Shown: one piece after another, positions 1 through 64,000 of the stretch | How positions within the stretch are numbered: the stretch's first letter is position 1 | Layout of the letters: each line of letters begins with the position of its first letter | Assembly (NCBI RefSeq): GCF_003991155.1 | Contig: NZ_CP031293.1 | Reading direction: 5' to 3' (one strand) | From: Escherichia coli | Lineage (GTDB): Bacteria > Pseudomonadota > Gammaproteobacteria > Enterobacterales > Enterobacteriaceae | DNA: 64,000 bases | Translations under genes and position numbers: made by a program | The notes under the pieces: generated by a model | The model's input: only the letters and a program-made list of their open reading frames with translations | Told to the model about the DNA's origin: nothing | The model's database searches: none

Positions 1-1065
1 CCCGCGTTGATTAGTGGTGGTTTGATCCTCGGTTTTCGCAATGTGATCGGCGATTTGCCCATGAGCAACGGTCAGACGCTGGCGCAAATGTACCCTTCCC
101 TGCAAACGATCTACGATTTTCTATGGTTGATCGGTGAAGCGATCTTCTTCTACCTGCCGGTCGGGATTTGCTGGTCAGCGGTGAAAAAAATGGGCGGCAC
201 GCCGATCCTTGGTATCGTGCTTGGCGTGACACTGGTTTCTCCACAGCTGATGAACGCTTATCTGCTCGGGCAGCAGCTGCCGGAAGTGTGGGACTTTGGC
301 ATGTTCAGCATCGCTAAAGTGGGCTATCAGGCGCAGGTGATCCCGGCACTGTTAGCCGGGTTGGCGCTGGGCGTTATTGAAACTCGCCTTAAACGCATCG
401 TACCGGATTACCTCTATCTGGTGGTGGTGCCCGTCTGTTCGCTGATCCTCGCGGTGTTCCTCGCCCATGCGCTGATTGGTCCGTTTGGTCGCATGATTGG
501 CGATGGCGTTGCCTTTGCGGTACGTCACCTGATGACCGGCAGCTTTGCTCCGATTGGCGCGGCATTGTTTGGCTTCCTGTACGCCCCGCTGGTGATCACC
601 GGGGTACACCAGACCACGCTTGCTATTGATTTGCAGATGATTCAAAGCATGGGTGGTACGCCAGTGTGGCCGCTGATTGCGCTGTCGAATATCGCTCAGG
701 GCTCCGCCGTGATAGGCATTATCATTTCCAGCCGCAAGCACAATGAACGCGAGATCTCCGTGCCTGCGGCGATCTCCGCCTGGCTTGGGGTCACTGAGCC
801 TGCAATGTACGGCATCAACCTGAAATATCGCTTCCCGATGCTGTGCGCGATGATTGGTTCTGGTCTGGCAGGATTGCTATGCGGCCTGAACGGCGTTATG
901 GCGAATGGCATCGGCGTAGGCGGCCTGCCGGGAATTCTCTCGATTCAACCGAGCTACTGGCAGGTGTTTGCGCTGGCAATGGCTATCGCCATCATCATCC
1001 CGATTGTACTCACCTCGTTTATCTATCAGCGGAAATACCGCCTGGGCACGCTGGACATTGTTTAA
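1..1065 (+). CDS. treB: PTS trehalose-specific EIIBC component, C-terminal 352 codons (5' end outside window)
   Basis: ORF 7..1065 translation is a polytopic membrane protein; sits immediately upstream of treC as in K-12 treBC operon; frame open to window edge. Confidence 0.9.
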   Translation, partial: PALISGGLILGFRNVIGDLPMSNGQTLAQMYPSLQTIYDFLWLIGEAIFFYLPVGICWSAVKKMGGTPILGIVLGVTLVSPQLMNAYLLGQQLPEVWDFGMFSIAKVGYQAQVIPALLAGLALGVIETRLKRIVPDYLYLVVVPVCSLILAVFLAHALIGPFGRMIGDGVAFAVRHLMTGSFAPIGAALFGFLYAPLVITGVHQTTLAIDLQMIQSMGGTPVWPLIALSNIAQGSAVIGIIISSRKHNEREISVPAAISAWLGVTEPAMYGINLKYRFPMLCAMIGSGLAGLLCGLNGVMANGIGVGGLPGILSIQPSYWQVFALAMAIAIIIPIVLTSFIYQRKYRLGTLDIV

Positions 1066-1073
1066 TTTTCTTC

Positions 1074-1091
1074 GGGGCGCAATTGCGCCCC
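1074..1091. other. Perfect 18-bp palindrome GGGGCGCAATTGCGCCCC in treB-treC intergenic spacer (potential stem-loop)
   Basis: Read directly from sequence between treB stop (1065) and treC ATG (1115). Confidence 0.5.
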
Positions 1092-1114
1092 CTCGCATTT
1101 GCAGGAATAACGTA

Positions 1115-2770
1115 ATGACTCATCTTCCCCACTGGTGGCAAAACGGCGTTATCTACCAGATTTATCCAAAGAGTTTTCAGGACACCACGGGTAGCGGCAC
1201 CGGCGATTTACGTGGCGTTATCCAGCGCCTGGACTATCTGCATAAACTGGGCGTTGATGCCATCTGGCTAACCCCCTTTTATGTCTCTCCCCAGGTCGAT
1301 AACGGTTACGACGTAGCAAATTATACGGCGATTGATCCCACCTATGGCACGCTGGACGATTTTGACGAACTGGTGACACAGGCAAAATCGCGCGGGATTC
1401 GTATCATTCTCGATATGGTGTTTAACCATACCTCTACCCAACATGCCTGGTTTCGCGAGGCGCTGAACAAAGAAAGCCCTTACCGCCAGTTTTATATCTG
1501 GCGCGATGGCGAACCAGAAACGCCACCGAACAACTGGCGTTCAAAATTTGGCGGTAGTGCGTGGCGCTGGCATGCGGAAAGCGAACAGTACTATTTGCAT
1601 CTCTTTGCACCAGAACAGGCGGATCTCAACTGGGAGAATCCAGCGGTACGCGCAGAGCTGAAAAAAGTCTGTGAGTTCTGGGCCAATCGTGGGGTCGACG
1701 GGTTGCGCCTGGATGTGGTGAATCTGATCTCCAAAGACCCGCGTTTCCCTGATGACCTGGATGGCGACGGGCGTCGCTTCTACACCGACGGGCCACGAGC
1801 ACACGAGTTTTTGCACGAGATGAACCGCGATGTGTTTACGCCACGCGGGTTAATGACCGTAGGTGAAATGTCCTCCACCAGCCTTGAGCATTGCCAGCGA
1901 TACGCGGCTCTGACAGGCAGTGAATTGTCGATGACCTTTAATTTTCATCACCTGAAGGTCGATTATCCCGGTGGTGAAAAATGGACGCTGGCTAAACCTG
2001 ACTTTGTGGCTTTGAAAACATTGTTCCGCCACTGGCAACAAGGAATGCACAACGTGGCATGGAATGCCTTGTTCTGGTGTAACCACGATCAGCCGCGCAT
2101 TGTTTCTCGCTTTGGTGATGAAGGTGAATACCGCGTGCCTGCGGCAAAAATGCTGGCGATGGTGCTGCATGGCATGCAGGGAACGCCGTATATCTACCAG
2201 GGCGAAGAGATTGGCATGACCAACCCGCATTTCACGCGCATTACTGACTATCGCGACGTGGAGAGCCTCAATATGTTTGCCGAGCTGCGCAACGATGGGC
2301 GTGATGCCGACGAATTATTGGCAATCCTCGCCAGTAAATCCCGTGACAACAGTCGCACCCCCATGCAATGGAGCAACGGCGATAATGCCGGGTTTACGGC
2401 TGGCGAACCGTGGATTGGCCTGGGCGATAACTATCAGGAAATCAACGTAGAAGCAGCGCTGGCCGATGAGTCCTCGGTGTTTTACACCTACCAAAAGTTA
2501 ATCGCACTGCGTAAGCAAGAAGCCGTCCTGACATGGGGCGATTACCAGGATCTGCTGCCAAACAGCCCTGTATTGTGGTGCTATCGCCGTGAGTGGAAGG
2601 GGCAAACCTTGCTGGTCATTGCCAACCTTAGCCGTGAGACCCAACCCTGGCAGCCAGGGAAAATGCGCGGCAACTGGCAGCTTGTGATGCATAACTACGA
2701 AGAAGCCTCACCACAACCCTGTGCCATGACTTTACGGCCTTTTGAGGCTGTCTGGTGGTTACAGAAGTAA
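1115..2770 (+). CDS. treC: Trehalose-6-phosphate hydrolase (551 aa)
   Basis: Translation from MTHLPHWWQNGVIYQIYPKSF matches remembered TreC N-terminus; GH13 alpha-amylase-family motifs; ATG at 1115 gives 551 aa. Confidence 0.95.
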   Translation: MTHLPHWWQNGVIYQIYPKSFQDTTGSGTGDLRGVIQRLDYLHKLGVDAIWLTPFYVSPQVDNGYDVANYTAIDPTYGTLDDFDELVTQAKSRGIRIILDMVFNHTSTQHAWFREALNKESPYRQFYIWRDGEPETPPNNWRSKFGGSAWRWHAESEQYYLHLFAPEQADLNWENPAVRAELKKVCEFWANRGVDGLRLDVVNLISKDPRFPDDLDGDGRRFYTDGPRAHEFLHEMNRDVFTPRGLMTVGEMSSTSLEHCQRYAALTGSELSMTFNFHHLKVDYPGGEKWTLAKPDFVALKTLFRHWQQGMHNVAWNALFWCNHDQPRIVSRFGDEGEYRVPAAKMLAMVLHGMQGTPYIYQGEEIGMTNPHFTRITDYRDVESLNMFAELRNDGRDADELLAILASKSRDNSRTPMQWSNGDNAGFTAGEPWIGLGDNYQEINVEAALADESSVFYTYQKLIALRKQEAVLTWGDYQDLLPNSPVLWCYRREWKGQTLLVIANLSRETQPWQPGKMRGNWQLVMHNYEEASPQPCAMTLRPFEAVWWLQK

Positions 2771-2781
2771 ATCTTCGCTAA

Positions 2782-2813
2782 GCCCCGGTAATGCCTGTCA
2801 TTCCGGGGTTTTG
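2782..2813 (+). terminator. Rho-independent terminator candidate after treC (CCCCGG...CCGGGG then TTTTG)
   Basis: GC stem with T-run directly after treC stop. Confidence 0.6.
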
Positions 2814-2914
2814 CCTGTCAGCATGTTGTTTTTGTTGATTTTATAATCAAAAAATTCATTAAAAAATTTACATATCGCTGTAGCGCCCGTCATCCGTACG
2901 CTCTGCTTTTTACT

Positions 2915-2928
2915 TTGAGCTACATCAA
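2915..2928. promoter_or_regulatory. FNR-type site TTGAG-N4-ATCAA upstream of nrdD
   Basis: One mismatch to FNR consensus TTGAT-N4-ATCAA; nrdDG is known to be FNR-activated. Confidence 0.5.
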
Positions 2929-2956
2929 AAAAAGTTCAAACATCCTTGATGCAAAG

Positions 2957-3002
2957 CACTATATATAGACTTTAAAATGCGTCCCAACCCAATATGTTGT
3001 AT
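2957..3002. promoter_or_regulatory. Tandem NrdR-box candidates (CACTATATATAG core and CAATATGTTGTAT), centres about 31 bp apart
   Basis: AT-rich palindromic boxes with about 3-helical-turn spacing typical of NrdR operators in nrd promoters. Confidence 0.5.
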
Positions 3003-3163
3003 TAATCGACTATAATTGCTACTACAGCTCCCCACGAAAAAGGTGCGGCGTTGTGGATAAGCGGATGGCGATTGCGGAAAGCACCGGAAAACGAAACGAA
3101 AAAACCGGAAAACGCCTTTCCCAATTTCTGTGGATAACCTGTTCTTAAAAATATGGAGCGATC

Positions 3164-5302
3164 ATGACACCGCATGTGATGAAACGAGACGGCTGCAAAG
3201 TGCCGTTTAAATCAGAGCGCATCAAAGAAGCGATTCTGCGTGCAGCTAAAGCAGCGGAAGTCGATGATGCCGATTATTGCGCCACTGTTGCTGCGGTTGT
3301 CAGCGAGCAGATGCAGGGCCGCAACCAGGTGGATATCAATGAGATCCAGACCGCAGTTGAAAACCAGCTGATGTCGGGGCCATACAAACAACTGGCTCGT
3401 GCCTACATCGAGTACCGTCACGATCGCGACATTGAACGTGAAAAACGCGGTCGCCTGAACCAGGAGATCCGTGGTCTGGTCGAGCAGACCAACTCCTCGT
3501 TACTCAACGAAAACGCCAACAAAGACAGCAAGGTGATTCCAACCCAGCGCGACCTGCTGGCCGGGATCGTGGCTAAACACTATGCACGCCAGCACCTGCT
3601 GCCGCGTGACGTGGTGCAGGCACATGAGCGTGGCGATATTCACTATCACGATCTCGATTACTCACCGTTCTTCCCGATGTTCAACTGCATGTTGATCGAC
3701 CTGAAAGGCATGCTGACCCAGGGCTTTAAAATGGGGAACGCCGAGATTGAACCGCCGAAGTCGATCTCTACGGCAACCGCGGTAACTGCGCAGATTATTG
3801 CTCAGGTCGCCAGCCATATTTATGGCGGCACCACCATTAACCGTATCGATGAAGTGCTGGCACCGTTTGTCACCGCCAGCTACAACAAACATCGCAAGAC
3901 CGCAGAAGAGTGGAACATCCCGGACGCCGAAGGCTACGCTAACTCTCGTACCATCAAAGAGTGCTACGATGCCTTCCAGTCGCTGGAGTACGAAGTAAAC
4001 ACCCTGCATACCGCCAACGGTCAAACGCCGTTTGTAACCTTTGGTTTTGGTCTGGGCACCAGCTGGGAATCGCGCCTGATTCAGGAATCGATCCTGCGTA
4101 ACCGTATCGCAGGCCTCGGTAAAAACCGTAAAACTGCGGTGTTCCCGAAACTGGTGTTTGCGATTCGCGATGGCCTGAACCATAAAAAAGGCGATCCGAA
4201 CTACGACATCAAACAGCTGGCGCTGGAGTGCGCAAGCAAGCGCATGTATCCGGATATCCTGAACTACGATCAGGTAGTGAAAGTCACCGGTTCGTTTAAA
4301 ACCCCGATGGGCTGCCGCAGCTTCCTCGGCGTGTGGGAAAATGAAAACGGCGAGCAGATCCACGATGGTCGTAACAACCTCGGCGTGATCAGCCTGAACC
4401 TGCCGCGTATTGCTCTGGAGGCAAAAGGCGATGAAGCCACCTTCTGGAAGCTGCTGGATGAACGTCTGGTGCTGGCACGTAAGGCGCTGATGACCCGTAT
4501 CGCTCGTCTCGAAGGCGTGAAAGCGCGCGTAGCCCCGATCCTCTATATGGAAGGTGCTTGTGGCGTGCGTCTGAATGCTGACGATGATGTTTCTGAAATC
4601 TTCAAAAACGGTCGTGCGTCTATTTCGCTGGGTTACATCGGCATCCACGAAACCATTAACGCGCTGTTTGGCGGCGAGCATGTGTATGACAACGAGCAGC
4701 TGCGCGCGAAAGGTATCGCCATTGTTGAACGTCTGCGTCAGGCGGTGGATCAGTGGAAAGAAGAAACGGGTTACGGTTTTAGCCTTTACAGCACGCCAAG
4801 TGAAAACCTGTGCGACCGCTTCTGCCGTCTCGATACCGCTGAGTTTGGCGTGGTGCCGGGCGTGACTGATAAAGGTTACTACACCAACAGTTTCCACCTC
4901 GATGTGGAGAAGAAGGTGAACCCGTACGACAAGATCGACTTTGAAGCGCCTTACCCGCCGCTGGCGAACGGTGGTTTCATTTGCTACGGCGAATATCCAA
5001 ACATTCAGCACAACCTGAAGGCGCTGGAAGATGTCTGGGATTACAGCTATCAGCATGTACCGTATTACGGCACCAATACGCCGATTGATGAGTGTTACGA
5101 GTGTGGTTTTACCGGTGAGTTTGAGTGCACCAGTAAAGGCTTCACCTGCCCGAAATGTGGTAACCATGACGCCTCCCGTGTGTCGGTGACTCGCCGCGTG
5201 TGCGGATATTTAGGTAGCCCGGATGCGCGTCCGTTTAACGCTGGTAAGCAGGAAGAAGTTAAGCGCCGCGTTAAACATTTGGGGAATGGGCAGATAGGTT
5301 AA
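3164..5302 (+). CDS. nrdD: Anaerobic ribonucleoside-triphosphate reductase (class III), 712 aa
   Basis: Translation MTPHVMKRDGCKVPFKSERIKEAI... matches NrdD; C-terminal glycyl-radical region and Cys-rich zinc site present. Confidence 0.97.
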   Translation: MTPHVMKRDGCKVPFKSERIKEAILRAAKAAEVDDADYCATVAAVVSEQMQGRNQVDINEIQTAVENQLMSGPYKQLARAYIEYRHDRDIEREKRGRLNQEIRGLVEQTNSSLLNENANKDSKVIPTQRDLLAGIVAKHYARQHLLPRDVVQAHERGDIHYHDLDYSPFFPMFNCMLIDLKGMLTQGFKMGNAEIEPPKSISTATAVTAQIIAQVASHIYGGTTINRIDEVLAPFVTASYNKHRKTAEEWNIPDAEGYANSRTIKECYDAFQSLEYEVNTLHTANGQTPFVTFGFGLGTSWESRLIQESILRNRIAGLGKNRKTAVFPKLVFAIRDGLNHKKGDPNYDIKQLALECASKRMYPDILNYDQVVKVTGSFKTPMGCRSFLGVWENENGEQIHDGRNNLGVISLNLPRIALEAKGDEATFWKLLDERLVLARKALMTRIARLEGVKARVAPILYMEGACGVRLNADDDVSEIFKNGRASISLGYIGIHETINALFGGEHVYDNEQLRAKGIAIVERLRQAVDQWKEETGYGFSLYSTPSENLCDRFCRLDTAEFGVVPGVTDKGYYTNSFHLDVEKKVNPYDKIDFEAPYPPLANGGFICYGEYPNIQHNLKALEDVWDYSYQHVPYYGTNTPIDECYECGFTGEFECTSKGFTCPKCGNHDASRVSVTRRVCGYLGSPDARPFNAGKQEEVKRRVKHLGNGQIG

Positions 5303-5321
5303 TCCTTCCCCCTCACCCTAA

Positions 5322-5343
5322 CCCTCTCCCTCAAGGGAGAGGG
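5322..5343. other. Perfect hairpin CCCTCTCCC-TCAA-GGGAGAGGG in nrdD-nrdG spacer
   Basis: Read directly; 9-bp stem, 4-nt loop, inside the 184-bp nrdD-nrdG intergenic region. Confidence 0.5.
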
Positions 5344-5486
5344 GACCGTTCCGTGCCCCTTCCTGATTCCCGACATAATGAATTGCCTCTGGCCAGTTTT
5401 TGTCGTCGCAAGGAGGCAAATGCGTAGCATCGGGGGACTTCGCCCGTACGCACCAGAGCATTCATGGCGTCAATTGAGAAGCGAAA

Positions 5487-5951
5487 ATGAACTTTCATCA
5501 GTACTATCCTGTCGACATCGTCAACGGCCCCGGCACTCGCTGCACCCTGTTTGTCTCCGGGTGTGTTCATGAATGCCCCGGTTGCTATAACAAAAGCACA
5601 TGGCGGGTAAATTCCGGTCAGCCATTTACCAAAGCAATGGAAGACCAGATCATTAACGATCTGAATGACACTCGTATCAAACGCCAGGGGATTTCCCTCT
5701 CCGGCGGCGATCCGCTGCATCCGCAAAACGTGCCGGATATTCTGAAACTGGTACAACGCATCCGCGCCGAGTGTCCGGGTAAAGACATCTGGGTGTGGAC
5801 AGGCTATAAACTCGACGAACTCAACGCTGCGCAAATGCAGGTTGTTGATTTGATTAACGTGCTGGTCGACGGCAAATTTATGCAGGATCTAAAAGACCCT
5901 TCCCTGATCTGGCGCGGCAGCAGCAATCAGGTGGTGCATCATTTACGTTAG
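5487..5951 (+). CDS. nrdG: Anaerobic ribonucleotide reductase activating protein (radical SAM), 154 aa
   Basis: Translation MNFHQYYPVDIVNGPGTRCTLFVSGCVHECPGCYN with Cys cluster; follows nrdD. Confidence 0.95.
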   Translation: MNFHQYYPVDIVNGPGTRCTLFVSGCVHECPGCYNKSTWRVNSGQPFTKAMEDQIINDLNDTRIKRQGISLSGGDPLHPQNVPDILKLVQRIRAECPGKDIWVWTGYKLDELNAAQMQVVDLINVLVDGKFMQDLKDPSLIWRGSSNQVVHHLR

Positions 5952-6242
5952 TCACTCATCCAGCCGTTTTGTCGCGTCTTCATAAACGGCTGAGTTTTCT
6001 CTCTTACCAATAGCTATCACCAACACGAGTAACTCTTTATCATTGACGGAATAGACCAGGCGATATCCCAGTGTGCGCAGCTTAATTTTGTAGCAGTCCG
6101 GTAAATCCCGCAGTTTAGCCGATGGATTGCGCGGCCTTTTCAGCACATCCTCAAGCTTTTTTTTAAATTGTTCCCGGACTGTCACGCCCAGTTTTTGCCA
6201 CTCTTTCAGCGCCCGCGGATCAAACGCCAGCTCATAGTTCAT
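5952..6242 (-). CDS. RelE/ParE-family type II toxin (mRNA interferase), about 96 aa
   Basis: Translation from MNYELAFDPRALKEWQKLG...LPDCYKIKLR..GYRLVY...GKRENSAVY closely parallels remembered K-12 RelE; start chosen by alignment to RelE (longer ORF start at 6320 rejected). Confidence 0.8.
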   Translation of the reverse strand: MNYELAFDPRALKEWQKLGVTVREQFKKKLEDVLKRPRNPSAKLRDLPDCYKIKLRTLGYRLVYSVNDKELLVLVIAIGKRENSAVYEDATKRLDE

Positions 6243-6474
6243 CCAGTCGGACCTTAATGGCCTCTTGTGGGTTGGCCAGTCGTTCCCTGACAGTGCGTAA
6301 CAAGGCTTCTTCACTATCACTGACAGTGAGCGTTTTTACCGGCATTCGTCCATTTTCCGCAACGTACTGAAACAGCAGCCGCACTGCTTCAGTAGGCGTA
6401 ATATTTAATTTTTCCAGCACCGCATAAGCCTCATTTTTCAGTTTGTCATCCAGGCGGACGTTAAGTGTGGCCAT
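6232..6474 (-). CDS. RelB/DinJ-family antitoxin (ribbon-helix-helix), 80 aa
   Basis: Translation MATLNVRLDDKLKNEAYAVLEKLNITPTEAVRLL...RLDEL parallels K-12 RelB; 3' end overlaps toxin start by 11 nt (typical coupling). Confidence 0.8.
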   Translation of the reverse strand: MATLNVRLDDKLKNEAYAVLEKLNITPTEAVRLLFQYVAENGRMPVKTLTVSDSEEALLRTVRERLANPQEAIKVRLDEL

Positions 6475-6497
6475 TATGCCTCCGGTAATTATGAAAA

Positions 6498-6533
6498 GTG
6501 TAATGCATTATAGCATTACATATGCATTACATT
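6498..6533. promoter_or_regulatory. Repeated palindromic motifs (TGTAATGCATTA / GCATTACA / TGCATTACATT) upstream of the antitoxin gene; candidate autoregulatory operator
   Basis: Read directly; TAATGCATTA is a perfect palindrome and TGCATTACA-like half-sites repeat three times. Confidence 0.5.
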
Positions 6534-6633
6534 CATTTCTGGAAAACGCCTCGCAAAAATGAGGACGACACGCAGGAATATGCCGTGGTGAAGATAGATA
6601 TTGCGGTGATTTTACGAAGGGAGAAGAAAGCGT

Positions 6634-6660
6634 TGGGCGGTAACGTTTCACCGCCCAATA
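6634..6660 (-). terminator. Stem-loop (GGGCGGT...ACCGCCC) downstream of cybC
   Basis: GC-rich inverted repeat just 3' of cybC stop on minus strand; weak U-tract. Confidence 0.4.
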
Positions 6661-6665
6661 AGGAA

Positions 6666-7055
<390 letters not shown>

Positions 7056-7107
7056 TCACTTCCTTTTTTATTATGAAGATTTGGCGCGGCAGGTCGCGCC
7101 AGTTTTT

Positions 7108-8460
7108 TTACTGCCCGGCGATTTTCATCTCCGACAACAGCACAGAACCACACTGTATATTACTGCGTGTTTCAATATCGTTACCGACGGTGACAATATT
7201 GCGCCACATATCTTTCAAATTACCTGCGATGGTGATTTCGCTCACCGGATACTGAATTTCGCCATTCTCTACCCAGAAGCCCGCCGCACCACGGGAATAA
7301 TCACCGGTAATGGCACTCACGCCCTGGCCCATCAGCTCCGTCACCACCAGCCCGGTGCCCATCTCTTTGAGCATTTGTTCGAAGCTTAGCCCTTGTCCGG
7401 CAATCCGCCAGTTGTGAATACCGCCCGCATGTCCGGTGCTTTTCAGCCCCAGTTTTCGCGCCGAATAGCTGGTCAGCAGCCACTGAGTCAGGATGCCATC
7501 TTTAATAATATCGCGACGCTCGGTGCGCACACCTTCGCTGTCGAATGGCGTCGACGCCAGCCCTTTCAGCAGATGCGGATGCTCTTCAATGGTCAGCCAG
7601 TCCGGCAGAATTTGTTTACCCAGCGAATCCAGCAGGAAGGTGGATTTACGGTAAACCGATCCACCCGCTATCGCCCCCACCAGATGGCCAAAAAGCCCGG
7701 TTGCCACTTCATTGGCAAAAATGACCGGCGCTTTCATGGTGGAGAGTTTACGCGGTGACAGACGCGATAAAGTGCGGCGAGCACAGTCGGCCCCGACCCA
7801 CTCTGGCGTTTGTAGATCGCTCATCGCACGACCAATGGTGTAGGCGTAATCACGCTCCATATCGCCATTTTCTTCGGCAATTACACAGCTGGAGAGCGAA
7901 TGACGCGTTGAGCAGTAACCCTGCAACATGCCGTGGCTGTTGCCAAAAACTTTGACACCGTAGTGGCTGTTAAAGCTGCCACCTTCTGTATTGGTGATGC
8001 GTTTATCCGCCTGCAATGCTGCCTGTTCAGCGCGGGCCGCCAGTTCAATGGCTTCATCCGGGGAAACTTCCGCAGGGTGGAACAAGTCGAGATCCGGTGC
8101 GTCAAAGGCCAGCAGCTCTTTGTCTGCCACGCCGGCACAGGGATCTGGCGAAGTGTAACGGGCAATATCCAGCGCCGCCTGTACGGTGCGGGCAATGGCC
8201 TGCGGGCTTAAATCGGTAGACGATGCGCTACCTTTACGGTTCTGGTGATAAACGGTGATCCCCAGCGCGCCATCGCTATTGAATTCAACATTCTCCACTT
8301 CACCATAACGCGTGCTTACGCTAATGCCGGTGGTCTTGCTGACGGCAACTTCTGCACCGTCCGATTTGCCTGAGGCCAACTCCAGCGCAGTCGAAACTGC
8401 TTCTTCCAGAATCTTGCGCTGCGCTTCAACTTGAGAGATTACTTTCATTGCAAGTGCCAT
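7108..8460 (-). CDS. pmbA: Metalloprotease PmbA/TldE (450 aa)
   Basis: Translation [22 protein letters not shown]... matches PmbA; position between cybC and yjgA. Confidence 0.95.
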
Positions 8461-8552
8461 AATGTAGAGAGTTTCTCTGAAGTCTAACAGAGAACCGTTT
8501 TTCAGTGCGCATCTTAACTGGTAACATTAGCCTCTTTTTTAAGGAGCCTGAG

Positions 8553-9104
8553 ATGACTAAGCAGCCCGAAGACTGGCTCGACGACGTTCCCGGTGATGAC
8601 ATCGAAGACGAAGACGATGAAATTATCTGGGTCAGTAAAAGTGAAATTAAACGTGATGCCGAGGAGCTAAAACGCCTTGGCGCGGAAATTGTTGATCTGG
8701 GGAAAAACGCGCTGGATAAGATCCCGTTAGATGCGGATCTGCGCGCGGCTATTGAGCTCGCCCAGCGTATTAAGATGGAAGGTCGCCGCCGCCAGTTGCA
8801 GCTCATCGGCAAGATGCTGCGCCAGCGCGACGTAGAGCCTATTCGTCAGGCGCTGGATAAGCTGAAAAACCGCCACAACCAGCAGGTGGTGCTGTTCCAT
8901 AAACTGGAAAACCTGCGCGATCGTCTGATCGACCAGGGTGATGATGCCATCGCTGAAGTATTGAATCTGTGGCCCGATGCCGATCGTCAGCAACTGCGAA
9001 CTCTGATCCGCAACGCGAAGAAAGAGAAAGAAGGGAATAAGCCGCCGAAATCCGCACGTCAGATTTTCCAGTATCTGCGCGAGTTAGCGGAAAACGAAGG
9101 GTAA
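8553..9104 (+). CDS. yjgA: Ribosome-associated DUF615 protein YjgA (183 aa)
   Basis: Translation from [16 protein letters not shown]...; AAGGAG RBS 6 nt upstream of ATG at 8553. Confidence 0.9.
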
Positions 9105-9131
9105 TTTTCGTTGTTGATGTGAGTATGGTTT

Positions 9132-9161
9132 GCCGGATACGGTGTAAACGCCTTATCCGGC
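9132..9161. repeat. REP element (GCCGGATACGGTGTAAACGCCTTATCCGGC)
   Basis: Matches canonical E. coli REP palindrome consensus. Confidence 0.8.
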
Positions 9162-9186
9162 AATGCTATATCAGGCTGAGGCCAAA

Positions 9187-10560
9187 TTACTGCGCAGCTT
9201 CCGCCTTCTTCGCCAGCCCATCCAGCAGTTTCTGATGGATCCCACCAAAACCGCCGTTGCTCATCACCAGAATATGGTCGCCAGGCTGAGCGGTTTTCAC
9301 CACCATATCTGCCAGCGTATCCACATCGCCACTCCAGTGTGCAGGCTGAACGCAGGCTTCTGCCACTTCTGCCACCTGCCACGGAATATGCGCCGGTTGC
9401 AGCAGGAAGACTTCATCGGCACGACCTAATGAAGGTGCCAGATCGTCTTTGCAGATCCCCATTTTCATGGTATTCGAGCGCGGTTCCAGCACAGCAATAA
9501 TGCGCGCCGTACCACCAACTTTGCCACGCAGCGCCGCCAGCGTTGCCAGAATCGCCGTCGGGTGATGGGCAAAATCGTCATATACCGTGACGCCATTTGC
9601 TTCACCACGCAATTCCAGACGGCGACGAGCGTTAATAAACGAACCCAGCGCGTTAGCGGCATCTGCCGGCGCTACACCAACATGGCGAGCCGCCGCAATC
9701 GCCATCAGGCCATTGTGCATATTATGTTCGCCTACCAGCGACCATTTCACTTCGCCCACTTTTTCGCCATCCAGCAAGACTTCCCATTCAGAAGCATCGG
9801 TGGTTAGCTTTTTCGCCTGCCAGTGACCCTGCTCGCCCACCAGCTCCTGCTCGCTCCAACAGCCCATCGCCATGGTCTGTTTCAGGTTGATGTCGTTTTC
9901 CGGCCAGATAATACGGCCCTGCCCCGGAACGATACGCACCAGATGGTGGAACTGTTTCTGGATCGCTTTCAGGTCGTCAAAGATATCGGCGTGATCGAAC
10001 TCAAGGTTGTTGAGGATCAGCGTACGCGGGCAGTAATGGACAAATTTAGAGCGTTTGTCGAAGAAGGCGCAGTCGTACTCATCCGCTTCGATAACAAAGA
10101 AGTCGCTTTCGCCCAGACGCGCCGAGACCTCAAAGTTCCCCGGCACACCGCCGATCACAAATCCTGGTTTGTAACCGCACTGTTCCAGAATCCAGGTCGC
10201 CATTCCCGCCGTGGTGGTTTTGCCGTGTGTACCGGCAACGGCCAGCACCCAGCGGTCGCGCAGCACAAAATCGTGCAGCCACTGCGGACCTGACATATAA
10301 GGGATGTTTTTTTCCAGTACCGCTTCCACACACGGATTTCCACGGGTCATGGCGTTGCCAATAATCACCAGATCCGGCTGCGGTTCGAGCTGGCTGGCAT
10401 CGTAACCCTGAATCAGTTCAATGCCTTGCTTCTCAAGTAAGGTGCTCATCGGCGGATACACATTGGCGTCCGAACCCGTTACTTCATGGCCTAACTGGCG
10501 CGCCAGCATCGCCAGACCGCCCATAAACGTGCCACAAATTCCTAAAATATGAATGCGCAT
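9187..10560 (-). CDS. mpl: UDP-N-acetylmuramate:L-alanyl-gamma-D-glutamyl-meso-DAP ligase (457 aa)
   Basis: Translation [31 protein letters not shown]...; Mur ligase motifs. Confidence 0.95.
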
Positions 10561-10735
10561 ACGTCACTATCCTTTTTTAATCTGCCGCTCATTTTACGCA
10601 TATGTCGGGCAAGTGAGAAACGCATTTCAGGATAATCCGCAATTTGCTGGCGCGATTCACCTGAGCGCAACATTGAGATTATTTGTTAAGATTGTTGCGG
10701 TCGCTTTACTCCATAAACATTGCAGGGAAAGTTTT

Positions 10736-11734
10736 ATGAAAACGTTAGGTGAATTTATTGTCGAAAAGCAGCACGAGTTTTCTCATGCTACCGGTGAGCT
10801 CACTGCTTTGCTGTCGGCAATAAAACTGGGCGCCAAGATTATCCATCGCGATATCAACAAAGCAGGACTGGTTGATATCCTGGGTGCCAGCGGTGCTGAG
10901 AACGTGCAGGGCGAGGTTCAGCAGAAACTCGACCTGTTCGCTAATGAGAAACTGAAAGCCGCACTGAAAGCACGCGATATCGTTGCGGGCATTGCCTCTG
11001 AAGAAGAAGATGAGATTGTCGTCTTTGAAGGCTGTGAACACGCAAAATACGTGGTGCTGATGGACCCCCTGGATGGCTCGTCCAACATCGATGTTAACGT
11101 CTCTGTCGGTACCATTTTCTCCATCTACCGCCGCGTTACGCCTGTTGGCACGCCGGTAACGGAAGAAGATTTCCTCCAGCCTGGTAACAAACAGGTTGCG
11201 GCAGGTTACGTGGTATACGGCTCCTCTACTATGCTGGTTTACACCACCGGATGCGGTGTTCACGCCTTTACTTATGATCCTTCGCTGGGTGTTTTCTGCC
11301 TGTGCCAGGAACGGATGCGCTTCCCGGAGAAAGGCAAAACCTACTCCATCAACGAAGGAAACTACATTAAGTTTCCGAACGGGGTGAAGAAGTACATTAA
11401 ATTCTGCCAGGAAGAAGATAAGTCTACCAACCGCCCGTATACCTCACGTTATATCGGTTCACTGGTCGCGGATTTCCACCGTAACCTGCTGAAAGGCGGT
11501 ATTTATCTCTACCCAAGCACCGCCAGCCACCCGGACGGCAAACTGCGTTTACTGTATGAGTGCAACCCGATGGCATTCCTGGCGGAACAAGCGGGCGGTA
11601 AAGCGAGCGATGGCAAAGAGCGTATTCTGGATATTATCCCTGAAACCCTGCACCAGCGCCGTTCGTTCTTTGTCGGCAACGACCATATGGTTGAAGATGT
11701 CGAACGCTTTATCCGTGAGTTCCCGGACGCGTAA
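10736..11734 (+). CDS. fbp: Fructose-1,6-bisphosphatase class I (332 aa)
   Basis: Translation from [15 protein letters not shown]...; ATG at 10736 gives 332 aa (ORF track begins at an upstream in-frame M). Confidence 0.95.
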
Positions 11735-11766
11735 GCTCCTGCGCCTCTCCACACGGAGAGGCGTTT

Positions 11767-12762
11767 TTATCGCTGCGCAATGTTGACTCTTGTCACAGGC
11801 GAACTCTGACGATTCTCCCATAGCACCGTTAATCCACGCTGTAAGGCAATAAAAATGAACAGCAAAATACCGATGGCGATTTTCGTCCACCAGGAACTCA
11901 GCGTGCCATCAAAGTTTATGTAAGTCTGAATCAGTCCCTGAATCGCCACGCCAAAAAGCGTCCCTAATACCGTTCCAACGCCACCACTCAAAAGCGTACC
12001 GCCAATTACCACTGAGGCGATAGCATCCAGTTCCACACCTACGCCCGCCAGTGCATATCCGGCCTGGGTATAAATCGAGAAGACAATCCCCGCCAGCGTT
12101 GCCAGTCCGGTGGAGAGCATATAAATGCGAATAGTGGTGCTGCGAGTGGAAATCCCCATCAGGTTTGCCGACGTTGCGTTGCCGCCAATGGCGTACACCT
12201 GATTACCAAAACGGGTACGATGCGCGAGGAATATGCCGATAACCACCACCGCCAGCATCAGCAGTCCCATCGCACTTAAGCGACCGCCGCCAGGGATTTT
12301 CCACGCAAGGCTTGAGAGCGTGTCATAAACAGGATGATTTATCGGGATCGACTCTTCTGAGATGAGATAGCTGACACCGCGCAAAAAGAACATCCCCGCA
12401 AGGGTAATGATAAACGCCGGGATCTTCAGCGCGTCGATCAGAAGCCCCATAAATGCGCCGAAGGCACAGCCCATCACCAACACCAGCGGAAACTCCAGCA
12501 GCGGCGAGAGGCCGAAATCGCCAATCACTTTTGCCAGAAACACGCCGGTAAAGGCGATCACCGAACCGACGGAGAGATCGATCCCACCGGAGAGGATCAC
12601 AAAGGTAATGCCAACGGCGATGATCCCAAGAAAGGCATTATCGGTCAGGATATTGCAGATCACTCTTGTGGAAGCAAAACCGGGAAACTGCGTCAGACAG
12701 TAGAGATAACCCAGCACAAAGACGCCGATAGTGATCATCAGCGGCAAGTTACGTTTTATCAC
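11767..12762 (-). CDS. yjfF: Galactofuranose ABC transporter permease (331 aa)
   Basis: Polytopic permease translation; ytfQRT-yjfF operon context. Confidence 0.9.
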   Translation of the reverse strand: MIKRNLPLMITIGVFVLGYLYCLTQFPGFASTRVICNILTDNAFLGIIAVGITFVILSGGIDLSVGSVIAFTGVFLAKVIGDFGLSPLLEFPLVLVMGCAFGAFMGLLIDALKIPAFIITLAGMFFLRGVSYLISEESIPINHPVYDTLSSLAWKIPGGGRLSAMGLLMLAVVVIGIFLAHRTRFGNQVYAIGGNATSANLMGISTRSTTIRIYMLSTGLATLAGIVFSIYTQAGYALAGVGVELDAIASVVIGGTLLSGGVGTVLGTLFGVAIQGLIQTYINFDGTLSSWWTKIAIGILLFIFIALQRGLTVLWENRQSSPVTRVNIAQR

Positions 12763-13774
12763 GGCTACGCACTCCTTTAATCAGACTGATAAAGCGTTGC
12801 GACTGAACAATCAGCACGCAAAGCACCACCACCGCTTTTACGACCTGGTTCATCTCCGGCGGAAAGCCAGAAAGCAAAATTCCGGTGTTCATTCCCTGAA
12901 TAATCAGCGCCCCCACCACCGAAAGCAGCAGGTTAAAGCGCCCGCCCATCAGCGATCCACCGCCAATAACCACTGCAAGAATGGCGTCCAGCTCCAGCCA
13001 TAATCCGGCGTTGTTGGCATCGGCACCGCGAATATCCGCCGCCACGATAATGCCCGCAATCGCCGCACACAGCCCGCTCAACACGTAGGTGAGCATGACG
13101 ATGATTCGCGTGTTAACTCCGGCATTTTTTGCCGCCCGAATGTTGATACCAACGGCTTCGATAAACATCCCCAGCGCCGTTTTGCGGGTCAACAGCCAGA
13201 AGAGGAGAAGCGTCAGTACCGCAATAATGACTGGTGTTGGCAGGAACAACAGCGATCCGCTGCCAAACCAGGAGAGATCCGGTGAGTTAAATGTGACGAT
13301 CTGTCCGGAGGTGATCAGTTGCGCCACGCCGCGCCCGGCGACCATCAGGATCAGGGTGGCGACAAACGGCTGAATTTTGAGGATCGCTACCAGTATGCCG
13401 TTCCACAATCCCGCCAGGATGCCAGTGCCCAGGGCGCTTAACAAAACAATCGGCAGGCTGAATCCCGCGACCGTCATCGCAGCCGTTGTGGCTCCGGCGA
13501 TAGCCATCACCGCCCCCACGGAGAGATCAATCCCACCAGTGGCGATCACCAGCGTCATACCAATCGCCAACAGCGCAACGGGGGCGGCGCGATTAAGAAT
13601 GTCGATAGGGCTACCGAACAAACGCCCATCCTGAAGCACAACCTGCCAGAAATGCGGGGCCACCAGACTGTCGACCAGCAGCACCAGCAATAGCGCTACC
13701 AGTTGCGGCATCCCCGTCGGCCAGCGAAAACGCCTTTTCGGCGGCGTAGTGTCCGGGAGAGATTGAGGCATCAC
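12749..13774 (-). CDS. ytfT: Galactofuranose ABC transporter permease (about 341 aa; GTG at 13774 or ATG at 13771)
   Basis: Translation ...MPQSLPDTTPPKRRFRWPTG...; AAGGAG RBS 6 nt upstream of GTG. Confidence 0.88.
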   Translation of the reverse strand: MMPQSLPDTTPPKRRFRWPTGMPQLVALLLVLLVDSLVAPHFWQVVLQDGRLFGSPIDILNRAAPVALLAIGMTLVIATGGIDLSVGAVMAIAGATTAAMTVAGFSLPIVLLSALGTGILAGLWNGILVAILKIQPFVATLILMVAGRGVAQLITSGQIVTFNSPDLSWFGSGSLLFLPTPVIIAVLTLLLFWLLTRKTALGMFIEAVGINIRAAKNAGVNTRIIVMLTYVLSGLCAAIAGIIVAADIRGADANNAGLWLELDAILAVVIGGGSLMGGRFNLLLSVVGALIIQGMNTGILLSGFPPEMNQVVKAVVVLCVLIVQSQRFISLIKGVRSRDKT

Positions 13775-13784
13775 ACTGTTCTCC

Positions 13785-15287
13785 TTACGCCGCAATGGCG
13801 TTCATGATCGCCGGAACGGAAAGCTCTGCCAGCGGGATCTCCGCCACCTGTTTGCGATCGCGCATGATAATCACCCGATCGGCATAGCCCACCAGTTCTT
13901 CCAGTTCGGAGGAGATCACCAGCAGCGCCAGTCCATCGGCGCACAGCGTTTCAATCAGGCGGATGATCTCGGCGTGGGCACCAACATCAATGCCGCGGGT
14001 TGGCTCATCGAGGATCAGAAATTGCGGTCGGGTCAGTAGCCAACGTGAAAGCAACACTTTTTGCTGATTGCCGCCGGAGAGAAATTCAATCGGTTGTTCA
14101 GTTGAAGGTGTGCGAATGCCAAGCTGGCGGATAAAGCGTTCGGCAATTTCTTGCTGTTCTTTGCGGGAAATCGGTCGTAGCCAGCCGCGCTGGGCCTGGA
14201 GAGCGAGGATGATATTTTCCCGCACCGAGGCGGCAGCGATGATGCCATCGGTTTTCCTGTCTTCCGGGCAGAAGCCGATACCCAGTACCGAAGCCTGATG
14301 TGGCGATCGCAGGGTTTGCGGTTTGCCTTTGATCAGCGCCGTGCCGCTGTCAGCAGGTTTGATACCGAAGATCACTTCGGCGGTTTCGGTACGTCCTGAT
14401 CCCAGCAACCCTGCCAGGCCGACGATCTCGCCGGGGCGCACTTCGAGATCAAACGGTGCGATCGTTCCTTTTTTGCCGTAATTTTTGAACGCTGCAACGG
14501 GTTTGTCGCTCAACAATGTTCGCCCGGCACGCTGTAGCGCGTGAGTGTCCAGCTCGCGCCCCAGCATCATTTTTACTAGTTCGATCTGCGGTAGCTCGCG
14601 GGTTTCCCGACAGCCTACGAAACTGCCGTTGCGTAAGACGGTGATCCGATCGCTGACCTGATAGACCTGATCGAGAAAGTGAGTAACGAAGATCAGGCTG
14701 ACGCCGCGATCGCGCAACTGCCGCATCAGGCCAAACAGTAACTCTACTTCCTGAGTGTCGAGACTGGCAGTGGGTTCATCGAGGATCAGCACTTTGGCAG
14801 AGAGATCGATAGCCCGGCAAATGGCGACGATTTGCTGCATCGCCACTGAAAAGCGGTTGAGCGGTTCGCGCACGTCGAGGGAGAAACCGTAAGATGCCAT
14901 CAGTTCGGTGGCGCGCTTTTCCATCTCTTTACGGCGTAGAAGGCCGAAACGTTTGGGTTCGCGACCTATGAATAGATTATCAGCGACCGACATATTGGGT
15001 AGCAGGTTGACTTCCTGATAGACGGTGCCGATGCCGAGTTGTTGTGCGTGGGCGGTATTTTTCGGTGAGATTGCCTGGCCTTCCAGCCAGATGGTGCCGC
15101 GATCGGCGTGGTATACACCGGTTAAGGCTTTGATTAGCGTTGATTTTCCCGCCCCGTTTTCACCGAGCAGCGCCATAATTTCGCCGCGGCGCAGGCTGAA
15201 ATCAACGTTGTCTAACGCTTTGACGCCGGGGAAAAATTTACTTAATCCTTCGGTGCGGAGGATTTCCTGGTGTTGGTTAGTATTCAT
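13785..15287 (-). CDS. ytfR: Galactofuranose ABC transporter ATP-binding protein, duplicated ABC domains (500 aa)
   Basis: Translation from MNTNQHQEILRTEGLSKFF with two Walker A/LSGG motifs; RBS GGGGGAA upstream of ATG at 15287. Confidence 0.92.
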   Translation of the reverse strand: MNTNQHQEILRTEGLSKFFPGVKALDNVDFSLRRGEIMALLGENGAGKSTLIKALTGVYHADRGTIWLEGQAISPKNTAHAQQLGIGTVYQEVNLLPNMSVADNLFIGREPKRFGLLRRKEMEKRATELMASYGFSLDVREPLNRFSVAMQQIVAICRAIDLSAKVLILDEPTASLDTQEVELLFGLMRQLRDRGVSLIFVTHFLDQVYQVSDRITVLRNGSFVGCRETRELPQIELVKMMLGRELDTHALQRAGRTLLSDKPVAAFKNYGKKGTIAPFDLEVRPGEIVGLAGLLGSGRTETAEVIFGIKPADSGTALIKGKPQTLRSPHQASVLGIGFCPEDRKTDGIIAAASVRENIILALQAQRGWLRPISRKEQQEIAERFIRQLGIRTPSTEQPIEFLSGGNQQKVLLSRWLLTRPQFLILDEPTRGIDVGAHAEIIRLIETLCADGLALLVISSELEELVGYADRVIIMRDRKQVAEIPLAELSVPAIMNAIAA

Positions 15288-15329
15288 AGTTTCCCCCGGT
15301 GTAAAGCGTGCGTCAGATAAGACACAACT

Positions 15330-15419
15330 GCGTCGCATCAGGCATCTCGCACAACCGCCGGATGCGGCGTGAATGCCTTATCCGGCGGCCCACAAGTCGG
15401 CATCAGGCATTGATGCCCC
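15330..15419. repeat. REP/BIME-type extragenic palindromes (includes GCCGGATGCGGCGTGAATGCCTTATCCGGC)
   Basis: REP consensus visible between ytfR and ytfQ. Confidence 0.8.
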
Positions 15420-16376
15420 TCAATACCCCATATTTTTCTTCTTCTCTAACTCTTCTTTTGCGGTATCAGGCAGATAAAGGGTGGATTTGGTCAGGGTCAG
15501 CTTTTCAGGCATGGTGCCGTCTTTTTTGTATTTCTCCAGCGCATCAAAAGCGGGGCCTGCCATGTTCGGCGTCAGTTCAACGCTGGCGTTCGCTTCGCCA
15601 TCAATCATCGCTTTGTAGATGTCCGGCACGCCGTCGATAGAGCCTGTCAGGATATCTTTGCCCGGTTTCAGGCCCGCTTCTTTAATTGCCTGAATTGCAC
15701 CAATCACCATGTCATCGTTATGGGCGTAAACCATGCAGATGTTTTTGCCGTTGTTTTCCGCTTTGATAAAGCTCTCCATCACTTCTTTGCCTTTGCTGCG
15801 GGTGAAGTCACCTGACTGCGAGCGGATAATTTTGATATTTGGCGCATTCTTAATGGCTTCGGCAAAGCCTTTCTTACGGTCAATGGCGACGCTGGCCCCA
15901 ACGGTGCCCTGCAGCTCCACCACGTTGCATGGTTTGCCATTCACTTCTTTTACCAGCCAGTCACCAATCAACTTGCCTTCGAGGATGTTGTCGGCGGTGA
16001 CAGTGGTCATATAGAGAGATTTGTCTTTCACATCGATGGAACGATCGAGCAAGAAGACCGGGATTTCGGCATCTTTCGCCTCTTTTAATACCGGCTCCCA
16101 ACCGGTCGCTACCACTGGAGCGATAAAGATCGCATCCACCCCTTGCGCGACGAAGGAACGTACCGCTTTAATCTGGTTTTCCTGCTTTTGCTGACCATCG
16201 GCAATTTTCAACGTAATTCCGCGCTTTTCGGCTTCACTTTTCGCCACATTGGTTTCTGCGGCGCGCCAGCCGGATTCCGATCCGACCTGCGAAAATCCAA
16301 CGGTTAATGGAGCAGCCAACGCCATAGACGACATGGCTGCCGAGACTGCAGAGACTACAAGTAAGCGTTTCCACAT
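15420..16376 (-). CDS. ytfQ: Periplasmic galactofuranose-binding protein (318 aa)
   Basis: Translation MWKRLLVVSAVSAAMSSMALAAPLTVGFSQ... with signal peptide. Confidence 0.93.
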   Translation of the reverse strand: MWKRLLVVSAVSAAMSSMALAAPLTVGFSQVGSESGWRAAETNVAKSEAEKRGITLKIADGQQKQENQIKAVRSFVAQGVDAIFIAPVVATGWEPVLKEAKDAEIPVFLLDRSIDVKDKSLYMTTVTADNILEGKLIGDWLVKEVNGKPCNVVELQGTVGASVAIDRKKGFAEAIKNAPNIKIIRSQSGDFTRSKGKEVMESFIKAENNGKNICMVYAHNDDMVIGAIQAIKEAGLKPGKDILTGSIDGVPDIYKAMIDGEANASVELTPNMAGPAFDALEKYKKDGTMPEKLTLTKSTLYLPDTAKEELEKKKNMGY

Positions 16377-16685
16377 AGGGTTGTCCTCGTCGGGGTAATT
16401 ATTATTGGTGAAAAGATGTTCGCGAAAAAACTATAGACAATTCGTTATGTAACGGATTGCGTTACATCACACTTCAAAAAAGTAAATAAAACGTTAATCA
16501 CAAGTTTGTAATCGCTTTCATCTCACTATGAAAAATGCGGCTACGGTTATGGATTTTCCTGCTCTTTAAACCACCTTAAAACTGGCTAAAAAGGAAAATG
16601 AAGAAGAAAACAAGCGAAGACATTCGGCGCGAGTTGGCTATAATACTCGGCACTTGTTTGCCACATATTTTTAAAGGAAACAGAC

Positions 16686-17216
16686 ATGAGCTTACTCAAC
16701 GTCCCTGCGGGTAAAGATCTGCCGGAAGACATCTACGTTGTTATTGAGATCCCGGCTAACGCAGATCCGATCAAATACGAAATCGACAAAGAGAGCGGCG
16801 CACTGTTCGTTGACCGCTTCATGTCCACCGCGATGTTCTATCCGTGCAACTACGGTTACATCAACCACACCCTGTCTCTGGACGGCGACCCGGTTGACGT
16901 ACTGGTCCCGACTCCGTACCCGCTGCAGCCGGGTTCTGTGATCCGCTGCCGTCCGGTTGGCGTACTGAAAATGACCGACGAAGCCGGTGAAGATGCGAAA
17001 CTGATTGCTGTTCCGCACACCAAGCTGAGCAAAGAATACGATCACATTAAAGACGTTAACGATCTGCCAGAGCTGCTGAAAGCGCAAATCGCTCACTTCT
17101 TCGAGCACTACAAAGACCTCGAAAAAGGCAAGTGGGTGAAAGTTGAAGGCTGGGAAAACGCAGAAGCCGCTAAAGCTGAAATCGTTGCCTCCTTCGAGCG
17201 CGCAAAGAATAAATAA
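16686..17216 (+). CDS. ppa: Inorganic pyrophosphatase (176 aa)
   Basis: Translation [38 protein letters not shown]... matches Ppa. Confidence 0.97.
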
Positions 17217-17294
17217 GTTCTTCTAGCGTAATAACCCTGAACGCCGGGCTTCGGTTAGTAGGGGTTTTTTATGCCCGCGATAAATAAACACACC

Positions 17295-17645
17295 TTATTC
17301 CACCACCGCCTGCAAACGTAATAACGCCTCTTCCACCACCTCACCCGCAGCCAGACCAATACGCTTTGCCAGTCGGGCGCGTAAATCCATCATCCGCACC
17401 TGATTCACCAGCACCACGCCGTGCACATCGCCTTCTTCGCAATGTAAAGGAACGCTAAATCCGGCATAACGGGCAAAATTTCCGCCCTGCGTAATGGGGG
17501 CCACCAGCGTCATTCCCAGTTGATTAAAGGCTTGAACGGAGAGCACAAGCGCAGGTCGACCAGCACCTTGCTGTTCATGGCCGCTTGCTGGATCAAAGCC
17601 AACCAGCACAATGTCTCCCCGTTCAAATTCACTTTTCTTTACCAT
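17295..17645 (-). CDS. chpB: MazF-family toxin endoribonuclease ChpB (116 aa)
   Basis: Translation MVKKSEFERGDIVLVGFDPASGHEQQGAGRPALVLS... Confidence 0.93.
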   Translation of the reverse strand: MVKKSEFERGDIVLVGFDPASGHEQQGAGRPALVLSVQAFNQLGMTLVAPITQGGNFARYAGFSVPLHCEEGDVHGVVLVNQVRMMDLRARLAKRIGLAAGEVVEEALLRLQAVVE

Positions 17646-17890
17646 ATTTCGTCACCCGCAGGGGTGGATTTACCCCAGACATCCTGCTCGCTAAGTTCCG
17701 TGGCGTTCATGTCACACTGTGCCAGCAGTTCATCAAGCGAGTAGCGCCTGGAGATGGGTGTCAGAATCAGTTGATTGTTGCTCACTTGCGCCTCCACGCT
17801 CTGCCCCGGCCGTAAGTTAAGTTCTTTCATCACAACATTAGGAATGACCATACCTGAACTGTTCCCCCATCTTTTTATGGTAATACGCAT
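17639..17890 (-). CDS. chpS: Antitoxin ChpS (83 aa, AbrB/MazE fold)
   Basis: Translation MRITIKRWGNSSGMVIPNVVMKELNL...; overlaps chpB start. Confidence 0.9.
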   Translation of the reverse strand: MRITIKRWGNSSGMVIPNVVMKELNLRPGQSVEAQVSNNQLILTPISRRYSLDELLAQCDMNATELSEQDVWGKSTPAGDEIW

Positions 17891-18101
17891 CTGCACCTCC
17901 TTAAGTTATACAAAGTATAACTCACGGTGCTACAGGAAACGTTTTACCCCTGCGCATTTGTGAACGCCAGCAGAGTTTTTTATGCGTTAACAGATATGGA
18001 AAGCGGCTCGGAGAGAAAAGCAAAAGGTGAGGGAATTACAAAACAGAATGCGAGTCGTCTCGCAAAAAACAACGCCACCCGAAGGTGGCGTATGCGTATG
18101 G

Positions 18102-18443
18102 TTACTTATCCCTGTCTAACCAGTCGCCGCTTTCAATTAGCTTTAATCCATCGACGGGTCGTTGATAAACGTACATCCATGCACTCCCGTACGGCGTCTG
18201 AATCAACTGGCGCGCGTATTCACCGCCCCTGGTGCGCAAGGCATCAAGTTCGGCCAGCGTGGCGTTGTCAATACGATAAACTTCACCGTGTACTGTTCCG
18301 TTCCCCGGAACTGCGCCTGGATAGTGGCCCAGGCTATACAACTGGTAGTTATCGATACTGAAATCGCCCAGTAACTGGGCATTGGTCATCCAGTGACTGT
18401 TGCCTTGTTTGTGGCGTAAACTGCCGTAGACAAATATTCGCAT
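18102..18443 (-). CDS. ytfP: Gamma-glutamylcyclotransferase-family protein (113 aa)
   Basis: Translation MRIFVYGSLRHKQGNSHWM... (AIG2-like YGSL motif). Confidence 0.9.
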   Translation of the reverse strand: MRIFVYGSLRHKQGNSHWMTNAQLLGDFSIDNYQLYSLGHYPGAVPGNGTVHGEVYRIDNATLAELDALRTRGGEYARQLIQTPYGSAWMYVYQRPVDGLKLIESGDWLDRDK

Positions 18444-18445
18444 TG

Positions 18446-23997
<5,552 letters not shown>

Positions 23998-24160
23998 TTA
24001 AACGGCTTAACAAAAATCCAGTAATATGGATTAAAAAGCAGACTAAACCCCAAATATTTCTTATGTTTTACTTTAGACCTATTCACAGCGGTTATTGTGT
24101 GCAAATACGCCTCTTGTTACAACCTTAACCCCAATGACCGATTTTCGGGAGAGCGACACC

Positions 24161-24799
24161 ATGAGTTTATTTGATAAAAAGCATCTGGTTTCCCCCGCCG
24201 ATGCCCTGCCTGGACGTAACACCCCGATGCCCGTAGCCACGCTGCATGCGGTCAACGGTCACTCAATGACCAATGTACCTGACGGAATGGAGATTGCCAT
24301 TTTTGCGATGGGTTGTTTCTGGGGGGTGGAGCGTCTGTTCTGGCAGTTACCCGGCGTTTACAGCACCGCCGCAGGCTATACCGGCGGCTATACGCCAAAT
24401 CCGACTTATCGGGAAGTGTGCTCCGGCGATACTGGCCATGCCGAAGCGGTGCGCATTGTTTACGATCCATCCGTCATCAGCTATGAGCAGTTGCTACAAG
24501 TATTTTGGGAGAATCACGATCCCGCCCAGGGAATGCGTCAGGGCAATGACCACGGTACGCAGTATCGTTCAGCGATTTATCCTCTGACCCCAGAACAGGA
24601 TGCCGCCGCTCGCGCCAGTCTGGAACGTTTTCAGGCGGCGATGCTTGCCGCCGATGACGATCGTCGCATCACCACGGAAATCGCTAACGCCACACCGTTT
24701 TATTATGCCGAAGATGACCACCAGCAATATCTGCATAAAAACCCGTATGGTTACTGTGGAATTGGCGGAATTGGCGTCTGTCTGCCGCCGGAAGCATAG
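24161..24799 (+). CDS. msrA: Peptide methionine sulfoxide reductase A (212 aa)
   Basis: Translation from [22 protein letters not shown]...GCFWG motif; ATG at 24161. Confidence 0.95.
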
Positions 24800-24846
24800 C
24801 GTTACGGGTACAAATGTAGATTGTTGATAAAGTGCTATTTGTCTAT

Positions 24847-24942
24847 GCCGGATGCGGCGTAAACGCCTTGCCAGGCCTACAAAATCGTCCAAAATCAATA
24901 AATTGTGGGGACTGCGTAGGCCTGTTCGGCATAGCGCATCAG
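24847..24942. repeat. REP elements downstream of msrA
   Basis: GCCGGATGCGGCGTAAACGCCTTGCCAGGCCTAC and a second inverted copy. Confidence 0.75.
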
Positions 24943-25121
24943 CCAGTTTTTCATTTTTCAGCTGTCTGAATTTTAACCCTCTGGCGGCTTTACAGTACCT
25001 TACGCTATACTAGCCACTGAAAATGCCGGTTCACTTTCTTCGAATCGGCTTTCAATGTGTATTTCACACAAATTAATCAACTTCCCCTTCCGAGGATCTG
25101 GCCTAAAAGGTCGGATAAGAT

Positions 25122-26465
25122 ATGTTAAACAGTATTTTAGTCATACTCTGTTTGATCGCTGTAAGTGCGTTCTTCTCGATGTCCGAGATCTCGCTTGCCG
25201 CCTCACGCAAAATCAAACTTAAACTGCTGGCTGATGAAGGCAATATAAATGCCCAACGCGTTCTGAATATGCAGGAAAATCCCGGCATGTTCTTTACCGT
25301 GGTCCAAATCGGTCTGAACGCAGTGGCGATTCTCGGCGGTATCGTCGGTGATGCGGCATTTTCTCCAGCTTTTCACAGCCTGTTCTCCCGCTATATGTCG
25401 GCAGAACTCTCTGAGCAACTGAGCTTTATTCTCTCTTTCTCGTTAGTGACTGGCATGTTTATCCTGTTTGCGGATTTAACCCCGAAACGCATCGGTATGA
25501 TTGCGCCAGAAGCTGTGGCTTTGCGTATCATCAACCCGATGCGCTTCTGCCTGTACGTTTGCACCCCGCTGGTGTGGTTCTTCAACGGACTGGCGAACAT
25601 AATCTTCCGTATTTTCAAACTGCCAATGGTACGTAAAGATGACATCACTTCTGATGACATCTACGCGGTAGTGGAAGCCGGTGCGCTGGCAGGCGTGTTA
25701 CGTAAACAGGAACACGAGCTGATTGAAAACGTCTTTGAGCTGGAATCCCGTACCGTTCCGTCTTCAATGACACCGCGTGAAAACGTGATTTGGTTTGATC
25801 TCCACGAAGATGAGCAAAGTCTGAAGAATAAGGTGGCGGAACATCCGCACTCTAAGTTTCTCGTCTGTAATGAAGATATTGACCACATCATCGGATATGT
25901 CGATTCTAAAGACCTGCTGAACCGCGTGCTGGCTAACCAAAGCCTGGCACTGAACAGCGGCGTACAAATTCGCAACACGCTGATTGTGCCGGATACGTTA
26001 ACCCTTTCAGAAGCGTTGGAAAGTTTTAAAACCGCAGGTGAAGACTTCGCGGTGATCATGAACGAGTACGCGCTGGTAGTGGGGATCATCACCCTCAACG
26101 ACGTGATGACCACGCTGATGGGCGATCTGGTCGGTCAGGGGCTGGAAGAGCAGATTGTCGCCCGTGATGAGAACTCATGGCTGATTGACGGCGGCACCCC
26201 GATTGACGACGTCATGCGCGTGCTGGATATTGACGAGTTCCCGCAGTCGGGCAACTACGAAACCATCGGCGGCTTTATGATGTTTATGCTGCGTAAGATC
26301 CCGAAACGCACCGATTCGGTGAAATTCGCCGGCTACAAATTTGAAGTTGTGGATATCGATAACTACCGCATCGACCAGCTGCTGGTGACCCGAATCGACA
26401 GCAAGGCCACCGCCCTTTCGCCAAAACTGCCTGACGCTAAAGATAAAGAAGAAAGCGTCGCGTAA
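25122..26465 (+). CDS. ytfL: CNNM/HlyC-CorC family membrane protein with CBS domains (447 aa)
   Basis: Translation MLNSILVILCLIAVSAFFSMSEISLAASRKIKL... Confidence 0.9.
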   Translation: MLNSILVILCLIAVSAFFSMSEISLAASRKIKLKLLADEGNINAQRVLNMQENPGMFFTVVQIGLNAVAILGGIVGDAAFSPAFHSLFSRYMSAELSEQLSFILSFSLVTGMFILFADLTPKRIGMIAPEAVALRIINPMRFCLYVCTPLVWFFNGLANIIFRIFKLPMVRKDDITSDDIYAVVEAGALAGVLRKQEHELIENVFELESRTVPSSMTPRENVIWFDLHEDEQSLKNKVAEHPHSKFLVCNEDIDHIIGYVDSKDLLNRVLANQSLALNSGVQIRNTLIVPDTLTLSEALESFKTAGEDFAVIMNEYALVVGIITLNDVMTTLMGDLVGQGLEEQIVARDENSWLIDGGTPIDDVMRVLDIDEFPQSGNYETIGGFMMFMLRKIPKRTDSVKFAGYKFEVVDIDNYRIDQLLVTRIDSKATALSPKLPDAKDKEESVA

Positions 26466-26482
26466 CCCCAGAAACATCAACG

Positions 26483-26510
26483 GCTCCCGAATCAGGAGCC
26501 GTCTTATTAC
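26483..26510 (+). terminator. Stem-loop GGCTCC-CGAATCA-GGAGCC followed by T-rich tail after ytfL
   Basis: Read directly after ytfL stop. Confidence 0.55.
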
Positions 26511-26525
26511 TGCATAGCACTTTGG

Positions 26526-26732
26526 TTAAGCCATCTCTGTTTGCAGACGCATAACCTGACGGTTAACTTCGGACATCACTGACAAATGCAGCTTATCCTT
26601 CACTTTTGGGATAAGAATCTTACCCTTATCAAATTCAAAAGCGCCAACGTCCTTGATGTATAACCGTCCACGGAACAGGATCTTTACGTACTTCGCCACC
26701 TGAAGTGGGTTGTACCGTTGGAAAATTTTCAT
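26526..26732 (-). CDS. ytfK: Small DUF1107 protein YtfK (68 aa)
   Basis: Translation [28 protein letters not shown]...; ATG at 26732. Confidence 0.85.
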
Positions 26733-27056
26733 TGTTATCTCCTGCTGAGTATTACGCCTGTGCGGTGCCACAATCGGCCCAACGATTATGAGGCGCAAAT
26801 TTTAATGCCTAGTGACTATAGACTATCCGGGCAATGTTTCCACCGCGTATAACTTTTTTTACCTAAAGGTTACAATTATTCAGAATTATCTTTTTACCGA
26901 AGCGCGGTCTTCAGTATAAGCATTCATTTTTCATATGATTTGTGCGCTTGACCGCAAACTGGCATCACACTTGCGGGAAATTCGATAAATAGCACATATG
27001 ATTAAAACTCAGACCCAAGTGGTCGGATCACCTGCATATCATAAGAAGGAAACACC

Positions 27057-27614
27057 ATGACCCTACGCAAGATTCTGGCACTCACCTGCCTGCTGTTGCC
27101 GATGATGGCTTCCGCACATCAGTTCGAAACCGGTCAGCGAGTGCCGCCGATTGGCATCACCGATCGTGGCGAGTTGGTGCTTGATAAAGATCAGTTTAGC
27201 TACAAAACCTGGAACAGCGCGCAGTTAGTGGGAAAAGTGCGAGTACTGCAACATATTGCTGGTCGCACCTCTGCAAAAGAGAAAAACGCGACGCTGATTG
27301 AAGCGATTAAATCAGCGAAGTTACCGCACGATCGTTACCAGACCACCACCATTGTTAACACCGACGACGCAATTCCGGGTTCCGGCATGTTTGTGCGCAG
27401 CAGTCTGGAGAGTAATAAAAAGCTTTATCCCTGGTCGCAGTTTATTGTTGATAGCAATGGCGTCGCACGCGGTGCCTGGCAGCTGGATGAAAAAAGTTCC
27501 GCTGTAGTGGTGCTGGATAAAGACGGTCGCGTGCAATGGGCCAAAGACGGGGCGCTTACTCAGGAAGAGGTGCAGCAAGTGATGGACCTGCTGCATAAAT
27601 TAATTAATAAATAG
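27057..27614 (+). CDS. ytfJ: Periplasmic protein YtfJ (184 aa)
   Basis: Translation [31 protein letters not shown]... with signal peptide. Confidence 0.88.
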
Positions 27615-28344
27615 ACACTCTGAACCCCGGATTCAGGAACGACTCGCGCGGAGTGTAATCCAGCGGTTTACCCTGCCAGTCGTGAACGTGCGCTCCGGCA
27701 GCCGCAGCCACAGCATGACCAGCGGCGGTATCCCAAATATTCGTTGGCCCGAAACGCGGGTACAGCTGCGCCTGTCCTTCCGCCACCAGGCAGAATTTCA
27801 GCGAAGAGCCGATGGACGTGGTCTGATGTTCGCCAAGCTGTTGCAGATACTCTTTCAGCTCCGCATCTGCATGGGAACGGCTGATCACCACCAGCGGCGG
27901 GCGCGCATCACGGACCTGAATCTGCTTGCGCACGCCGCACTCTTCTTTCCACGCTTTGCCTTCTGCCGCGCTGTACATTACGTTCATTACCGGCGCATAC
28001 ACCACACCTAAAATCGGTTTGCCGTGGTCGATGAGCGCAATGTTAACGGTAAATTCGCCATTACGTTTAATAAACTCTTTAGTACCATCCAGCGGGTCTA
28101 CCAGCCAGTAACGCTGCCAGTGCTGACGGACTTCCCAACCGGGAGGATCTTCTTCAGAAAGGACCGGAATATCCGGTGTCAGCGTACGTAAACCGTCCAT
28201 GATAACGGTGTGTGCGGCAATATCCGCTGCCGTTACCGGAGAATTGTCCGCTTTGCTGACGACGTCCATCGGTTTCGTCCCGTCGTAGACCTGCATAATG
28301 GCATCGCCTGCATTCCGTGCAAGCTGGCATACTTGATCTAACAT
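27604..28344 (-). CDS. cysQ: 3'(2'),5'-bisphosphate nucleotidase (246 aa)
   Basis: Translation [22 protein letters not shown]...; inositol monophosphatase-family motifs. Confidence 0.95.
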
Positions 28345-28533
28345 TTCTCCACCTCGTCTCTGTGAGCGGTGTTAACTTATTGTTTTACTTATACCCTATC
28401 GTTAATGAATGCGCCAACTGTGATAGTGTCATCATTTTCAAAGCGTAAAATTGTGGCATTCTTCACTGTTCTATAAGTAAGACGTTTATTCTCCCTTTTC
28501 TTTCGTATTCCCGATGATAAAAGGATGTCCCTG

Positions 28534-30477
28534 ATGATTAAGTTTAGCGCAACGCTCCTGGCCACGCTGATTGCCGCCAGTGTGAATGCAGCGACGGTCG
28601 ATCTGCGTATCATGGAAACCACTGATCTGCATAGCAACATGATGGATTTCGATTATTACAAAGACACCGCCACGGAAAAATTCGGACTGGTACGTACGGC
28701 AAGCCTGATTAACGATGCCCGCAATGAAGTGAAAAACAGCGTACTGGTCGATAACGGCGATTTGATTCAGGGGAGTCCGCTGGCAGATTACATGTCGGCG
28801 AAAGGATTAAAAGCAGGTGATATTCACCCAGTGTATAAGGCATTAAATACGCTGGACTATACCGTCGGCACGCTTGGCAACCATGAGTTTAACTACGGTC
28901 TGGATTACCTGAAAAATGCGCTGGCGGGAGCGAAATTCCCTTATGTAAATGCCAACGTCATTGACGCCAGAACCAAACAGCCAATGTTTACGCCGTATTT
29001 AATTAAAGACACCGAAGTGGTCGATAAAGACGGAAAAAAACAGACGCTGAAGATTGGCTATATTGGCGTCGTACCGCCGCAAATCATGGGCTGGGATAAA
29101 GCTAATTTATCCGGGAAAGTGACGGTGAATGATATTACCGAAACCGTGCGCAAATACGTGCCTGAAATGCGCGAGAAAGGTGCCGATGTCGTTGTCGTTC
29201 TGGCGCATTCCGGGCTGTCTGCCGATCCGTATAAAGTGATGGCGGAAAACTCAGTTTATTACCTCAGTGAAATTCCGGGCGTTAACGCCATTATGTTTGG
29301 CCATGCTCACGCCGTTTTCCCAGGTAAAGATTTTGCTGATATCGAAGGAGCTGATATCGCGAAAGGCACGCTGAATGGTGTTCCGGCGGTAATGCCAGGC
29401 ATGTGGGGCGATCATCTTGGTGTGGTCGACTTACAACTCAGTAATGACAGCGGTAAATGGCAGGTAACACAGGCGAAAGCGGAAGCACGACCGATTTACG
29501 ACATCGCTAATAAAAAATCCCTCGCGGCGGAAGACAGCAAGCTGGTAGAAACACTCAAAGCCGATCACGATGCCACACGCCAGTTCGTCAGCAAGCCAAT
29601 CGGTAAATCTGCCGACAATATGTATAGCTATCTGGCACTGGTGCAGGACGATCCGACCGTGCAGGTGGTGAACAACGCGCAAAAAGCGTATGTCGAGCAT
29701 TACATTCAGGGCGATCCGGATCTGGCAAAACTGCCAGTGCTTTCAGCTGCCGCACCGTTTAAAGTTGGTGGTCGCAAAAATGACCCGGCAAGCTATGTGG
29801 AGGTGGAAAAAGGCCAGTTGACCTTCCGTAATGCCGCCGATCTTTATCTCTATCCCAATACGCTGATTGTGGTGAAAGCCAGCGGTAAAGAGGTGAAAGA
29901 GTGGCTGGAATGCTCTGCCGGACAGTTTAACCAGATTGATCCTAACAGCACGAAACCACAGTCACTCATCAACTGGGATGGTTTCCGCACCTATAACTTT
30001 GATGTTATTGATGGTGTGAATTATCAGATTGATGTTACCCAGCCTGCCCGTTATGACGGCGAGTGCCAGATGGTTAATGCCAATGCGGAAAGGATTAAGA
30101 ACCTGACCTTTAATGGCAAGCCGATTGATCCGAACGCCATGTTCCTCGTTGCCACCAATAACTATCGCGCTTACGGTGGCAAATTTGCCGGTACGGGCGA
30201 CAGCCATATCGCTTTTGCTTCACCGGATGAGAACCGCTCGGTGCTGGCAGCGTGGATTGCTGAAGAGTCGAAACGTGCGGGGGAAATTCACCCGGCGGCA
30301 GATAACAACTGGCGTTTAGCACCGATAGCTGGCGATAAGAAACTGGATATCCGTTTCGAAACCTCTCCGTCAGATAAAGCCGCAGCGTTTATTAAAGAGA
30401 AAGGGCAATATCCGATGAATAAAGTCGCGACCGATGATATCGGGTTTGCAATTTATCAGGTGGATTTGAGTAAGTAA
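28534..30477 (+). CDS. cpdB: Periplasmic 2',3'-cyclic-nucleotide 2'-phosphodiesterase / 3'-nucleotidase (647 aa)
   Basis: Translation [35 protein letters not shown]...; AAAGGA RBS before ATG at 28534. Confidence 0.93.
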
Positions 30478-30479
30478 TA

Positions 30480-30604
30480 CACTTCTTTTTCGGCCTATAA
30501 ATCATCAACCGCATCCGGCACTTTTGTCGGATGCGATGCTGACGCATCTTATCCGCCCTACAAGCCATGAACCGTAGTCCGGATAAGCGCAGCGCATCCG
30601 GCAG
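30480..30604. repeat. BIME-like cluster of REP palindromes between cpdB and ytfH
   Basis: Multiple GCATCCGGCA / TGCCGGATGCG-type REP copies in alternating orientation. Confidence 0.8.
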
Positions 30605-30985
30605 TTATGCCGCACGTTCATCCCGCACCGCTAACACCTTGGGCAAATTCAACTCAATCCAGTCCGCCAGTGCAGCAACCTTTTCGCTCACCTGCTCGCC
30701 CAGCGGCGTGAGGCTATATTCCACATGCGGCGGCACCACCGGATACGCGATACGGTTAAGAAAACCATCCTGTTCTAATGCCTGTAACGACTGCGCAAGC
30801 ATCTTTTCACTCACCCCGCCCATTTTGCGCCGCAGGTCGCTAAAGCGATGAGTACCTTCGCGTAGCGCCACCAGAATCAACACCCCCCAACGGCTGGTGA
30901 CGTGTTTCAACACCTCGCGCGACGGGCACTGTTCCGCAAAGAGATTTCCCTCTTTCAGTTGTTGCGACAGGCTAACCTGACTCAT
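30605..30985 (-). CDS. ytfH: HxlR-family transcriptional regulator (126 aa)
   Basis: Translation from MSQVSLSQQLKEGNLFAEQCPSREVLKHVTSRWGVLIL...; ATG at 30985. Confidence 0.88.
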   Translation of the reverse strand: MSQVSLSQQLKEGNLFAEQCPSREVLKHVTSRWGVLILVALREGTHRFSDLRRKMGGVSEKMLAQSLQALEQDGFLNRIAYPVVPPHVEYSLTPLGEQVSEKVAALADWIELNLPKVLAVRDERAA

Positions 30986-31073
30986 TTCATACTTACCTTT
31001 TTGTGCGTACTTACTAAAAGTAAGTTTAAGTGTTAGCGTATTTAAACACAAGACAAAACGATGGAGACTTCCC

Positions 31074-31934
31074 ATGATCGCTATTACTGGTGCCACTGGC
31101 CAACTTGGTCACTATGTTATTGAATCCTTGATGAAAACGGTTCCTGCCAGCCAAATAGTGGCTATCGTTCGTAATCCGGCAAAAGCCCAGGCCCTGGCAG
31201 CACAAGGCATTACCGTGCGTCAGGCTGACTACAGCTATGAAGCCGCACTGACATCTGCACTTCAGGGAGTGGAAAAACTACTGCTGATCTCTTCCAGCGA
31301 AGTGGGTCAACGTGCCCCGCAGCATCGTAATGTTATTAATGCCGCAAAGGCGGCTGGCGTGAAATTTATCGCTTATACCAGCCTGCTACATGCAGATACC
31401 TCCCCGCTCGGCCTCGCCGATGAGCACATCGAGACGGAGAAAATGCTGGCTGATTCTGGCATCGTTTACACCCTGCTGCGCAACGGCTGGTACAGCGAAA
31501 ACTACCTCGCCAGCGCCCCGGCAGCACTGGAACACGGCGTATTTATCGGTGCGGCGGGCGATGGCAAAATCGCCTCAGCAACGCGGGCAGATTATGCGGC
31601 AGCTGCGGCACGCGTGATTAGCGAAGCCGGTCACGAAGGCAAGGTTTACGAACTGGCGGGCGATAGTGCCTGGACGTTGACACAGTTAGCGGCAGAGCTG
31701 ACCAAACAGAGCGGAAAATCCGTTACCTATCAAAATCTGAGCGAAGCCGATTTCGCCGCGGCACTGAAAAGCGTCGGACTGCCCGACGGACTGGCGGATA
31801 TGCTGGCGAATTCTGACGTTGGCGCATCGAAAGGCGGTCTGTTTGATAACAGCAAAACGCTTAGCAAACTGATTGGCCGCCCAACGACAACGTTAGCCGA
31901 AAGCGTAAGCCATCTTTTTAATGTTAATAACTAG
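31074..31934 (+). CDS. qorB: NAD(P)H:quinone oxidoreductase (286 aa)
   Basis: Translation MIAITGATGQLGHYVIESL... (NmrA-like Rossmann motif); K-12 ytfG. Confidence 0.92.
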   Translation: MIAITGATGQLGHYVIESLMKTVPASQIVAIVRNPAKAQALAAQGITVRQADYSYEAALTSALQGVEKLLLISSSEVGQRAPQHRNVINAAKAAGVKFIAYTSLLHADTSPLGLADEHIETEKMLADSGIVYTLLRNGWYSENYLASAPAALEHGVFIGAAGDGKIASATRADYAAAAARVISEAGHEGKVYELAGDSAWTLTQLAAELTKQSGKSVTYQNLSEADFAAALKSVGLPDGLADMLANSDVGASKGGLFDNSKTLSKLIGRPTTTLAESVSHLFNVNN

Positions 31935-32041
31935 TTAATTAAAGTGGCATCCTCCCGCATCCTCTCTGATAATGACGGGATGCCGGGAGCAATCATGTCT
32001 GCTTCCTGAACTTTCTTCTGACAGATCAATGGATGCCAGTA

Positions 32042-33007
32042 ATGATTAGCGGCGTGTTGTACGCCCTGTTAGCAGGGTTGATGTGGGGGCTTATTTTTGT
32101 CGGGCCGTTGATCGTACCGGAATACCCGGCGATGTTGCAGTCGATGGGGCGTTATCTGGCGTTAGGGTTAATTGCGCTGCCCATTGCCTGGCTGGGACGC
32201 GTGCGTCTGCGTCAGTTGGCGCGTCGCGACTGGCTTACCGCCTTGATGCTCACCATGATGGGCAACCTTATCTATTACTTCTGCCTTGCAAGTGCCATTC
32301 AACGTACTGGCGCGCCTGTTTCCACGATGATTATCGGCACCCTGCCGGTGGTGATTCCCGTTTTTGCCAATCTGCTTTATAGCCAGCGCGACGGCAAACT
32401 CGCATGGGGAAAACTCGCCCCGGCACTGGTTTGTATTGGCATCGGCCTGGCGTGTGTGAATATTGCTGAGTTAAACCACGGACTCCCCGATTTTGACTTG
32501 GCACGTTATACCTCTGGCATCGTGCTGGCGTTAGTTTCCGTGGTCTGCTGGGCATGGTATGCCCTGCGCAACGCCCGCTGGCTGCGGGAAAATCCCGACA
32601 AACATCCGATGATGTGGGCGACGGCGCAGGCGCTGGTCACGCTGCCGGTTTCTCTCATCGGCTATCTCGTCGCCTGTTACTGGCTGAATATGCAAACGCC
32701 GGACTTCTCCTTACCCTTTGGCCCCCGTCCGCTGGTGTTTATTAGTCTGATGGTTGCGATAGCCGTGCTTTGCTCATGGGTTGGCGCACTCTGCTGGAAC
32801 GTCGCCAGCCAGCGATTACCGACAGTGATTCTCGGGCCGCTGATTGTTTTCGAAACGCTGGCAGGTTTGCTGTACACCTTTTTACTCCGCCAGCAAATGC
32901 CGCCGCTAATGACGCTGAGCGGTATCGCGCTGTTAGTGATTGGCGTGGTCATCGCGGTCAGAGCAAAACCAGAAAAACCTTTAACTGAATCTGTCTCAGA
33001 AAGTTGA
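32042..33007 (+). CDS. ytfF: DMT-superfamily inner membrane transporter (about 321 aa; alternative ATG at 32033)
   Basis: Polytopic translation MISGVLYALLAGLMWGLIFVGPLIV... Confidence 0.85.
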   Translation: MISGVLYALLAGLMWGLIFVGPLIVPEYPAMLQSMGRYLALGLIALPIAWLGRVRLRQLARRDWLTALMLTMMGNLIYYFCLASAIQRTGAPVSTMIIGTLPVVIPVFANLLYSQRDGKLAWGKLAPALVCIGIGLACVNIAELNHGLPDFDLARYTSGIVLALVSVVCWAWYALRNARWLRENPDKHPMMWATAQALVTLPVSLIGYLVACYWLNMQTPDFSLPFGPRPLVFISLMVAIAVLCSWVGALCWNVASQRLPTVILGPLIVFETLAGLLYTFLLRQQMPPLMTLSGIALLVIGVVIAVRAKPEKPLTESVSES

Positions 33008-33065
33008 CACGCTGGCAGTGAGTTAAATAAGCCTCTGCTACGTAAGGGTTATAGCTTTTGCCTTA

Positions 33066-33088
33066 AAGATGCATTTAAAATGCATCTT
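33066..33088. promoter_or_regulatory. NsrR operator AAGATGCATTTAAAATGCATCTT upstream of ytfE
   Basis: Near-perfect 23-bp inverted repeat matching the NsrR consensus; ytfE is a classical NsrR target. Confidence 0.8.
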
Positions 33089-33114
33089 ATCTTATTAAGA
33101 ATGAGGTATCAGCT

Positions 33115-33777
33115 ATGGCTTATCGCGACCAACCTTTAGGTGAACTGGCGCTCTCTATTCCTCGCGCTTCGGCTCTGTTTCGTAAATATGATATGGATTA
33201 CTGCTGTGGCGGTAAGCAGACGCTGGCGCGCGCGGCGGCACGTAAAGAACTGGATGTTGAGGTCATTGAAGCCGAACTGGCAAAGCTTGCTGAACAACCG
33301 ATTGAGAAAGACTGGCGTAGCGCCCCGCTGGCGGAAATCATCGACCACATTATTGTGCGCTATCACGATCGCCATCGCGAGCAGCTGCCGGAGCTGATTC
33401 TGCAAGCGACTAAAGTCGAGCGCGTTCACGCCGACAAACCGAGCGTGCCAAAAGGGCTGACAAAATACCTGACTATGCTGCATGAAGAGCTTTCCAGCCA
33501 CATGATGAAAGAAGAGCAGATCCTCTTCCCGATGATCAAACAAGGCATGGGCAGCCAGGCAATGGGGCCAATCAGCGTAATGGAAAGCGAGCACGATGAA
33601 GCGGGTGAACTGCTGGAAGTAATCAAACACACTACCAATAACGTCACACCGCCGCCGGAAGCCTGCACCACCTGGAAAGCGATGTATAACGGCATTAATG
33701 AACTGATTGATGACCTGATGGAGCACATCAGCCTGGAAAATAATGTGCTGTTCCCGCGCGCACTGGCGGGTGAGTGA
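33115..33777 (+). CDS. ytfE: Iron-sulfur cluster repair di-iron protein RIC (220 aa)
   Basis: Translation [37 protein letters not shown]... Confidence 0.95.
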
Positions 33778-33821
33778 TCTAAAAGCTGGATGGCATTGCG
33801 CCATCCAGCATGATAATGCGG

Positions 33822-35234
33822 TTATTTCCGCAGTTCAGCAGCCCGCTTCTTACCAATAAACAACCAGCCCAACCCCAGCGCGATAAACCACAGCGGGGTA
33901 ACCAGCAGCGCCTGGCGAGTGTCATCTTCCAGTGTCAGCAACACGACCACGAACACAAAGAACGCCATACATACCCAGCACATCAGCTTGCCGAGCGGCA
34001 TCTTATAGATCGACTTCTCATGCAGATGAGGACGCTGTTTGCGGTACACCAGGTACGAGCAAAGGATAATCGTCCAGACGAACATAAACAGAATCGCGGA
34101 AACGGTCGTGATCATCGTGAACGCGCCAATCACGCTGGGATTCACATACAGCATCACCACGCCGCCGAGCAGACAGATGCAGGAGAAGGTCAGCCCTTTC
34201 GCGGGTACTGCGCGCTTAGAGAGTTTAGCGAACGCTTTCGGTGCCACACCTTCCTGGGCCAGACCAAACAGCATACGGCTGGTAGAGAAGACACCGCTGT
34301 TAGCGGAAGAAGCGGCAGAGGTCAGCACCACAAAGTTAATCACGCTGGCGGCAGCAGGCAGACCCACCAACACGAACAGTTCAACAAACGGGCTTTTCTC
34401 CGGGACTACCGAACTCCACGGCGTCACGGACATAATCACAATCAGCGCGAAGACGTAGAACATAATGATACGGATCGGAATGGAGTTAATCGCGCGTGGC
34501 AGTGATTTCTCTGGATCTTTGGTTTCCGCAGCGGTGGTACCTACCAGCTCAATCCCTACGAAAGCGAAAACCGCTATCTGGAATCCGGCAAAGAAGCCAC
34601 TTAAACCTTTCGGGAACCAGCCGCCATCATTCCACAAATGCGCGAATGACGCTTCCACACCGGTCGGTGACTGAAAGTGCATCGCCACCATGACCAGGCC
34701 GACGACTATCAGCGACACAATGGCGACGATTTTGATCATCGCAAACCAGAACTCCATCTCACCGAACATTTTCACGGTGGCGAGGTTAAGCGTCAGCAGC
34801 AGCACTATCACCGCCAGCGAGGCGACCCAGTCGGAGAGATCGGGGAACCAGAACTGAGCATAAGCCGTGATCGCCACCACGTCTGCCATACCGGTTACAA
34901 CCCAGCAGAACCAGTAAGTCCAGCCGGTGAAATATCCTGCCCACGGCCCGAGTAAATCGGAAGCGAAGTCACTAAAAGATTTGTATTCCAGATTCGAAAG
35001 CAGCAATTCCCCCATTGCCCGCATCACGAAAAAGAGCATAAAACCGATGATCATATAAACGAAAATGATCGACGGCCCGGCAAGGCTAATCGTTTTGCCG
35101 GACCCCATAAACAACCCTGTACCAATGGCACCGCCAATGGCAATAAGCTGAATATGTCGGTTTGTGAGATTGCGCCGTAGCGACTGTTCAGCCGGAGCCT
35201 GATCATCGGCAACGACTTTTACCTGATCTACCAT
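33822..35234 (-). CDS. cycA: D-serine/D-alanine/glycine:H+ symporter (470 aa)
   Basis: Translation MVDQVKVVADDQAPAEQSLRRNLTNRHIQLIAIGGAIGTGLFMG... APC-family permease. Confidence 0.95.
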   Translation of the reverse strand: MVDQVKVVADDQAPAEQSLRRNLTNRHIQLIAIGGAIGTGLFMGSGKTISLAGPSIIFVYMIIGFMLFFVMRAMGELLLSNLEYKSFSDFASDLLGPWAGYFTGWTYWFCWVVTGMADVVAITAYAQFWFPDLSDWVASLAVIVLLLTLNLATVKMFGEMEFWFAMIKIVAIVSLIVVGLVMVAMHFQSPTGVEASFAHLWNDGGWFPKGLSGFFAGFQIAVFAFVGIELVGTTAAETKDPEKSLPRAINSIPIRIIMFYVFALIVIMSVTPWSSVVPEKSPFVELFVLVGLPAAASVINFVVLTSAASSANSGVFSTSRMLFGLAQEGVAPKAFAKLSKRAVPAKGLTFSCICLLGGVVMLYVNPSVIGAFTMITTVSAILFMFVWTIILCSYLVYRKQRPHLHEKSIYKMPLGKLMCWVCMAFFVFVVVLLTLEDDTRQALLVTPLWFIALGLGWLFIGKKRAAELRK

Positions 35235-35542
35235 GTTTTTTTCTTCCTGTACCTGTCTGTGTTGTTCAGGCTCTACGGCCTTTAGTCAGTCTATGATACG
35301 ACGAATCTGTATCGGGACTCATCGATATTAGGTAACAATACGCGGGATGAATACTAAGATTTAGATCTAATGTTAATTTTATGTTTAAAGTAAGTGTCAT
35401 ATCACGGTGATAACGCGAAACAGCTCACAAAAATACACGCTTACAGGGTCTTTGCAACATAAAATAGCGCCGTTTGGCAAACTGAAGGAGTTATTGCTGA
35501 ATGCCTGCTCCCCTCTGGTTCGAAGGGAACAGAATGCGCTGC

Positions 35543-36163
35543 TTAGAGGATTTCCAGCAGTTCGACTTCAAACACCAGGGTGCTGAACGGAGGGATGGAC
35601 GCGCCAGCGCCGCGCTCGCCATATGCCAGTTCCTGCGGGATAGTCAGTTCCCATTTAGAACCTACCGGCATCAGAGTCAGTGCTTCAATCCAGCCAGGGA
35701 TCACACCATTAACCGGGAATTCAGCTGGCTCGCCGCGAGCAACGGAGCTGTCAAACACGGTGCCGTCGATCAGTTTTCCGGTGTAATGAACACGAACGCG
35801 GTCGGTACGTGCCGGAATTGCGCCTTCGCCCTGGTTGATCACGCGGAATTGCAGGCCAGATTCGGTGCTATTTACACCTTCTTTTTTGGCGTTTTCTTCC
35901 AGGTATTTCACACCTTCAGCAGCCATCGCCTGGAAACGCTGACGACGAACGGCATCGGCGCGTTCGTGGATTTCACGCAGCGCGCGGTGCACCACATCAA
36001 CCGGAACAGCCGGATGTTTGCCTTCCAGCGCATCGGCAATGCCTGCAACCAGTGCTTCTGGCAGCAGCCCTTCCAGGCCAGATTCACTCAGTTGTTGCCC
36101 TACCTGCAAACCAATGCCGTAGCTTGCTTGCGCTTCGATGGTGTCAAAAGTTGGGGTGGTCAT
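35543..36163 (-). CDS. fklB: FKBP-type peptidyl-prolyl cis-trans isomerase (206 aa)
   Basis: Translation from [25 protein letters not shown]...; ATG at 36163 with AAAGGA RBS. Confidence 0.93.
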
Positions 36164-36380
36164 CGTATTTCCTTTCTTAGGGTATAAAGTAGCGGGCAGC
36201 ATATCAGCCACACTTCTTTGGGTAAAACTTTGTCGCGGGAATGATGACAAATCCCGGGGAAAAAGAAACAATAGCAATATCCCGTATGAATATAATAAAG
36301 GCGGGTTTACCACGGACATCATAGCGTTAGCTTATTCATAGGCTATGATTGAGGAACAAGACGCGGAGCAGGAGGAAACC

Positions 36381-37019
36381 ATGCCCGGGCGCTTTGAACT
36401 AAAACCAACCCTGGAGAAAGTCTGGCACGCGCCGGACAATTTTCGCTTCATGGACCCGCTGCCGCCGATGCATCGTCGGGGGATCATTATTGCCGCCATT
36501 GTATTGGTAGTCGGATTTCTGCTTCCATCTGATGATACGCCCAACGCGCCAGTGGTGACGCGTGAAGCGCAGTTAGATATTCAGTCGCAATCACAACCAC
36601 CGACAGAAGAACAGCTGCGGGCGCAATTAGTCACGCCACAAAATGATCCTGATCAGGTGGCTCCGGTCGCTCCAGAACCAATACAGGAAGGCCAGCCAGA
36701 AGAGCAGCCGCAAACCACCCATACGCAACCATTCCAGCCAGATAGCGGAATTGATAATCAATGGCGCTCCTATCGTGTCGAACCCGGTAAAACGATGGCG
36801 CAGCTGTTCCGCGACCACGGACTGCCCGCTACCGATGTCTATGCCATGGCGCAGGTAGAAGGCGCGGGTAAGCCGCTGAGTAATTTGCAAAACGGGCAGA
36901 TGGTGAAAATCCGCCAGAACGCCAGCGGCGTGGTGACGGGCTTAACCATTGATACGGGGAATAATCAACAGGTCCTGTTTACCCGCCAGCCGGATGGCAG
37001 TTTTATTCGTGCGCGGTAG
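36381..37019 (+). CDS. ytfB: OapA/LysM-domain cell-division protein YtfB (212 aa)
   Basis: Translation from [29 protein letters not shown]...; GGAGG RBS before ATG at 36381. Confidence 0.9.
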
Positions 37020-37650
37020 ATGAAGGGTCAACCAAAAGCCAGCTAAGGATTGTCTCTTTGATGACCTTACGTCTGGCTTCCAGTGCCTGGGGTGAAACCA
37101 TACTGATGTGATAAACCAGGCCAAGCGTATGCTGGTTGATCAAATAATATCCCCCAAGCGCAGCAATATTAATATTCACCTGCAATGGGTCGATATCTGG
37201 CTTAAAAATATTGTGTTTCTTCCCTTCATCCAATAAGGATTCCATTAACTGCAAGTGCGCATGGTTAATTTCTAAAAGACGCTGTGACTTTGCATAATGC
37301 ACACCCTTACTTTGATTTTCACTATGCACAATTTTTAAAAACCAGGGATTAGAAATATAATAATCCCATGTAAAATCGATTATTTTCTCAATGGCTTTCT
37401 GTGGCGGAAGATCTGAGAAATCAAGGGCCTTTTCTTTTTGTCGAATATCGTTCCAGGTATATTCCAGTACTTCGATAAATAAATTTTCTTTATTACCAAA
37501 GTGGTGATAAACCGTCTGTTTACTGCACCCTGCTGCCTTGACAATATTATCGACTCTGGCCCCTTCGTAACCATATTCGGCAAATTCATTAACCGCGCAT
37601 AACAGCAGCTTTTCTTTCAGGCTCTGTACGTTGCTGGTATCAAGATACAT
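37003..37650 (-). CDS. TetR-family transcriptional regulator (215 aa), divergent from accessory operon
   Basis: N-terminal HTH signature ...[34 protein letters not shown]...; 3' end overlaps ytfB 3' end by 17 bp; AT-rich codon usage by eye. Confidence 0.85.
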
Positions 37651-37684
37651 AACGCTTCCCCACGACCTCTTCGTGGTGACTATC

Positions 37685-37746
37685 ATAACCTGATTTGATT
37701 TCAGCTTCAGAAAAAAGGGCAAAAACTTGTACTTTCATCAGGTTAT
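37685..37746. promoter_or_regulatory. Inverted repeat ATAACCTGAT ... ATCAGGTTAT in divergent TetR/operon intergenic region
   Basis: Read directly; 10-bp arms about 42 bp apart. Confidence 0.4.
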
Positions 37747-37773
37747 CAAATGTCCTGTGATCGCCATCGCATA

Positions 37774-37793
37774 TCAACCAACTAGATGGTTGA
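37774..37793. promoter_or_regulatory. Perfect palindrome TCAACCA-ACTAGA-TGGTTGA; candidate TetR operator about 70 bp upstream of first operon gene
   Basis: Read directly; 7-bp arms, 6-bp spacer, located in promoter region. Confidence 0.5.
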
Positions 37794-37862
37794 TCTTTTT
37801 ATCATCCAGTCGCAAGCTAATCATCACCAAGGAAACAAAATTCAAAAAAAGAGAGCTATTGT

Positions 37863-38654
37863 ATGAAATCCACTCGTCCTGTTGCCGTGATTACCGGAGC
37901 CGCTCGTGGTATTGGAAAGGGCTGTGCGCTGGAGCTTGCGCGTGGCGGATTTAATCTGCTGATTAATGATCGTCCGGATGCGGATAGCGTAGAAAAATTA
38001 CATGCCACACAACAAGAATGTCTGGCGGAAGGCGTGGAAGTGATTTGCTTCCCTGCTGATGTGGGCGATCTCTCCCTTCATGAAGAGATGCTCGACGCGG
38101 CGCAAAACCAGTGGGGACGTCTGGACTGTCTACTCAACAACGCAGGCATTTCAGTGAAAAAACGCGGTGACCTCCTCGACCTCGAACCAGACAGCTTCGA
38201 TCAAAACATTGCCATTAACACCCGCGCGCCGTTCTTCCTTGCTCAGGCATTCAGTAAGCGCTTACTGGCACAGCCGAAACCGGAAGCAGAACTGCCGCAC
38301 CGCTCGATTATTTTTGTCAGTTCCATCAACGCCATCATGCTGGCGATGAATCGCGGCGAATATACCATTGCCAAAACTGCCGTCTCCGCCGCAGCTCGTC
38401 TGTTTGCCGCTCGCCTTTGCAATGAACAAATTGGCGTTTATGAAGTGCGCCCTGGTCTCATCAAAACTGATATGACTATTCCGGCAACGGCTTATTACGA
38501 CGAACTGATTGCCAAAGGTCTGGTGCCGTGGGGACGTTGGGGTTATCCGGCTGATATTGCTTCCACTGTCCGCGCGATGGCGGAAGGTAAACTGATTTAC
38601 ACCTGCGGTCAGGCGGTTGCCATCGACGGCGGCTTAAGTATGCCGCGCTTCTGA
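37863..38654 (+). CDS. Short-chain dehydrogenase/reductase (SDR), 263 aa
   Basis: TGAARGIG Rossmann motif, NNAG, catalytic YxxxK (YTIAK) in translation. Confidence 0.85.
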   Translation: MKSTRPVAVITGAARGIGKGCALELARGGFNLLINDRPDADSVEKLHATQQECLAEGVEVICFPADVGDLSLHEEMLDAAQNQWGRLDCLLNNAGISVKKRGDLLDLEPDSFDQNIAINTRAPFFLAQAFSKRLLAQPKPEAELPHRSIIFVSSINAIMLAMNRGEYTIAKTAVSAAARLFAARLCNEQIGVYEVRPGLIKTDMTIPATAYYDELIAKGLVPWGRWGYPADIASTVRAMAEGKLIYTCGQAVAIDGGLSMPRF

Positions 38655-38663
38655 GGCTGAATC

Positions 38664-39506
38664 ATGAGAGATCTGTTACAACGCCCGGATTTATTCAGTA
38701 TCAATACCGCAACACTGGGCTATAAAACGCCGCTACCCGCCATTATTGATGCCTGCGCCGCACGCGGTATTGGCGCAATTGCCCCCTGGCGCAGGGAGTT
38801 GCAGGGTGAAGATCTCCAGCAAATCGCCCGCCAGCTTGCTGCCAGTAACATAAACGTTTCCGGTTTGTGCCGTAGCACCTACTACACCGCACCGACGCTG
38901 GCGGAGCGCAAACTGGCGATTGACGATAACCGCCGGGCGCTGGACGACGCCGCTGTACTGAACGCTGCCTGTTATATGCAGGTGGTTGGCGGTCTGCCAA
39001 TGGGAACAAAAGATCTGTACGAAGCGCGGGAACAGGTGAAACAAGGGATTCGCCAGTTGCTGCCACATTCGAAAGATGTCGGTGTGCCAATTGCACTGGA
39101 GCCACTGCACCCGATGACTGCTGCCGATCGTTCTTGTCTGTGCACGTTACGTCAGGCGCTGGACTGGTGTGATGAACTCGATCCCGATGGCGAATTTGGC
39201 CTCGGCGTGGCGGTAGATGTCTACCATGTCTGGTGGGATCCGGATCTCGCCAGTCAGATCCTGCGTGCCGGAAAACGCATCCTCGCGTTTCATGTTTCCG
39301 ACTGGTTAGTGCCGACCACCGATCTGGTCAATGACCGTGGAATGCCGGGAGATGGTGTCATCAATATTCCGTCAATTCGTCGGCTGGTTGAAAACGCCGG
39401 ATTTAATGGCGCTATTGAACTGGAAATATTCTCACCGTATTGGTGGCAGCAAGATATTGACAGCACACTGGATATTAGCGTCGATCGCATCGCGCATTAT
39501 TGCTAA
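38664..39506 (+). CDS. Xylose-isomerase-like TIM-barrel protein (sugar-phosphate isomerase/epimerase or dehydratase family), 280 aa
   Basis: Family-level resemblance of the translation to IolE/hydroxypyruvate-isomerase-type TIM barrels; 10-nt gap from SDR with GAGG RBS. Confidence 0.65.
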   Translation: MRDLLQRPDLFSINTATLGYKTPLPAIIDACAARGIGAIAPWRRELQGEDLQQIARQLAASNINVSGLCRSTYYTAPTLAERKLAIDDNRRALDDAAVLNAACYMQVVGGLPMGTKDLYEAREQVKQGIRQLLPHSKDVGVPIALEPLHPMTAADRSCLCTLRQALDWCDELDPDGEFGLGVAVDVYHVWWDPDLASQILRAGKRILAFHVSDWLVPTTDLVNDRGMPGDGVINIPSIRRLVENAGFNGAIELEIFSPYWWQQDIDSTLDISVDRIAHYC

Positions 39507-39515
39507 GGAATAATC

Positions 39516-40292
39516 ATGAGTGACCAACCCGTTCTGTTCAGCAGAGCGGCGGCTTCTTGCCGCCTGACATTGAACCGTGAAGATAAATGTCATGCTATTA
39601 ATGAAGAAATGATCGAATCTCTCGACCATTATTTAAATGAAATTGAAAATGACACGGCATTACGCTTAGTCGAATTAACGGCAACCGGCGATAAATTCTT
39701 TTGTGCGGGCGGCGATATTAAATCGTGGTCGGCCTATTCGCCATTAGATATGGGCAGAAAATGGATTAAACGCGGTAACGAGGTTTTTAATCGCCTGCGC
39801 AATTTACCCCAATTAACGGTTGCAAATCTCAACGGTCATACCATTGGCGGTGGGATTGAACTCGCCTTGTGCTGCGATATTCGTATTGCCCGCCCCGGCG
39901 CGAAATTCTCTAACCCGGAAGTGATGCTCGGCATGGTGCCTGGCTGGATGGGCATTGAACGCGTGCTTAATCAGGTTGGCCCGGTGGTCGGTCGCCAGAT
40001 GCTGATGCTGGGTAAACGCCTGACGGCGCAGGAAGCTCAGGCGGCGAATTTAATTGATGAAGTGGTAGAAAAAGAACAGGTGGAAAGCTGGATGGCGAAT
40101 CAGTTAGCGCAGCTGGAAAAATGCGGTCCGGTGGCGCTCGCACATATCAAGCAACTGATTCTGGCACTGGAAAATAAACATGCTGATTACCCGCACCAGT
40201 TACTGGCTGGATTAATGTCCGCCACTCAGGATTGCCAGCAGGCGACGCGCGCCTTTGCCGAAAAAAGTAGCGTGAGCTTCCAAAATCAATAA
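39516..40292 (+). CDS. Crotonase-fold enzyme (enoyl-CoA hydratase/isomerase family), 258 aa
   Basis: FCAGGDIK and GHTIGGGIELALCCDIRIA oxyanion-hole motifs in translation. Confidence 0.85.
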   Translation: MSDQPVLFSRAAASCRLTLNREDKCHAINEEMIESLDHYLNEIENDTALRLVELTATGDKFFCAGGDIKSWSAYSPLDMGRKWIKRGNEVFNRLRNLPQLTVANLNGHTIGGGIELALCCDIRIARPGAKFSNPEVMLGMVPGWMGIERVLNQVGPVVGRQMLMLGKRLTAQEAQAANLIDEVVEKEQVESWMANQLAQLEKCGPVALAHIKQLILALENKHADYPHQLLAGLMSATQDCQQATRAFAEKSSVSFQNQ

Positions 40293-40301
40293 GGAAATTG
40301 T

Positions 40302-41843
40302 ATGCGTAAGATAACAACCACCGAGACACTGGCGGCGCAAATTCAGGACGGCGCAACCATTGCCATTAGCGGTAATGGCGGCGGAATGGTGGAAGCGGAC
40401 CATATTCTGGCTGCTATTGAAGCGCGTTTCCTGCAAACCGGACACCCGCGCGATCTGACATTAATCCACTCGCTGGGCATTGGCGATCGCGACTGCAAAG
40501 GCACTAACCGCTTCGCTCATGCAGATATGCTCAAACGCATCATTGCCGGGCACTTTACCTGGTCGCCCAAAATGCAGGCGCTGGTAAAAAATAACACGAT
40601 TGAAGCCTACTGCTTTCCTGGTGGCGTGATTCAGGCACTGCTACGGGAGATCGGCGCCGGACGTCCGGGGCTTTTTACCCACGTTGGGCTGGGATCGTTT
40701 GTTGATCCACGCAATGGCGGCGGTAAGTCGAATGAATGCACGACCGACGACCTGGTAGAACTGATTGAAATCGATGGTGAAACCAAACTTCGTTATCGCC
40801 CTTTCAAAGTGGATTACGCGATTTTGCGTGGCACTTATGCCGATCCACGAGGCAACGTCAGCCTCGAAGAAGAGGCGATTGATATGGATAGCTATTCGAT
40901 GGCGCTGGCAGCACACAACAGCGGCGGCAAAGTGTTCGTACAGGTACGCGATGTGCTGGAAGCTGGCGCGATTGAACCACGCCGGGTCAAATTACCGGGC
41001 ATTCTGGTTGATGGCATCGTTGAACACCGCGAACAACCGCAAACCTATCTTGGCGGTTACGACCTGACCATTAGCGGTCAACATCGCCGTCTGAGTTCTA
41101 ACGACGCTATTGAACTGGTTAGTCATCCAGTACGCCGCCTGATTGCCCGTCGGGCAGCACGCGAACTGGTGGCTGGCGCTTCAACCAACTTTGGCTTTGG
41201 TATTCCTGGCGGTATTCCAGGCGTAGCGCTGCGCGAAGGCGTTCCTTACCAAAGTTTATGGCTGAGCGTCGAGCAAGGTGTACATAACGGCATGATGCTG
41301 GATGATGCGTTCTTCGGCTGCGCCCGCAACGCCGACGCCATTATTCCATCACTCGATCAATTTGAGTTCTACAGTGGCGGAGGGATCGATATCACCTTCC
41401 TCGGCATGGGAGAGATGGATCAGTACGGTAACGTCAACGTCTCCCATCTCAATGGCAATCTGATTGGCCCCGGCGGATTTCTCGAAATTGCGCAAAACGC
41501 CCGTAAAGTGGTGTTCTGCGGCACGTTCGACGCCAAAGGTAGCAAGATCGATGTAACGCCAGATGGCTTGCATATCGCCCAGTCAGGTCAAATCCCTAAA
41601 CTGGTTACCCAGGTGGAAAAAATCACTTTTAGCGCCGCCTACGCACAGCAAAGCGGTCAGGAAGTGTTGTATATCACTGAACGTGCAGTATTCCAGTTAA
41701 CGGCAGAAGGCGTTGAATTAATTGAAATCGCACCGGGTGTGGAGATTGAGCGCGACATTCTGCCGTATATGGCTTTCCGTCCAATTATCAAGCACCCACG
41801 CCTGATGGAAAGTAGCCTGTTTACGCCGATGGAGGATGCATGA
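40302..41843 (+). CDS. Fused alpha/beta family I CoA-transferase (acyl-CoA:acetate/3-ketoacid CoA-transferase, YdiF-like), 513 aa
   Basis: Translation parallels remembered E. coli YdiF along its length (e.g. ITERAVF.L...G..LIEIAPGV..E.DIL near C-terminus). Confidence 0.8.
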   Translation: MRKITTTETLAAQIQDGATIAISGNGGGMVEADHILAAIEARFLQTGHPRDLTLIHSLGIGDRDCKGTNRFAHADMLKRIIAGHFTWSPKMQALVKNNTIEAYCFPGGVIQALLREIGAGRPGLFTHVGLGSFVDPRNGGGKSNECTTDDLVELIEIDGETKLRYRPFKVDYAILRGTYADPRGNVSLEEEAIDMDSYSMALAAHNSGGKVFVQVRDVLEAGAIEPRRVKLPGILVDGIVEHREQPQTYLGGYDLTISGQHRRLSSNDAIELVSHPVRRLIARRAARELVAGASTNFGFGIPGGIPGVALREGVPYQSLWLSVEQGVHNGMMLDDAFFGCARNADAIIPSLDQFEFYSGGGIDITFLGMGEMDQYGNVNVSHLNGNLIGPGGFLEIAQNARKVVFCGTFDAKGSKIDVTPDGLHIAQSGQIPKLVTQVEKITFSAAYAQQSGQEVLYITERAVFQLTAEGVELIEIAPGVEIERDILPYMAFRPIIKHPRLMESSLFTPMEDA

Positions 41844-43921
41844 GCCAGCTTGATGACACCCTCCTTGATGCGCTGACACACGTCACTTTCCCAAAGGGTT
41901 TTGTGTCAGCAGAGCCAGCGTCAATTGTCACGGTTGAAGATGTCGATTACCCGATCTGGCAAGTTGATGCGCTAGTCGTTGGTAGCGGCGCAGCAGGATT
42001 ACGTGCGGCAGTTGAACTTAAACGCCGCCAGCAAAATGTGCTGATCGCCACCGCCGGGTTATATATGGGGACATCGGCATGTTCTGGCTCTGATAAACAG
42101 ACGCTGTTTACCGCCGCTACCGCGGGCAACGGCGATAACTTCGCCAAACTGGCGGAAGCACTGGCGAGCGGTGGGGCGATGGATCATGACACCGCTTATG
42201 TCGAAGCGGTAGGTTCTCTGCACACTCTTGGCGGGTTGCAATATCTTGGTCTGGAATTACCGGAAGATCGCTATGGCGCGATTCTTCGTTATCAAACCGA
42301 CCATGACGAAGCCGGGCGTGCAACCTCGTGTGGGCCGCGTACCTCAAGGTTAATGGTGAAAGTGCTGTTGGAAGAAGTACAGCGCCTCGCCATTCCAGTG
42401 TTGACCAGTGCAACAGTGATTAAACTGCTGCATCAGCGTGACGAAAACGGCGAAGACCGTGTGGCGGGGGCAATCCTCGCGACCGGTCATCGCGCCCTTA
42501 ACCCATGGGGGCTGGCAATTGTGACTGCGCCCAATGTGGTACTGGCAACAGGAGGGCCTGGCGAGCTTTATCGCGACAGTGTGTACCCACACAAATGTTT
42601 TGGCTCGCTGGGGCTGGCGCTGGAGGAAGGCCTGACACTAACTAATCTGACCGAAAGCCAGTTTGGTATAGGCACGCCGCGCAGCACGTTTCCGTGGAAT
42701 TTGTCCGGCACCTATGTGCAGGTGATCCCATATATCTATTCCGTGGATGCTGAGGGTAACGAGTATAACTTCCTCGCGGATTACTATCGCACCACCCAGG
42801 AGCTGGCTTCAAACATCTTCCGTAAAGGCTATCAGTGGCCGTTCCACGCCACGCGGGTAATGGATTTTGGCTCCAGCTTGTTAGATATGGCGGTGGCGCA
42901 AGAGCAGCAATCAGGGCGTCAGGTATTTATGGATTTCAATCGTAATCCTGTAGCGGTGCCTGGTGATTTGCCCTTCTCATTAGATCGACTGGACGACGAC
43001 GTTCGCGCGTATCTGGAAAATAACGACGCTCTGGCACCATCGCCCATCGAACGACTGCAACGAATGAATCCGCTGTCTATCTCGCTGTATAAGATGCACG
43101 GTTACGATCTCACCACGCAGCCATTGCAGTTTGCCATGAATAATCAGCACATGAATGGCGGCATTGAAGTCGATATCTGGGGACAAACATCTCTGCCCGG
43201 TTGTTTTGCAGTGGGGGAAGTTGCTGGCACACACGGCGTCACCCGACCTGGCGGCGCGGCGTTGAATGCCGGGCAGGTTTTTGCTGTTCGTCTGGCGCGC
43301 TTTATTGGTTGCACGCAAAAGCGGAATATTGATGGAGATATTGCACAGCTGGCAGCTCCGGCACTGGCTTCTATAAGAGAGATCATTACTCAGGCGCACG
43401 ATAACGGGACCGGGATGCCGTTGTCGATTGTGAGAGAAAAAATTCAGGCACGAATGTCTGACTATGCGGGATTTATTTGCCATGCCGATAAAGTTCGACG
43501 TGCCACTCGTGATGCCCTGCTATTGAGTGAATTTGTCCAACAGCATGGATTGGCAATCAAACATGTGGGCGAAGTTGCCGAGCTGTTTATGTGGCGGCAT
43601 ATGGCACTGACTTCTGCCGCCGTATTAACGCAATTGACGCATTATATTGACGCAGGTGGTGGTAGCCGGGGAGCACGTATTATTCTCGACAGTGATGGAA
43701 ATTCTATTCCGCAAACACGAAATGGTTTTTGTGATGCCTGGCGCTTTCGTTCAGAGCGTACTGAGGATAAAAAAGATAAACTACTTATTCATTATTGCAA
43801 CGGTATCTTTCACGTCAGAGAAACACCTGTTCGTGAGTTTCCTATTATCCGAGGTATTTGGTTTGAAAAAAACTGGCCTGGTTTTCTTAATGGGACAATT
43901 TACCAGCCACAGGATGAATGA
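41840..43921 (+). CDS. FAD-dependent oxidoreductase of the fumarate reductase/succinate dehydrogenase/L-aspartate oxidase flavoprotein family with long C-terminal extension, 693 aa
   Basis: N-terminal DALVVGSGAAGLRAAVE dinucleotide fold, TGGPGELY, and C-terminal GGIEVD...GCFAVGEVAGT-HG..R.GG.AL motif; ATGA overlap with upstream gene and GGAGG RBS. Confidence 0.75.
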   Translation: MSQLDDTLLDALTHVTFPKGFVSAEPASIVTVEDVDYPIWQVDALVVGSGAAGLRAAVELKRRQQNVLIATAGLYMGTSACSGSDKQTLFTAATAGNGDNFAKLAEALASGGAMDHDTAYVEAVGSLHTLGGLQYLGLELPEDRYGAILRYQTDHDEAGRATSCGPRTSRLMVKVLLEEVQRLAIPVLTSATVIKLLHQRDENGEDRVAGAILATGHRALNPWGLAIVTAPNVVLATGGPGELYRDSVYPHKCFGSLGLALEEGLTLTNLTESQFGIGTPRSTFPWNLSGTYVQVIPYIYSVDAEGNEYNFLADYYRTTQELASNIFRKGYQWPFHATRVMDFGSSLLDMAVAQEQQSGRQVFMDFNRNPVAVPGDLPFSLDRLDDDVRAYLENNDALAPSPIERLQRMNPLSISLYKMHGYDLTTQPLQFAMNNQHMNGGIEVDIWGQTSLPGCFAVGEVAGTHGVTRPGGAALNAGQVFAVRLARFIGCTQKRNIDGDIAQLAAPALASIREIITQAHDNGTGMPLSIVREKIQARMSDYAGFICHADKVRRATRDALLLSEFVQQHGLAIKHVGEVAELFMWRHMALTSAAVLTQLTHYIDAGGGSRGARIILDSDGNSIPQTRNGFCDAWRFRSERTEDKKDKLLIHYCNGIFHVRETPVREFPIIRGIWFEKNWPGFLNGTIYQPQDE

Positions 43922-43941
43922 TATTGCAAAGGTTAATCACT

Positions 43942-44418
43942 ATGCGAAATATAATTAGATCTATTAATGCTCTACTTGCAGCATTGAACATTACCATTTT
44001 GGCGATCATCGTGGCATGTGTGACGTGGCAGGTGGCTGCACGATTTATATTTACTAGTCCCAGTATTTTTACAGATGAACTCAGCCGTTTGCTCTTTATT
44101 TGTCTTGGACTTTTTGGTGGGGCATACACCGCAGGGCAAAACCGGCATCTGGCGATTGACCTGATACCTATGATGCTGAAAGGAAAAGCCCGACGTCATT
44201 TATTTTTGTGTATTCAGATTATCGTTATTATCTTCGCTACCATCATTATGGTATATGGTGGTGGGCTATTAACGATGGATACATTCGATTCAGGTCAGAC
44301 CTCGCCCGCTTTAGGCTGGCAAATGGGATATATCTATATGAGCATCCCGATGAGTGGTGTACTTATTATTATATACACCATAGATATGGTTTTAACCGAA
44401 CTTAAACAACCACTCTAA
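43942..44418 (+). CDS. TRAP transporter small permease (DctQ family); alternative start 43918 overlapping upstream stop
   Basis: Short hydrophobic 4-TM-type translation MRNIIRSINALLAALNITILAIIVACVTWQ...; gene order Q-M-P. Confidence 0.8.
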   Translation: MRNIIRSINALLAALNITILAIIVACVTWQVAARFIFTSPSIFTDELSRLLFICLGLFGGAYTAGQNRHLAIDLIPMMLKGKARRHLFLCIQIIVIIFATIIMVYGGGLLTMDTFDSGQTSPALGWQMGYIYMSIPMSGVLIIIYTIDMVLTELKQPL

Positions 44419-44460
44419 AGATAACAAACAACAACCAACCATAGTAGGAATGGAGAAATT

Positions 44461-45762
44461 ATGGATTACTGGTTACCGATTATTGTGTTATTTGGTGCCT
44501 TCTTTTTTATGTTGGCATTAGGTGTACCTATTGTTTATGCCATTGGTTTATCGACACTGGCATCAATTTCCACACAACTCGATTTCAACTCAGCATTGAG
44601 TGTGGTTTCCCAAAAGTTAGCCTCCGGGTTAGATAGTTTTACGTTGTTGGCAATCCCATTTTTTATCTTGTCTGGCAACATTATGAATCATGGAGGAATA
44701 GCGCGACGATTAATCAACTTTGCCCGTATTCTCGGCGGTCGTCTGCCAGGCTCACTTGCCCACTGTAATATTCTCGCCAATATGCTGTTCGGGGCAATTT
44801 CTGGTTCAGCCGTGGCTTCGGCGGCTGCGATGGGCGGCGTCATGCATCCGCAACAGGTTAAAGAGGGCTACGACCCGGCATTCAGTACTGCGGTTAACGT
44901 TGCCTCTGCCCCGACGGGTTTGCTTATTCCACCAAGTAATACGTTAATCGTCTATTCACTGGTCAGTGGTGGTACTTCTATTGCCGCACTGTTTCTGGCG
45001 GGTTATGTTCCGGGAATTTTGCTGGGTCTGGCACTGATGGTAATAGCCGGTATTATCGCGGTACGTCGCGGTTATCCAAAGCCAGAACGCCCGACTTTAC
45101 GCCAGGCTGGCGTTGCGATATGGATGGCTATCCCCAGTATTTTCCTGATTATTTTAATTATGGGGGGTGTATTAAGTGGTATTTTTACCCCGACAGAGGC
45201 CTCCGCAATTGCAGTAATTTATACCCTTTTCCTTGCACTGGTTCTTTATCGTGAAATCTCAGTTAAAGATTTACCTAAAATATTTCTGGAATCCGTTATT
45301 ACCACTGCAATTGTCTTGTTATTAATTGGTTCTTCGATGGGAATGTCATGGGCGATGTCAAACGCTGACGTTCCCTTCCTGATTCTCGATTTGCTTAACA
45401 CTATTTCTGACAACCCAATAATAATCCTGCTTATTATCAATATTATCCTGTTGATTATCGGCACTTTTATGGATATGACACCGGCGGTACTGATTTTTAC
45501 GCCGATATTTTTACCGGTTGTCACCGAACTGGGCATGGACCCGATTCACTTTGGTATTGTCATGGTACTGAACATGTGTATCGGTATTTGTACTCCGCCT
45601 GTAGGCAGTGTGTTATTTGTCGGTTGTAGTGTATCTAAATTACCGATTAATAAAATTATCAAACCTATGCTGCCATTTTATGCCGTGATGGTATTGGTGC
45701 TGGCAATGGTGACCTATATTCCGCAAATCAGTATGGCATTGCCAAGAGCACTGGGTTACTGA
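44461..45762 (+). CDS. TRAP transporter large permease (DctM family), 433 aa
   Basis: Polytopic translation MDYWLPIIVLFGAFFFMLALGVPIVYAIGL... typical of DctM. Confidence 0.85.
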   Translation: MDYWLPIIVLFGAFFFMLALGVPIVYAIGLSTLASISTQLDFNSALSVVSQKLASGLDSFTLLAIPFFILSGNIMNHGGIARRLINFARILGGRLPGSLAHCNILANMLFGAISGSAVASAAAMGGVMHPQQVKEGYDPAFSTAVNVASAPTGLLIPPSNTLIVYSLVSGGTSIAALFLAGYVPGILLGLALMVIAGIIAVRRGYPKPERPTLRQAGVAIWMAIPSIFLIILIMGGVLSGIFTPTEASAIAVIYTLFLALVLYREISVKDLPKIFLESVITTAIVLLLIGSSMGMSWAMSNADVPFLILDLLNTISDNPIIILLIINIILLIIGTFMDMTPAVLIFTPIFLPVVTELGMDPIHFGIVMVLNMCIGICTPPVGSVLFVGCSVSKLPINKIIKPMLPFYAVMVLVLAMVTYIPQISMALPRALGY

Positions 45763-45814
45763 TGCGCATTCACTGGCGGCACCTGCCGCCATATTTATTA
45801 GAAAAGGAACATCT

Positions 45815-46786
45815 ATGAAAATAAAAGTATCCGCTGGCATTATCGGTGCTGTTCTTATGTTATCCGCAAGCCAGTCCTGGGCAGTGACATTAAAACTGAG
45901 TCATAATCAGGATAAGTCTCATCCTGTTCATAAAGCGATGGAGTTCTTTGCGAAAAAGAGCAAAGAGTACTCTAACGGTGATATTACTATTCGTATTTAT
46001 CCAAATGGAACATTGGGTACTCAACGAGAAACAATGGAGCTGATTCGTTCTGGCGCTATTCCACTGGTAAAAACCAACGCGGCAGAAATGGAAGCATTTG
46101 AAAATTCCTATAAATTATTTAGCCTGCCTTATTTGTTCCGCGATCGTGATCATTATTATCAGGTCATGCAGGGCGATATCGGGAGAAAAATCCTCGACTC
46201 AACGAAAAGCAAAGGTTATTTCGGGCTGACTTTTTATGATGGAGGCGCCCGCAGTTTCTACGGCAATAAACCAGTACTGAAACCAGACGATCTCAAAGGC
46301 ATGAAAGTCCGTGTCCAGCCAAGTCCTGGCGCAGTTGAAATGATCAAAGTCATGGGCGGTAACCCGACGCCACTGGATTACGGCGAGTTGTATACAGCCT
46401 TACAGCAGGGTGTGGTCGATATGGCAGAAAACAGCGTGATGGCGCTGACCACCATGCGTCACGGTGAAGTGGCAAAATCCTTCAGCCTTGACGAACACAC
46501 TATGGTTCCCGATGTGGTTCTGATGAGCAATGCTGCGTTTGATAAACTTAGCCCGGAAAATCAGGCAGTTATATTAAAAGCAGCTAAAGAATCAATGAGC
46601 TACATGAAAGACTTGTGGAGCGAGGAAGAGAAACAAGAATTTGCAAAACTGGATAAAATGGGCGTGAAAGTCTACCAGGTAGATAAAGCTCCGTTTATCG
46701 AGAAAGTACAGCCAATGTACGCAAACTTCGCTAAGGACAACCCAGCCCTTGCCCCAATGCTGGCTGATATTCAGGCAGCTAAGTAA
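45815..46786 (+). CDS. TRAP transporter periplasmic substrate-binding protein (DctP family), 323 aa
   Basis: Signal peptide MKIKVSAGIIGAVLMLSASQSWA then DctP-like SBP translation; AAAGGA RBS. Confidence 0.85.
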   Translation: MKIKVSAGIIGAVLMLSASQSWAVTLKLSHNQDKSHPVHKAMEFFAKKSKEYSNGDITIRIYPNGTLGTQRETMELIRSGAIPLVKTNAAEMEAFENSYKLFSLPYLFRDRDHYYQVMQGDIGRKILDSTKSKGYFGLTFYDGGARSFYGNKPVLKPDDLKGMKVRVQPSPGAVEMIKVMGGNPTPLDYGELYTALQQGVVDMAENSVMALTTMRHGEVAKSFSLDEHTMVPDVVLMSNAAFDKLSPENQAVILKAAKESMSYMKDLWSEEEKQEFAKLDKMGVKVYQVDKAPFIEKVQPMYANFAKDNPALAPMLADIQAAK

Positions 46787-46849
46787 TTATCTTCGTAGGG
46801 CTGCTTATTGTGGCCCTTATCGATATCTGCAAGTGCTCGCTACAAAAGC

Positions 46850-46877
46850 AAAACGCCGACCAATGGTCGGCGTTTTT
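46850..46877. terminator. Bidirectional rho-independent terminator (ACGCCGACC-AATG-GTCGGCGT flanked by A-run and T-run) between dctP-like gene and rplI
   Basis: Perfect 9-bp stem with flanking A/T tracts on both sides. Confidence 0.8.
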
Positions 46878-46897
46878 ACGTCTCGTTGAATAACGAA

Positions 46898-47359
<462 letters not shown>

Positions 47360-47388
47360 TCAAAGTCGTATTAATGGACCGTGACCGA

Positions 47389-47935
<547 letters not shown>

Positions 47936-47941
47936 CAGAAA

Positions 47942-48355
<414 letters not shown>

Positions 48356-48663
48356 TTATTCAGCCTCCTGTCTGGGTCAGCCGAATCCCGGGGAGGCAAG
48401 GAACGTGTTAAAGGTCGGCTGAAAAATGACGCGTTATAGTACTGACATACCCCGCTAAACTCAAGGGCAGAGCCGAAATAAATCTCCCCTTTCGCAAATA
48501 ACCTCTAAACCGCTGATTTGGAGTTCATCACACTTCATCATGGTGTTTTTTTGAACAACTGCATCAGAAATGGTCACCATCAACTTCTTTATCATTGATT
48601 AAAATTAAATCAGAAGATCATCACAGAGGAGAGCACACAAAGTCAGCCGTCGAGGAGGTATCT

Positions 48664-48939
48664 ATGTTCAGTCGTGTTTTAGCCCTTCTGGCTGTGCTTT
48701 TGCTAAGTGCAAATACATGGGCAGCCATTGAAATTAATAACCACCAGGCCAGAAATATGGACGATGTGCAAAGCTTAGGCGTGATTTATATCAACCATAA
48801 CTTCGCCACTGAAAGTGAAGCACGTCAGGCATTAAATGAAGAGACAGATGCGCAGGGCGCAACGTACTACCACGTGATTCTGATGCGGGAACCGGGAAGT
48901 AACGGCAATATGCACGCCAGCGCGGATATTTATCGCTAG
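48664..48939 (+). CDS. yjfY: DUF1471 (YdgH/BhsA/McbA-like) small periplasmic protein (91 aa)
   Basis: Translation from MFSRVLALLAVLLLSANTWAAIEINN...; GAGGAGG RBS before ATG at 48664. Confidence 0.85.
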   Translation: MFSRVLALLAVLLLSANTWAAIEINNHQARNMDDVQSLGVIYINHNFATESEARQALNEETDAQGATYYHVILMREPGSNGNMHASADIYR

Positions 48940-48978
48940 CACCAGGTATAACCAACGAAACATTGCCATAGTTTGCTT

Positions 48979-49004
48979 TGCCCCCTTCGCAGGGGGCTTT
49001 TTTT
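48979..49004. terminator. Rho-independent terminator (GCCCCC-TTCGCA-GGGGGC-TTTTTTT)
   Basis: Read directly after yjfY; A-run on far side suggests it may also serve convergent ulaF. Confidence 0.8.
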
Positions 49005-49067
49005 GAAAAACGGCTGCGGAATTAGACCAGTTATCTCCCGAAGAAGGAAATTTCCGCAGCGCGTGTT

Positions 49068-49754
49068 TTACTTCTGCCCGTAATAAGCGTTGGGACCATG
49101 CTTACGCATGAAGTGTTTATTCATAAGATAGCTGTCGATGTGATTCAGTTGCGGGTTTATACTGCGCGCAATCCACGCCATTTTCGCCACTTCTTCCATC
49201 ACCACCGCGTTATGCACCGCATCGTGGGCATCTTTCCCCCAGGCAAACGGCCCGTGCTGATACACCACAATTCCCGGCGTATGCAGCGGTTCAGCGCCAC
49301 CCAGCGTTTCGATAATCACTTTGCCGGTGTTCAGTTCATACTCGCCCTGCACCTCTTCTTCGCTTAACCCACGCGTACACGGGATGTCGCCAAAGAAGTA
49401 GTCGGCGTGCGTGGTGCCTAACGCCGGGATCGCCAGCCCCGCCTGCGCCCATGCGGTGGCATGAGTGGAGTGGGTATGGACAATGCCGCCAAGCGACGGG
49501 TAACGACGGTAGAGTTCGAGATGCGTCGCAGTATCGGAAGACGGGCGATACGCCCCTTCCACCACCTTGCCGCTCATATCAACCACCACCATATCGTCTG
49601 CTTTCATGGTTTCGTAGGCGACGCCGCTGGGCTTGATCACCACCAGCCCGCGTTCGCGGTCAATGGCGCTGACGTTGCCCCAGGTAAAGGTCACCAGCCC
49701 GTAGCGCGGCAGATCCATGTTGGCTTCAAACACCTGCTGTTTTAGCTTTTGCAT
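49068..49754 (-). CDS. ulaF: L-ribulose-5-phosphate 4-epimerase (228 aa)
   Basis: Translation from [29 protein letters not shown]...; class II aldolase fold. Confidence 0.93.
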
Positions 49755-50608
49755 TATGCCGCCTCCACCATGCCTGCTTTGGCCATGCGCGCTTTCACCC
49801 AATCACGCGCTTTCGCCACTTCTGCCGCCGGGTCTTCCGCCGTTTCGCTCCACATCTCAATCAGGTACGGCCCGCAATAGCCACTCTGCTTGAGCGTTTC
49901 AAAGCAACGTTCGAAATCCACTACGCCTTCGCCAAACGGCACATTTTTGAAGACGCCTGGTTTGGTGTCTTTCACATGCACCGCGACGATATGCCCAATT
50001 CCGGCCTGCAATTCCATCTGCACGTCGTTGTCCCACGCCGACAGGTTGCCGATATCCGGGTAGAGCTGGAACCACGGGTTGTTGAGATAGTGCGCGTAGC
50101 CCAGCGCCTTGCTGATGGAGTTCATCAACGGATAATCCATGATCTCCATCGCCAGCGTCACCTGCGCACGGCTTGCCATCTCAACGCTCTCTTTCAGGCC
50201 GTCACGGAAACGACGACGCGTTTCGTTATTGGCTTCCTGATAATAAACGTCATAGCCCGCCAGCTGGATCACGCGAATACCAACGTCCTGGGCGAACTGG
50301 ATAGCTTTATGCATAATCTCCAGCCCCTGCGCCCGTACCGCGTCATCTTCGCTGCCCAGCGGGAAACGACGATGAGCAGAAAGGCACATGGAGGGCACGC
50401 GCACGCCGGTTTCAACAATCGCATTCACCAGCGCCAGACGCTGCTCGCGGCTCCAGTCGAGGCGCGACAGGCGATCGTCCGTTTCATCTACCGACATCTC
50501 GACAAAATCGAAGCCTAACGTTTTTGCCAGTTGCAGCCGTTCCAGCCAGCACTCCCCGGCGGGGAGCGCTTTTTCATAGATGCCAAGCGGGATTTGTTTG
50601 GACAACAT
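49754..50608 (-). CDS. ulaE: L-ribulose-5-phosphate 3-epimerase (284 aa)
   Basis: Translation [42 protein letters not shown]... Confidence 0.93.
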
Positions 50609-50617
50609 ATCCGCTCC

Positions 50618-51268
50618 TTAACCCCACAGTTCGGCGATGGAACGTTTGAACTGACGTGCGGCTTCCACCGGAGAAGCGGCATCACGGATACTACGGCCCG
50701 CGATAAAGACGTGAATCGGAATGCCTTTGAACAGCGGCAGATCTTCCAGCGCCAGGCCACCAGTGACGGTCACTTTGAAGCCCATATCGGAAAGACGTTT
50801 GATCGCGGTAATGTCCGCTTCGCCCCACGCTACGCCTGCGGCCTGTGCGTCACGGCTGCGGTGATAAACCACCTGCTGAATGCCTGCGTCGCGCCACTGC
50901 TGCGCCTGTTCCCAGGTCCAGTAACCGGTCAGTTCGATCTGCACGTCGCCGTTAAACTCTTTTGCCACGTCCAGCGCACCTTTGGCGGTGTTGATATCCG
51001 CACAGCAAATCACGGTCACCCAGTCAGCGTTGGCTTCGAAGCACATACGAGAAAGGATTTTGCCCGCATCGGCAATTTTGGCGTCTGCCAGTACGATTTT
51101 GTGCGGGTAAAGCGCTTTCAGGTCACGAACCGCACGCACGCCTTCGCCCACGCACAGAATGGTGCCCACTTCAATAATGTCGACTTCTTCGGCAATCAGG
51201 CGAGTGGTTTCGTAGGCGCTATCCATAGTCTGGTTGTCCAGCGCGACTTGCAACATCGGTAATGACAT
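50618..51268 (-). CDS. ulaD: 3-keto-L-gulonate-6-phosphate decarboxylase (216 aa)
   Basis: Translation from [36 protein letters not shown]...; ATG at 51268. Confidence 0.93.
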
Positions 51269-51281
51269 CTTCAATTCCTTC

Positions 51282-51746
51282 TTAAGCTGCCGCGTTGGTG
51301 CGGTCAATGAGATCCAGTACTTCCTGCTCGGTACGGCAGGCACGTAAACGGTCGAAATTCTCTTCATCTTCAAACAGGTTGACGATCTGCATGATGCCCA
51401 CTTCCTGGTGGGTGTTGGCATCAACCGCCGCCATAGTGATGAGGATATCCACCGGGTCGTTATCTTCGTGGTTGAACTCCAGCGGCTTTTTCAGCGTCAC
51501 CAGCGCAAAACCGGTTTTCTTAACACCCTCTTCCGGGCGACCGTGCGGCATTGCCAGGCCTGGTGCGAGCACAAAGTACGGACCGTGCTGTTCAACCGCA
51601 TCCAGAATCGCCTGGTAGTAACGCGGCTCGACAACATCCGCCGCCACCAGCAGGTCAACGCCGATTTTCACTGCGTCCTGCCATGTCTCAGCTTCAGCCT
51701 GCAGACGGATAGATTTATTCTCCGCCAGCGAATCACGTAATTTCAT
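51282..51746 (-). CDS. ulaC: Ascorbate-specific PTS EIIA (154 aa)
   Basis: Translation [29 protein letters not shown]... Confidence 0.93.
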
Positions 51747-51755
51747 AGCGCGCCC

Positions 51756-52061
51756 TTACTTCACGTCCTGCGGGAAATGCGCTTTGATCACTTCCAGCAG
51801 TTTCGGGCCAAAGTCAGCAGGAGAGAGCATGTTGCGCACGCCAACCACATATTTGTTGCCGGTCACGGTGATTTCGCCCGCAATGTGCGTAGAAGCGATG
51901 ATGATATCCGCGCCGCTCAACTCGCTTTTGTATTCGCCAACCGCGCAGCTGTTTACCGTGTGGTCAATGTTCGACTGGGTTAAAAACTGGTCCACTTTCA
52001 TCTTCATGATCATGGAACTGCCTTGTCCGTTGCCACACACAGCCAGAATACGTACGGTCAT
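51756..52061 (-). CDS. ulaB: Ascorbate-specific PTS EIIB (101 aa)
   Basis: Translation [27 protein letters not shown]... Confidence 0.93.
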
Positions 52062-52076
52062 AATCAAAACTCCTTA

Positions 52077-53828
<1,752 letters not shown>

Positions 53829-54893
53829 ATGAGTAAAGTGAAAAGTATCACCCGAGAATCCTGGATCCTGAGCACTTTCCCGGAGTGGGGTAGCTGGCTG
53901 AATGAAGAAATTGAACAAGAGCAGGTCGCCCCTGGCACATTTGCGATGTGGTGGCTAGGCTGCACCGGGATCTGGCTAAAATCAGAAGGTGGCACCAACG
54001 TTTGCGTTGATTTCTGGTGCGGCACTGGCAAACAAAGTCACGGTAACCCGTTAATGAAACAGGGTCACCAGATGCAGCGCATGGCTGGCGTGAAAAAACT
54101 GCAGCCAAACCTGCGCACCACCCCGTTTGTTCTTGATCCGTTTGCGATTCGCCAGATCGACGCGGTACTGGCGACTCACGATCACAACGATCATATCGAC
54201 GTTAACGTCGCTGCTGCCGTGATGCAGAACTGTGCTGATGACGTACCGTTCATTGGACCGAAAACCTGCGTTGATTTGTGGATTGGCTGGGGTGTGCCGA
54301 AAGAACGTTGCATCGTGGTCAAACCAGGCGATGTCGTTAAAGTGAAAGACATTGAAATTCATGCGCTTGACGCTTTCGACCGTACTGCACTGATCACCCT
54401 ACCTGCCGATCAAAAAGCGGCTGGCGTACTGCCAGATGGCATGGACGATCGCGCAGTAAACTACCTGTTCAAAACCCCTGGCGGTTCCCTGTATCACAGT
54501 GGCGATTCCCACTACTCTAACTATTATGCGAAGCACGGTAACGAACATCAGATCGATGTGGCGTTAGGATCGTACGGTGAGAACCCACGCGGTATTACCG
54601 ACAAAATGACCAGCGCCGATATGCTGCGTATGGGTGAAGCCCTGAATGCGAAAGTGGTTATCCCGTTCCACCACGACATCTGGTCAAACTTCCAGGCCGA
54701 TCCGCAAGAAATCCGCGTGCTGTGGGAGATGAAAAAAGATCGTCTGAAGTATGGCTTCAAGCCGTTTATCTGGCAGGTGGGCGGCAAATTTACCTGGCCG
54801 CTGGATAAAGACAACTTCGAGTACCACTATCCGCGTGGTTTCGATGATTGCTTCACTATTGAACCGGATCTGCCGTTCAAGTCGTTCCTGTAA
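53829..54893 (+). CDS. ulaG: L-ascorbate-6-phosphate lactonase (metallo-beta-lactamase fold), 354 aa
   Basis: Translation [30 protein letters not shown]... with HxHxDH motif (ATHDHNDH). Confidence 0.93.
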
Positions 54894-54906
54894 TCTGTCG
54901 TTTATA

Positions 54907-54938
54907 CCGGATAGCGTGGAGTAGTTCGCGCTATCCGG
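54907..54938. repeat. REP-like palindrome (CCGGATAGCG...CGCTATCCGG) after ulaG
   Basis: Read directly. Confidence 0.6.
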
Positions 54939-55000
54939 CGTAGTATTTCCTGGCTATTTCAAATATCATCTAAAAAAATCAAATTTTATCGGAATAGCTC

Positions 55001-55756
55001 ATGACTGAAGCACAAAGACATCAAATCCTCCTGGAAATGCTCGCACAATTGGGCTTTGTGACCGTTGAGAAAGTCGTTGAGCGTCTGGGAATTTCGCCTG
55101 CCACTGCACGACGCGATATCAATAAACTTGACGAAAGCGGCAAACTGAAAAAAGTGCGCAATGGCGCAGAAGCTATTACCCAGCAGCGCCCACGCTGGAC
55201 GCCGATGAATCTGCATCAGGCGCAGAATCACGATGAAAAAGTACGTATTGCTAAAGCGGCCTCGCAGCTGGTTAATCCGGGCGAAAGCGTAGTCATCAAC
55301 TGCGGCTCCACCGCGTTTCTGCTTGGGCGGGAAATGTGTGGCAAGCCAGTGCAAATCATCACTAATTATCTACCGCTGGCAAATTACCTGATCGATCAGG
55401 AGCATGACAGCGTGATCATTATGGGCGGACAGTACAACAAAAGTCAGTCCATCACTTTAAGCCCGCAGGGCAGCGAAAACAGTCTCTATGCCGGGCACTG
55501 GATGTTTACCAGCGGCAAAGGGCTGACAGCAGAAGGGTTGTATAAAACCGATATGTTGACGGCAATGGCAGAGCAGAAGATGCTGAGCGTGGTAGGGAAA
55601 CTGGTGGTACTGGTTGATAGCAGTAAGATTGGCGAACGCGCGGGAATGCTTTTTAGCCGTGCCGATCAAATCGATATGCTGATCACCGGCAAAAATGCTA
55701 ACCCGGAAATCCTGCAACAGCTGGAAGCGCAAGGGGTCAGCATTCTGCGTGTTTAA
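55001..55756 (+). CDS. ulaR: DeoR-family repressor of the ula regulon (251 aa)
   Basis: Translation [43 protein letters not shown]... Confidence 0.95.
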
Positions 55757-56502
55757 AGATGCTGGCGGAAAAATGTCACGGCAGCATCTAATGCCTCAGG
55801 CGTAATGCGGTGACGCACGCCAGGCTGCCATGAACAGGTTAGCAGTTTATCCCGTCCCGTCTCGCTTAAGGCCTGCTGCAAACGTAGTGATTCGTCGGCA
55901 GGCACGACGTCGTCGTCAAGGCCATGCCACAGCAGTAGAGGTCTGTCAGCAAGTTGTTCCTGGTGGTTTGTCGCTTCCCACTCTGCCAGCGGCGCGACAA
56001 TGTTATTGAATTCATTCTGCTGTGCTGCCGTTTCAGGTATCAGCGGTGGAAACAGTGAACGGGCGAGCGATGTAAAATAGCCCGATCCCATCATGCTGGC
56101 GGTACATTTCACCGTGGGGTGGCGAGCGGTAATTCCCAGTGCCGTCATCGCGCCCATCGACGCGCCACCGACTGCCAGACGGTCATCACGCAGCCAGTTT
56201 TCTTCGGCTATTGCCGCACGTAAGGTAGTGAATTCCTGCATACTTTGTAGCAAGATTTGCCAGAATTGATTTAACCGCCGCGCTGCGTCGCCACTAAAAC
56301 GGCTACCGTGATCGGGCGCATCCGGCATGATCACCCGCAAACCAGCCTGCGCCAGCGCAACGGCAAAATAGCTATACACCAGACTGGACGAAGTAAAGCC
56401 GTGATAAAAAATCACACACGGTAACGGGGTATCTTTTTGCCCGACAGGATAAGCATGAAGAACGGGAGTATCTGCCAGCTCGCGTGATTCTATTTCAATC
56501 AT
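55753..56502 (-). CDS. yjfP: Alpha/beta-hydrolase esterase (249 aa)
   Basis: Translation [36 protein letters not shown]...GASMG nucleophile elbow. Confidence 0.9.
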
Positions 56503-56683
56503 CTGTCTCTCCTTTTTGTCTGGTATGACATGAAGAAATCCTTAGCACAAGTTTCTGCTGGCGGTATTAGTTCATAATGTTGAGATGTGGGTTACGCTTT
56601 CGTCACGTTTTCATTCGAAAATCGCGTACCAGGTAACAATTCGGGAACATTCCCCCAAAGTTAAATTAATAAGGCACTACACT

Positions 56684-57013
56684 ATGGTTAGCAGGAAACG
56701 TAATAGCGTTATTTACCGGTTTGCCAGTTTATTATTGGTGTTGATGTTAAGTGCCTGTAGCGCACTGCAAGGTACGCCACAGCCAGCACCGCCAGTAACC
56801 GACCATCCGCAAGAGATTCGCCGCGACCAGACGCAAGGGTTACAGCGAATAGGTAGCGTAAGCACGATGGTTCGGGGTTCTCCGGATGACGCATTAGCAG
56901 AAATCAGAGCGAAAGCTGTCGCTGCAAAAGCTGATTATTACGTTGTCGTCATGGTGGACGAAACCATCGTGACAGGACAGTGGTATTCACAAGCCATTTT
57001 GTACCGTAAATAA
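56684..57013 (+). CDS. bsmA: Biofilm/stress lipoprotein BsmA (109 aa)
   Basis: Translation from MVSRKRNSVIYRFASLLLVLMLSACSALQG... (lipobox LSAC). Confidence 0.85.
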   Translation: MVSRKRNSVIYRFASLLLVLMLSACSALQGTPQPAPPVTDHPQEIRRDQTQGLQRIGSVSTMVRGSPDDALAEIRAKAVAAKADYYVVVMVDETIVTGQWYSQAILYRK

Positions 57014-57161
57014 ATCAGACAACTTACATAGTCAGCTTTACATTGCTTTGCGTCCCTATGCGTTTACCTGTGCACAATAAATTACCGGCTGGAAGCTCGG
57101 GCGTTTATTACCGCGATGGAATGCCCTGCAACATGTGGGGAAACGAAAAATGGAGCTGACG

Positions 57162-57437
57162 ATGAAACAATTACTTGCCTCACCCTCGCTGCAATTAGTG
57201 ACTTATCCTGCGAGCGCCACGGCACAGTCTGCAGAATTCGCCAGTGCTGACTGCGTGACGGGCCTGAATGAAATAGGTCAGATCTCAGTTAGCAATATTT
57301 CAGGGGATCCGCAGGACGTGGAACGTATCGTGGCGTTAAAGGCCGATGAACAAGGTGCGTCATGGTACCGCATTATTACCATGTACGAAGACCAGCAGCC
57401 TGATAACTGGCGCGTACAGGCGATACTGTATGCGTGA
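57162..57437 (+). CDS. yjfN: DUF1471 small periplasmic protein YjfN (91 aa)
   Basis: Translation from MKQLLASPSLQLVTYPASATAQSAEF...; GGAG RBS. Confidence 0.85.
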   Translation: MKQLLASPSLQLVTYPASATAQSAEFASADCVTGLNEIGQISVSNISGDPQDVERIVALKADEQGASWYRIITMYEDQQPDNWRVQAILYA

Positions 57438-57462
57438 GTATCATCTACTGCAAATGAACAAT

Positions 57463-57495
57463 GCCGGATGCGGCGCGAGCGCCTTGTCCGGCCTA
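57463..57495. repeat. REP element (GCCGGATGCGGCGCGAGCGCCTTGTCCGGCCTAC)
   Basis: Matches REP consensus. Confidence 0.8.
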
Positions 57496-57553
57496 CAATT
57501 TTAAAATATTTCATTTAGTTAATCGAAACCAGCGTCGCATCAGTCGTATACGC

Positions 57554-59179
57554 TTACAAACACACTCCTCCCGTCGCCCGCAGCAATAAATCATTCTGGA
57601 TCTGCTCTGACAACCGTACGCCGCCGCGCGTATCTAACATCACCTGACACCACGCCTGCGCCATTGGCGGAGAGGCATATTTCAACATTTGCGCACCACA
57701 GCCCAGCAGGAATAGCTGATGAGTAATCTCTCGCCCCAGTTCTTCAGCAGGCTTACGCAGCTGCTGCTGTAAACGACGAACCGCGCGATCAAAATAGCGA
57801 TCCTGTCCTTTCACTTCCACAAATGCTTCCGACAATAAGTCGTATACGCCCGCTTGCTTATTGAGCACGCGCAGCACATCCAGGCACATAATGTTGCCGG
57901 AACCTTCCCAGATACTATTTACCGGCATCTCCCGGTAAAGCCGCGGCAGCTCGCTCTCCTCGCAATAACCAATGCCGCCCAGCACCTCCATCGCTTCGGC
58001 CATAAACGGCATACCTCGTTTGCAGATCACAAATTTCGCCGCAGGCGTAAATAAACGCGCCCACAGGGCTTCTTTGGCATCAGCACGCCGGTCCCACGCT
58101 CGCGCAAGACGAAACAGCAACGCCGTTTGACCTTCAAGCTGAAGCGCCATGCGACTTAAGACATGACGCATAAGGGGCTGTTGGATCAATGGATTACCAA
58201 AAACATGGCGTTGATGTGCATGATAAATCGCCAGCGAAAATGCACGGCGCATCATGGCATGGCTACCCAGGGCGCAATCAAAACGCGTCATCCCTCCCAT
58301 TTTCAGGATCAGACGAGTTCCTTCCCCTTCCTGCCCTAACAACCAGCCAATGGCATCCTGAAACTCCACTTCGCAACTGGCGTTAGAGCGATTACCCAGC
58401 TTATCTTTCAGCCGCTCGAGGCGAATCGCGTTGCGTTGCCCGTCAGGCAAAAAGCGCGGCACAAAAAAGCAGGACAAACCGCCCGTAGTCTGCGCCAGCA
58501 CCAGATGCGCATCGCTTTGCGGCACCGAGAAAAACCATTTATGCCCCACCAGCCGATAAGAGCCATCTTCCAGGCGCTCTGCGCGGGTGGTGTTGCTCAT
58601 GACATCGGAACCGCCCTGCTTTTCCGTCATTCCCATGCCAATCAACAAACCGCGTTTTTGCCCACCTGGCAATAAGTGAGAATCGTAGCGATCGCTCAAC
58701 AGCGGCGTGGTCCAGTCCTGAAACGGCGCGGGTAACATCTGTAACAGCAATGGCGTGGCGGCAAAGGTCATGGTTATCGGACATAACGACCCAGCCTCAA
58801 CCTGCGCATGTAACATAAAACGCGCCGCGCGCGCCACAAATGCGCCGGAGCGAGCGTCTTCTTCCCAGGCAAGATTGTGCACCCGATTGGTACATAGCGC
58901 CTGCATCAGCAGGTGCCAGGCGGGGTGAAAACGCACATCGTCCAGACGGCGTCCTTGCGCATCGTAGCGCAATAATTCAGGCGGATTCACATTCGCCAGC
59001 CGCCCCAGTTCAAGGGATTCAGCCGTCCCTAACTGCTGACCAATACTGGCTAGAAAATCGCTATCCCAGCCAGCACCTTCACGCGTTACCGCTTCGCAGA
59101 GCGCGCCATCAGACAGGTATAAATTGCTGTTATTTAATGGTATAGGTTGATTAAAAACGGTGTGAGTTTGCCAGTGCAC
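57554..59179 (-). CDS. aidB: Acyl-CoA dehydrogenase-family alkylation response protein AidB (about 541 aa, apparent GTG start)
   Basis: Translation ...HWQTHTVFNQPIPLNNSNLYLSDGALCEAVTREGAGWDSDFL... matches AidB; in-frame GTG at 59179. Confidence 0.92.
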   Translation of the reverse strand: MHWQTHTVFNQPIPLNNSNLYLSDGALCEAVTREGAGWDSDFLASIGQQLGTAESLELGRLANVNPPELLRYDAQGRRLDDVRFHPAWHLLMQALCTNRVHNLAWEEDARSGAFVARAARFMLHAQVEAGSLCPITMTFAATPLLLQMLPAPFQDWTTPLLSDRYDSHLLPGGQKRGLLIGMGMTEKQGGSDVMSNTTRAERLEDGSYRLVGHKWFFSVPQSDAHLVLAQTTGGLSCFFVPRFLPDGQRNAIRLERLKDKLGNRSNASCEVEFQDAIGWLLGQEGEGTRLILKMGGMTRFDCALGSHAMMRRAFSLAIYHAHQRHVFGNPLIQQPLMRHVLSRMALQLEGQTALLFRLARAWDRRADAKEALWARLFTPAAKFVICKRGMPFMAEAMEVLGGIGYCEESELPRLYREMPVNSIWEGSGNIMCLDVLRVLNKQAGVYDLLSEAFVEVKGQDRYFDRAVRRLQQQLRKPAEELGREITHQLFLLGCGAQMLKYASPPMAQAWCQVMLDTRGGVRLSEQIQNDLLLRATGGVCL

Positions 59180-59262
59180 TGTGTCTCCCTCCATCAATGG
59201 CAGTCACCATTAGTATGGTCACTGCCATGGATTCATGACAGAAAGAGATTGCTAAAACATTC

Positions 59263-60426
59263 TTATCCAGCAATGTAATGCGGAACGAAACGTGAGGTGT
59301 CTTTGGTGATCAGCGTGTTATCTTCACGGATCCCCATTCCGCACGCTTCATCATCGACAATCCAGCTACCGATGAGTGTGTAGCTATCGCCAAATCGCGG
59401 CAGAGGTTGAAACGCCTGGTAGATCATCGGTTCATCGGCGTAATCACCATCAGCGTGGTCAACGACGTTATTCTGACCGTCGAAAATGGTGACGTTGCCG
59501 CCTTCGCGCGAGTAGATCGGTTTACGCACATAGCTTTCGCCAGCGGCAATCTGCGATTTTTCACCCTCAAACCAGGATGCAAGAAGGTTAGGATGACCAG
59601 GGAAGAAGCGCCAAAGCAGCGGCATTAGCCCTTTATTACTCAAGATACTTTTCCATAACGGCTCCACCCATTGCTCGCGACGCTTGCGCAGCAGCGGACC
59701 GTTATCGTCACGCATCATCCACTCCAGCGGATACAGCTTAAATGCACGCTGGATGACATTATCATCAAGATCGGTCAGTACGCCGCCGACGCCCAAACCG
59801 AGATCTTCAATGTAGATAAACCGCGACTCCTGCCCTGCCTGCTGGGCGCAGTCCTGCAAGTACAGCACGGTACTCCTGTCTTCATCGGTGTCCTGACAGC
59901 AGCAAAAATAAAACGGTTCCCGACTGTAAAGCTCACTAAAGCGCGAAATCAGGCGTTCCTGAATGGCATTGTACTGATCGGCATCACGCGGAACAATGCC
60001 GCTGCGCCGGGCATCTTCCAGCCACAGCCACTGGAAATAAGCCGACTCGTACAATGAAGTTGGCGTATCGGCGTTGTACTCCAGCAGCTTCACCGGCGCA
60101 TTACCACACCAGGCAAAATCCATCCGGCCATACAACGAAGGATCGCGTGCGCGCCAGCTTTCGGCGATCACATCCCAGTACAACGGCGGGATCGCCAGTT
60201 GCGTCAGGATCTCTTCATCTTTAACCGCGCGATCCACCACCTCAAGGCACATCTGATGCAGTTCCGCAGTCGGTTTTTCGATCTGCTCTTCAATCTGGCG
60301 CAGAGTAAAACGGTAAGCCCGACTCTCGTCCCAATAGATTTCATTGTCGATGATATGAAAGTCAAATCCGTTATCGGCGGCAATCCGGTCCAGATCCCGC
60401 CGCACAGGAACATTGTGTCTCAGCAT
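59263..60426 (-). CDS. yjfC: Glutathionylspermidine synthase-like ATP-grasp protein YjfC (about 387 aa)
   Basis: Translation from MLRHNVPVRRDLDRIAADNGFDFHIIDNEIYWDE... Confidence 0.88.
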   Translation of the reverse strand: MLRHNVPVRRDLDRIAADNGFDFHIIDNEIYWDESRAYRFTLRQIEEQIEKPTAELHQMCLEVVDRAVKDEEILTQLAIPPLYWDVIAESWRARDPSLYGRMDFAWCGNAPVKLLEYNADTPTSLYESAYFQWLWLEDARRSGIVPRDADQYNAIQERLISRFSELYSREPFYFCCCQDTDEDRSTVLYLQDCAQQAGQESRFIYIEDLGLGVGGVLTDLDDNVIQRAFKLYPLEWMMRDDNGPLLRKRREQWVEPLWKSILSNKGLMPLLWRFFPGHPNLLASWFEGEKSQIAAGESYVRKPIYSREGGNVTIFDGQNNVVDHADGDYADEPMIYQAFQPLPRFGDSYTLIGSWIVDDEACGMGIREDNTLITKDTSRFVPHYIAG

Positions 60427-60428
60427 GA

Positions 60429-61067
60429 TTAGCCTCCCCAATGCCCACGGGCGCTGGAAGAACGACCATAGCCGCCGCGAGAAACGGTTGACGCTTTTTT
60501 GGTGGTAAAGCCGCCCGAAGAGTAAGACTCTTTTTTGCCAGAACCGGAGCGCCAGGAGTAATCACCGGAAGTGTTGCGCCAGACGGGGCGGGAAGCAAAT
60601 GAGGATCCGCCGCTGTTATAGACGAACGGCTCATCGCGATCTTTACGAATAACCCGGCTTAACAAAAATCCAGAAACGACCGGGATCCAACTCTGTTCAA
60701 CATTGTCGTAGTAACAATTTTCATACTTAGACTGACAATTCTGCTGAGTCATATTCTTCGGAACATCGGCATAAAACGCCGCTTTGGCGTTGTTCCAGCC
60801 ATGAGCACAGATATCTGAATTATTACCGTCATCAATACAATCCTGCACAGTCGAGTAAAACGTTCCGTCGCCGTCGTTATCGACATCGCCACTATCGCCA
60901 CAACCTTTCAATACGAAAAAAGCGGCACCGCCCATTAGCGCCAACGTTAAGTATTTTTGTGCGTAGCGATTGCGACGCGGTTCAAAAGGATTATTCGGTC
61001 TGCCAATGCGACTGATCGCTCCGTGACCAATTTTACTGTTATTTCTTGATTTGCGTTTTCTGGCCAT
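60429..61067 (-). CDS. yjfM: DUF1190 lipoprotein-like protein YjfM (212 aa)
   Basis: Translation MARKRKSRNNSKIGHGAISRIGRPNNPFEP... Gly/Ser-rich C-terminus. Confidence 0.85.
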   Translation of the reverse strand: MARKRKSRNNSKIGHGAISRIGRPNNPFEPRRNRYAQKYLTLALMGGAAFFVLKGCGDSGDVDNDGDGTFYSTVQDCIDDGNNSDICAHGWNNAKAAFYADVPKNMTQQNCQSKYENCYYDNVEQSWIPVVSGFLLSRVIRKDRDEPFVYNSGGSSFASRPVWRNTSGDYSWRSGSGKKESYSSGGFTTKKASTVSRGGYGRSSSARGHWGG

Positions 61068-61076
61068 GATCGTCCA

Positions 61077-61475
61077 TTACCATGTCATACAAGCTGCGTT
61101 AAAAATACCACCAGCCAGTGCGGCGGTTCCCATAAACATTCCTGCTGCGGTATTGTGATTAATAATTTTTTCGCTTAATGCGGGCATATAAAGTCTGACG
61201 CCAGCAAAAACGAGTAACTGAATCACCAGTGCAATCCCGCCCCAGGCGAAATAATCCGGAATACTCACCGCATTGATTGCCGCACTGGATAAGGGGATCA
61301 CGTAACCCAACAATGTACCGCTGAATGCCAGTGACGCCGCGGTATTATTGTTTTTGATTAATTGCCATTCGTTGTGCGGTGTAATTTTGGAGTAGATAAA
61401 CAGAAAAATAATCACCATAGCCACGCCAATAAAAAAATAGGCGCTAAAGGCAAGAAGTGAATCCAGTATATGCAT
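61077..61475 (-). CDS. yjfL: DUF350 inner-membrane protein YjfL (132 aa)
   Basis: Translation from MHILDSLLAFSAYFFIGVAMVIIFLFIYSKI...; ATG at 61475. Confidence 0.85.
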   Translation of the reverse strand: MHILDSLLAFSAYFFIGVAMVIIFLFIYSKITPHNEWQLIKNNNTAASLAFSGTLLGYVIPLSSAAINAVSIPDYFAWGGIALVIQLLVFAGVRLYMPALSEKIINHNTAAGMFMGTAALAGGIFNAACMTW

Positions 61476-61492
61476 CGTAAACGTCCTTGTAA

Positions 61493-62152
61493 TTAACCAA
61501 TAATATGAAGTGATGTCAGCGGGATATCGACACCCAGCGCGCGCGAAAATAACCACTCTGGCTCGCCGAGATCGTTAAAAGATTCCTCACCATTTAGCAG
61601 CAAATATTCGTAAGTATCTTCGGTTACTTGCCGTTGGTAGCCCATGGTAAAATTATGCACTTCCCATTTGGCATGGTTTTGATTTTCTACTTTTTCCAGC
61701 ATGTAGACGGGTTCGATATTTCCCGGTTCTTCGCTGTTAAAAAATCGCTGCCAGCGTTTTTCCTGCCAGTTTAAGGTCATTGCCCCCATCGCTTTGGCAT
61801 TGATCGTCTCGCGCCAGTGACTCTCTTTACTGATACCGTAGCTCTCTTCATAGACAAAGAGCTTGATATCATCAATGTCATCAATATTTTCGCCGCCGGT
61901 GGTATTGATTTGCAGAAACTCATCGCCTGAAGTGTAGTAGCGGAAAATCTGGCTACCGCCGCCCAGATCGATGCGGCTGACGGCGGCTACCGTAAATTCC
62001 TCACCCGGCAGCGCAATCAGCAATTCATCTTCCAGCAAACGAAACGCTAACGTGTCGAGCGTAAAGCCACTATTGAGATGAAGTCCCAGCGGACCACGAG
62101 CGATAGCAGGCTTATTATCCTTGCCAAACAGACGCTGGAAAAAACCAGACAT
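61493..62152 (-). CDS. yjfK: DUF2491 protein YjfK (219 aa)
   Basis: Translation MSGFFQRLFGKDNKPAIARGPLGLHLNSGF... Confidence 0.85.
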   Translation of the reverse strand: MSGFFQRLFGKDNKPAIARGPLGLHLNSGFTLDTLAFRLLEDELLIALPGEEFTVAAVSRIDLGGGSQIFRYYTSGDEFLQINTTGGENIDDIDDIKLFVYEESYGISKESHWRETINAKAMGAMTLNWQEKRWQRFFNSEEPGNIEPVYMLEKVENQNHAKWEVHNFTMGYQRQVTEDTYEYLLLNGEESFNDLGEPEWLFSRALGVDIPLTSLHIIG

Positions 62153-62201
62153 ATTTTATCCTTATAATAGTTGCCAGCCTTGCAGTGAGGCTGGCAAAAA
62201 A

Positions 62202-62900
62202 TTACTCGCCCTGTTGGCGTTGCAGTCTTGCTAATACATCCTGGGCGCTACTTTTATTGCTACCGCCAATTCCGGCTTCCGCCAGCTTTTCATCGAGATC
62301 GCGACCGTCTGCGACTTTTTCCAACTGTGCGGCAGCATCCAGGCGAGCCTGACGTTCGGCCTGACGCGTTTGCAGGCGTTTTAAGGATTCTGCCGCTGTC
62401 GAAACGCTGGAAGATGCGCCAACGGTAGAGGTCGTTACAGCCTGTTGTGCACGCTGCATGGCTTCAGTGGCTTTAACGACTTCCATTTGCTGCTCAAACT
62501 GAGCGATACGCTGCGCTGTCGCTGTAACTGCTTTTTCCACGCCATCACGAGAGACTTCCAGATTCGACAACACTTGCTCTTCAGCGGTAATGAGATTCTC
62601 AAGGCGCGCGATTTCTTCAGCAACTTCGTTAATCAACGACGGATTCACGTTCTTGCTTAACGCTTCCAGCGCACGAGCTTCCAGACTGGCTTTGCGCTCA
62701 CGTAAATCTTTCAGCTTATCGTGACTTAATTTCACTCGCGCCAGCAGATCAACGCGAGATTTTCCGGCTTTATCGAGTTCAGCTTTAGCGTCACGAATAT
62801 GCTGTTCCAGCATGCGCACGCCCTGGGTTTCTTCAATGGACTCTTCCGCCTGGGAGATAAACGATTTCCCCAGCGTAAATAAACTTTTTAAAATCCCCAT
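62202..62900 (-). CDS. yjfJ: PspA/IM30-family coiled-coil protein YjfJ (232 aa)
   Basis: Translation MGILKSLFTLGKSFISQAEESIEETQGVRMLEQHIRDAKAEL... heptad-rich. Confidence 0.88.
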   Translation of the reverse strand: MGILKSLFTLGKSFISQAEESIEETQGVRMLEQHIRDAKAELDKAGKSRVDLLARVKLSHDKLKDLRERKASLEARALEALSKNVNPSLINEVAEEIARLENLITAEEQVLSNLEVSRDGVEKAVTATAQRIAQFEQQMEVVKATEAMQRAQQAVTTSTVGASSSVSTAAESLKRLQTRQAERQARLDAAAQLEKVADGRDLDEKLAEAGIGGSNKSSAQDVLARLQRQQGE

Positions 62901-62918
62901 AAATACCCGTCCTTGTAA

Positions 62919-63320
62919 TTAGTGTGAATATTCTTCTGTAATTTCAGCCAGATCCAATGCGTTATCTACCAGCGAGGTTATCTCAAGCAGAATATCTTCA
63001 AGAGAAGATTTAAGCGATAACGCACCGAAAACAATGTAATACTCTTCCTGTTGCACGCTGGAGATCCCTACCGATGACAACGGCATCATCTTCTGATTTC
63101 TTAATAAGAAGGTATTAAATTCATCTGGATTGCTGATACTACTTACCGGACAAATAAAGGTTTCGATAATCATTTGGCGGGAAGTAAATAGAATATTGAT
63201 TTGCAAATCGCCATAATCATTCATTTTAATAATTAATGCGTTCTCGCTATTTGTTACATCAATATTTTGTTCAGGTACAGTTTGCAGCGCCGTCGCCAGC
63301 GCCAACGGATTCCATGTCAT
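62919..63320 (-). CDS. yjfI: DUF2170 protein YjfI (133 aa)
   Basis: Translation MTWNPLALATALQTVPEQNIDVTNSENALIIKMNDYGDLQ... Confidence 0.85.
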   Translation of the reverse strand: MTWNPLALATALQTVPEQNIDVTNSENALIIKMNDYGDLQINILFTSRQMIIETFICPVSSISNPDEFNTFLLRNQKMMPLSSVGISSVQQEEYYIVFGALSLKSSLEDILLEITSLVDNALDLAEITEEYSH

Positions 63321-63399
63321 ATATTATTCCATATAAATTAAGTTTAAATATTAATAAAATGAATATTTGCAGTACGTAATTATCTTACCAGCTATAGAC

Positions 63400-63432
63400 A
63401 AAAAAAAACCATCCAAATCTGGATGGCTTTTC
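63400..63432 (-). terminator. Rho-independent terminator downstream of rlmB (stem CCATCCA-AATC-TGGATGG with U-run on minus strand)
   Basis: Read directly; A9 run on plus strand equals U-run for minus-strand transcript. Confidence 0.75.
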
Positions 63433-63446
63433 ATAATTCCGAGAAA

Positions 63447-64000
63447 TTAGCTACGCTGGCGTACCGCTTCAAATAAGCAAATGCCTGTCGCCACAGAAAC
63501 GTTCAGCGAAGAAACACTTCCTGCCATGGGGATGCTGATCAACTCATCGCAATGTTCACGGGTCAGGCGACGCATGCCTTCACCTTCTGCGCCCATCACC
63601 AGTGCCAGCCGTCCGGTCATTTTGCTCTGATAGAGTGTATGATCCGCCTCGCCTGCCGTACCGACGATCCAGATATTCTCTTCCTGCAACATACGCATGG
63701 TGCGCGCCAGATTAGTCACCCGAATCAGCGGAACGCTTTCTGCCGCACCACAGGCCACTTTTTTCGCCGTGGCGTTGAGCTGTGCGGAGCGATCTTTCGG
63801 CACAATCACCGCATGAACACCAGCGGCGTCCGCGCTACGCAGGCACGCGCCGAGGTTGTGCGGATCGGTTACGCCGTCGAGGATCAGCAGGAACGGTTGA
63901 TCGAGCGAAGCGATCAGATCCGGCAGATCGTTTTCCTGATACTGCCGTCCTGGCTTCACACGAGCGATAATGCCCTGATGCACGGCACCGTCGCTTTTCT
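63447..64000 (-). CDS. rlmB: 23S rRNA (guanosine2251-2'-O)-methyltransferase, C-terminal part (5' end outside window)
   Basis: Translation ...[50 protein letters not shown]... SpoU/TrmH motifs; frame open to window edge. Confidence 0.92.

Follow-up and report, generated by a model that had tools for sequence, protein, structure and literature searches.

Genes and Signals at the Locus

Within a window of 64,000 nucleotides of an Escherichia coli chromosome (contig NZ_CP031293.1, assembly GCF_003991155.1), positions 37003-46786, between ytfB and rplI, were found by an ORF check to hold a TetR-family gene divergent from eight co-directional genes, making up a unit of one repressor gene, five genes for enzymes and three for a transporter (Table 1). 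All nine ORFs are intact, follow the order claimed in a preliminary description and agree with how RefSeq annotates an E. coli chromosome identical to this one. The same description had put the spacers at 0-10 nt or ATGA overlaps, which is true of the enzyme genes (9, 9 and 9 nt, then a 4-nt ATGA overlap) but not of the TRAP genes, whose spacers are 18 nt (an ATGA overlap if the alternative dctQ start at 43918, which overlaps the stop codon of the FAD flavoprotein gene, is used), 42 nt and 52 nt. It had reported strong ribosome-binding sites, and a Shine-Dalgarno-like motif stands before every gene of the unit. This spacing suggests that the eight genes are co-transcribed. The terminator downstream of dctP is common to the convergent rplI, and the hairpin between dctM and dctP is a possible attenuator or RNA-processing signal.

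Table 1. Features of the unit and of its control and exchange regions.
Feature	Position	Strand	Basis or remark
TetR/AcrR-family regulator, 215 aa	37003..37650	-	ORF, RefSeq annotation, weak TetR-family NCBIfam matches
CRP-like site TGTGATCGCCATCGCA	37756..37771	+	Divergent promoter region; putative function
Candidate TetR operator CAACCAaCTAGaTGGTTG, near-perfect 18-bp palindrome	37775..37792	+	Invariant across genera; predicted function
Classical SDR oxidoreductase, 263 aa	37863..38654	+	NF009386, motifs
Xylose-isomerase-like TIM-barrel protein, 280 aa	38664..39506	+	PDB 3qc0, 3ju2
Crotonase-family enoyl-CoA hydratase/dehydratase, 258 aa	39516..40292	+	NCBIfam and PDB matches
Fused family-I CoA-transferase, 513 aa	40302..41843	+	PDB 2ahu (YdiF), E 5e-114
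Soluble FrdA/SdhA/NadB-like FAD flavoprotein, 693 aa	41840..43921	+	Pfam FAD_binding_2, fold search
Swapped 3' end of flavoprotein gene	43680..43921	+	Recombination breakpoint near 43680
TRAP small membrane subunit DctQ	43942..44418	+	Annotation; weak YiaM match
TRAP large membrane subunit DctM	44461..45762	+	TIGR00786, 458 bits (cut-off 268)
GC-rich hairpin between dctM and dctP	45774..45791	+	Terminator-like scan; weak T-run
TRAP periplasmic solute-binding protein DctP	45815..46786	+	TIGR00787, 248 bits (cut-off 175)
Bidirectional intrinsic terminator	46850..46876	.	12-bp stem, 7 G-C pairs, T-runs on both sides

The regulator, whose orthologues match Pfam TetR_N and TetR_C_29 and whose gene shows a dN/dS of 0.04-0.05, most likely starts at the ATG at 37650, in line with the annotation and with Klebsiella and Salmonella, and not at the TTG at 37722. 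The palindrome of the divergent promoter region is invariant in Escherichia, Klebsiella and Salmonella, the surrounding intergenic region having a mean identity of 80%, and it is unique in the window, where 0.02 matches were expected by chance. The adjoining CRP-like site is the sole match with at most one mismatch in the 64-kb window, a count not in itself above chance, and its half-sites are kept in Klebsiella and Salmonella, where they are nearer to the consensus. The palindrome is probably where TetR represses the operon, and the adjoining site is probably where CRP activates it; because of the CRP-like site, a carbon-source operon is suggested.

Enzymes and Transporter

The SDR scored 420 bits against NF009386 (cut-off 250), a model with the generic name "3-ketoacyl-ACP reductase", and it carries the motifs TGAARGIG (residues 11-18), NNAG (92-95) and Y167-x3-K171; its nearest structures, 4da9 and 4one, are likewise named only as generic SDR or 3-oxoacyl-ACP reductases. 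The TIM barrel matched PDB 3qc0 and 3ju2 (SMc04130, uncharacterized) with E values of about 9e-86, and its orthologues belong to Pfam AP_endonuc_2, a family that takes in 3-dehydroshikimate and inosose dehydratases. Its NCBIfam matches (IolO, hydroxypyruvate isomerase, fructoselysine 3-epimerase and 2-oxo-tetronate isomerase) were all sub-threshold, and similarity to dehydroshikimate dehydratase models was not detectable; it is likely to be a metal-dependent keto-acid or keto-sugar isomerase, epimerase or eliminase. The crotonase, with 3-hydroxypropionyl-CoA dehydratase (5zai) as its best structural match, keeps both hydratase glutamates, E115 in GGGIE and E135 in NPE. E. coli YdiF and propionate CoA-transferase-type (Pct) enzymes are paralogues of the CoA-transferase, whose Glu324 aligns with YdiF Glu333. 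These three glutamates, together with the recurrence of the CoA-transferase and crotonase genes in unrelated lineages, either with the flavoprotein or with the SDR-TIM pair, argue for CoA chemistry.

The flavoprotein is a member of an uncharacterized subfamily. Pfam FAD_binding_2 covers residues 43-475 only, the C-terminal ~220 residues have no Pfam domain match, the NCBIfam matches are all far under cut-offs, and its neighbors in AFDB are all unnamed proteins. The AF2 model (pLDDT 88) returned the SdhA/FrdA/NadB/AprA fold in Foldseek at 13-19% identity, the nearest characterized relatives being fumarate reductases, TfrA and NadB. The family comprises 424 clusters at 50% identity (E<1e-30), and members occur in strictly anaerobic and gut-dwelling bacteria, for example Enterocloster, Victivallis, Succinatimonas and Halanaerobium. 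Throughout it His437 and Arg469 are invariant, which suggests that the enzyme works on a free acid; these residues correspond to the carboxylate-binding His355 and Arg390 of FrdA. Donor domains that would bind NADH, FMN or haem are lacking in the flavoprotein, the annotation holds no Fe-S partner gene for it, and no electron-donor or acceptor partner is evident.

The TRAP system, whose DctQ has a K. huaxiensis orthologue matching Pfam DctQ, is one of two alternative transporter cassettes: among complete E. coli genomes, the enzyme block is followed by TRAP genes in 1445 and by an ACS-family MFS carrier in 1685. The swap breakpoint lies within the flavoprotein gene, as the alignment to MFS-cassette genomes ends at query base 6678 and the last ~90 residues of the flavoprotein are 48-64% identical between the two alleles, compared with 94-100% upstream. 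Four carboxylate-type carriers have been recruited at or beside the enzyme set, namely TRAP (here and in K. huaxiensis), two ACS-family MFS carriers only 50% identical to each other, and an aromatic-acid/H+ symporter-family MFS in Brenneria, which argues for an anionic substrate. DctP, with 4ovr, 4x8r, 4n8y and 4n15 as its closest structures, belongs to a clade associated with hexuronates, of whose 61 conserved positions it keeps 57; outside the operon, the proteins closest to it (54-57% identity) are encoded in uxaC-uxuB-uxuA-kdgK(-eda) clusters in Vibrio and Aeromonas. At four otherwise conserved positions it departs from these uronate-cluster relatives, N207S in the AEN-N motif being one such change, and its ligand is therefore probably not plain glucuronate.

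Distribution and Age

The enzyme block is present in 3114 of 5426 complete E. coli genomes (57%), and Klebsiella and Salmonella have the same gene order, likewise between ytfB and rplI. The dN/dS values of 0.03-0.07 against these genera, at saturated dS, mark the locus as old and selected, with losses in many E. coli genomes, and not as a recent island. The preliminary description had envisaged an old island lost in K-12, and its age and loss were upheld: between ytfB and rplI, the K-12 lineage (J53) holds only a TetR pseudogene without its N-terminus (ytfA, rightly suspected to be a relic of the regulator), followed by yjfZ. Its view of the enzyme block as acquired was not, given the native GC content (0.50-0.55; ytfB, 0.55), the shared site, a synonymous divergence resembling that of flanking ytfB, and the presence in 57% of genomes. 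The TetR (0.40) and TRAP genes (0.41-0.45) are AT-richer, as had been judged by eye, and no integrase or IS is annotated adjoining the unit in this strain, also as described; the low-GC replacement comprises only the TRAP cassette and the last ~80 flavoprotein codons (GC 0.39, GC3 0.27). That the locus might be a decaying, functionless remnant hitch-hiking beside the ribosomal-protein operon, as its absence or deletion in about 43% of genomes and its independent lesions (the K-12 replacement, an IS609 insertion and an IS1 deletion) could suggest, is disfavored as very improbable, because every gene is intact here with catalytic residues kept, dN/dS stays at 0.03-0.07 over saturated synonymous divergence, gene order is kept in three genera, and the transporter was exchanged for another functional carboxylate carrier instead of being lost.

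Proposed Route and Alternatives

The operon is an orphan assembled from common superfamilies. The enzyme classes had been read correctly, profile and structure matches being in agreement, and the view that no named pathway fits was sustained, as no enzyme reached a substrate-specific curated family and no published characterization or function was found in the literature. From the established gene content, families, catalytic motifs, conservation, transporter alleles and comparative contexts, we infer the regulation, the order and direction of steps and the substrate. The unit may well be an operon that is induced by its substrate and breaks down a hydroxylated monocarboxylic acid taken up from outside, for which a sugar acid akin to the hexuronates or aldonates is the likeliest candidate; confidence in this reading is about even. 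The substrate would enter as an anion via TRAP (via the ACS-family symporter in other strains), the SDR would oxidize a secondary hydroxyl to a ketone, and the TIM barrel would isomerize, epimerize or eliminate beside this ketone. The YdiF/Pct-type transferase would pass CoA from acetyl-CoA to the carboxylate for transient activation, the crotonase would hydrate or dehydrate the thioester at its alpha,beta bond, and the flavoprotein would carry out two-electron redox at the carbons beside a free carboxylate, either between enoate and saturated acid in one direction or the other, or from a 2-hydroxy to a 2-oxo acid. As the operon contains no thiolase, kinase or aldolase, the product would pass to core enzymes (KdgK/Eda, glycerate kinase or short-chain acyl-CoA enzymes); the absence of thiolase had been noted before, and the cai-like or beta-oxidation-like logic then proposed suits the gene content here and in related clusters.

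A sugar acid is suggested by the glucuronate-cluster relatives and conserved positions of DctP, by the neighbors of flavoprotein homologues (KDG kinase, Eda-like aldolase, Gfo/Idh/MocA and GMC oxidoreductases, and sugar ABC systems) with the glycerate kinase of an S. meliloti sister cluster, and by the family resemblances of the TIM barrel, which are only to keto-acid or keto-sugar isomerases or epimerases. These comparisons favor a sugar-acid-like substrate over the fatty-acid-like or hydroaromatic ones that had been listed first. Contexts at 36-55% identity may not carry over to E. coli. In a sister architecture, DUF993 takes the place of the flavoprotein. Counting against a sugar acid, E. 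coli is already equipped with ExuT and UxaC for hexuronates, no substrate-specific curated model was matched, structure searches gave only generic folds, and the cluster of the tree pathogen Brenneria, the closest non-syntenic relative (SDR 74%, TIM 70% and FAD 59% identity), has a PcaK-like aromatic-acid/H+ symporter and lacks the CoA-transferase and crotonase. Acyl-CoA dehydrogenase and ETF genes in some related clusters suggest that the chemistry is that of aliphatic or alicyclic acyl-CoAs and not of sugars.

An unlikely alternative is a reductive electron sink, in which a beta-hydroxy acid would be imported, activated with CoA and dehydrated by the crotonase to an enoyl-CoA, the released enoate then being reduced by the flavoprotein; it would serve anaerobic redox balance or respiration instead of carbon assimilation and is compatible with several substrates. 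Its gene logic of transporter, CoA-transferase, crotonase and flavoprotein without thiolase parallels that of the E. coli carnitine pathway, and it is favored by the fumarate reductase, TfrA and NadB relatives of the flavoprotein, by the occurrence of that family in strict anaerobes and gut bacteria, and by an AcrC-like acyl-CoA reductase/dehydrogenase with ETF in related loci. Nevertheless, the flavoprotein lacks a donor domain or Fe-S partner, NadB-like soluble enzymes usually act as dehydrogenases or oxidases, a pure dehydroxylation offers the SDR and TIM barrel no obvious role, and the CRP-like site speaks for a carbon-source operon. Rather less probably, the operon handles a hydroaromatic or alicyclic acid resembling quinate, shikimate or hydroxycyclohexanecarboxylate. 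Here the SDR would serve as a cyclitol dehydrogenase and the TIM barrel as a cyclitol dehydratase, the flavoprotein would act on a carboxylate-conjugated ring C=C, and the CoA-transferase and crotonase would perform bad/ali-like ring chemistry. The coupling of the Brenneria SDR, TIM and FAD genes to the symporter, the dehydratases within AP_endonuc_2 and the scores of 303-315 bits that acyl-CoA dehydrogenases of related loci reach against cyclohexane-1-carbonyl-CoA dehydrogenase are in its favor, and quinate, as the carbocyclic analogue of a pyranuronate, could be bound by a uronate-clade binding protein. Those acyl-CoA dehydrogenases scored higher against AcrC (360-375 bits), with all scores under cut-offs; the many contexts with sugar ABC transporters, KDG kinase, Eda and glycerate kinase, the TIM barrel's lack of detectable similarity to dehydroshikimate dehydratase models and the lack of a downstream aromatic or alicyclic pathway in the E. 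coli operon also argue against it.

Less probable still is a module for C3-C4 hydroxy or enoic acids (3-hydroxypropionate/acrylate, glycerate/hydroxypyruvate or 3-hydroxybutyrate/crotonate), combining a Pct-type transferase and a 3-hydroxyacyl-CoA dehydratase with a flavin enzyme for enoate or 2-hydroxyacid redox, a TIM barrel resembling hydroxypyruvate isomerase and a semialdehyde or hydroxy-acid SDR. Against it stand the hexuronate-associated clade of DctP with most conserved positions kept, the elaborateness of a high-affinity TRAP/ACS carrier and five enzymes for a C3 acid, and similarity scores that are all generic. In its favor are the best structural match of the crotonase, the YdiF/Pct type of the CoA-transferase, the weak likeness of the TIM barrel to hydroxypyruvate and 2-oxo-tetronate isomerases, the S. 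meliloti glycerate kinase, AcrABC-like genes in two related loci (L014 and L072), and D-2-hydroxyacid dehydrogenase genes beside the FAD gene in three others (L040, L049 and L085).

Layout, control region and history of the locus

Nine intact genes were found at 37003-46786 (Table below), in agreement with the RefSeq annotation of the identical chromosome of E. coli strain 2016C-3878, flanked upstream by ytfB and downstream by the convergent rplI-rpsR-priB-rpsF operon. The preliminary description had taken the eight co-directional genes for one operon with spacers of 0-10 nt or ATGA overlaps, which holds for the enzyme genes (9, 9 and 9 nt, then a 4-nt overlap) but is exceeded by the TRAP genes (18, 42 and 52 nt). 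Every gene has a Shine-Dalgarno-like motif, and the operon shares a strong hairpin with rplI at its end; judged from gene spacing alone, co-transcription of the operon is likely. The 52-nt dctM-dctP gap contains a smaller, GC-rich hairpin, which might adjust how much binding protein is made relative to the membrane subunits. CoA-transferase-flavoprotein fusions of about 970-1080 aa occur among the database entries (P0003, P0035 and P0080); the presumed cause is a lost stop codon where the two genes overlap by ATGA, but they may also be sequencing or annotation artefacts.

Coordinates of the operon, its control region and the loci compared with it
Feature	Sequence	Position	Strand	Remark
TetR/AcrR gene	window	37003-37650	minus	ORF, RefSeq
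Inverted repeat, first arm ATAACCTGAT	window	37686-37695		10 bp
Inverted repeat, second arm ATCAGGTTAT	window	37739-37748		10 bp
CRP-like site	window	37756-37771		candidate CRP activation site
Palindrome CAACCAaCTAGaTGGTTG	window	37775-37792		candidate TetR operator
SDR	window	37863-38654	plus	
Enzyme block as searched in genomes	window	37863-43500		
TIM barrel, xylose-isomerase-like	window	38664-39506	plus	
Crotonase	window	39516-40292	plus	
Fused family-I CoA-transferase	window	40302-41843	plus	
ATGA overlap	window	41840-41843		
FAD_binding_2 flavoprotein	window	41840-43921	plus	693 aa
End of alignment with MFS-type genomes	window	~43680		query base 6678
3' segment of the TRAP-allele flavoprotein gene	window	43680-43921		compared with ATCC 25922 (L002) 12678-12910
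dctQ	window	43942-44418	plus	
dctM	window	44461-45762	plus	
Hairpin TGGCGGCA-CC-TGCCGCCA	window	45774-45791		in dctM-dctP gap
dctP	window	45815-46786	plus	
Strong bidirectional hairpin	window	46850-46876		terminates both operon and rplI
TetR remnant split by IS609	NZ_CP062769.1	4922957-4925107		
IS1 deletion, strain X14-3	NZ_CP084055.1	3406076-3409960		
hipA and HTH genes	ATCC 25922 (L002)	14423-16186		
Phycisphaerae block	L079 and L075	2598-13159		
Sister cluster	Caballeronia (L092)	3366-8819		
Sister cluster	S. meliloti pSymA (L094)	1023-10624		
Sister cluster	Rhizobium NLR16a (L095)	539-13898		
Further sister clusters	L091, L093			

The TetR-SDR intergenic region showed a mean identity of 80% among six Escherichia, Klebsiella and Salmonella sequences, with one invariant block, a near-perfect palindrome that is unique in the 64-kb window (0.02 matches expected by chance). 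Directly upstream lies a CRP-like site, the only match in the window with one mismatch or fewer, whose half-sites are conserved in the other genera and are nearer to the consensus there. The palindrome is read as a candidate TetR operator and the adjoining site as a candidate for activation by CRP. In a TetR-regulated divergon, a TetR-family HTH protein would bind a palindromic operator in the shared promoter region and be released by a ligand; of these parts, a TetR-family protein and a conserved palindrome are present. The sigma-70 and terminator scans remained at chance level and no promoter was located by them. A second inverted repeat, with arms about 45 bp apart, was spotted by eye in the TetR-proximal half of the region and is conserved only partly in the other genera.

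The enzyme block was found in 3114 of 5426 complete E. coli genomes (about 57%), including Nissle 1917 and ATCC 25922; the TRAP cassette was present in 1445 of the 5426, and an ACS-family MFS gene occupied its position in 1685. Identical gene order at the ytfB-rplI site was found in K. oxytoca and S. enterica, both with the MFS gene, and in K. huaxiensis, with the TRAP genes and a binding protein about 80-84% identical to E. coli DctP; E. albertii and E. marmotae have orthologues as well. When measured against Klebsiella and Salmonella, dN/dS was 0.03-0.07 with dS above 1, similar to the flanking ytfB, and strong purifying selection has conserved the operon from a time before Escherichia, Salmonella and Klebsiella separated. 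The GC content of the enzyme genes was native (0.50-0.55); it was 0.40 for TetR and 0.41-0.45 for the TRAP genes, in keeping with the AT-richness of both noticed earlier. The K-12 lineage retains only a TetR pseudogene without its N-terminus, ytfA, followed by yjfZ, in line with the preliminary description, which named ytfA as a possible relic of the regulator. Synteny in three genera, native GC of the enzymes, low dN/dS and the variety of lesions argue for an ancestral locus, lost from many E. coli genomes through more than one kind of lesion. The earlier notion of an old island lost in K-12 therefore stands as to age and loss, but not as to acquisition: a recently acquired island was rejected for the enzyme block on account of its native GC, its occurrence at the same site in the three genera and a dS like that of ytfB. 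In O157:H7-type and other operon-less genomes, the TetR remnant is split by IS609 (IS200/IS605 family; tnpA plus insQ/TnpB). Strain X14-3 has kept the TetR and TRAP genes, with IS1 in place of the five enzyme genes, an independent route by which these were lost.

Enzyme families of the operon

The SDR carries all the classical motifs of its family, defined by the TGxxxGxG cofactor motif, NNAG and the Ser-Tyr-Lys triad (TGAARGIG 11-18, NNAG 92-95, S153/S154 and Y167-x3-K171). It passes the cut-off of NF009386, an NCBIfam model with a generic name, and its closest structures, 4da9 and 4one, are likewise named only as SDR or 3-oxoacyl-ACP reductase. Identity with FabG, the 3-oxoacyl-ACP reductase of fatty acid synthesis, was rejected, since TIGR01830 gave 126.5 bits against a cut-off of 297.75 and the gene sits in a catabolic operon. 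The TIM barrel was assigned to its fold by its likeness to S. meliloti SMc04130 (PDB 3ju2/3qc0, uncharacterised; E about 9e-86) and by Pfam AP_endonuc_2 in orthologues. When compared with the subfamily models of IolO, Hyi, OtnI, FrlC, DPEase and UlaE, it reached no cut-off, the best scores being 27.7 bits for IolO (cut-off 300), 24.7 for Hyi (353) and 21 for OtnI (325). Sub-threshold likeness was seen to IolO, hydroxypyruvate isomerase, FrlC and 2-oxo-tetronate isomerase, all of them isomerases or epimerases of keto acids or keto sugars.

Hydratases of the crotonase type depend on two catalytic glutamates, E144 and E164 in rat ECH, within GGG-x-E and P-E motifs, and both are retained in the operon crotonase (GGGIE115 and NPE135). 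The nearest matches of this protein were short-chain hydratases and dehydratases, including 3-hydroxypropionyl-CoA dehydratase, and no equivalog cut-off was reached. The CoA-transferase is a paralogue of YdiF, to which it aligns over its full length (2ahu, E 5e-114). Family I (YdiF/SCOT/Pct type) is defined by fused alpha/beta domains and a catalytic Glu forming the glutamyl-CoA thioester; the fused protein has both features, its Glu324 aligning with Glu333, the catalytic residue of YdiF. Of the canonical beta-oxidation set (acyl-CoA dehydrogenase, hydratase, 3-hydroxyacyl-CoA dehydrogenase and thiolase), neither an acyl-CoA dehydrogenase nor a thiolase is found among the operon genes; the FrdA-like protein might conceivably take the dehydrogenase role.

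Only residues 43-475 of the flavoprotein match Pfam (FAD_binding_2), the C-terminal third having no Pfam match, and its NCBIfam matches (TfrA, NadB and SdhA/FrdA) were 5- to 20-fold below the cut-offs. The AF2 model is confident (pLDDT 88), and a fold search placed it with SdhA, FrdA, NadB and AprA at 13-19% identity to the solved members. Sequence and fold searches of PDB and AFDB50 returned only the generic fold and unnamed relatives, and a full-library search gave a family of 424 clusters at 50% identity (E<1e-30). H437 and R469 were invariant in an alignment of 22 diverse family members; they presumably correspond to His355 and Arg390 of FrdA, which bind the substrate carboxylate. K86, R160, E272, Q274, W286, N287, Y292, K329, R360 and R610 are likewise invariant in the family. 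At the position of the flavinylated His in the FrdA motif, the protein reads SACSGSDKQ, without His, and the operon has no gene for an Fe-S or membrane-anchor subunit (frdB/C/D-like). These features, together with the conserved His/Arg pair, suggest a soluble, probably non-covalent flavoenzyme that works beside a free carboxylate. Identity with the complex II flavoprotein, FrdA or SdhA, was rejected (TIGR01812, 82.6 bits against 567; no partner subunits; no flavinylation His), as were L-aspartate oxidase NadB (TIGR00551, 100 bits against 453; 693 aa with an extra C-terminal region against about 530-540 aa) and TfrA, for which the score was far under the cut-off and the partner subunits are absent. 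The protein resembles the soluble members of the fumarate reductase/L-aspartate oxidase/urocanate-acrylate reductase superfamily in its FAD_binding_2 domain and overall fold, in having no membrane or Fe-S partner and in its conserved His/Arg pair, which by comparison with FrdA lies in the motif that binds the substrate carboxylate. Unlike these enzymes, it has no donor domain, and the motifs of its capping domain are family-specific.

Related gene clusters and known pathways

Neighbour families were annotated at 80 loci with relatives of the flavoprotein, in a scan of one genome per species. In Brenneria roseae, genes for TetR, SDR (74% identity), TIM barrel (70%) and flavoprotein (59%) are followed by a PcaK-like aromatic-acid/H+ symporter, with no CoA-transferase or crotonase. 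The order TetR-SDR-Gfo/Idh/MocA-TIM-MFS-flavoprotein was found in Pseudescherichia, Phytobacter, Mangrovibacter and Escherichia sp. ESNIH1, and the TIM barrel, Gfo/Idh/MocA protein, SDR and flavoprotein also cluster in a Lentisphaeria member (L009), a betaproteobacterium (L017) and two Opitutia (L023 and L040). In a planctomycete (L049), the Gfo/Idh/MocA protein and flavoprotein were called as ORFs and the TIM barrel and SDR were detected by tblastn. In Rhizobiales and Rhodobacteraceae, the flavoprotein is accompanied by a sugar ABC system, two GMC oxidoreductases, LacI, a Gfo protein resembling levoglucosan dehydrogenase and a kinase resembling KDG kinase; this operon, as it occurs in Rhizobium sp. 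CCGE531, starts with CoA-transferase, enoyl-CoA hydratase and aldehyde dehydrogenase. CoA-transferase and crotonase also accompany the flavoprotein in Devosia, Rhodobacter, Rubellimicrobium, a betaproteobacterium, a Desulfobacterales member and a gut Clostridia genome. Two of these, the betaproteobacterium and the Desulfobacterales member, also have an acyl-CoA dehydrogenase of AcrC type and a MaoC dehydratase at the locus, the former EtfBA as well; the gut Clostridia locus encodes a D-2-hydroxyacid dehydrogenase and proteins resembling GH38 mannosylglycerate hydrolase and fructuronate reductase.

A plasmid search with the TIM barrel led to a sister architecture in Caballeronia, Paraburkholderia, Chelatococcus, S. 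meliloti pSymA and Rhizobium, with TIM homologues 40-54% identical in the plasmid-borne copies. These clusters contain an SDR named '3-ketoacyl-ACP reductase', a CoA-transferase, an enoyl-CoA hydratase and usually TetR, the neighbours being matched by annotation and not by homology; that of Caballeronia has an ACS-type MFS. The place of the flavoprotein is taken by a DUF993 protein (Pfam PF06187; PDB 4dnh, 'uncharacterized protein'), and an acyl-CoA dehydrogenase and EtfBA are frequent additions, joined by ETF-QO in Rhizobium NLR16a and by glycerate kinase in S. meliloti. Three blocks recur: SDR and TIM barrel, with or without Gfo; CoA-transferase and crotonase, with or without acyl-CoA dehydrogenase and ETF; and the FrdA-like flavoprotein or DUF993. 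Their recurrence across lineages and the sister architecture place the E. coli operon, as one variant, in a modular pathway family that is widespread and wholly uncharacterised.

Distant flavoprotein members in the PVC group (36-40% identity) show an SDR-Eda-flavoprotein(-kinase) arrangement. These contexts, beside uvrA and mtnA, were rejected as a guide to function in E. coli because they are too distant for transfer. Two Phycisphaerae MAGs (L079 and L075) share a conserved block of uvrA, an OYE-GltD fusion, SDR, Eda-like aldolase, flavoprotein and mtnA, with a KDG-kinase-like gene between the flavoprotein gene and mtnA in L075 only, which hints at a housekeeping, not accessory, role in Planctomycetota.

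The carnitine pathway of E. coli (caiTABCDE plus fixABCX) combines a transporter, a CoA-recycling CoA-transferase, a crotonase-family dehydratase and a flavoprotein acting at the alpha,beta bond, without a thiolase. The operon shares this gene content, with its own transporter, transferase, crotonase and flavoprotein and no thiolase, and its logic, by analogy, resembles the carnitine pathway, where CoA is a transient handle, more closely than classical beta-oxidation. Its transferase, however, is of family I and its flavoprotein FrdA-like, whereas CaiB belongs to family III and CaiA is an ETF-requiring acyl-CoA dehydrogenase; the operon also adds the SDR and TIM barrel, uses TRAP or ACS-MFS in place of a BCCT carrier and has TetR as its putative regulator. 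The SMc04130-type clusters of S. meliloti share the TIM homologue, by annotation the SDR, CoA-transferase and enoyl-CoA hydratase, and TetR in most, but have DUF993 for the flavoprotein and often acyl-CoA dehydrogenase plus EtfBA; they are uncharacterised apart from structural-genomics structures. Similarly, the ydiF-ydiO-ydiQRST-fadK cluster of E. coli contains the paralogous transferase, and related loci pair the CoA-transferase with acyl-CoA dehydrogenase and ETF as ydi does; unlike it, the operon lies at another locus, lacks acyl-CoA dehydrogenase and ETF and has other partner enzymes. The TRAP-linked hexuronate (Ashwell) clusters of Vibrio and Aeromonas have a DctP 54-57% identical to that of the operon and TRAP genes adjoining uxaC, uxuB, uxuA and kdgK, but share none of its five enzymes, and the E. 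coli binding protein differs at four clade-conserved positions.

In the oxidative 2-deoxyribonate pathways (Price et al. 2019, PMC6365646), MFS carriers take up a sugar acid, which is degraded by way of CoA-bound intermediates with the help of a dehydrogenase and a CoA-transferase; the gene set also includes a lactonase. The K. michiganensis cluster BWI76_RS23695-23730, with CoA synthetase, beta-hydroxyacyl-CoA dehydrogenase, thiolase, CoA-transferase and glycerate kinase, shows that CoA chemistry on sugar acids occurs in enterobacteria (PMC6365646). The operon was rejected as this Klebsiella acyl-CoA pathway because the gene set differs: it lies at another locus, and the deoxyribonate cluster has no FrdA-like flavoprotein, TIM barrel or crotonase. 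Price 2022 and the bioRxiv precursor of Price et al. 2018 make no mention of DUF993, SMc04130 or this gene set, and the full-text literature searched, which covers few subscription journals, contained no characterisation of the cluster. Together with the difference from the deoxyribonate cluster, this agrees with the initial view that the operon matches no known named pathway of E. coli.

The operon looks like a conventional catabolic one and is not mechanistically strange, but the combination of its enzymes is without precedent, and the flavoprotein at its centre belongs to a subfamily without known function. Although E. coli is the best-annotated organism, the operon has no assigned substrate because K-12 lacks it, which leaves a well-defined and immediately testable gap in the metabolism of E. 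coli, Klebsiella and Salmonella, missed by K-12-centred work. The substrate, once found, would be a new nutrient or electron acceptor for models of gut and urinary-tract colonisation, and a large FrdA-like subfamily of wide phylogenetic spread would gain its first function. Additionally, it would explain several orphans of structural genomics, namely the TIM barrel of 3ju2/3qc0, the SDRs akin to 4da9 and the DUF993 protein akin to 4dnh, and would yield a TetR/operator pair responding to a new ligand.

Carriers, substrate and proposed route

Membership in the TRAP (DctPQM) family was found for DctP (TIGR00787, 248 bits; cut-off 175) and DctM (TIGR00786, 458 bits; cut-off 268); the Q subunit gave a weak YiaM match only, with Pfam DctQ in the 166-aa orthologue of K. 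huaxiensis. Each of the carriers that the enterobacterial enzyme set has recruited imports carboxylates, as does that of Brenneria (TRAP, two ACS-type MFS carriers sharing only 50% identity, and an aromatic-acid/H+ symporter-type MFS). The nearest relatives of DctP outside the operon (54-57% identity) lie in glucuronate clusters, namely uxaC-uxuB-uxuA-kdgK with glycosidases including a GH2 family protein in Vibrio, and uxaC-uxuB-uxuA-kdgK-eda in Aeromonas. The closest solved binding proteins are 4ovr, 4x8r, 4n8y and 4n15, which we take to be hexuronate complexes from the EFI screen. In the hexuronate-binding TRAP clade, the ligand is D-glucuronate or D-galacturonate. E. coli DctP keeps 57 of the 61 positions conserved among 16 clade members, and the four changes, including N207S in the AEN-N motif, suggest that its ligand is related to glucuronate but not identical with it.

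The best guess for the substrate is a sugar-acid-like C4-C7 hydroxy-carboxylate, which comes close to an even chance of being right. It was arrived at because kinase, aldolase and glycerate-kinase genes neighbour the relatives of the enzymes, because the TIM barrel resembles keto-acid isomerases, and because the operon has no kinase and no aldolase gene of its own while E. coli core metabolism supplies KdgK, Eda, KduID and glycerate kinases. Two other substrate classes are live alternatives. Hydroaromatic acids are suggested by the aromatic-acid type of the Brenneria carrier and by the likeness of the acyl-CoA dehydrogenase in related loci to cyclohexanecarboxyl-CoA dehydrogenases. The second class, small hydroxy or enoic acids of C3-C4 size, is suggested by the AcrABC-like genes in related loci and the resemblance of the crotonase to 3-hydroxypropionyl-CoA dehydratase.

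For a sugar-acid-like substrate, a route can be proposed which, as a whole, is about equally likely to prove right or wrong. The operon would be repressed by TetR and activated by CRP, and the anion would be imported by the carrier. The SDR would oxidise a hydroxyl, and the TIM barrel would then isomerise, epimerise or eliminate beside the new carbonyl. The transferase would lend CoA from acetyl-CoA, allowing the crotonase to hydrate or dehydrate the alpha,beta position of the thioester, and the flavoprotein would carry out a two-electron step at the carbons next to the free carboxylate, either in oxidative catabolism or as a reductive electron sink, before the product enters core metabolism. 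A more specific version, which we consider improbable, is that E. coli and its relatives have a route, not described before, for a sugar acid that comes from the host or the diet. In this version, a CoA loan of the Pct/YdiF type would be followed by crotonase elimination of the beta-hydroxyl and FrdA-like reduction (or formation) of the enoate, with the key rearrangement or C-C step made by the TIM barrel and not by a thiolase or aldolase. In functional terms, the sugar acid would be dehydroxylated or respired in a 'cai-like' manner. If true, this would give the flavoprotein family of more than 400 clusters its first function, which would extend to the DUF993 sister clusters.

In genomes with the MFS cassette, the alignment to the query stops inside the flavoprotein gene, and the last ~90 residues of the protein are 48-64% identical between TRAP and MFS alleles, against 94-100% upstream. 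The 3' segment of the TRAP allele has a GC of 0.39 and a GC3 of 0.27. This alignment break and the divergent, low-GC 3' end indicate that the TRAP and MFS cassettes were exchanged by recombination inside the flavoprotein gene. Since a homologous C-terminus is still encoded by the allele-specific 3' end, the TRAP genes must have come from a donor in which they were already linked to a homologous flavoprotein gene; the break inside the gene and this homologous end led to the rejection of the TRAP cassette as an independent insertion. The interchangeable cassettes offer a clean natural case of carrier replacement by recombination within an operon. In MFS-type (B2) strains, the stretch between the MFS gene and rplI contains a hipA toxin gene with a frameshift and a hipB-like HTH gene.

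Follow-up and report, generated by a model that had tools for sequence, protein, structure and literature searches.

A probably TetR-regulated operon between ytfB and rplI in Escherichia coli and the remnants left by its probable internal deletion

Genes that lie between two core genes in some Escherichia coli strains and are missing from others may have been gained as an island or lost from an older locus. The question is raised by the interval between ytfB and rplI in a stretch of 64,000 nucleotides from E. coli (assembly GCF_003991155.1, contig NZ_CP031293.1), referred to here as the window. A preliminary description of this stretch depicted the interval as an island with its left junction at a convergent overlap of ytfB with a TetR gene and its right junction at a hairpin, and suggested gain by homologous recombination or lineage-specific deletion rather than site-specific integration. 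Both structures are real and the variation is of an ordinary kind: the "island" is an old operon that about 41% of the complete E. coli genomes, among them K-12, lost by an ancient internal deletion. We consider it very probable that the interval is an old locus with several forms, that the K-12-type deletion is shared and ancient, and that the alleles are exchanged by homologous recombination.

Gene content and boundaries of the ytfB-rplI interval

Positions 35500-38500 of the window are identical (100%) to the corresponding sequences of numerous E. coli chromosomes, that of strain 2016C-3878 included. The RefSeq gene order in 2016C-3878 is cycA, fklB, ytfB (plus strand), a TetR/AcrR gene (minus strand), an operon on the plus strand and rplI-rpsR-priB-rpsF (minus strand). 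The basic content of the locus is a probably TetR-regulated operon of five enzyme genes followed by a predicted transporter for organic anions, next to the core gene ytfB (Table 1).

Table 1. Positions of genes and other features of the ytfB-rplI interval in the window.
Feature	Position	Strand	Remarks
ytfB	36381-37019	+	OapA/LysM-like cell-division protein, 212 aa by RefSeq start; Pfam LysM_OapA 5.9e-35; RefSeq
Convergent 3' overlap of ytfB and the TetR gene	37003-37019		17 nt; present in operon-bearing and operon-lacking genomes
TetR/AcrR-family regulator gene	37003-37650	-	215 aa; TetR_N PF00440 2.3e-14, TetR_C_29 PF17938 5.7e-30; RefSeq
TetR part kept in deletion-type genomes	37003-37405	-	corresponds to K-12 pseudogene ytfA, ~98% identity
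GTGGCGGA, left copy of 8-bp microhomology	37401-37408	+	endpoint of 541-bp deletion in K-12-type genomes
Palindrome ATCAACCA-ACTAGA-TGGTTGAT	37773-37794		TetR/SDR divergent intergenic region; candidate TetR operator
SDR gene, operon gene 1	37863-38654	+	annotated 3-ketoacyl-ACP reductase; Pfam adh_short_C2 4.5e-42; NCBIfam NF009386
SDR segment, source of filler	37942-38058	+	decayed copy is the 103-nt filler in K-12-type genomes; starts with right copy of GTGGCGGA (37942-37949)
Xylose-isomerase-like TIM barrel gene (sugar-phosphate isomerase/epimerase-like)	38664-39506	+	Pfam, NCBIfam, RefSeq
Enoyl-CoA hydratase gene	39516-40292	+	Pfam, NCBIfam, RefSeq
Fused CoA transferase gene (acyl-CoA:acetate/3-ketoacid)	40302-41843	+	Pfam, NCBIfam, RefSeq
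FAD-dependent oxidoreductase gene	41840-43921	+	693 aa; Pfam, NCBIfam, RefSeq
TRAP-type transporter cassette	43400-46844	+	diverged oxidoreductase 3' end, dctQ, dctM, dctP, 58-nt tail
dctQ	43918-44418	+	PF04290 2.8e-29
dctM	44461-45762	+	PF06808 4.2e-119
dctP	45815-46786	+	PF03480 2.5e-83
Predicted terminator hairpin of the rpsF-priB-rpsR-rplI operon	46850-46876		bidirectional architecture; constant right boundary of the variable region
rplI	46898-47347	-	ribosomal protein L9, core gene; RefSeq

Both the N-terminal helix-turn-helix domain (TetR_N) and the C-terminal ligand domain were identified with Pfam in the TetR/AcrR protein, which is probably the repressor of the divergent operon. Its candidate operator is the palindrome in the spacer between the two transcription units, the core of which (CAACCAACyAGATGGTTGATC) is kept in Escherichia species and Klebsiella spallanzanii while the rest of the spacer is variable. 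The product of the first operon gene matches NCBIfam NF009386 with 420 bits (cutoff 250), and the TRAP transporter is a complete DctPQM-type set by Pfam, with the small (DctQ) and large (DctM) membrane proteins and a DctP-family binding protein encoded by adjacent genes. The GC content is below the E. coli average in the TetR gene (41%) and in the TRAP cassette (42-45%). Searches for relatives in the PDB retrieved none for the oxidoreductase at E <= 1e-10, solely uncharacterised "sugar isomerase" structures for the TIM-barrel protein, and TRAP binding proteins without assigned names as the closest structures for DctP; several of the binding proteins closest to DctP are presumably hexuronate-binding.

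The preliminary description had placed the ytfB stop inside the coding end of the TetR gene, with no terminator between them, and both statements hold. The TAG stop of ytfB is located at 37017-37019 and the TAA stop of the TetR frame at 37005-37003 on the minus strand, such that the last five codons and the stop of the TetR gene lie within ytfB. The RefSeq annotation of the identical sequence in 2016C-3878 agrees with the open reading frames (639 and 648 nt, 17 nt in common). No terminator-like hairpin was found at the overlap, and folding of the surrounding sequence was no better than for shuffled sequences on either strand (z-scores of -0.17 and +1.10). An Rfam scan of the region from 30 to 52 kb identified the RpsF leader alone, with no match at either junction. 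The overlap does not vary in length among the Escherichia loci examined, and K. spallanzanii has one of the same length; in Entomohabitans the two genes are separated by a gap of 15 nt and do not overlap. The C-terminus of YtfB is independent of the operon. It reads ...DGSFIRAR in E. coli, whether or not the operon is present, as well as in Citrobacter (...FIRAQ in Salmonella), which answers the question, raised in the preliminary description, of whether it differs in genomes that lack the segment.

At the other end, a strong bidirectional hairpin separates dctP from rplI, as had been proposed. It consists of the sequence AAAACGCCGACC-AAT-GGTCGGCGTTTT, which forms a stem of 12 pairs (7 of them G-C) and a loop of 3 nt, and it is preceded by an A-tract and followed by a T-tract, the tails being TTTTTACG on the plus strand and TTTTGCTTTT on the minus strand. 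None of 200 shuffled sequences folded as stably (z-scores of -4.9 and -4.4 for the plus and minus strand, respectively). The end coordinate given earlier, 46877, is one base into the T-tail.

We compared the right edges of the TRAP, MFS, MFS+yjfZ, MFS+hipBA, IS1, K-12, EDL933 and E1V33 haplotypes. All of these Escherichia haplotypes converge at ...AAAGC|AAAACGCCGACC, 4-8 nt before the foot of the hairpin, which bears out the placement of the right junction. Salmonella, Citrobacter, Klebsiella and Entomohabitans keep the hairpin and its GCTTTT tail downstream of rplI irrespective of the neighbouring gene, which makes the hairpin the predicted core terminator of the rpsF operon. It resembles known bidirectional intrinsic terminators in being a GC-rich perfect hairpin with an A-tract and a T-tract between convergent genes, here dctP and rplI. 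It differs in being a part of the core rplI operon that is kept whatever gene lies next to it, and its bidirectional function is predicted from sequence; in the window, it would end the convergent dctP transcript as well. The right edge of the variable region may be pinned at this position since the hairpin would terminate an essential ribosomal-protein operon, and rearrangements that intrude into it would be selected against. We infer that selection for an intact terminator, rather than recombination at the hairpin, sets the right boundary. The locus shows a variable region one edge of which stays fixed where an essential operon probably terminates. The TRAP cassette has no sharp edge on its left side, where identity to MFS-type alleles decays, falling to 91% from about position 43400 and to 67% from position 43701, in the final 200 bp of the oxidoreductase gene.

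Remnants of the operon in operon-less genomes

The left boundary is not where the preliminary description had set it. Operon-less genomes, including K-12, O157:H7 EDL933, IAI1 and Escherichia sp. E1V33, retain not only the overlap with ytfB but also the 3' 403 nt of the TetR gene. Alignment of the junction to such genomes, which had been proposed as a check, placed the left breakpoint at 37405/37406, inside the regulator gene and 386 bp past the ytfB stop. K-12 is collinear with positions 35001-37405 of the window at 98.1% identity, and homology restarts at 46845, 5 bases before the hairpin. In K-12 the space between these points is taken up by a filler of 103 nt, the upstream region of yjfZ and the yjfZ gene. 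The retained TetR segment is annotated in K-12 (NC_000913.3) as the pseudogene ytfA, which has the same 17-nt overlap with the 3' end of ytfB. K-12 ytfA (b4205) thus equals positions 37003-37405, the difference being that the window has the full-length gene together with its operon.

The filler is what is left of the SDR gene, a decayed piece in the order and orientation of the operon, with 76-84% identity to intact SDR genes. In E1V33 the breakpoint is exactly that of K-12 and the SDR remnant is the same, including a stop codon (AAA>TAA) in common with K-12; this genome is without the 844 bp that contain yjfZ. An origin of the filler from a paralogous SDR gene elsewhere in the genome was disfavoured, as the filler is collinear with the local gene, starts at GTGGCGGA and is common to E1V33. 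K-12 keeps both a TetR stump and a collinear SDR fragment, and therefore descends from an ancestor that carried the operon. The comparison with operon-less genomes thus turns a supposed gain into a loss, and a core gene that tightly abuts an accessory-looking one, with no terminator at the junction, is not the mark of an island edge. It also explains K-12 ytfA as the stump of the regulator of a 9-10-kb operon that is present in about 58% of the complete E. coli genomes.

The endpoints suggest how the operon was lost. The two copies of GTGGCGGA, in the TetR gene and in the SDR gene, are the exact endpoints of a first deletion of 541 bp; this 8-bp sequence occurs only three times in the 11.2 kb from 36301 to 47500. 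A second deletion of about 7.3 kb has one end in the SDR gene and the other in the sequence upstream of yjfZ, with an allele of the MFS+yjfZ type (e.g. that of CUVET21-1780) as the reference. It joins TCCCTGCTG to TCCCTGGTG and has 6-9 bp of microhomology at its endpoints, in TCCCTG(C/G)TG repeats. The deletion allele may accordingly be the product of two microhomology-mediated events, first between the copies of GTGGCGGA and then between those of TCCCTG(C/G)TG, which would have left the TetR stump (ytfA), the SDR remnant and the region upstream of yjfZ.

We infer that the mechanism was RecA-independent slippage at microhomologies. The direct repeats of 8 bp and 6-9 bp at the two pairs of endpoints are like those of known slipped-strand deletions; here, the event is ancient, the junction has mutated since and the mechanism is read from intact alleles. 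The present junctions in K-12 (GTGGCTGGCTAACC) and E1V33 (GTAGCTGGTTTAACC) differ at no fewer than three positions, i.e. >=3, from the predicted slippage product (GTGGCGGATTTAACC), so that later decay must be assumed. With this proviso the locus offers a clean example of microhomology-mediated deletion.

The repeats also bear on the statement that direct repeats, tRNA genes and integrases are absent. This was accurate for tRNA genes, integrases and att-type repeats, but it overlooked the 8-bp GTGGCGGA at 37401 and 37942. These copies are deletion microhomologies and not att sites, being located inside the operon rather than at its ends. The flanking repeats or integrase remnant that had been named as evidence against the earlier interpretation were looked for, and only these internal microhomologies came to light, which does not revive integration. 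No tRNA or tmRNA gene was detected with ARAGORN in positions 30000-52000. No integrase, recombinase or transposase was found with Pfam among the nine genes at 37003-46786, all of which encode regulators, enzymes or transporters, nor in the RefSeq annotation of 27 kb surrounding the locus, and no direct repeats pair the ends of the segment beyond chance-level matches of at most 20 nt.

Synteny and divergence in other species

We searched one genome per species (about 100,000 representatives) for homologues of the TetR regulator with a pattern-based scan, which may miss carriers, and found close homologues in only 7 of them. The operon, with the TetR gene, is located between ytfB and rplI in E. 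whittamii, K. spallanzanii and Entomohabitans teleogrylli, all with the MFS form, and with the TRAP form in SCPM-O-B-8794, which is titled E. coli and is a separate species representative. In E. albertii the operon is also at the ytfB locus, on a contig that ends inside it.

To quantify divergence levels, the window was compared with each operon-bearing genome at 4-fold degenerate sites, with cycA, fklB and ytfB, aligned over most of their length, as the flanks. Within Escherichia the divergence was 21-41% for the operon versus 22-31% for the flanks, and in comparison with Klebsiella and Entomohabitans it was 45-60% versus 48-54%. The silent divergence of the TRAP genes between the window and SCPM-O-B-8794 was 26-38%, similar to the flanks, which rules out a recent transfer of the cassette; given its lower GC content, the cassette may have had an earlier foreign origin. 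An MFS allele is common to E. coli and E. whittamii, with a silent divergence of 19%.

The same genes are thus found at the same position in distinct genera with a divergence like that of the flanks, as for an ancestral locus. From the synteny in three genera and the flank-like silent divergence it follows that the operon is ancestral and has been patchily lost rather than recently gained. The weakest link is that vertical descent of an operon found in only seven species representatives requires many independent losses.

The neighbourhood of rplI in other genera fits such differential loss. In Salmonella enterica, Citrobacter koseri and C. amalonaticus the interval from ytfB to rplI contains a single gene, for an EamA-family transporter (a context reached indirectly, via YtfB homologues). 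In K. spallanzanii and Entomohabitans the operon is present together with an EamA gene, which lies between the MFS gene and rplI, and no trace of the EamA gene was seen in the Escherichia locus. The simplest history would be an ancestral order of ytfB, TetR, operon, MFS, EamA and rplI followed by differential losses. The operon would then have been present between ytfB and rplI already in an early enterobacterial ancestor, with the TetR gene abutting or overlapping the 3' end of ytfB. The window carries the TRAP form; in other E. coli the transporter slot is occupied by an MFS gene, in some cases accompanied by yjfZ or a hipBA-like pair.

Allele forms in E. coli and rival accounts of their origin

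Allele classes were scored in 5426 complete E. coli genomes. The region spanning TetR and SDR is intact in 3143 (about 58%), and the full TRAP form of the window is present in 1449 (about 27%). A K-12-type junction was found in 2227 genomes (about 41%) with a 221-bp query at 90.6-100% identity. The TRAP form, the operon without TRAP genes and the deletion account for about 27%, 31% and 41%, respectively. Intact and deletion alleles together cover 5370 genomes, and the remainder includes variants mediated by IS elements, such as strain 2017.06.04CC in which ISKpn26 leaves just 47 nt of the TetR gene. Matches to the locus occur at a median of one place per genome (maximum 3), and only 3-4 of 5478-6621 places are on plasmids.

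Operon-bearing genomes without TRAP genes have a transporter of the D-galactonate-transporter MFS family in the slot. It occurs alone in MLI104K1, together with yjfZ in CUVET21-1780 and together with a hipBA-like pair in strain 536 (EC958 has the same match pattern); an IS1 replaces the MFS gene in HCP17S3_I4. The TetR remnant is split by IS609 in O157:H7 EDL933 and IAI1, and O104:H4 shows the same match pattern.

Among the E. coli deletion alleles, identity to K-12 is 86-99% in the filler, which is the most polymorphic part, and 96-99% in the TetR remnant. The remnant has probably been homogenised by recombination with intact alleles, the alternative being constraint downstream of ytfB. Recombination starting in the core flank would keep it close to intact alleles while the short, isolated filler drifted. 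Alleles probably spread between lineages by ordinary homologous recombination in the conserved flanks, namely fklB, ytfB and the TetR remnant to the left and the rplI operon to the right. The deletion allele appears to date back to the diversification of E. coli or earlier.

Presence, absence and the TRAP and MFS forms could also constitute a long-lived balanced polymorphism under niche-dependent selection on the use of an organic acid, and thus be more than what neutral loss has left behind. Each of the allele classes is common, the deletion allele also occurs in E1V33, with a filler that is 14-24% diverged, and the TRAP and MFS alleles are shared with SCPM-O-B-8794 and E. whittamii at the silent divergences given above. 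However, collections of complete genomes are heavily biased samples and recombination between species can equally yield allele sharing, and we regard this account as unlikely. The broader proposition that the TRAP, MFS and two-step deletion alleles have coexisted since before the Escherichia lineages split, by balancing selection or repeated exchange, is doubtful, though it deserves somewhat more credence. If true, the 103-nt SDR remnant would be a recombination-protected record of the age of the deletion allele, and selection or exchange would act on the use of an organic or sugar acid.

That a 9.8-kb island with edges at the overlap and the hairpin was gained by homologous recombination, as suggested in the preliminary description, is in our judgement very unlikely. 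The absence of the segment from K-12, its presence in a fraction of genomes that ranges from that of the TRAP form to that of any form, the lack of mobility genes, the right edge at the hairpin and the lower GC content of the TetR and TRAP parts would all agree with such a gain. It is contradicted by the TetR segment, overlap and SDR fragment in operon-less genomes, which point to an operon-bearing ancestor, as well as by the synteny in three genera with flank-like divergence and the overlap kept in K. spallanzanii. The other option raised there, a lineage-specific deletion, is supported by the same remnants: operon-less E. coli do not have an intact empty site but still contain 403 nt of TetR and 103 nt of SDR.

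It is least credible of all, to the point of being negligible, that the segment is or was an integrative island or composite transposon that has since lost its mobility functions, since the IS elements seen at the locus in some strains (IS609, IS1 in HCP17S3_I4 and ISKpn26 in 2017.06.04CC) are strain-specific insertions in already deleted haplotypes and thus secondary, and since, although small cassettes (yjfZ, hipBA) come and go beside the terminator, the segment in the window has no integrase, transposase, tRNA gene or terminal repeat and its synteny and divergence point to long residence. Site-specific integration was likewise rejected in view of the lack of tRNA genes, long flanking repeats and mobility genes. 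The operon is similar to classical genomic islands in being a multi-gene segment that is variably present among strains and partly atypical in GC content. It differs from them in the lack of tRNA, integrase and att sites, in the synteny across genera and in that absence is the derived state; none of the four defining features was found. It behaves like a region where genes are differentially lost and cassettes exchanged between conserved flanks.

Returning to the old locus with several forms, part of it was already known: ytfA is annotated as a pseudogene, and its presence varies among E. coli strains (PMC6790063). We found no paper describing the locus in detail in the literature on ytfA, yjfZ, ytfB and rplI, and none of the papers searched mentions the two deletions at microhomologies, the SDR remnant of 103 nt or the deletion allele that E1V33 and E. 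coli have in common. The exchange of TRAP for MFS transporters next to an uncharacterised set of CoA-dependent enzymes makes the operon a reasonable target for studies of pathway function. One of the genes beside the terminator, yjfZ, has reportedly been put forward as a qPCR marker for E. coli as a whole, but about half of the complete E. coli genomes lack it.

Alternating transporter cassettes

A single slot in the TetR-regulated operon between ytfB and rplI holds one of two alternating cassettes, encoding either a TRAP transporter (DctQMP), as in the window, or an MFS transporter of the D-galactonate-transporter family (Table). Since the two share this slot and both are old, they may well carry the same anionic substrate. 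The closest structures to DctP were 4ovr, 4x8r, 4n8y and 4n15, of which several bind hexuronates. In the divergent intergenic region between the TetR and SDR genes, a perfect palindrome stands in an otherwise variable spacer, and its core is retained across Escherichia spp. as well as K. spallanzanii; this palindrome is a likely candidate for the TetR operator.

Table. Positions of features in the window and at compared loci.
Feature	Locus	Position	Strand	Remark
Palindrome ATCAACCA-ACTAGA-TGGTTGAT	window	37773-37794		TetR/SDR intergenic region
Divergent 300-bp block	window	41901-42200		5' part of FAD-oxidoreductase gene
TRAP (DctQMP) cassette	window	43400-46844		
Second hairpin GGGCTGCTTATTGTGGCCC	window	46797-46817		directly 3' of dctP stop
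RpsF leader	window	48335-48419	-	Rfam RF02893, 110 bits; upstream of rpsF
MFS cassette	L003/L004/L005	9105-10520		
yjfZ	L003	10753-11547		MFS-bearing locus
HipA-family toxin and HTH regulator genes	L004	10626-12389		strain 536
IS609 (tnpA and TnpB/InsQ RNA-guided endonuclease gene)	L087	1855-3502		O157:H7 EDL933; likewise in L095, L096, L094
EamA/DMT transporter gene	L088/L089; L090; L011; L013	6686-7612; 6740-7669; 1354-2259; 416-1330		outside Escherichia

Mosaic divergence around and within the operon

The flanks of the deletion-type locus in Escherichia sp. E1V33 are strongly mosaic relative to the window. Divergence at 4-fold sites amounted to 9% in cycA, 18.5% in fklB and 32% in ytfB, and to only 1-3% on the rplI side. 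This mosaicism indicates recombination between lineages around the ytfB-rplI locus. Within the operon, the block in the FAD-oxidoreductase gene showed only 82-86% identity to every other allele examined, including those of other E. coli, and the neighbouring blocks 96-99% in the same comparison; local introgression or a hypervariable segment may be its source.

Accessory genes and insertions

For the monitoring of water by qPCR, yjfZ has been put forward as a signature gene conserved in E. coli/Shigella (PMC11057252). Coverage of at least 80% of a 1141-nt yjfZ query was reached in just 2513 of the 5426 complete E. coli genomes, and a search across the whole window did not find the gene, which the window strain lacks. 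Roughly half of E. coli lineages would escape a yjfZ assay.

The IS609 copy of EDL933 interrupts the TetR remnant at a point corresponding to about 37109/37110 in the window. IAI1 and several further genomes of the deletion type share this insertion, and O104:H4 gave the same match pattern as these genomes.

Immediately past the dctP stop, the TRAP haplotype alone carries a second hairpin, smaller than that of the rplI terminator and also present in the TRAP-bearing genome SCPM-O-B-8794. In strain 536, the interval from the MFS gene to the terminator holds an insertion with a frameshifted HipA-family toxin gene and a gene for an HTH regulator, and EC958 gave the same match pattern. An EamA/DMT transporter gene adjoins rplI in Salmonella, Citrobacter, K. 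spallanzanii and Entomohabitans, and is entirely absent from all Escherichia loci examined. The RpsF leader is as expected for the rpsF operon.

Follow-up and report, generated by a model that had tools for sequence, protein, structure and literature searches.

A candidate YtfA operator and a putative CRP-dependent promoter upstream of an accessory operon in Escherichia coli

In the TetR/tetO and QacR/IR1 systems, the gene for the regulator is divergent from its target, and a palindromic operator overlaps promoter elements. In Tn10 the operators overlap both of the divergent promoters, and TetR is consequently autoregulated. Promoters of the lac type combine CRP near −61.5 with weak core elements and a specific repressor, and lacO1 is located downstream of the transcription start. 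RutR, the E. coli TetR-family regulator of pyrimidine catabolism, has a box with the consensus TTGACCAnnTGGTCAA (PMC2475637). A 2019 survey of the TetR family counts another member, YtfA, among the accessory regulators of E. coli, and its entries for function, targets and ligand read 'no data available' (PMC6790063).

Here we analysed a 64,000-nucleotide stretch of E. coli DNA, referred to as the window, in which a full-length ytfA gene is divergent from an eight-gene operon. As in TetR/tetO and QacR/IR1, the regulator is divergent from its presumed target and a palindromic candidate operator overlaps predicted promoter elements, and from this likeness ligand-relieved repression would be expected for YtfA. 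Unlike Tn10, the ytfA locus has a single candidate operator, which lies ~108 bp upstream of the predicted ytfA start. The predicted operon promoter resembles the lac type in having CRP near −61.5 relative to the predicted start, weak core elements and a putative specific repressor, and by analogy it may act as an AND gate that combines 'no glucose' with 'substrate present'. It differs from lac in that the YtfA site would lie between CRP and the −10 element, over the −35 element, and in that the repressor belongs to the TetR family and not to the LacI family. The design, in which class I CRP is combined with a pathway-specific repressor, is conventional; no description of the proposed YtfA–operator pair was found in the literature searched.

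The AlphaFold model of YtfA (pLDDT 91.5) has as its nearest solved folds an uncharacterised Corynebacterium TetR protein, followed by E. coli RutR. RutR is thus the closest characterised structural neighbour of the model (Foldseek TM 0.72, 21% identity), and it is also a sequence relative of YtfA over the DNA-binding domain. The RutR box and the palindrome next to ytfA are both dyads, and they have an ACCA/TGGT half-site core in common. However, the half-sites are separated by N6 in the YtfA palindrome and by N2 in the RutR box (TTGACCA-N2-TGGTCAA), and the flanks also differ, being CAACCA in the former and TGACCA in the latter. The possibility that the palindrome is a RutR box was ruled out by this spacing and by these flanks. 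YtfA belongs to the TetR_C_29 ligand-domain family, its score against the RutR equivalog is 37.8 bits compared to a cut-off of 368 bits, and no RutR-like link to uracil is evident.

In NCBIfam, YtfA meets no equivalog. Among its PDB relatives, the acyl-CoA-sensing regulators Bacillus FadR, Thermus PfmR and Mycobacterium KstR2 align to YtfA over the ligand domain and the helix-turn-helix, at a low similarity (18–22% identity) that meets no equivalog threshold. The fold search did not discriminate between effector classes: RutR binds uracil, and FadR and KstR2 bind acyl-CoA. By analogy with the latter regulators, a CoA-thioester effector for YtfA is plausible, since the operon includes genes for a CoA-transferase and an enoyl-CoA hydratase.

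The ytfA island and its operon

The window originates from an E. coli chromosome, and the 1.8-kb stretch around the repeats described below is 100% identical to several complete genomes. At a coverage of ≥80%, this stretch was found in 3139 of 5426 complete E. coli genomes, and the eight-gene accessory operon is carried by at least this number of them. The whole island is flanked by ytfB and rplI, and has the following features:

37003–37650, minus strand: ytfA, full-length TetR-family regulator gene, 215 aa (Pfam TetR_N and TetR_C_29)
37851–37855, plus strand: Shine-Dalgarno GAGAG of the SDR gene (read from the sequence; GAGG or GGAG at the same place in orthologs)
37863–46786, plus strand: eight-gene accessory operon (open reading frames, Pfam, NCBIfam, RefSeq annotation of the identical locus), made up of the genes below
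37863–38654, plus strand: SDR, first operon gene
38664–39506, plus strand: xylose-isomerase-like TIM barrel
39516–40292, plus strand: enoyl-CoA hydratase
40302–41843, plus strand: YdiF/FadX-like CoA-transferase, single-chain
41840–43921, plus strand: FAD_binding_2 oxidoreductase, 693 aa
43942–44418, plus strand: TRAP small permease
44461–45762, plus strand: TRAP large permease
45815–46786, plus strand: TRAP binding protein

The Pfam matches of YtfA are to PF00440 (1.9e-14) and PF17938 (4.4e-30), and in RefSeq the ytfA coding sequence of the identical locus is labelled as a TetR/AcrR regulator. K-12 has yjfZ in place of the operon, the spacer and the 5′ portion of ytfA. What is left is the ytfA pseudogene b4205, which retains the 3′ 402 bp only; since b4205 is a remnant of the gene present here, the regulator in the window is identified as full-length YtfA. 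The ytfA and SDR genes are divergent, starting at 37650 (minus strand) and 37863, respectively, with a 212-bp spacer between them.

The operon is also present in some Salmonella, Citrobacter and relatives. Orthologous loci were compared from E. coli E69, ETEC H10407, E. whittamii, E. albertii, a divergent Escherichia, Klebsiella spallanzanii, Salmonella enterica, Citrobacter, Lelliottia, Leminorella, Entomohabitans and five metagenomic or other contigs. The identity of YtfA among the orthologs ranges from 99% down to 57%, and 15 sequences were included in the spacer alignment. All orthologous loci keep the divergent arrangement of regulator and SDR together with the gene order downstream, and the order of the operon genes is kept in Salmonella, Citrobacter, Lelliottia, Leminorella and the metagenomic orthologs. 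A contig scan for further loci returned 10, four of which are distant non-orthologs (L007 and L009–L011); the gene arrangement of L009 differs.

Among solved structures, the nearest to the TRAP binding protein are those of proteins described as binders of D-glucuronate or D-galacturonate (PMC7660916). The set of enzymes in the operon matches no known hexuronate pathway. For the 693-aa flavoprotein, no solved relative was found at E below 1e-10, and the enzymes have no specific equivalog in NCBIfam, where the SDR meets a generic 3-ketoacyl-ACP reductase model only. Literature searches by gene content and by ETEC locus tags returned, for this operon, a CRP ChIP-seq paper alone. We tentatively suggest that the operon could encode a CoA-dependent pathway, so far undescribed, for the catabolism of a hexuronate-like carboxylate, either a sugar acid or a cyclitol carboxylate.

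Repeats in the ytfA–SDR spacer

The original prediction placed two candidate TetR operators in the spacer. The first, a palindrome TCAACCA-ACTAGA-TGGTTGA at 37774–37793, was confirmed both by reading the sequence and with a repeat finder, and grows to an 8-6-8 arrangement at 37773–37794 with 10 of 11 symmetric pairs. The second, an inverted repeat, was confirmed by the same two methods, with perfect 10-nt arms that are 42 nt apart. Their positions are:

37773–37794, unstranded: candidate YtfA operator ATCAACCA-aCTAGa-TGGTTGAT (dyad symmetry, conservation)
37685–37694, unstranded: left arm of the second repeat, ATAACCTGAT (overlaps the predicted ytfA −10 and extended −10)
37737–37746, unstranded: right arm of the second repeat, ATCAGGTTAT (CA at 37736–37 and TA at 37744–45 alone conserved)

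Two 22-bp windows with at least 10 of 11 symmetric pairs occur in the 64 kb, compared to 0.63 expected under a first-order Markov model. When 212-bp spacers with the composition of this one were simulated, 0.28% contained a palindrome of this kind (P ~0.003 per spacer), and 2.6% any perfect 10-nt inverted repeat. Both repeats are unusual for one spacer, and the palindrome is much more so. The palindrome is a 16-bp dyad with half-site centres 11 bp apart, a spacing that fits a helix-turn-helix homodimer. Matches to the core with one mismatch, located elsewhere in the window at 15729, 44376 and 51194, do not exceed chance (4 found, 2.1 expected) and were rejected as further sites. The match at 44376, which lies inside the operon, is without the flanking bases.

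Among the 15 orthologous loci, the palindrome is the best-conserved block of the spacer, and the sequences flanking it diverge. AACCAAC (37776–82) and GGTTG (37788–92) are invariant in the 15 aligned spacers, and the top 16-nt conservation window of the spacer is found at 37776–37792 (1.77 of 2 bits). Each of 17 island-carrying loci has a single exact AACCA-N6-TGGTT, and its location is always the ytfA–SDR spacer; one metagenomic ortholog has two copies of the core, the second of them just downstream of its −10. In Leminorella and the metagenomic loci the outer neighbours of the island differ, and the palindrome still accompanies ytfA. The exact motif was not found in the four loci of distant homologs (L007 and L009–L011), so that no family-level operator was obtained from them, nor was it found in K-12, even with one mismatch allowed. 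The helix-turn-helix of YtfA is nearly invariant across the same orthologs.

Comparison of these loci suggests that the palindrome at 37773–37794 is very probably the YtfA operator. As a TetR operator, the first of the two predicted sites holds up as a candidate: it is a dyad, is co-inherited with the regulator, is near-invariant across genera and overlaps the predicted −35 of the operon. The second repeat is considered below, together with the other alternatives.

CRP site and predicted promoters

Directly adjoining the palindrome is a CRP site that was absent from the earlier reading of the spacer. This site and the predicted promoter elements on the two strands are located as follows:

37756–37771, unstranded: CRP site TGTGATCGCCATCGCA, centre 37763.5 (matrix, consensus, conservation)
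37790–37795, plus strand: predicted operon −35 TTGATC (part of the right operator arm; conserved)
37813–37818, plus strand: predicted weak −10 CAAGCT of the operon (CAnnnT or TAAGTT in orthologs)
Near 37825 (37823–37826), plus strand: predicted operon start (placed from the conserved −10)
37682–37687, minus strand: predicted ytfA −10 TATGAT (with G at −14 = 37689; conserved in orthologs)

The CRP site agrees with TGTGA-N6-TCACA at 9 of 10 core positions, and is the sole match with ≤1 mismatch in the window. When the window was scored with a CRP matrix built from 106 published ChIP-seq CRP sites, from which the site in this spacer was left out, it had the top score in the 64 kb (15.9 bits, 84th percentile of the training sites). 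A CRP site is present at the same place in every ortholog, with scores of 10.7–17.9 bits, and the CRP-to-operator spacing is either 19 or 20 bp, depending on the ortholog.

Binding of CRP in this region has been reported for ETEC H10407 by Haycocks et al. (2015), who detected a high-confidence ChIP-seq peak with the motif TGTGATCACTATCGCA, listed it as 'ETEC-specific/ytfA' and placed the motif between ETEC_4557 and ytfA (PMC4287617). In its sequence context in H10407, this motif was confirmed as the counterpart of the site in the window, adjoining the palindrome on the left. The peak centre (4940903) and the motif (4941093–4941108, NC_017633.1) are ~190–205 bp apart, and the assignment of the peak to this CRP site therefore follows the motif call of the authors. 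The published occupancy of the homologous region by CRP in vivo refers to ETEC H10407 and not to the strain of the window.

On the operon strand, TTGATC-17 bp-CAnnnT is the sole conserved promoter-like arrangement. The predicted −35 TTGATC varies little or not at all (TTGATA in Citrobacter, TTGTTC in locus L019), and the spacer between the predicted −35 and −10 is 17 bp in every ortholog matched by the operator pattern, one Citrobacter locus (L014) being unmatched. Within the −10, A 37814 (−11) and T 37818 (−7) are invariant. A sigma-70 scan of the plus strand anchored on the operator gave, for the 15 orthologs, a mean of 5.60 at this position and ≤0.02 elsewhere, on a rough score. The predicted −10 has 2 of 6 matches in E. 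coli, and a generic sigma-70 scan of 37500–38000 found no promoter. Relative to the predicted start, the CRP centre would lie at −61.5, and the operator centre (37783.5) at −41.5.

Several other arrangements were considered and rejected. The −10 candidates TATCAT (37800–05), GCTAAT and TAATCA (37816–23) are either unconserved or separated from TTGATC by spacers of 20–22 bp, and would also give non-canonical CRP distances. A sigma-54 promoter (GG-N10-GC) does not fit the sequence.

Two independent observations are in line with the proposed promoter. Among the orthologs, the right outer arm of the palindrome (TTGAT) is invariant whereas the left outer arm drifts, as would be expected if the right arm doubles as the −35 and is thus under double constraint. 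In Entomohabitans, an insertion of ~210 bp doubles the length of the spacer, parting ytfA from the CRP–operator–promoter module, and the distance from the module to the operon start is unchanged.

On the opposite strand, we infer that TATGAT (37687→37682) is the −10 of ytfA, with a start predicted near 37675. This element was found by direct location of the motif, the ATG-anchored scan of the minus strand being unsuitable as the 5′UTR lengths differ. In each of the 15 orthologs, TATGAT, TAAGAT, TATAGT or TATAAT precedes the ATG of ytfA by 27–38 nt, with positions 37682 and 37685–37687 invariant, and a TGn extension is present in the distant group.

Regulatory model and alternative explanations

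From the features of the sequence, the way they are conserved and inherited along with ytfA, the agreement with the CRP consensus and the CRP occupancy published for ETEC, we think it likely that the palindrome is a YtfA operator that controls a CRP-dependent promoter of the eight-gene operon. CRP would occupy the class I position, centred near −61.5, and the operator, centred near −41.5, would span about −52 to −31, with TTGATC of the −35 held in its right arm. In the absence of inducer, a YtfA dimer bound to AACCA-N6-TGGTT would cover the −35 together with the DNA that separates CRP from RNA polymerase, and would thereby block initiation. YtfA would leave when inducer is present, the transported carboxylate and a CoA-thioester intermediate both being candidates for it. 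The promoter would then fire only with cAMP-CRP bound, i.e. when glucose is absent. Transcription of ytfA would depend on a proximal promoter of its own, which has an extended −10 (37687→37682) and is not overlapped by the operator.

Followed by its run of T residues, the palindrome could instead form an RNA hairpin, acting as an intrinsic terminator or a leader attenuator. A terminator scan flags 37773–37794 followed by CTTTTTAT, the predicted RNA fold of the palindrome has an energy of −9 kcal/mol (z = −2.95), and the T-rich tract on its 3′ side is fairly conserved. However, only 3 of the 8 pairs in the stem are G-C, and across 15 orthologs zero pairs are changed on both sides, with the outer pairs breaking on the left. 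Rfam gives no match in the spacer, and the predicted promoter, with its 17-bp spacer, already explains the T-rich tract. Since the hairpin would lie upstream of the sole conserved plus-strand promoter, between the starts of divergent genes, nothing obvious would transcribe it, and we attach hardly any weight to this explanation. We also find it very unlikely that the palindrome is bound by a different regulator, such as a global or unlinked factor, with YtfA acting elsewhere. Some proteins of the TetR family do have unlinked targets (PMC6790063), but the palindrome accompanies ytfA in every genomic context and is lost together with the 5′ end of ytfA in K-12, the conserved module is without any other regulator gene, and the geometry of the dyad suits a helix-turn-helix homodimer.

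The second repeat might serve as a second YtfA operator, or as a looping partner in autoregulation of ytfA, as its rarity in simulated spacers, the overlap of its left arm with the predicted ytfA −10 and the presence in its arms of TAACC/GGTTA, resembling the operator half-site, could suggest. Its arms, however, are not co-conserved: they are complementary at 10/10 positions only in this allele and E. whittamii, at 8/10 in E. coli E69, at 7/10 in E. albertii and Salmonella, and at 4–6/10 in Klebsiella, Lelliottia, Leminorella and most distant or metagenomic orthologs. No compensatory changes between the arms were found among the aligned orthologs, and the repeat is broken in ETEC H10407. The gap of 42 nt is unsuited to a single TetR dimer, a search near ytfA with up to 2 mismatches to AACCA-N6-TGGTT gave nothing in any ortholog, and conservation of the left arm is confined to ATAAC, as explained by the predicted ytfA −10. 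A role for this repeat in binding YtfA is therefore highly improbable, and its designation as a TetR operator in the original prediction did not survive the comparison, the dyad being lost across genera as well as within E. coli (E69, ETEC H10407). The repeat is best explained as a strain-specific coincidence overlapping a −10. Direct autoregulation of ytfA, which had been expected along with the two operators, is not supported by position: the operator is distant from the start predicted for ytfA, and no second operator-like site lies close to that promoter. A further explanation, compatible with control of the operon by YtfA, is that in E. coli the palindrome also represses ytfA by way of an upstream promoter, with a candidate −35 TTGATA (37777→37772) in the left arm, a −10 GACATT (37754→37749) and a 17-bp spacer covered by the CRP site. 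This candidate has the top minus-strand score in the E. coli spacer (8.7, compared to 7.7 for the proximal promoter), and comparable upstream candidates are found in other Escherichia, Lelliottia (11.2) and Leminorella. It is unconserved in E. albertii, Salmonella, Citrobacter, Klebsiella and the distant orthologs, however, and its −10 is poorly conserved, whereas the proximal −10 is kept by all orthologs. We regard such an additional role as unlikely, with the E. coli-specific upstream candidate leaving some doubt about the lack of autoregulation.

YtfA is among the few TetR-family regulators of E. coli without a known target, ligand or function (PMC6790063). With only a pseudogene in K-12, the system has escaped work on the model strain, and carriage of this unannotated nutrient-use operon sets over half of E. 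coli strains apart from K-12. The predicted module would also explain an 'ETEC-specific' CRP ChIP-seq peak that had been an orphan. Together, the predicted operator, CRP site and promoter constitute a regulatory model that is directly testable and, if it is correct, the operator and promoter would offer a ready-made biosensor for the inducer, and hence for the substrate of the operon.

Spacer alleles within E. coli and the K-12 remnant

The 212-bp spacer between the TetR-family regulator gene ytfA and the divergent eight-gene operon (37651–37862) shows unusually high polymorphism among E. coli. By megablast it was found in only 1585 genomes, 404 of these at 80–90% identity, compared to at least 3139 genomes for the island itself. 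At least two deep allele classes exist, one represented by the window and the other by strains E69 and ETEC H10407, and the candidate operator, the CRP site and the promoter boxes are retained in both. In K-12 MG1655, the annotated ytfA (4427694–4428095) is a 3′ remnant of the window gene (37003–37650); the 5′ part of ytfA, the spacer and the entire operon are missing, and yjfZ is present in their stead, beside rplI.

Spacer variants in other lineages

In Entomohabitans teleogrylli (locus L006, 5578–6000), the orthologous spacer is 423 bp long versus about 212 bp, with a G+C-rich insertion of ~210 bp that separates the predicted ytfA promoter from the CRP/operator module. A metagenomic ortholog (locus L020, ~3829–3875) carries two copies of the candidate operator in one spacer:

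Candidate operator copies in the L020 spacer
Copy 1, in the usual place: ATCAACCAACCGATCGGTTGATC
Copy 2, directly downstream of the predicted –10: CAAACCAACCGAATGGTTGGTTT

The presence of two candidate operators in a single spacer suggests tighter repression in this lineage.

Other small elements and operator-like sequences in the window

Two further elements were observed in the window spacer. The first, at 37657–37679 on the minus strand, is an imperfect inverted repeat of 9 nt (TCCCCACGA / TCGTGGTGA) within the predicted 5′ UTR of ytfA, where it takes in the complement of the ytfA Shine-Dalgarno sequence and could fold in the mRNA; its conservation is not obvious. Upstream of the CRP site, a small block CA-N6-TA (37736–37749, within TTTCATCAGGTTATCAA) is kept in most orthologs, and could be a plus-strand –10-like element or a site for another factor.

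Elsewhere in the window, the sole other 22-bp near-perfect palindrome is CCCTCTCCCTCAAGGGAGAGGG (5322–5343). It is G+C-rich and lies directly past the stop codon of a 712-aa ORF, and is therefore terminator-like and unrelated to the candidate operator. The candidate operator's left half recurs exactly, as CAACCAAC, at 44428–44445, shortly before the ribosome-binding site of the gene for the TRAP large permease. The right half-site is absent at this position, and one such 8-mer match in 64 kb is no more than chance would give.

Operon proteins and the possible pathway substrate

The enzyme genes (37863–43921) encode two CoA-dependent enzymes, a YdiF/FadX-like transferase and a crotonase. The other products are an SDR, a TIM-barrel protein and a 693-aa flavoprotein, for which a PDB search returned no relatives at E < 1e-10. 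Apart from a generic SDR model, no NCBIfam equivalog fits the operon enzymes. Among the best solved relatives of the TRAP binding protein (45815–46786), at E-values of 1e-60 to 1e-72, however, are proteins that have been described as binding D-glucuronate/D-galacturonate. The operon (37863–46786) appears to encode an uncharacterised pathway whose substrate would be a sugar-acid-like carboxylate.

Follow-up and report, generated by a model that had tools for sequence, protein, structure and literature searches.

A xylose-isomerase-like barrel and a crotonase in a conserved enterobacterial operon, with a candidate role in the catabolism of a hydroxylated carboxylic acid

Why is a xylose-isomerase-like TIM barrel encoded next to a crotonase in Escherichia coli, and do the two enzymes act on the same kind of molecule? 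The question is raised by a 64,000-nucleotide stretch of DNA (contig NZ_CP031293.1 of assembly GCF_003991155.1; hereafter the window), in which an earlier note had described such a pair as unusual inside a CoA pathway. Both open reading frames lie on the plus strand exactly where the note had placed them, and they code for proteins of 280 amino acids (the barrel, TIM) and 258 amino acids (the crotonase, ECH). In RefSeq the two genes are annotated in the same way on an E. coli chromosome of 100% identity, and the underlying description, namely the two frames, their Pfam matches (PF01261 and ECH_1) and a shared operon, is confirmed.

The operon is an accessory insert in the ytfB-rplI interval. 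A gene for a TetR regulator, whose orthologues carry the TetR_C_29 Pfam domain, is followed by genes for a short-chain dehydrogenase (SDR), TIM, ECH, a CoA-transferase, an SdhA-like flavoprotein and a TRAP transporter (Table 1). The SDR gene stands directly 5' of the TIM gene here and in the five-enzyme relatives of the operon; its function is predicted from a match to NF009386, the PRK12745 '3-ketoacyl-ACP reductase' equivalog. The spacers between SDR and TIM, TIM and ECH, and ECH and CoA-transferase measure exactly 9 bp each, with stop codons that overlap the next Shine-Dalgarno sequence (TGAGG or TAAGGA), and the CoA-transferase and flavoprotein frames overlap by 4 bp. A GC-rich hairpin is likely to act as a bidirectional terminator that closes the operon.

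Table 1. Features of the operon and its flanks, in window coordinates.
Feature	Position	Strand	Evidence
TetR/AcrR-family regulator (TetR_N + TetR_C_29)	37003..37650	-	RefSeq CDS; weak NCBIfam TetR matches; divergent transcription
22-bp palindrome ATCAACCAACT/AGATGGTTGAT, candidate operator	37773..37794		inverted repeat in the TetR/SDR intergenic region
Classical SDR	37863..38654	+	NCBIfam NF009386, 420.6 bits vs cut-off 250
Xylose-isomerase-like TIM barrel, orphan family	38664..39506	+	PF01261 E 7.5e-38; PDB 3QC0/3JU2/7VPF relatives
Crotonase-fold enoyl-CoA hydratase (predicted)	39516..40292	+	ECH_1 E 8.7e-45; both catalytic glutamates
Fused family-I CoA-transferase, YdiF-like	40302..41843	+	PDB 2AHU YdiF E 5e-114
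693-aa soluble SdhA/FrdA/NadB-superfamily flavoprotein, distinct subfamily	41840..43921	+	partial NCBIfam TfrA/NadB/SdhA matches
TRAP small permease (DctQ)	43942..44418	+	RefSeq CDS; NCBIfam YiaM-like
TRAP large permease (DctM)	44461..45762	+	TIGR00786, 458 bits
TRAP solute-binding protein (DctP), hexuronate-binding clade	45815..46786	+	PDB matches 4OVR, 4X8R, 4N8Y, 4N15
GC-rich hairpin, 12-bp stem	46850..46876		terminator-like consensus match, between dctP and convergent rplI

The pair is present in 3114 of 5426 complete E. coli genomes, that is, in over half of them, with ATCC 25922 and avian-pathogenic (APEC) isolates among the carriers of the cluster, and in Salmonella and Klebsiella the operon likewise lies between ytfB and rplI. 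The order SDR-TIM-ECH-CoA-transferase-flavoprotein is kept in Klebsiella oxytoca, Salmonella enterica, Sodalis ligni (where a flavodoxin gene comes directly after the cluster) and a Rhodocyclaceae MAG. Between genera all five enzyme genes show dN/dS values of 0.03–0.07 with dS >1, and are under strong purifying selection. Because the five-gene order is conserved across genera and selection is purifying, the pairing of TIM and crotonase is no chance juxtaposition. The opposite view, in which the two are mere neighbours and TIM is an unrelated housekeeping or decaying gene, could appeal to decayed copies in some E. coli and Shigella lineages (a 207-aa TIM, a split CoA-transferase) and to the disappearance of the whole cluster from K-12. 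Its probability is negligible: the junctions are translationally coupled, the order holds in four enterobacterial genera and one betaproteobacterium, TIM itself has a dN/dS of 0.05–0.065 and invariant catalytic residues, and, as TIM is absent from K-12, it is not a housekeeping gene. The conservation data effectively refute this view.

What K-12 retains of the cluster is ytfA alone, a pseudogene that corresponds to part of the TetR regulator (99% identity to its residues 83–215). The operon is widely conserved in E. coli, Salmonella and Klebsiella yet unstudied, and it probably escaped study because K-12 keeps just this fragment. Literature searches with the proteins, accessions, enzyme combinations, PDB relatives, DUF993 and the Paenibacillus R4 isomerase found no paper on the cluster; one apparent match, PMC9881135, is merely a table of product names. 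The core of the palindrome, AACCAAC..GTTGGTT, is found again between the corresponding genes of relatives: Klebsiella and Salmonella differ at 0–1 positions and Sodalis at 4, and the resemblance is weaker (6–7 of 22 positions mismatched) in a mobile variant of Salmonella, in Escherichia sp. ESNIH1 and in the Rhodocyclaceae MAG. This candidate operator core is common to Escherichia, Klebsiella, Salmonella and Sodalis, and weak in variants that lack ECH and CoA-transferase.

What does the barrel do? The PF01261 match spans residues 28–266 (model positions 1–244 of 249), and the AF2 model (pLDDT 86) superposes at a Foldseek TM of 0.88 on PDB 3QC0, 3JU2 and 7VPF, and at 0.7–0.75 on IolI and ketose 3-epimerases. 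By sequence, 3QC0 is 51% identical (E 9e-86), although it is annotated just as 'sugar isomerase'. Residues E146, D185, H210, E252 and E254 are invariant among 13 TIM sequences down to 55% identity, and they fall at the ends of predicted strands 143–146, 180–185, 206–212 and 251–254; profile, fold and metal residues all place the protein in the PF01261 superfamily. The earlier note had proposed a conservation check on the metal site, and had named the loss of catalytic residues from both proteins, or a housekeeping barrel that is merely co-located, as grounds for abandoning its claim. Neither is seen: the Glu-Asp-His-Glu residues, a predicted metal site, are kept in TIM, and E115 and E135 are kept in ECH. 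The Foldseek comparison that it had also proposed supports the fold, while the AFDB50 neighbours of the TIM model are uncharacterised proteins only; one relative in AFDB carries the annotation of an ETF-beta fusion. The searches of the PDB and of Foldseek PDB/AFDB50 found no close characterised homologue of TIM, SDR or the flavoprotein.

The named NCBIfam families matched by TIM, all weakly, are keto-acid and ketose isomerases and epimerases only. IolO scores best (27.7 bits against a cut-off of 300) and the others reach 11–25 bits against cut-offs of 300–465, so that IolO, Hyi, FrlC, OtnI and D-psicose 3-epimerase are all rejected as identities at equivalog level. From these matches TIM is predicted to be a metal-dependent keto-acid isomerase or epimerase. 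Such chemistry is less exotic than the earlier note supposed when it tied these barrels to sugars and cyclitols, because barrels acting on keto-acids (IolO, hydroxypyruvate isomerase and 2-oxo-tetronate isomerase) are not rare and make up three of the five named families nearest to TIM, all of them far below cut-off.

A survey of 80 species loci shows the company that the TIM family keeps. DUF993 is a neighbour in 70 and a 387-aa Gfo/Idh/MocA dehydrogenase in 60; a TctC/Bug binding protein occurs in 24, an SDR in 18, a CoA-transferase in 16 and ECH in just 6. The crotonase is therefore not the characteristic partner of TIM; the co-occurrence that the earlier note had proposed to examine holds for the five-gene order across genera but not for the TIM family at large. 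The Variovorax locus consists of TetR-TctC-Gfo-DUF993-TIM and nothing more. Two enterobacterial variants lack both ECH and CoA-transferase: in Salmonella (L088) TetR is followed by SDR-TIM-flavoprotein-MFS, and in Escherichia sp. ESNIH1 (L072) by SDR-Gfo-TIM-MFS-flavoprotein. Altogether at least 50 loci, as well as L088 and L072, have TIM with dehydrogenases and no CoA-activating enzyme within about 8–10 kb. TIM thus has a closer association with dehydrogenases than with the adjoining CoA enzymes; given that ECH and CoA-transferase are rare near it and that L088 and L072 have neither, its substrate is probably not a CoA thioester. The E. coli TIM is a true member of the family found in the module of Gfo/Idh/MocA (PDB 3OQB), DUF993 (PDB 4DNH) and TIM (3QC0/3JU2, SMc04130; 7VPF), and the TetR_C_29 regulator is common to that module and the operon. 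In contrast to the module, the operon has neither DUF993 nor the Gfo enzyme, and SDR, ECH, CoA-transferase and flavoprotein stand in their place; since the module is without known function, it cannot explain the operon.

Of the CoA setting claimed in the earlier note, one part stands, as a family-I CoA-transferase is indeed encoded in the operon. In the most literal reading of that note, all five enzymes could belong to a single pathway of CoA thioesters, in effect beta-oxidation in a form modified for a hydroxylated acid. The acid would be activated by the CoA-transferase, the flavoprotein (an acyl-CoA dehydrogenase in other taxa) would desaturate it, the crotonase would hydrate it and the SDR would give a 3-oxoacyl-CoA; TIM would replace the thiolase step by isomerising an alpha-hydroxy-ketone that is still a CoA ester (4-hydroxy-3-oxoacyl-CoA, for instance, would become 3-hydroxy-4-oxoacyl-CoA). 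The position of TIM between SDR and ECH at 9-bp coupled junctions would suit this scheme, as would about 14 of the 80 loci, in Burkholderiaceae and Pseudomonas, in which TIM lies within a single CoA-transferase/acyl-CoA-dehydrogenase/SDR/DUF993 cluster. Those loci often add an aldehyde dehydrogenase and a GMC oxidoreductase, which could make the acid from an alcohol. No thiolase is encoded in the E. coli operon or in any variant examined, which also favours the scheme. Because of the CoA-type loci and the ETF-beta fusion annotation, TIM may have a CoA-ester substrate. We nevertheless consider the scheme possible but on the unlikely side: it leaves the many loci with TIM and no CoA-activating enzyme unaccounted for, and SdhA/NadB-type flavoproteins have free acids as substrates. 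TIM proteins encoded with CoA enzymes are 50–62% identical to those encoded without them, and all invariant residues are common to both groups, which suggests that they catalyse the same reaction. To our knowledge, no xylose-isomerase-like barrel acts on a CoA ester. The E. coli operon was rejected as one for classical beta-oxidation, in which an acyl-CoA dehydrogenase and a hydratase would be joined by a 3-hydroxyacyl-CoA dehydrogenase and a thiolase, as it encodes neither an acyl-CoA dehydrogenase nor a thiolase. It encodes no lyase either, and the lack of a thiolase or lyase gene counts against the model favoured below, which leaves the fate of the CoA ester unexplained.

The crotonase itself has a conventional site. 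Its catalytic glutamates, E115 in GGGIE and E135 in NPEV, are the equivalents of rat ECH Glu144 and Glu164 and, in the alignment with 5ZAI, fall on its GGGLE and LPE motifs. The best PDB matches are 5ZAI, a 3-hydroxypropionyl-CoA dehydratase (1e-40), and 5Z7R, a short-chain enoyl-CoA hydratase, and together with the ECH_1 profile these features make the protein a predicted canonical two-glutamate short-chain hydratase. Named hydratases (PRK05809, PaaF, DpgD, EchA19 and others) were rejected, the best score being 152 bits against a cut-off of 394, and ECH falls below cut-off in all 25 NCBIfam families listed. The earlier note had left room for a ring-cleaving hydrolase. Neither BadI nor MenB is among the best 25 NCBIfam matches or the 45 PDB matches of ECH, and ring cleavage of that type is unlikely given an intact two-glutamate site and best PDB matches to 3-hydroxypropionyl-CoA dehydratase and crotonase. 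The CoA-transferase aligns with YdiF over residues 11–508, and its SVE324QG motif with TVE333TG of YdiF, in which we take Glu333 to be the catalytic residue that forms the enzyme-CoA thioester. With this glutamate and the PF01144 fold, detected in its orthologues, it belongs to family I (YdiF/SCOT type). The two enzymes would fit a module of CoA transfer followed by hydration or dehydration of a short acid; AcuN/AcuK, a CoA-transferase and a crotonase-type hydratase that convert acrylate to 3-hydroxypropionate, offer a parallel.

The transporters give clues to the substrate. DctQ, DctM and DctP, with a carboxylate-binding arginine, constitute a DctP-type TRAP transporter. DctP matches its closest PDB relatives at E 1e-72 to 1e-67, is about 40–45% identical to ligand-bound structures, and has R146, R166 and N206 in common with the uronate binders among its matches; the ligand is glucuronate in 4X8R and galacturonate in 4N8Y (PMC11668362). 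The arginine conserved in uronate-binding proteins, Arg170 in STM3169, lines up with R166 (KVR166VQ) of DctP, and N31, Q32 and D233 correspond at a constant -4 offset to Asn35, Gln36 and Asp237, the specificity residues of STM3169 (PMC7660916); this comparison combines the numbering offset with alignments to 4OVR, 4X8R, 4N8Y and 4N15. Hexuronate TRAP transporters (STM3169-3171; binding proteins 4X8R, 4N8Y, 4N91 and 4MHF) are thus the closest to the operon's DctP, with the arginine pair and the asparagine kept. They usually sit with uxuAB/uxaC genes (PMC7660916), whereas the enzyme neighbours here are entirely different. The DctP ligand is most plausibly hexuronate-like, as judged from similarity and offset-matched residues. 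Sister clusters have ACS-family (DgoT-like) or AAHS, PcaK-like MFS transporters instead. Taken together with the TctC/Bug binding proteins at other TIM loci, the transporters suggest that the substrate is a hydroxylated carboxylic acid. The hint in the earlier note of a cyclic or polyhydroxylated acid survives to this extent, that a hydroxylated, possibly cyclic acid fits the transporters and the pairing of TIM with dehydrogenases. E. coli already has a hexuronate route (ExuT/UxaC/UxuAB), which counts against a hexuronate as such.

Based on these observations we favour, with a probability of roughly 40%, an operon, repressed by TetR, that breaks down a hydroxylated carboxylic acid after its import; a sugar acid resembling the hexuronates is the most plausible substrate, and TIM would act on a free keto-acid. 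The acid would be imported by the TRAP system (by an ACS-type MFS protein in other strains), and the SDR would oxidise a secondary alcohol to a ketone. TIM would then isomerise or epimerise the free keto-acid via an enediolate at its Glu-Asp-His-Glu metal site, as modelled on IolO, hydroxypyruvate isomerase and OtnI, its nearest named relatives, which use keto-acids. The SdhA/NadB-like flavoprotein would carry out a two-electron oxidation adjacent to the carboxylate. CoA-transferase and hydratase would be an optional downstream module, in which a short acid is activated and then hydrated or dehydrated, with completion by a general thiolase or central metabolism. TIM and crotonase would thus work in sequence in one pathway, on different kinds of molecule, the one on a free acid and the other on a CoA ester.

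This arrangement has partial precedents. In LtnD/DenD with OtnI, IolG/IolM with IolO, and Hyi, a PF01261 barrel with a Glu-Asp-His-Glu site acts on a carboxylate, and a dehydrogenase operon partner makes the carbonyl, as the SDR would here. TIM scores 21–28 bits against IolO, Hyi and OtnI (cut-offs 300–350) and is not a member of these families; unlike the E. coli operon, their pathways have no CoA-transferase, crotonase or SdhA-like flavoprotein. The acyl-CoA deoxyribonate pathway of Klebsiella michiganensis degrades a polyhydroxy acid as CoA thioesters in an enterobacterium, and its cluster likewise has a CoA-transferase, a 3-hydroxyacyl-CoA-type dehydrogenase and acid MFS transporters (PMC6365646). 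It differs in its CoA-synthetase, thiolase, lactonase and glycerate kinase, lacks a xylose-isomerase-like barrel, a crotonase and an SdhA-like flavoprotein, and lies at a different locus (PMC6365646); the operon was accordingly rejected as that pathway, whose CoA-synthetase/HADH/thiolase/glycerate kinase cluster has no TIM barrel. The supplements of the deoxyribonate study do not mention the TIM family, the GapMind/fitness paper gives no link of the cluster to myo-inositol, and no link to it was found in the dicarboxylate RB-TnSeq paper.

A bolder version, unlikely in our estimate, would be a new route for a hexuronate-like sugar acid available in the gut, in which the metal-dependent xylose-isomerase-like isomerase and the stand-alone flavoprotein yield a short unsaturated or 3-hydroxy acid that then enters CoA thioesters, the barrel itself possibly acting on a CoA ester. 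If true, the SMc04130/3QC0 TIM family and the flavoprotein subfamily of ~690 amino acids would each gain a first function. The identity of the substrate would give function to three orphan families with crystal structures (3QC0/3JU2/7VPF and the partners 3OQB and 4DNH) and to this distinct SdhA-like subfamily, and the operon could point to a nutrient niche in which E. coli lineages of the gut differ from extra-intestinal ones.

The flavoprotein bears on two further readings. Its AF2 model (pLDDT 92.5) has SdhA, FrdA, AprA and NadB as top Foldseek matches at 13–19% identity (for SdhA/FrdA, E about 1e-30 and TM 0.63–0.68); its FAD_binding_2 fold agrees with PF00890 in orthologues, and its NCBIfam scores are at most 124 bits against cut-offs of 450–1100. 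H437 and R469 are conserved and align with NadB His351/Arg386-type positions, but Gly276 stands where the FrdA His232-type histidine of 'Q(F/Y)HPT' would be. The complete dicarboxylate site of two histidines and two arginines is absent, the capping-domain arginine being not alignable, and just part of the FrdA/NadB site is kept. No Fe-S partner gene is present in the operon.

One of these readings is a reductive, carnitine-like (Cai-type) anaerobic pathway. SDR and TIM would prepare a 3-hydroxy-acid, CoA-transferase and crotonase (as a dehydratase) would turn it into an enoyl species, and the fumarate-reductase-like flavoprotein would reduce this as an electron sink. The reading draws on the fumarate reductase/NadB fold, the flavodoxin gene 3' of the Sodalis cluster, hosts that are gut facultative anaerobes, and the parallel with the logic of CaiB, CaiD and CaiA. 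It is very unlikely, since the flavoprotein also occurs in clusters without CoA-transferase or ECH and lacks one FrdA-type catalytic histidine, the CoA-transferase is of family I and not of the CaiB-type family III, and electron-donor genes are absent from the E. coli operon.

The other reading, which we hold to be quite unlikely, is a pathway for an alicyclic or hydroaromatic acid, whose ring might for example resemble that of quinate/shikimate or of a cyclohexanecarboxylate. The ring would be modified or aromatised by SDR, flavoprotein and TIM, the last as a dehydratase (compare 3-dehydroshikimate dehydratase and IolE), and CoA-transferase and ECH would act as in Ali/Bad. The AliA/AliB/BadK/BadH set is mirrored by CoA-transferase, dehydrogenase, ECH and SDR, and a PcaK-like aromatic-acid:H+ symporter (371 bits) is found in the Salmonella variant. 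The binding-protein clade accepts six-membered pyranuronates, shaped like cyclitol carboxylates, but the ligand residues of DctP specifically match glucuronate binders. IolI and the dehydroshikimate-dehydratase domain of QuiC1 are distant Foldseek neighbours of TIM, yet at 18–20% identity they are no better than ketose epimerases. A BadI-type ring hydrolase is absent, the ECH site is canonical, and the top 50 structural neighbours of the flavoprotein are SdhA/FrdA/AprA/NadB proteins and not KstD-like desaturases, so that a KstD-type ring desaturase was rejected. The flavoprotein family comprises 424 clusters at E<=1e-30; of two distant homologues, both on short contigs, one has GH4 and OYE neighbours and the other no informative ones.

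The xylose-isomerase-like TIM barrel (TIM) and the crotonase-fold enzyme (ECH) are encoded by adjacent genes of an eight-gene plus-strand operon that lies opposite a divergent TetR regulator. The chromosome of E. coli strain 2016C-3878 is 100% identical to the window. The SDR/TIM, TIM/ECH and ECH/CoA-transferase spacers are exactly 9 bp each, with the stop codon overlapping the following ribosome-binding site, the CoA-transferase gene shares 4 bp (ATGA) with the flavoprotein gene, and a strong hairpin separates dctP from the convergent rplI. These features, a palindrome upstream of the SDR gene and the profile matches (see table) together confirm the pairing of TIM and crotonase seen in the earlier note, whose interval (38664-40292) holds exactly these two genes; that they are merely co-located is scarcely credible. 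Some assemblies annotate the CoA-transferase and the flavoprotein as one fused protein (P0123, 1078 aa; P0155; P0200); the cause is either a natural frameshift fusion or a mistake in assembly.

Features of the operon and of its surroundings, by position in the window
Feature	Position	Strand	Remarks
RelB/DinJ-RelE toxin-antitoxin pair	~5951-6473	minus	between cybC and nrdG
TetR regulator	37003-37650	minus	divergent from operon
22-bp palindrome	37773-37794		TetR/SDR intergenic, upstream of SDR; candidate operator
Short-chain dehydrogenase/reductase (SDR)	37863-38654	plus	operon gene 1
TIM, 280 aa	38664-39506	plus	operon gene 2; PF01261, E 7.5e-38
ECH, 258 aa, crotonase-fold	39516-40292	plus	operon gene 3; ECH_1, E 8.7e-45
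Family-I CoA-transferase	40302-41843	plus
SdhA/NadB-like flavoprotein, 693 aa	41840-43921	plus
TRAP DctQ, DctM, DctP	43942-46786	plus
188-aa TTG-initiated ORF	46808-47374	plus	antisense to rplI; low-complexity composition
rplI	46898-47347	minus	convergent with operon

The palindrome (ATCAACCAACT/AGATGGTTGAT) is a likely TetR operator and was compared with the equivalent regions of related loci (L090, L091, L089, L088, L072 and L002). Its core, AACCAAC..GTTGGTT, recurs upstream of SDR in Klebsiella and Salmonella (0-1 mismatches) and in Sodalis (4 mismatches). It is weakly recognisable (6-7 mismatches in 22) in a mobile Salmonella variant (L088), Escherichia sp. ESNIH1 (L072) and a Rhodocyclaceae MAG.

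As an insert, the cluster is flanked by ytfB and rplI. Among 5426 complete E. coli genomes, 3114 carry the TIM and ECH pair (at least 80% coverage); the complete TRAP version is present in 1447 E. coli genomes. In Klebsiella oxytoca and Salmonella enterica, the ytfB-rplI site holds the five enzymes in identical order together with a DgoT-like ACS-family MFS transporter; in Sodalis ligni the five enzymes are followed by a flavodoxin, and the Rhodocyclaceae MAG encodes a MaoC hydratase in addition to the full TRAP version. All five enzymes show dN/dS values of 0.03-0.07 when E. coli is compared with Klebsiella or Salmonella, at saturated dS. Two transporter versions occupy the one E. coli locus, namely TRAP DctQMP (window 43918-46786) versus, in ATCC 25922, an ACS-type MFS transporter with a HipA-like toxin module (L092 13342-16525) behind the same five enzymes. 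In this strain the HipA toxin is frameshifted and an HTH gene is also present. The TRAP and MFS versions are 97-100% identical from SDR to CoA-transferase and 90.7% in the flavoprotein, and this drop suggests a recombination breakpoint there.

In K-12, the site holds yjfZ (DUF2686) and the pseudogene ytfA instead of the operon. The ytfA sequence (K-12 locus, L087 3695-4096) matches the TetR regulator over its C-terminal 133 residues (window 37003-37401) at 99% identity (132/133 residues). It is thus a 3' remnant of that gene, and K-12 therefore lost the operon. Decayed copies in some E. coli and Shigella lineages, in which TIM is cut to 207 aa and the CoA-transferase is split into two ORFs (for example, L096 10001-12960, an E. 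coli read assembly; proteins P0039-P0053), indicate that loss is ongoing in some lineages.

A scan of the TIM alignment against one genome per species returned at least 592 loci. Among the best 80 of these, genes within 8 kb of TIM encode DUF993 at 70 loci, a 387-aa Gfo/Idh/MocA dehydrogenase at 60, TetR at 41, SDR at 18, CoA-transferase at 16, acyl-CoA dehydrogenase at 12, ECH at 6 and the flavoprotein at 3. The commonest context, e.g. in Variovorax and Sinorhizobium, is TetR-(TctC or sugar ABC)-Gfo-DUF993-TIM without any CoA enzyme; its Gfo, DUF993 and TIM proteins each have an orphan crystal structure (3OQB, 4DNH and 3QC0). A second, in Burkholderiaceae, Pseudomonas and others, is CoA-transferase or acyl-CoA dehydrogenase-SDR-DUF993-TIM(-Gfo), often with aldehyde dehydrogenase and GMC oxidoreductase close by; orthologues also exist in Paraburkholderia phytofirmans PsJN (UniProt B2TEN7 and adjacent genes). 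The third is the enteric form found in the window. ECH and CoA-transferase are both missing from two enteric relatives that retain the rest: a transposon-flanked Salmonella cluster (TetR, SDR-TIM-flavoprotein-PcaK-like MFS) and ESNIH1 (TetR, SDR-Gfo-TIM-MFS-flavoprotein). The unusual pairing of TIM and crotonase that the earlier note had singled out is real in the enteric operon but infrequent among the 80 loci. From the neighbour counts and these relatives, the constant partner of TIM is a dehydrogenase, usually with a TetR_C_29 regulator, and ECH and CoA-transferase behave as an add-on module.

These contexts bear on a modified beta-oxidation in which all intermediates are CoA esters and TIM acts on an acyl-CoA. 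The second-context clusters, a TIM relative annotated as an ETF-beta fusion and the absence of a thiolase speak for such a route, whereas many TIM contexts are free of CoA enzymes, and we consider it rather unlikely. The annotated relative ('electron transfer flavoprotein subunit beta') is possibly a fusion linking the family to ETF-dependent dehydrogenases. Several AFDB matches are about twice as long as TIM (A0A562MHD7, 541 aa; A0A1C4M673, 661 aa; A0A2N3VW29, 587 aa; I5C696, 580 aa). In Variovorax paradoxus (L086), the TetR-TctC-Gfo-DUF993-TIM cluster (5808-10879) adjoins a DeoR-DeoC-aldehyde dehydrogenase-RbsD-PfkB-ribose-type ABC cluster (10922-20879) that looks like one for deoxyribose or pentose use; since DeoC is near TIM at 1 of the 80 loci, this adjacency may be coincidental.

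The TIM family is large, and none of its more than 7,700 homologues (E<=1e-10) carries a functional name. Its solved relatives, 3QC0/3JU2 (SMc04130, 51% identity) and 7VPF (41%), have structural-genomics or 'putative sugar isomerase' labels without demonstrated function. The next structural neighbours, at 21% identity or less, are IolI, ketose 3-epimerases, the QuiC1 dehydroshikimate-dehydratase domain and YgbM; an AFDB50 structure search returned uncharacterised proteins only. Residues E146, D185, H210, E252 and E254 are invariant at the ends of predicted strands and would form the usual metal site of the fold, whose conservation the earlier note had proposed to check. A flexible loop bears the family signature DRGM(M/P)GDG. 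NCBIfam matches are all weak (11-28 bits against cut-offs of ~300) and comprise 5-keto-L-gluconate epimerase IolO, hydroxypyruvate isomerase, fructoselysine 3-epimerase, 2-oxo-tetronate isomerase and psicose 3-epimerase. These enzymes perform enediolate chemistry beside a carbonyl, three of the five on keto-acids.

Both catalytic glutamates (E115 and E135) are present in ECH, whose nearest matches are 3-hydroxypropionyl-CoA dehydratase (5ZAI) and a crotonase of clostridial origin. ECH looks like an ordinary short-chain hydratase, and the ring-cleaving hydrolase that the earlier note had allowed for is not supported; a pathway for a hydroaromatic or alicyclic acid appears improbable. The CoA-transferase is YdiF-like, its E324 aligning with the catalytic Glu333 of YdiF. 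The confident predicted model of the flavoprotein (pLDDT 92.5) superposes on SdhA/FrdA/AprA/NadB at 13-19% identity; H437 and R469 are kept, and Gly replaces the active-site His of FrdA and NadB. For this enzyme set, a Cai-like reductive pathway seems quite improbable. The flavoprotein belongs to a distinct subfamily of ~424 clusters. One homologue, 39% identical, has a GH4 glycosidase on one side and an Old-Yellow-Enzyme-type FMN oxidoreductase on the other (metagenome contig L093 655-5485), a context that hints at members elsewhere acting on sugar-derived carbonyl compounds.

The best PDB matches of DctP are EFI TRAP binding proteins (E 1e-72 to 1e-56), including the glucuronate-bound 4X8R and galacturonate-bound 4N8Y (PMC11668362), and 4N91 and 4MHF, which bind glucuronate or galacturonate (PMC7660916). 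DctP R146 and R166, predicted to bind the carboxylate, and N206 align with these uronate binders, and N31, Q32 and D233, with the numbering shifted by a constant -4, correspond to the specificity residues Asn35/Gln36/Asp237 of the D-glucuronate binder STM3169 (PMC7660916). Relatives as distant as 53% identity share all of these residues without variation except Q32, and the Rhodocyclaceae copy keeps them all, Q32 included. Other TIM clusters carry ACS-family MFS, aromatic-acid-type MFS, TctC/Bug solute-binding protein (24 of the 80 best loci) or sugar ABC transporters. Because of these transporter types and the DctP matches and residues, the substrate is probably a hydroxylated carboxylic acid, for which a hexuronate-like sugar acid is the leading candidate.

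The direct observations consist of anatomy, conservation and residue patterns, and from them we infer each chemical step of the most likely mechanism (probability about 0.4). The acid would be imported, and SDR would oxidise a secondary alcohol. TIM may then use its metal site to isomerise or epimerise the free keto-acid, and the flavoprotein would carry out an oxidation beside a carboxylate. Finally, CoA-transferase and the short-chain hydratase would process the resulting short acid as its CoA ester. The nearest analogies are dehydrogenase and xylose-isomerase-like isomerase pairs on acid sugars (OtnI, IolO, Hyi), YdiF-type CoA-transferase/hydratase modules and hexuronate TRAP systems; the deoxyribonate acyl-CoA route of Klebsiella michiganensis (PMC6365646) is analogous, but its genes differ. 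At the NCBIfam equivalog level the operon belongs to none of these systems, and a literature search found no paper on it. As a catabolic operon, it combines known superfamilies in a way not described before, and no result so far demonstrates chemistry of a categorically new type. E. coli, Salmonella and Klebsiella commonly carry the operon, which can be tested directly.

Two minor features of the window lie outside the operon. The TTG-initiated ORF antisense to rplI is, by its composition, almost certainly not a gene. The RelB/DinJ-RelE pair, annotated by RefSeq in the identical genome, forms a small accessory insert that has no connection with the operon.

Follow-up and report, generated by a model that had tools for sequence, protein, structure and literature searches.

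Organisation of the island

The 64,000-nt window of E. coli DNA analysed here (contig NZ_CP031293.1) contains an island comprising a divergently transcribed TetR-family regulator, a run of enzyme genes that ends in a flavoprotein, and a TRAP transporter (Table 1). Roughly one in four complete E. coli genomes carries the operon, as do Klebsiella and Salmonella, but it is missing from K-12, where only a regulator fragment remains: the pseudogene ytfA is a 3' remnant of the TetR-family gene.

The flavoprotein is encoded by an uninterrupted 693-codon ORF, identical in position to the RefSeq CDS WP_000080365.1 ("FAD-dependent oxidoreductase") on E. coli chromosomes with 100% identity to the window, confirming the original prediction of a 693-aa protein. 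Its ATG (41840-42) is preceded by GGAGGA at 41831-36 and shares a 4-nt ATGA overlap with the TGA of the CoA-transferase gene (41841-43), so the tight coupling proposed for these two genes holds. Coupling to the TRAP genes, also proposed, depends on the start codon of dctQ: an ATG at 43918 would again overlap the flavoprotein stop as ATGA, whereas the RefSeq start at 43942 lies 20 nt downstream of that stop. The upstream enzyme genes are spaced 9 nt from each other. GC content is 41-45% in the TRAP genes, versus 50-55% in the enzyme genes.

Table 1 Features of the E. coli island and approximate domain boundaries of the flavoprotein.
Feature	Position	Strand	Basis or remark
TetR-family regulator, divergently transcribed	37003..37650	-	RefSeq start; longer ORF runs to 37722
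22-bp palindrome ATCAACCAACT/AGATGGTTGAT	37773..37794		divergent promoter region; candidate TetR operator
SDR, NCBIfam PRK12745, 263 aa	37863..38654	+	NCBIfam, motifs, co-occurrence
AP_endonuc_2 (xylose-isomerase-like) TIM barrel, 280 aa	38664..39506	+	PDB matches, co-occurrence
Crotonase-fold enoyl-CoA hydratase (ECH), 258 aa	39516..40292	+	NCBIfam, motifs
YdiF/FadX-type fused class I CoA-transferase, 513 aa	40302..41843	+	PDB 2ahu YdiF E 5e-114; NCBIfam FadX 1e-114, below cut-off
SdhA/FrdA/NadB-like flavoprotein, 693 aa	41840..43921	+	ORF, RefSeq annotation, Pfam, AF2, Foldseek, hhalign
TRAP gene dctQ	43918 or 43942-44418	+	annotation, homology
TRAP gene dctM	44461-45762	+	annotation, homology
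TRAP gene dctP	45815-46786	+	annotation, homology
Flavoprotein, N-terminal extension	residues 1-37		approximate
Flavoprotein, FAD-binding domain	residues 38-275 and 421-475		approximate
Flavoprotein, enlarged divergent capping domain	residues 276-420		approximate
Flavoprotein, helical domain	residues 476-604		approximate
Flavoprotein, C-terminal beta-rich domain	residues 605-693		approximate

Among the accompanying enzymes, the CoA-transferase shows SVEQG (residue 322) and GPGGF (residue 389), and the hydratase has both GGGIE at 111 and NPEVM at 133, which in the crotonase family are the catalytic Glu motifs. In the SDR, beta2 ends in Asp35 (LINDR), pointing to a preference for NAD. The nearest structures to the TIM barrel, 3qc0/3ju2 (51% identity) and 7vpf (41%), are uncharacterised "putative sugar isomerases".

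Fold and relatives of the flavoprotein

As anticipated, Pfam FAD_binding_2 (PF00890) was found, spanning residues 43-475 (E 9e-28) with G48, G50 and the GEVAGTHG...RPGG region invariant in the family, and Pfam detected no extra cofactor domain. The AF2 model (mean pLDDT 95) displays four long helices at 501-604, and in Foldseek SdhA/FrdA chains matched along the full length of the model (target TM-score 0.70-0.81, 660-700 columns). Comparison of the family profile with E. coli FrdA by hhalign paired query residues 38-622 with FrdA 2-542 (probability 99.5), a span that includes the ESRG-type motif closing the helical domain, with query 476-622 corresponding to FrdA 398-542. Profile matches extend further, to query 642 (FrdA 561 of 602) and 664 (avian SdhA 601 of 621). 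The C-terminal extension of about 200 aa, previously thought to have no FrdA/SdhA counterpart, is therefore absent: residues 38-664 align with FrdA/SdhA in profile and fold comparisons, and the C-terminal third consists of the ordinary helical and C-terminal domains. Pfam misses Succ_DH_flav_C in so divergent a sequence. The 91 extra residues are accounted for by an N-terminal extension of 36 aa, a capping domain ~38 aa larger and ~10 aa at the tail.

The protein thus has the domain order of FrdA/SdhA (FAD-binding, capping, helical, C-terminal; PDB 1kf6_A, 1nek_A and 1zoy_A, TM-score 0.7-0.8), and shares with them the Rossmann GxGxxG, the C-terminal FAD motif, the ESRG-type motif and one arginine (FrdA Arg390, here Arg469). 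Identity is low, at about 16-19% in fold superpositions and 23% to FrdA across hhalign columns. Unlike FrdA/SdhA, it lacks the covalent-FAD His, the RGEGG motif and linked iron-sulfur or membrane subunits, and both the N-terminal extension and the enlarged capping domain, with invariant motifs of its own, set it apart. NadB (PDB 1chu, 1knp, 5kxj; profile E 4e-32) resembles it in being stand-alone and soluble, with non-covalent FAD and a helical C-terminal domain, but is only ~540 aa long and serves NAD biosynthesis, whereas the context of the flavoprotein is catabolic.

UrdA, KstD and TcuA had been suggested as analogues, yet these are more distant than NadB, FrdA, SdhA and TfrA. For urocanate reductase (6t85) the match (E 5e-7) was confined to the last FAD motif, for 1qo8 (2e-15) to the N-terminal FAD part, and KstD was not among the matches at E <= 1e-6. 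UrdA, flavocytochrome c3 and the cinnamate, itaconate and shikimate reductases form another clade, without the helical domain, in which FMN_bind or cytochrome domains, or export signals, are usual. A two-domain protein of the UrdA/flavocytochrome c3/KstD type was accordingly rejected, given the helical and C-terminal domains and the absence of a cofactor domain.

Among curated NCBIfam families TfrA, NadB and SdhA/FrdA led, though none came near its cut-off: TfrA (NF004900), the highest, reached 124 bits where 718 are required (E 7e-36), NadB models gave 100-106 bits against 453-639, and no score passed the whole-protein cut-off for TfrA, NadB, SdhA, FrdA or AprA. TfrA, moreover, works with TfrB, and no such partner lies beside the flavoprotein. 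At E <= 1e-30, the family comprises 424 clusters (50% identity) that align end to end; it occurs in at least 594 bacterial and archaeal species, many members coming from strict anaerobes. All of its AFDB neighbours are unnamed, and this large subfamily is uncharacterised.

A rebuilt active site

As proposed, the covalent-FAD His and the active-site Arg/His residues were checked. No counterpart of FrdA His44, which forms the 8-alpha-N3-histidyl FAD bond, was found by hhalign or in the family alignment: the FrdA "RSHT" falls in a gap, and the family motif in this region, GTSxxxGSDKQT, contains no His. FrdA His232, Arg287 and His355 are replaced by Gly276, Ser345 and Gln436, respectively, all three family-invariant, while Arg390, conserved as Arg469, is the sole dicarboxylate-site residue kept; FrdA Thr244 aligned to Gln294 with low confidence. 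Further invariant residues, new to this family, lie in the capping domain (KGYQWPF, GSSxxD, Arg405, Asn410). FrdA Arg287 is the proton shuttle, and Arg390 is the carboxylate clamp shared by FrdA and NadB. Judged from these alignments, the dicarboxylate site has been rebuilt around the carboxylate-clamping Arg469, and the protein, which contains only eight scattered Cys and no signal peptide, is a cytoplasmic member of the SdhA/FrdA/NadB clade whose FAD is predicted to be non-covalent.

These substitutions bear on whether the protein could be an ordinary SdhA/FrdA/NadB paralogue, acting on succinate/fumarate or aspartate and borrowing FrdB or SdhB from elsewhere in the genome. It does share its overall fold and domain order with SdhA/FrdA, and frdB and sdhB are indeed encoded elsewhere in E. 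coli. However, the covalent-FAD His and the catalytic triplet are gone, the curated scores are far too low, and the operon is catabolic and TetR-controlled. No iron-sulfur or membrane-anchor gene is present in the island, and a phmmer search with E. coli FrdB returned no significant match among the 1114 neighbour ORFs of 77 related loci. Hence, although the C-terminal domain proved to be standard, the fumarate-binding residues and a linked iron-sulfur partner did not appear; the protein stands alone, as originally predicted, and an ordinary paralogue is extremely improbable.

Genomic neighbourhoods of the family

Across the 77 loci, SDR genes were the commonest neighbours (32 loci), and the TIM barrel was a recurrent partner, lying beside the family gene in nine. 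An LgdA-like Gfo/Idh/MocA gene stood directly upstream in 15 loci, with a second Gfo/Idh/MocA gene in seven; KdgK-like kinases occurred in 18 and Eda-like genes in 15, KdgK/Eda-type sets being found beside family members in Planctomycetes and alpha-proteobacteria. Relatives with 52-59% identity adjoin SDR, TIM barrel, Gfo/Idh/MocA or LgdA-like dehydrogenase, KdgK-like kinase and sugar transporter genes, usually without CoA genes. As a separate observation, GH28-like genes (assigned by motif reading) flank the cassette in loci L066 and L070.

It had been argued that the flavoprotein sits where an acyl-CoA dehydrogenase (ACAD) would be expected. Were it to replace such an enzyme, the YdiF-type transferase would first turn the imported acid into its CoA ester, followed by desaturation or enoyl-CoA reduction, crotonase hydration and SDR oxidation in a beta-oxidation-like sequence. 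The island does hold a CoA-transferase, a two-Glu hydratase and an SDR with no ACAD, the transferase and flavoprotein genes overlap, and the order ECH, CoA-transferase, flavoprotein is kept in Klebsiella and Salmonella. The same three genes recur in a Clostridia MAG (L080, where they are contiguous), a Desulfobacterales MAG and a betaproteobacterium, and the flavoprotein lies amid CoA genes in L065 and L013. Both this recurrence and the ATGA coupling are compatible with a CoA-ester substrate. However, just 6 of the 77 loci combine the family with CoA-transferase and hydratase genes and 71 lack them, the 52-59% relatives lie in sugar-type operons, SDR and TIM barrel genes also occur in clusters without CoA genes, and the island encodes no thiolase. 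Two of the six CoA-gene loci, L013 and L065, carry bona fide ACADs of their own (L013 also ETF), so the flavoprotein is not an ACAD substitute there. Arg469, as the FrdA/NadB carboxylate clamp, argues for a free carboxylate. The positional argument is therefore weak, and replacement of an ACAD is unlikely.

The KdgK-like and Eda-like neighbours, as users of 2-keto-3-deoxy acids, raise another explanation, in which a NadB-like dehydrogenase or oxidase would take hydride from the carbon alpha to the carboxylate, bearing an O or N substituent such as a hydroxyl, a ring or ether oxygen or an amine, to give a 2-oxo acid, for example of the KDG type; the 2-keto-3-deoxy acid would then be used by kinase and aldolase, or by the CoA enzymes. 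NadB is among the closest sequence relatives, and the predicted non-covalent FAD is shared with it, but the family has not kept the catalytic NadB residues His244, Arg290 and His351. The strict-anaerobe members, together with the NAD(P)H-linked OYE/Fe-S flavoenzymes adjacent in 15 of the 77 loci, fit a reductase better than an oxidase, and we regard this explanation as quite unlikely.

SDR, TIM barrel (or cupin, in L065 and L080), KdgK-like and Eda-like genes together also resemble the KduI/KduD/KdgK/Eda module for 5-keto-4-deoxyuronate, in which isomerase and SDR lead to KDG and kinase and aldolase follow; the E. coli island itself encodes no KduI homologue. A redox-neutral flavoenzyme might thus carry out (de)hydration or isomerisation beside the carboxylate, for example as a uronate or aldonate dehydratase yielding a 4-deoxy-5-keto or 2-keto-3-deoxy acid, with the TIM barrel and SDR acting like KduI and KduD. 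Flavin-dependent hydratases exist, and by analogy could offer a precedent; the E. coli island encodes no electron-transfer partner, and the proton-shuttle Arg is lost. Against this, the family keeps its FAD-binding motifs and Arg469 without exception, as redox-active relatives do, and the adjacent OYE/Fe-S reductases suggest real electron flow. Redox-neutral chemistry appears improbable.

Transport genes and substrate class

The E. coli DctP matched galacturonate/glucuronate-bound substrate-binding proteins (SBPs) at 1e-67 to 1e-72 (ligands of 4N8Y/4X8R from PMC11668362, of 4N91/4MHF from PMC7660916). Arg146, Arg166 and Asn206 are conserved relative to these hexuronate-bound proteins, which, by sequence, the island's binding protein resembles. 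In the Klebsiella and Salmonella islands an MFS transporter of the anion:cation symporter family (TIGR00893, 1e-94) takes the place of TRAP, while a Brenneria cluster carries a PcaK-like aromatic-acid MFS and a betaproteobacterium cluster a LIV-type ABC binding protein. Because transporters vary between related clusters, the substrate may be a hydroaromatic acid instead of a sugar acid, or its class may vary by lineage.

Discussion

Taken together, our analysis tentatively favours, at somewhat below even chances, an ene-reductase or desaturase acting on a free, sugar-acid-like carboxylate, rather than an acyl-CoA dehydrogenase stand-in. Arg469 would bind a free monocarboxylate, and hydride would move between N5 of the flavin and the carbon in the beta position to that group, so that a C=C bond is reduced or formed. 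The substrate would be an intermediate derived from an imported sugar-acid-like compound, of hexuronate type or a related polyhydroxylated ring carboxylate; the NAD-dependent SDR would make a ketone in it, and the TIM-barrel isomerase/dehydratase would come next. On chemical reasoning, the most economical candidate may be a 4-oxo-2-enoate, fumarate-like with one carboxylate exchanged for a ketone. The flavoprotein's product would next be handled as a CoA ester by the YdiF-type CoA-transferase and the enoyl-CoA hydratase in the E. coli, Klebsiella and Salmonella islands; elsewhere, the KDG-kinase-like and Eda-like pair would stand in for the CoA steps. Counting against this reading, kinase, aldolase and thiolase genes for a downstream route are all absent from the E. 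coli island. The adjacent OYE/Fe-S flavoenzyme, seen in about 15 other loci, would fit the reductase direction.

There are functional parallels for such chemistry. In gut bacteria, shikimate, itaconate and cinnamates have their enoate groups reduced by flavin reductases of the FAD_binding_2 superfamily (bioRxiv 10.1101/2022.12.26.521950), which are functionally analogous to the C=C reduction proposed here. Likewise, 2-deoxyribonate is a sugar acid broken down as a CoA ester in Klebsiella michiganensis (PMC6365646), although that cluster is a different locus, with CoA-synthetase, thiolase and glycerate kinase and no FrdA-like flavoprotein.

More broadly, it is possible, if doubtful, that the family carries out an undescribed flavin step in the breakdown of hexuronate-like compounds or cyclitol carboxylates, whether reducing or forming the C=C bond beside the carboxylate of a ring-derived 4-oxo-2-enoate or catalysing a flavin-dependent dehydration, and that in E. 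coli, Klebsiella and Salmonella this step feeds a CoA-dependent sugar-acid pathway lost by K-12. The flavoprotein is soluble with no encoded partner subunits and should therefore express easily, and the TetR repressor with its candidate operator offers a direct route to the inducer. If the proposed role is true, a widespread orphan enzyme family would offer a new case in which the succinate-dehydrogenase scaffold is re-used for carbohydrate-acid chemistry, and its operon would be an accessory catabolic one that K-12 lacks, which could help to exploit a gut niche based on an acid of plant, host or microbial origin.

An island between ytfB and rplI carries the flavoprotein gene

The stretch analysed here is E. 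coli chromosome: positions 37000-47000 match several complete genomes with 100% identity, and this full stretch is found in 1447 of 5426 complete E. coli genomes. It carries an island of nine genes bounded by ytfB and rplI, the enzyme genes of which are spaced by 9 nt.

Features of the ytfB-rplI island and its surroundings (positions in the window)
Feature	Position	Strand	Remarks
TetR regulator	37003-37650	-	divergent
22-bp palindrome	37773-37794		ATCAACCAACT/AGATGGTTGAT; TetR/operon intergenic region, ~70 nt upstream of SDR start codon
SDR			first enzyme gene of island
AP_endonuc_2 TIM barrel			between SDR and hydratase
Crotonase-fold hydratase			between TIM barrel and CoA-transferase
YdiF-type CoA-transferase			directly before flavoprotein
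Flavoprotein	41840-43921	+	ORF and RefSeq CDS WP_000080365.1, 693 residues, 'FAD-dependent oxidoreductase'
TRAP dctQ, dctM, dctP	43942-46786 (module)		after flavoprotein
Smaller GC-rich hairpin	45774-45791		between dctM and dctP
Strong palindromic hairpin	46850-46876		AAAACGCCGACCATTGGTCGGCGTTTT; between dctP and convergent rplI
ula (L-ascorbate) operon	47900-52000	-	ulaF to ulaA; few kb from island

The flavoprotein had been proposed to be translationally coupled to both the CoA-transferase and the TRAP genes. The first coupling is borne out by an ATGA shared between the stop of the CoA-transferase gene and the start of the flavoprotein gene, with GGAGGA just upstream; the second is possible but not certain, since an ATG at 43918 overlaps the flavoprotein stop whereas the RefSeq dctQ starts at 43942. 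In some E. coli assemblies, single ORFs join CoA_trans and FAD_binding_2 (P0003, 1078 aa; P0035, 973 aa), and a third protein, P0080 (1043 aa), is listed with CoA_trans only. All three match 80-100% of the flavoprotein and resemble fusions at the ATGA junction, which may stem from genuine frameshifts or from faulty assembly.

The island SDR has Asp35 after beta2 and is probably NAD-dependent. The CoA-transferase carries SVEQG and GPGGF motifs, the hydratase has both catalytic Glu residues, and the solved structures matching the TIM barrel (3qc0, 3ju2, 7vpf) are without exception functionally uncharacterised 'putative sugar isomerases'. Literature searches found no characterisation of the island RefSeq proteins, of combinations of its gene products, of ytfB/rplI together with TRAP, or of SMc04130. 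The palindrome upstream of the SDR gene, also flagged as a hairpin by the terminator scan, is a candidate TetR operator, and the hairpin between dctP and rplI could act as a bidirectional terminator. The nearby ula operon encodes another AP_endonuc_2 TIM barrel, UlaE; its proximity is probably coincidental, because K-12 has the same arrangement without the island.

The operon was lost from K-12 and its transporter differs between genera

In K-12, yjfZ takes the place of most of the island. The pseudogene ytfA (3195-3596 of the K-12 locus) corresponds to the last ~400 nt of the island TetR gene, the two being almost identical from alignment column 318 onward; as a remnant of the TetR 3' end, it indicates that K-12 once had the operon and has since lost it.

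At the same site, Klebsiella oxytoca and Salmonella enterica share with E. coli the block of TetR, SDR, TIM barrel, hydratase, CoA-transferase and flavoprotein, followed not by TRAP genes but by an MFS transporter of the anion:cation symporter family (TIGR00893, 1e-94) and an EamA protein (12127-14394 of both loci). The E. coli TRAP genes have a GC content of 41-45%, as against 50-55% for the enzyme genes, which together with the genus-specific transporter at one site suggests a transporter swap. E. coli DctP matches the binding proteins 4ovr, 4x8r, 4n8y and 4n15 (E 1e-67 to 1e-72), crystallised with galacturonate or glucuronate (PMC11668362, PMC7660916), and conserves their two carboxylate/hydroxyl-binding Arg residues and the Asn. 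Both transporter types suggest that an organic anion is imported, a sugar acid being the simplest choice. One uniform substrate class for the whole family is disfavoured, because Brenneria has a PcaK-like aromatic-acid MFS transporter and one betaproteobacterium a LIV-type binding protein.

The flavoprotein has the architecture of the SdhA/FrdA/NadB clade

The original prediction of FrdA/SdhA/NadB family membership holds: Pfam FAD_binding_2 spans residues 43-475, the nearest curated NCBIfam families are TfrA, NadB and SdhA/FrdA, every score being far under cut-off, and among proteins of solved structure NadB, FrdA and SdhA come closest in sequence. The C-terminal third had been taken for an extension of about 200 aa without counterpart, and this is contradicted by three comparisons. 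An AF2 model derived from 101 family members (pLDDT 95, very confident) can be superposed from end to end on chains of SdhA/FrdA, with a target TM-score of 0.70-0.81; hhalign of the family profile aligns residues 38-622 with E. coli FrdA 2-542 (probability 99.5%); and profile matches reach residue 642 (FrdA 561 of 602) and 664 (avian SdhA 601 of 621). The 91-residue excess over FrdA is made up of a 36-aa N-terminal extension, a capping domain larger by ~38 aa, a few small insertions and a ~10-aa tail, and the missing Pfam Succ_DH_flav_C match is a scoring failure on a divergent sequence. By this architecture the protein lies outside the clade of UrdA, flavocytochrome c3 and KstD; UrdA- and KstD-like enzymes had been the suggested analogues.

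An exhaustive HMMER scan (E <= 1e-30) recovered 424 clusters at 50% identity, most of 600-700 aa and aligning end to end, and a genome scan found relatives in at least 594 species. AFDB50 neighbours at TM >= 0.85 include proteins of Enterocloster, Halanaerobium, Treponema, Coriobacterium and an Asgard archaeon, none with a label more specific than 'FAD-binding protein' or 'oxidoreductase'. Neither AFDB50 nor NCBIfam gave a functional name for any member, no NCBIfam family covers them, and no paper on the family was found in the literature. The metagenomic surroundings of three distant representatives were mostly too short to be informative.

The active site has been rebuilt

We compared 101 aligned full-length relatives with FrdA and NadB alignments, using FrdA numbering for the reference site. 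The family lacks the covalent-FAD His44 and the RGEGG motif. FrdA His232 (QYHPT) corresponds to an invariant Gly276 (QFGxxS) and the proton-shuttle Arg287 to an invariant Ser345 (GSSxxD); His355 aligns with an invariant Gln436, followed by an invariant His437. Arg469, equivalent to FrdA Arg390, is the sole retained residue of the FrdA site, and the capping domain has invariant motifs of the family's own (K329-G-Y-x-W-P, S345-S346, D349, R405, N410). The E. coli sequence lacks both a signal peptide and a cysteine cluster, and its FAD is predicted to be non-covalent.

In these alignments the classical dicarboxylate/aspartate site has been taken apart, yet the flavin site and a single carboxylate clamp persist, which suggests a new substrate rather than decay. 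A NadB-like oxidation to a 2-oxo acid appears distinctly unlikely. The flavoprotein shares the architecture of the clade but differs from its named members in lacking the covalent His, the catalytic residues, a score above any curated cut-off and an Fe-S partner. Its predicted stand-alone nature is upheld, as no FrdB-like gene occurs in any of 77 related loci. It is hardly credible as an ordinary SdhA/FrdA/NadB paralogue, and is best described as an uncharacterised variant within the clade, with nothing to indicate a novel kind of system.

Gene neighbourhoods argue against an acyl-CoA dehydrogenase substitute

ORFs were called and clustered in 84 loci, 77 of which contain a family member; because many are incomplete contigs, the neighbour counts are lower bounds. 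A PRK12745-type SDR is present in 32 of the 77, often directly adjoining. Directly upstream in 15 loci (Rhizobium, Devosia, Rhodobacteraceae), whose flavoproteins are 52-57% identical to the E. coli protein, lies a Gfo/Idh/MocA gene matching levoglucosan dehydrogenase over its full length (8.5e-92, under cut-off); these loci also have two GMC oxidoreductases, LacI and a sugar ABC transporter, and in many of them a KdgK-like kinase, in some an Eda-like aldolase, is present too. Another Gfo/Idh/MocA gene accompanies the SDR and the same TIM barrel in 7/77 loci, from Pseudescherichia, Mangrovibacter, a betaproteobacterium, Lentisphaeria, Opitutia and a planctomycete.

The Planctomycetes cassette combines an OYE/Fe-S reductase, SDR, Eda-like aldolase, flavoprotein and a KDG-kinase-like gene. 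In five Planctomycetes/Phycisphaerae loci (L055, L059, L068, L069, L075; ~5000-14000) it adjoins uvrA, with an OYE/Fe-S/NAD(P)H reductase of ~890 aa, MtnA and sometimes a BNR/Asp-box protein; in two others (L066, L070) GH28-like genes and a sodium:solute symporter lie on its flanks.

The flavoprotein had been cast as a stand-in for an acyl-CoA dehydrogenase, and the island does encode a CoA-transferase and a hydratase. This pair, however, occurs in only 6/77 loci (Escherichia, a betaproteobacterium, a Desulfobacterales MAG and a Clostridia MAG), two of which have true acyl-CoA dehydrogenases of their own and one an ETF. The stand-in role is therefore probably wrong, and such action on a CoA ester is unlikely, if still to be reckoned with.

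A proposed redox role on a free carboxylate

We tentatively favour action on a free carboxylate, a reading with an appreciable chance of being correct. A monocarboxylate would be bound through Arg469, and hydride would be exchanged between flavin N5 and the beta carbon. The SDR and TIM barrel may oxidise a hydroxyl of a ring acid and then bring about isomerisation or elimination, yielding a 4-oxo-2-enoate, a fumarate analogue with a ketone in place of one carboxylate; this would account for the survival of a single carboxylate clamp. In 15 loci the flavoprotein has NAD(P)H-linked OYE/Fe-S enzymes as neighbours, which would fit the reductase direction. A redox-neutral, flavin-dependent dehydratase is an improbable alternative to this hydride transfer. 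In Escherichia, Klebsiella and Salmonella, the YdiF-type transferase would then activate the product and the hydratase process the CoA ester, with a kinase and aldolase pair taking over in other lineages.

Distant superfamily members that reduce the enoate of shikimate, itaconate and cinnamates offer a precedent (bioRxiv 10.1101/2022.12.26.521950). We also considered a possible quinate/shikimate route with 3-dehydroshikimate as the 4-oxo-2-enoate, prompted by the resemblance of the TIM fold to DSD (5hmq at rank 13), by the PcaK-like transporter of Brenneria and by the shikimate-reducing flavin enzymes of that study. CoA-level catabolism of a sugar acid has a precedent in Klebsiella, at a different locus (PMC6365646). 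Identity of the island with that K. michiganensis acyl-CoA deoxyribonate cluster, which comprises CoA-synthetase, thiolase, glycerate kinase and lactonase, was ruled out.

Taken together, the flavoprotein is oddly placed and worth testing, as originally predicted: it represents a large orphan family whose site is clearly remodelled, accessible through a tractable E. coli operon.
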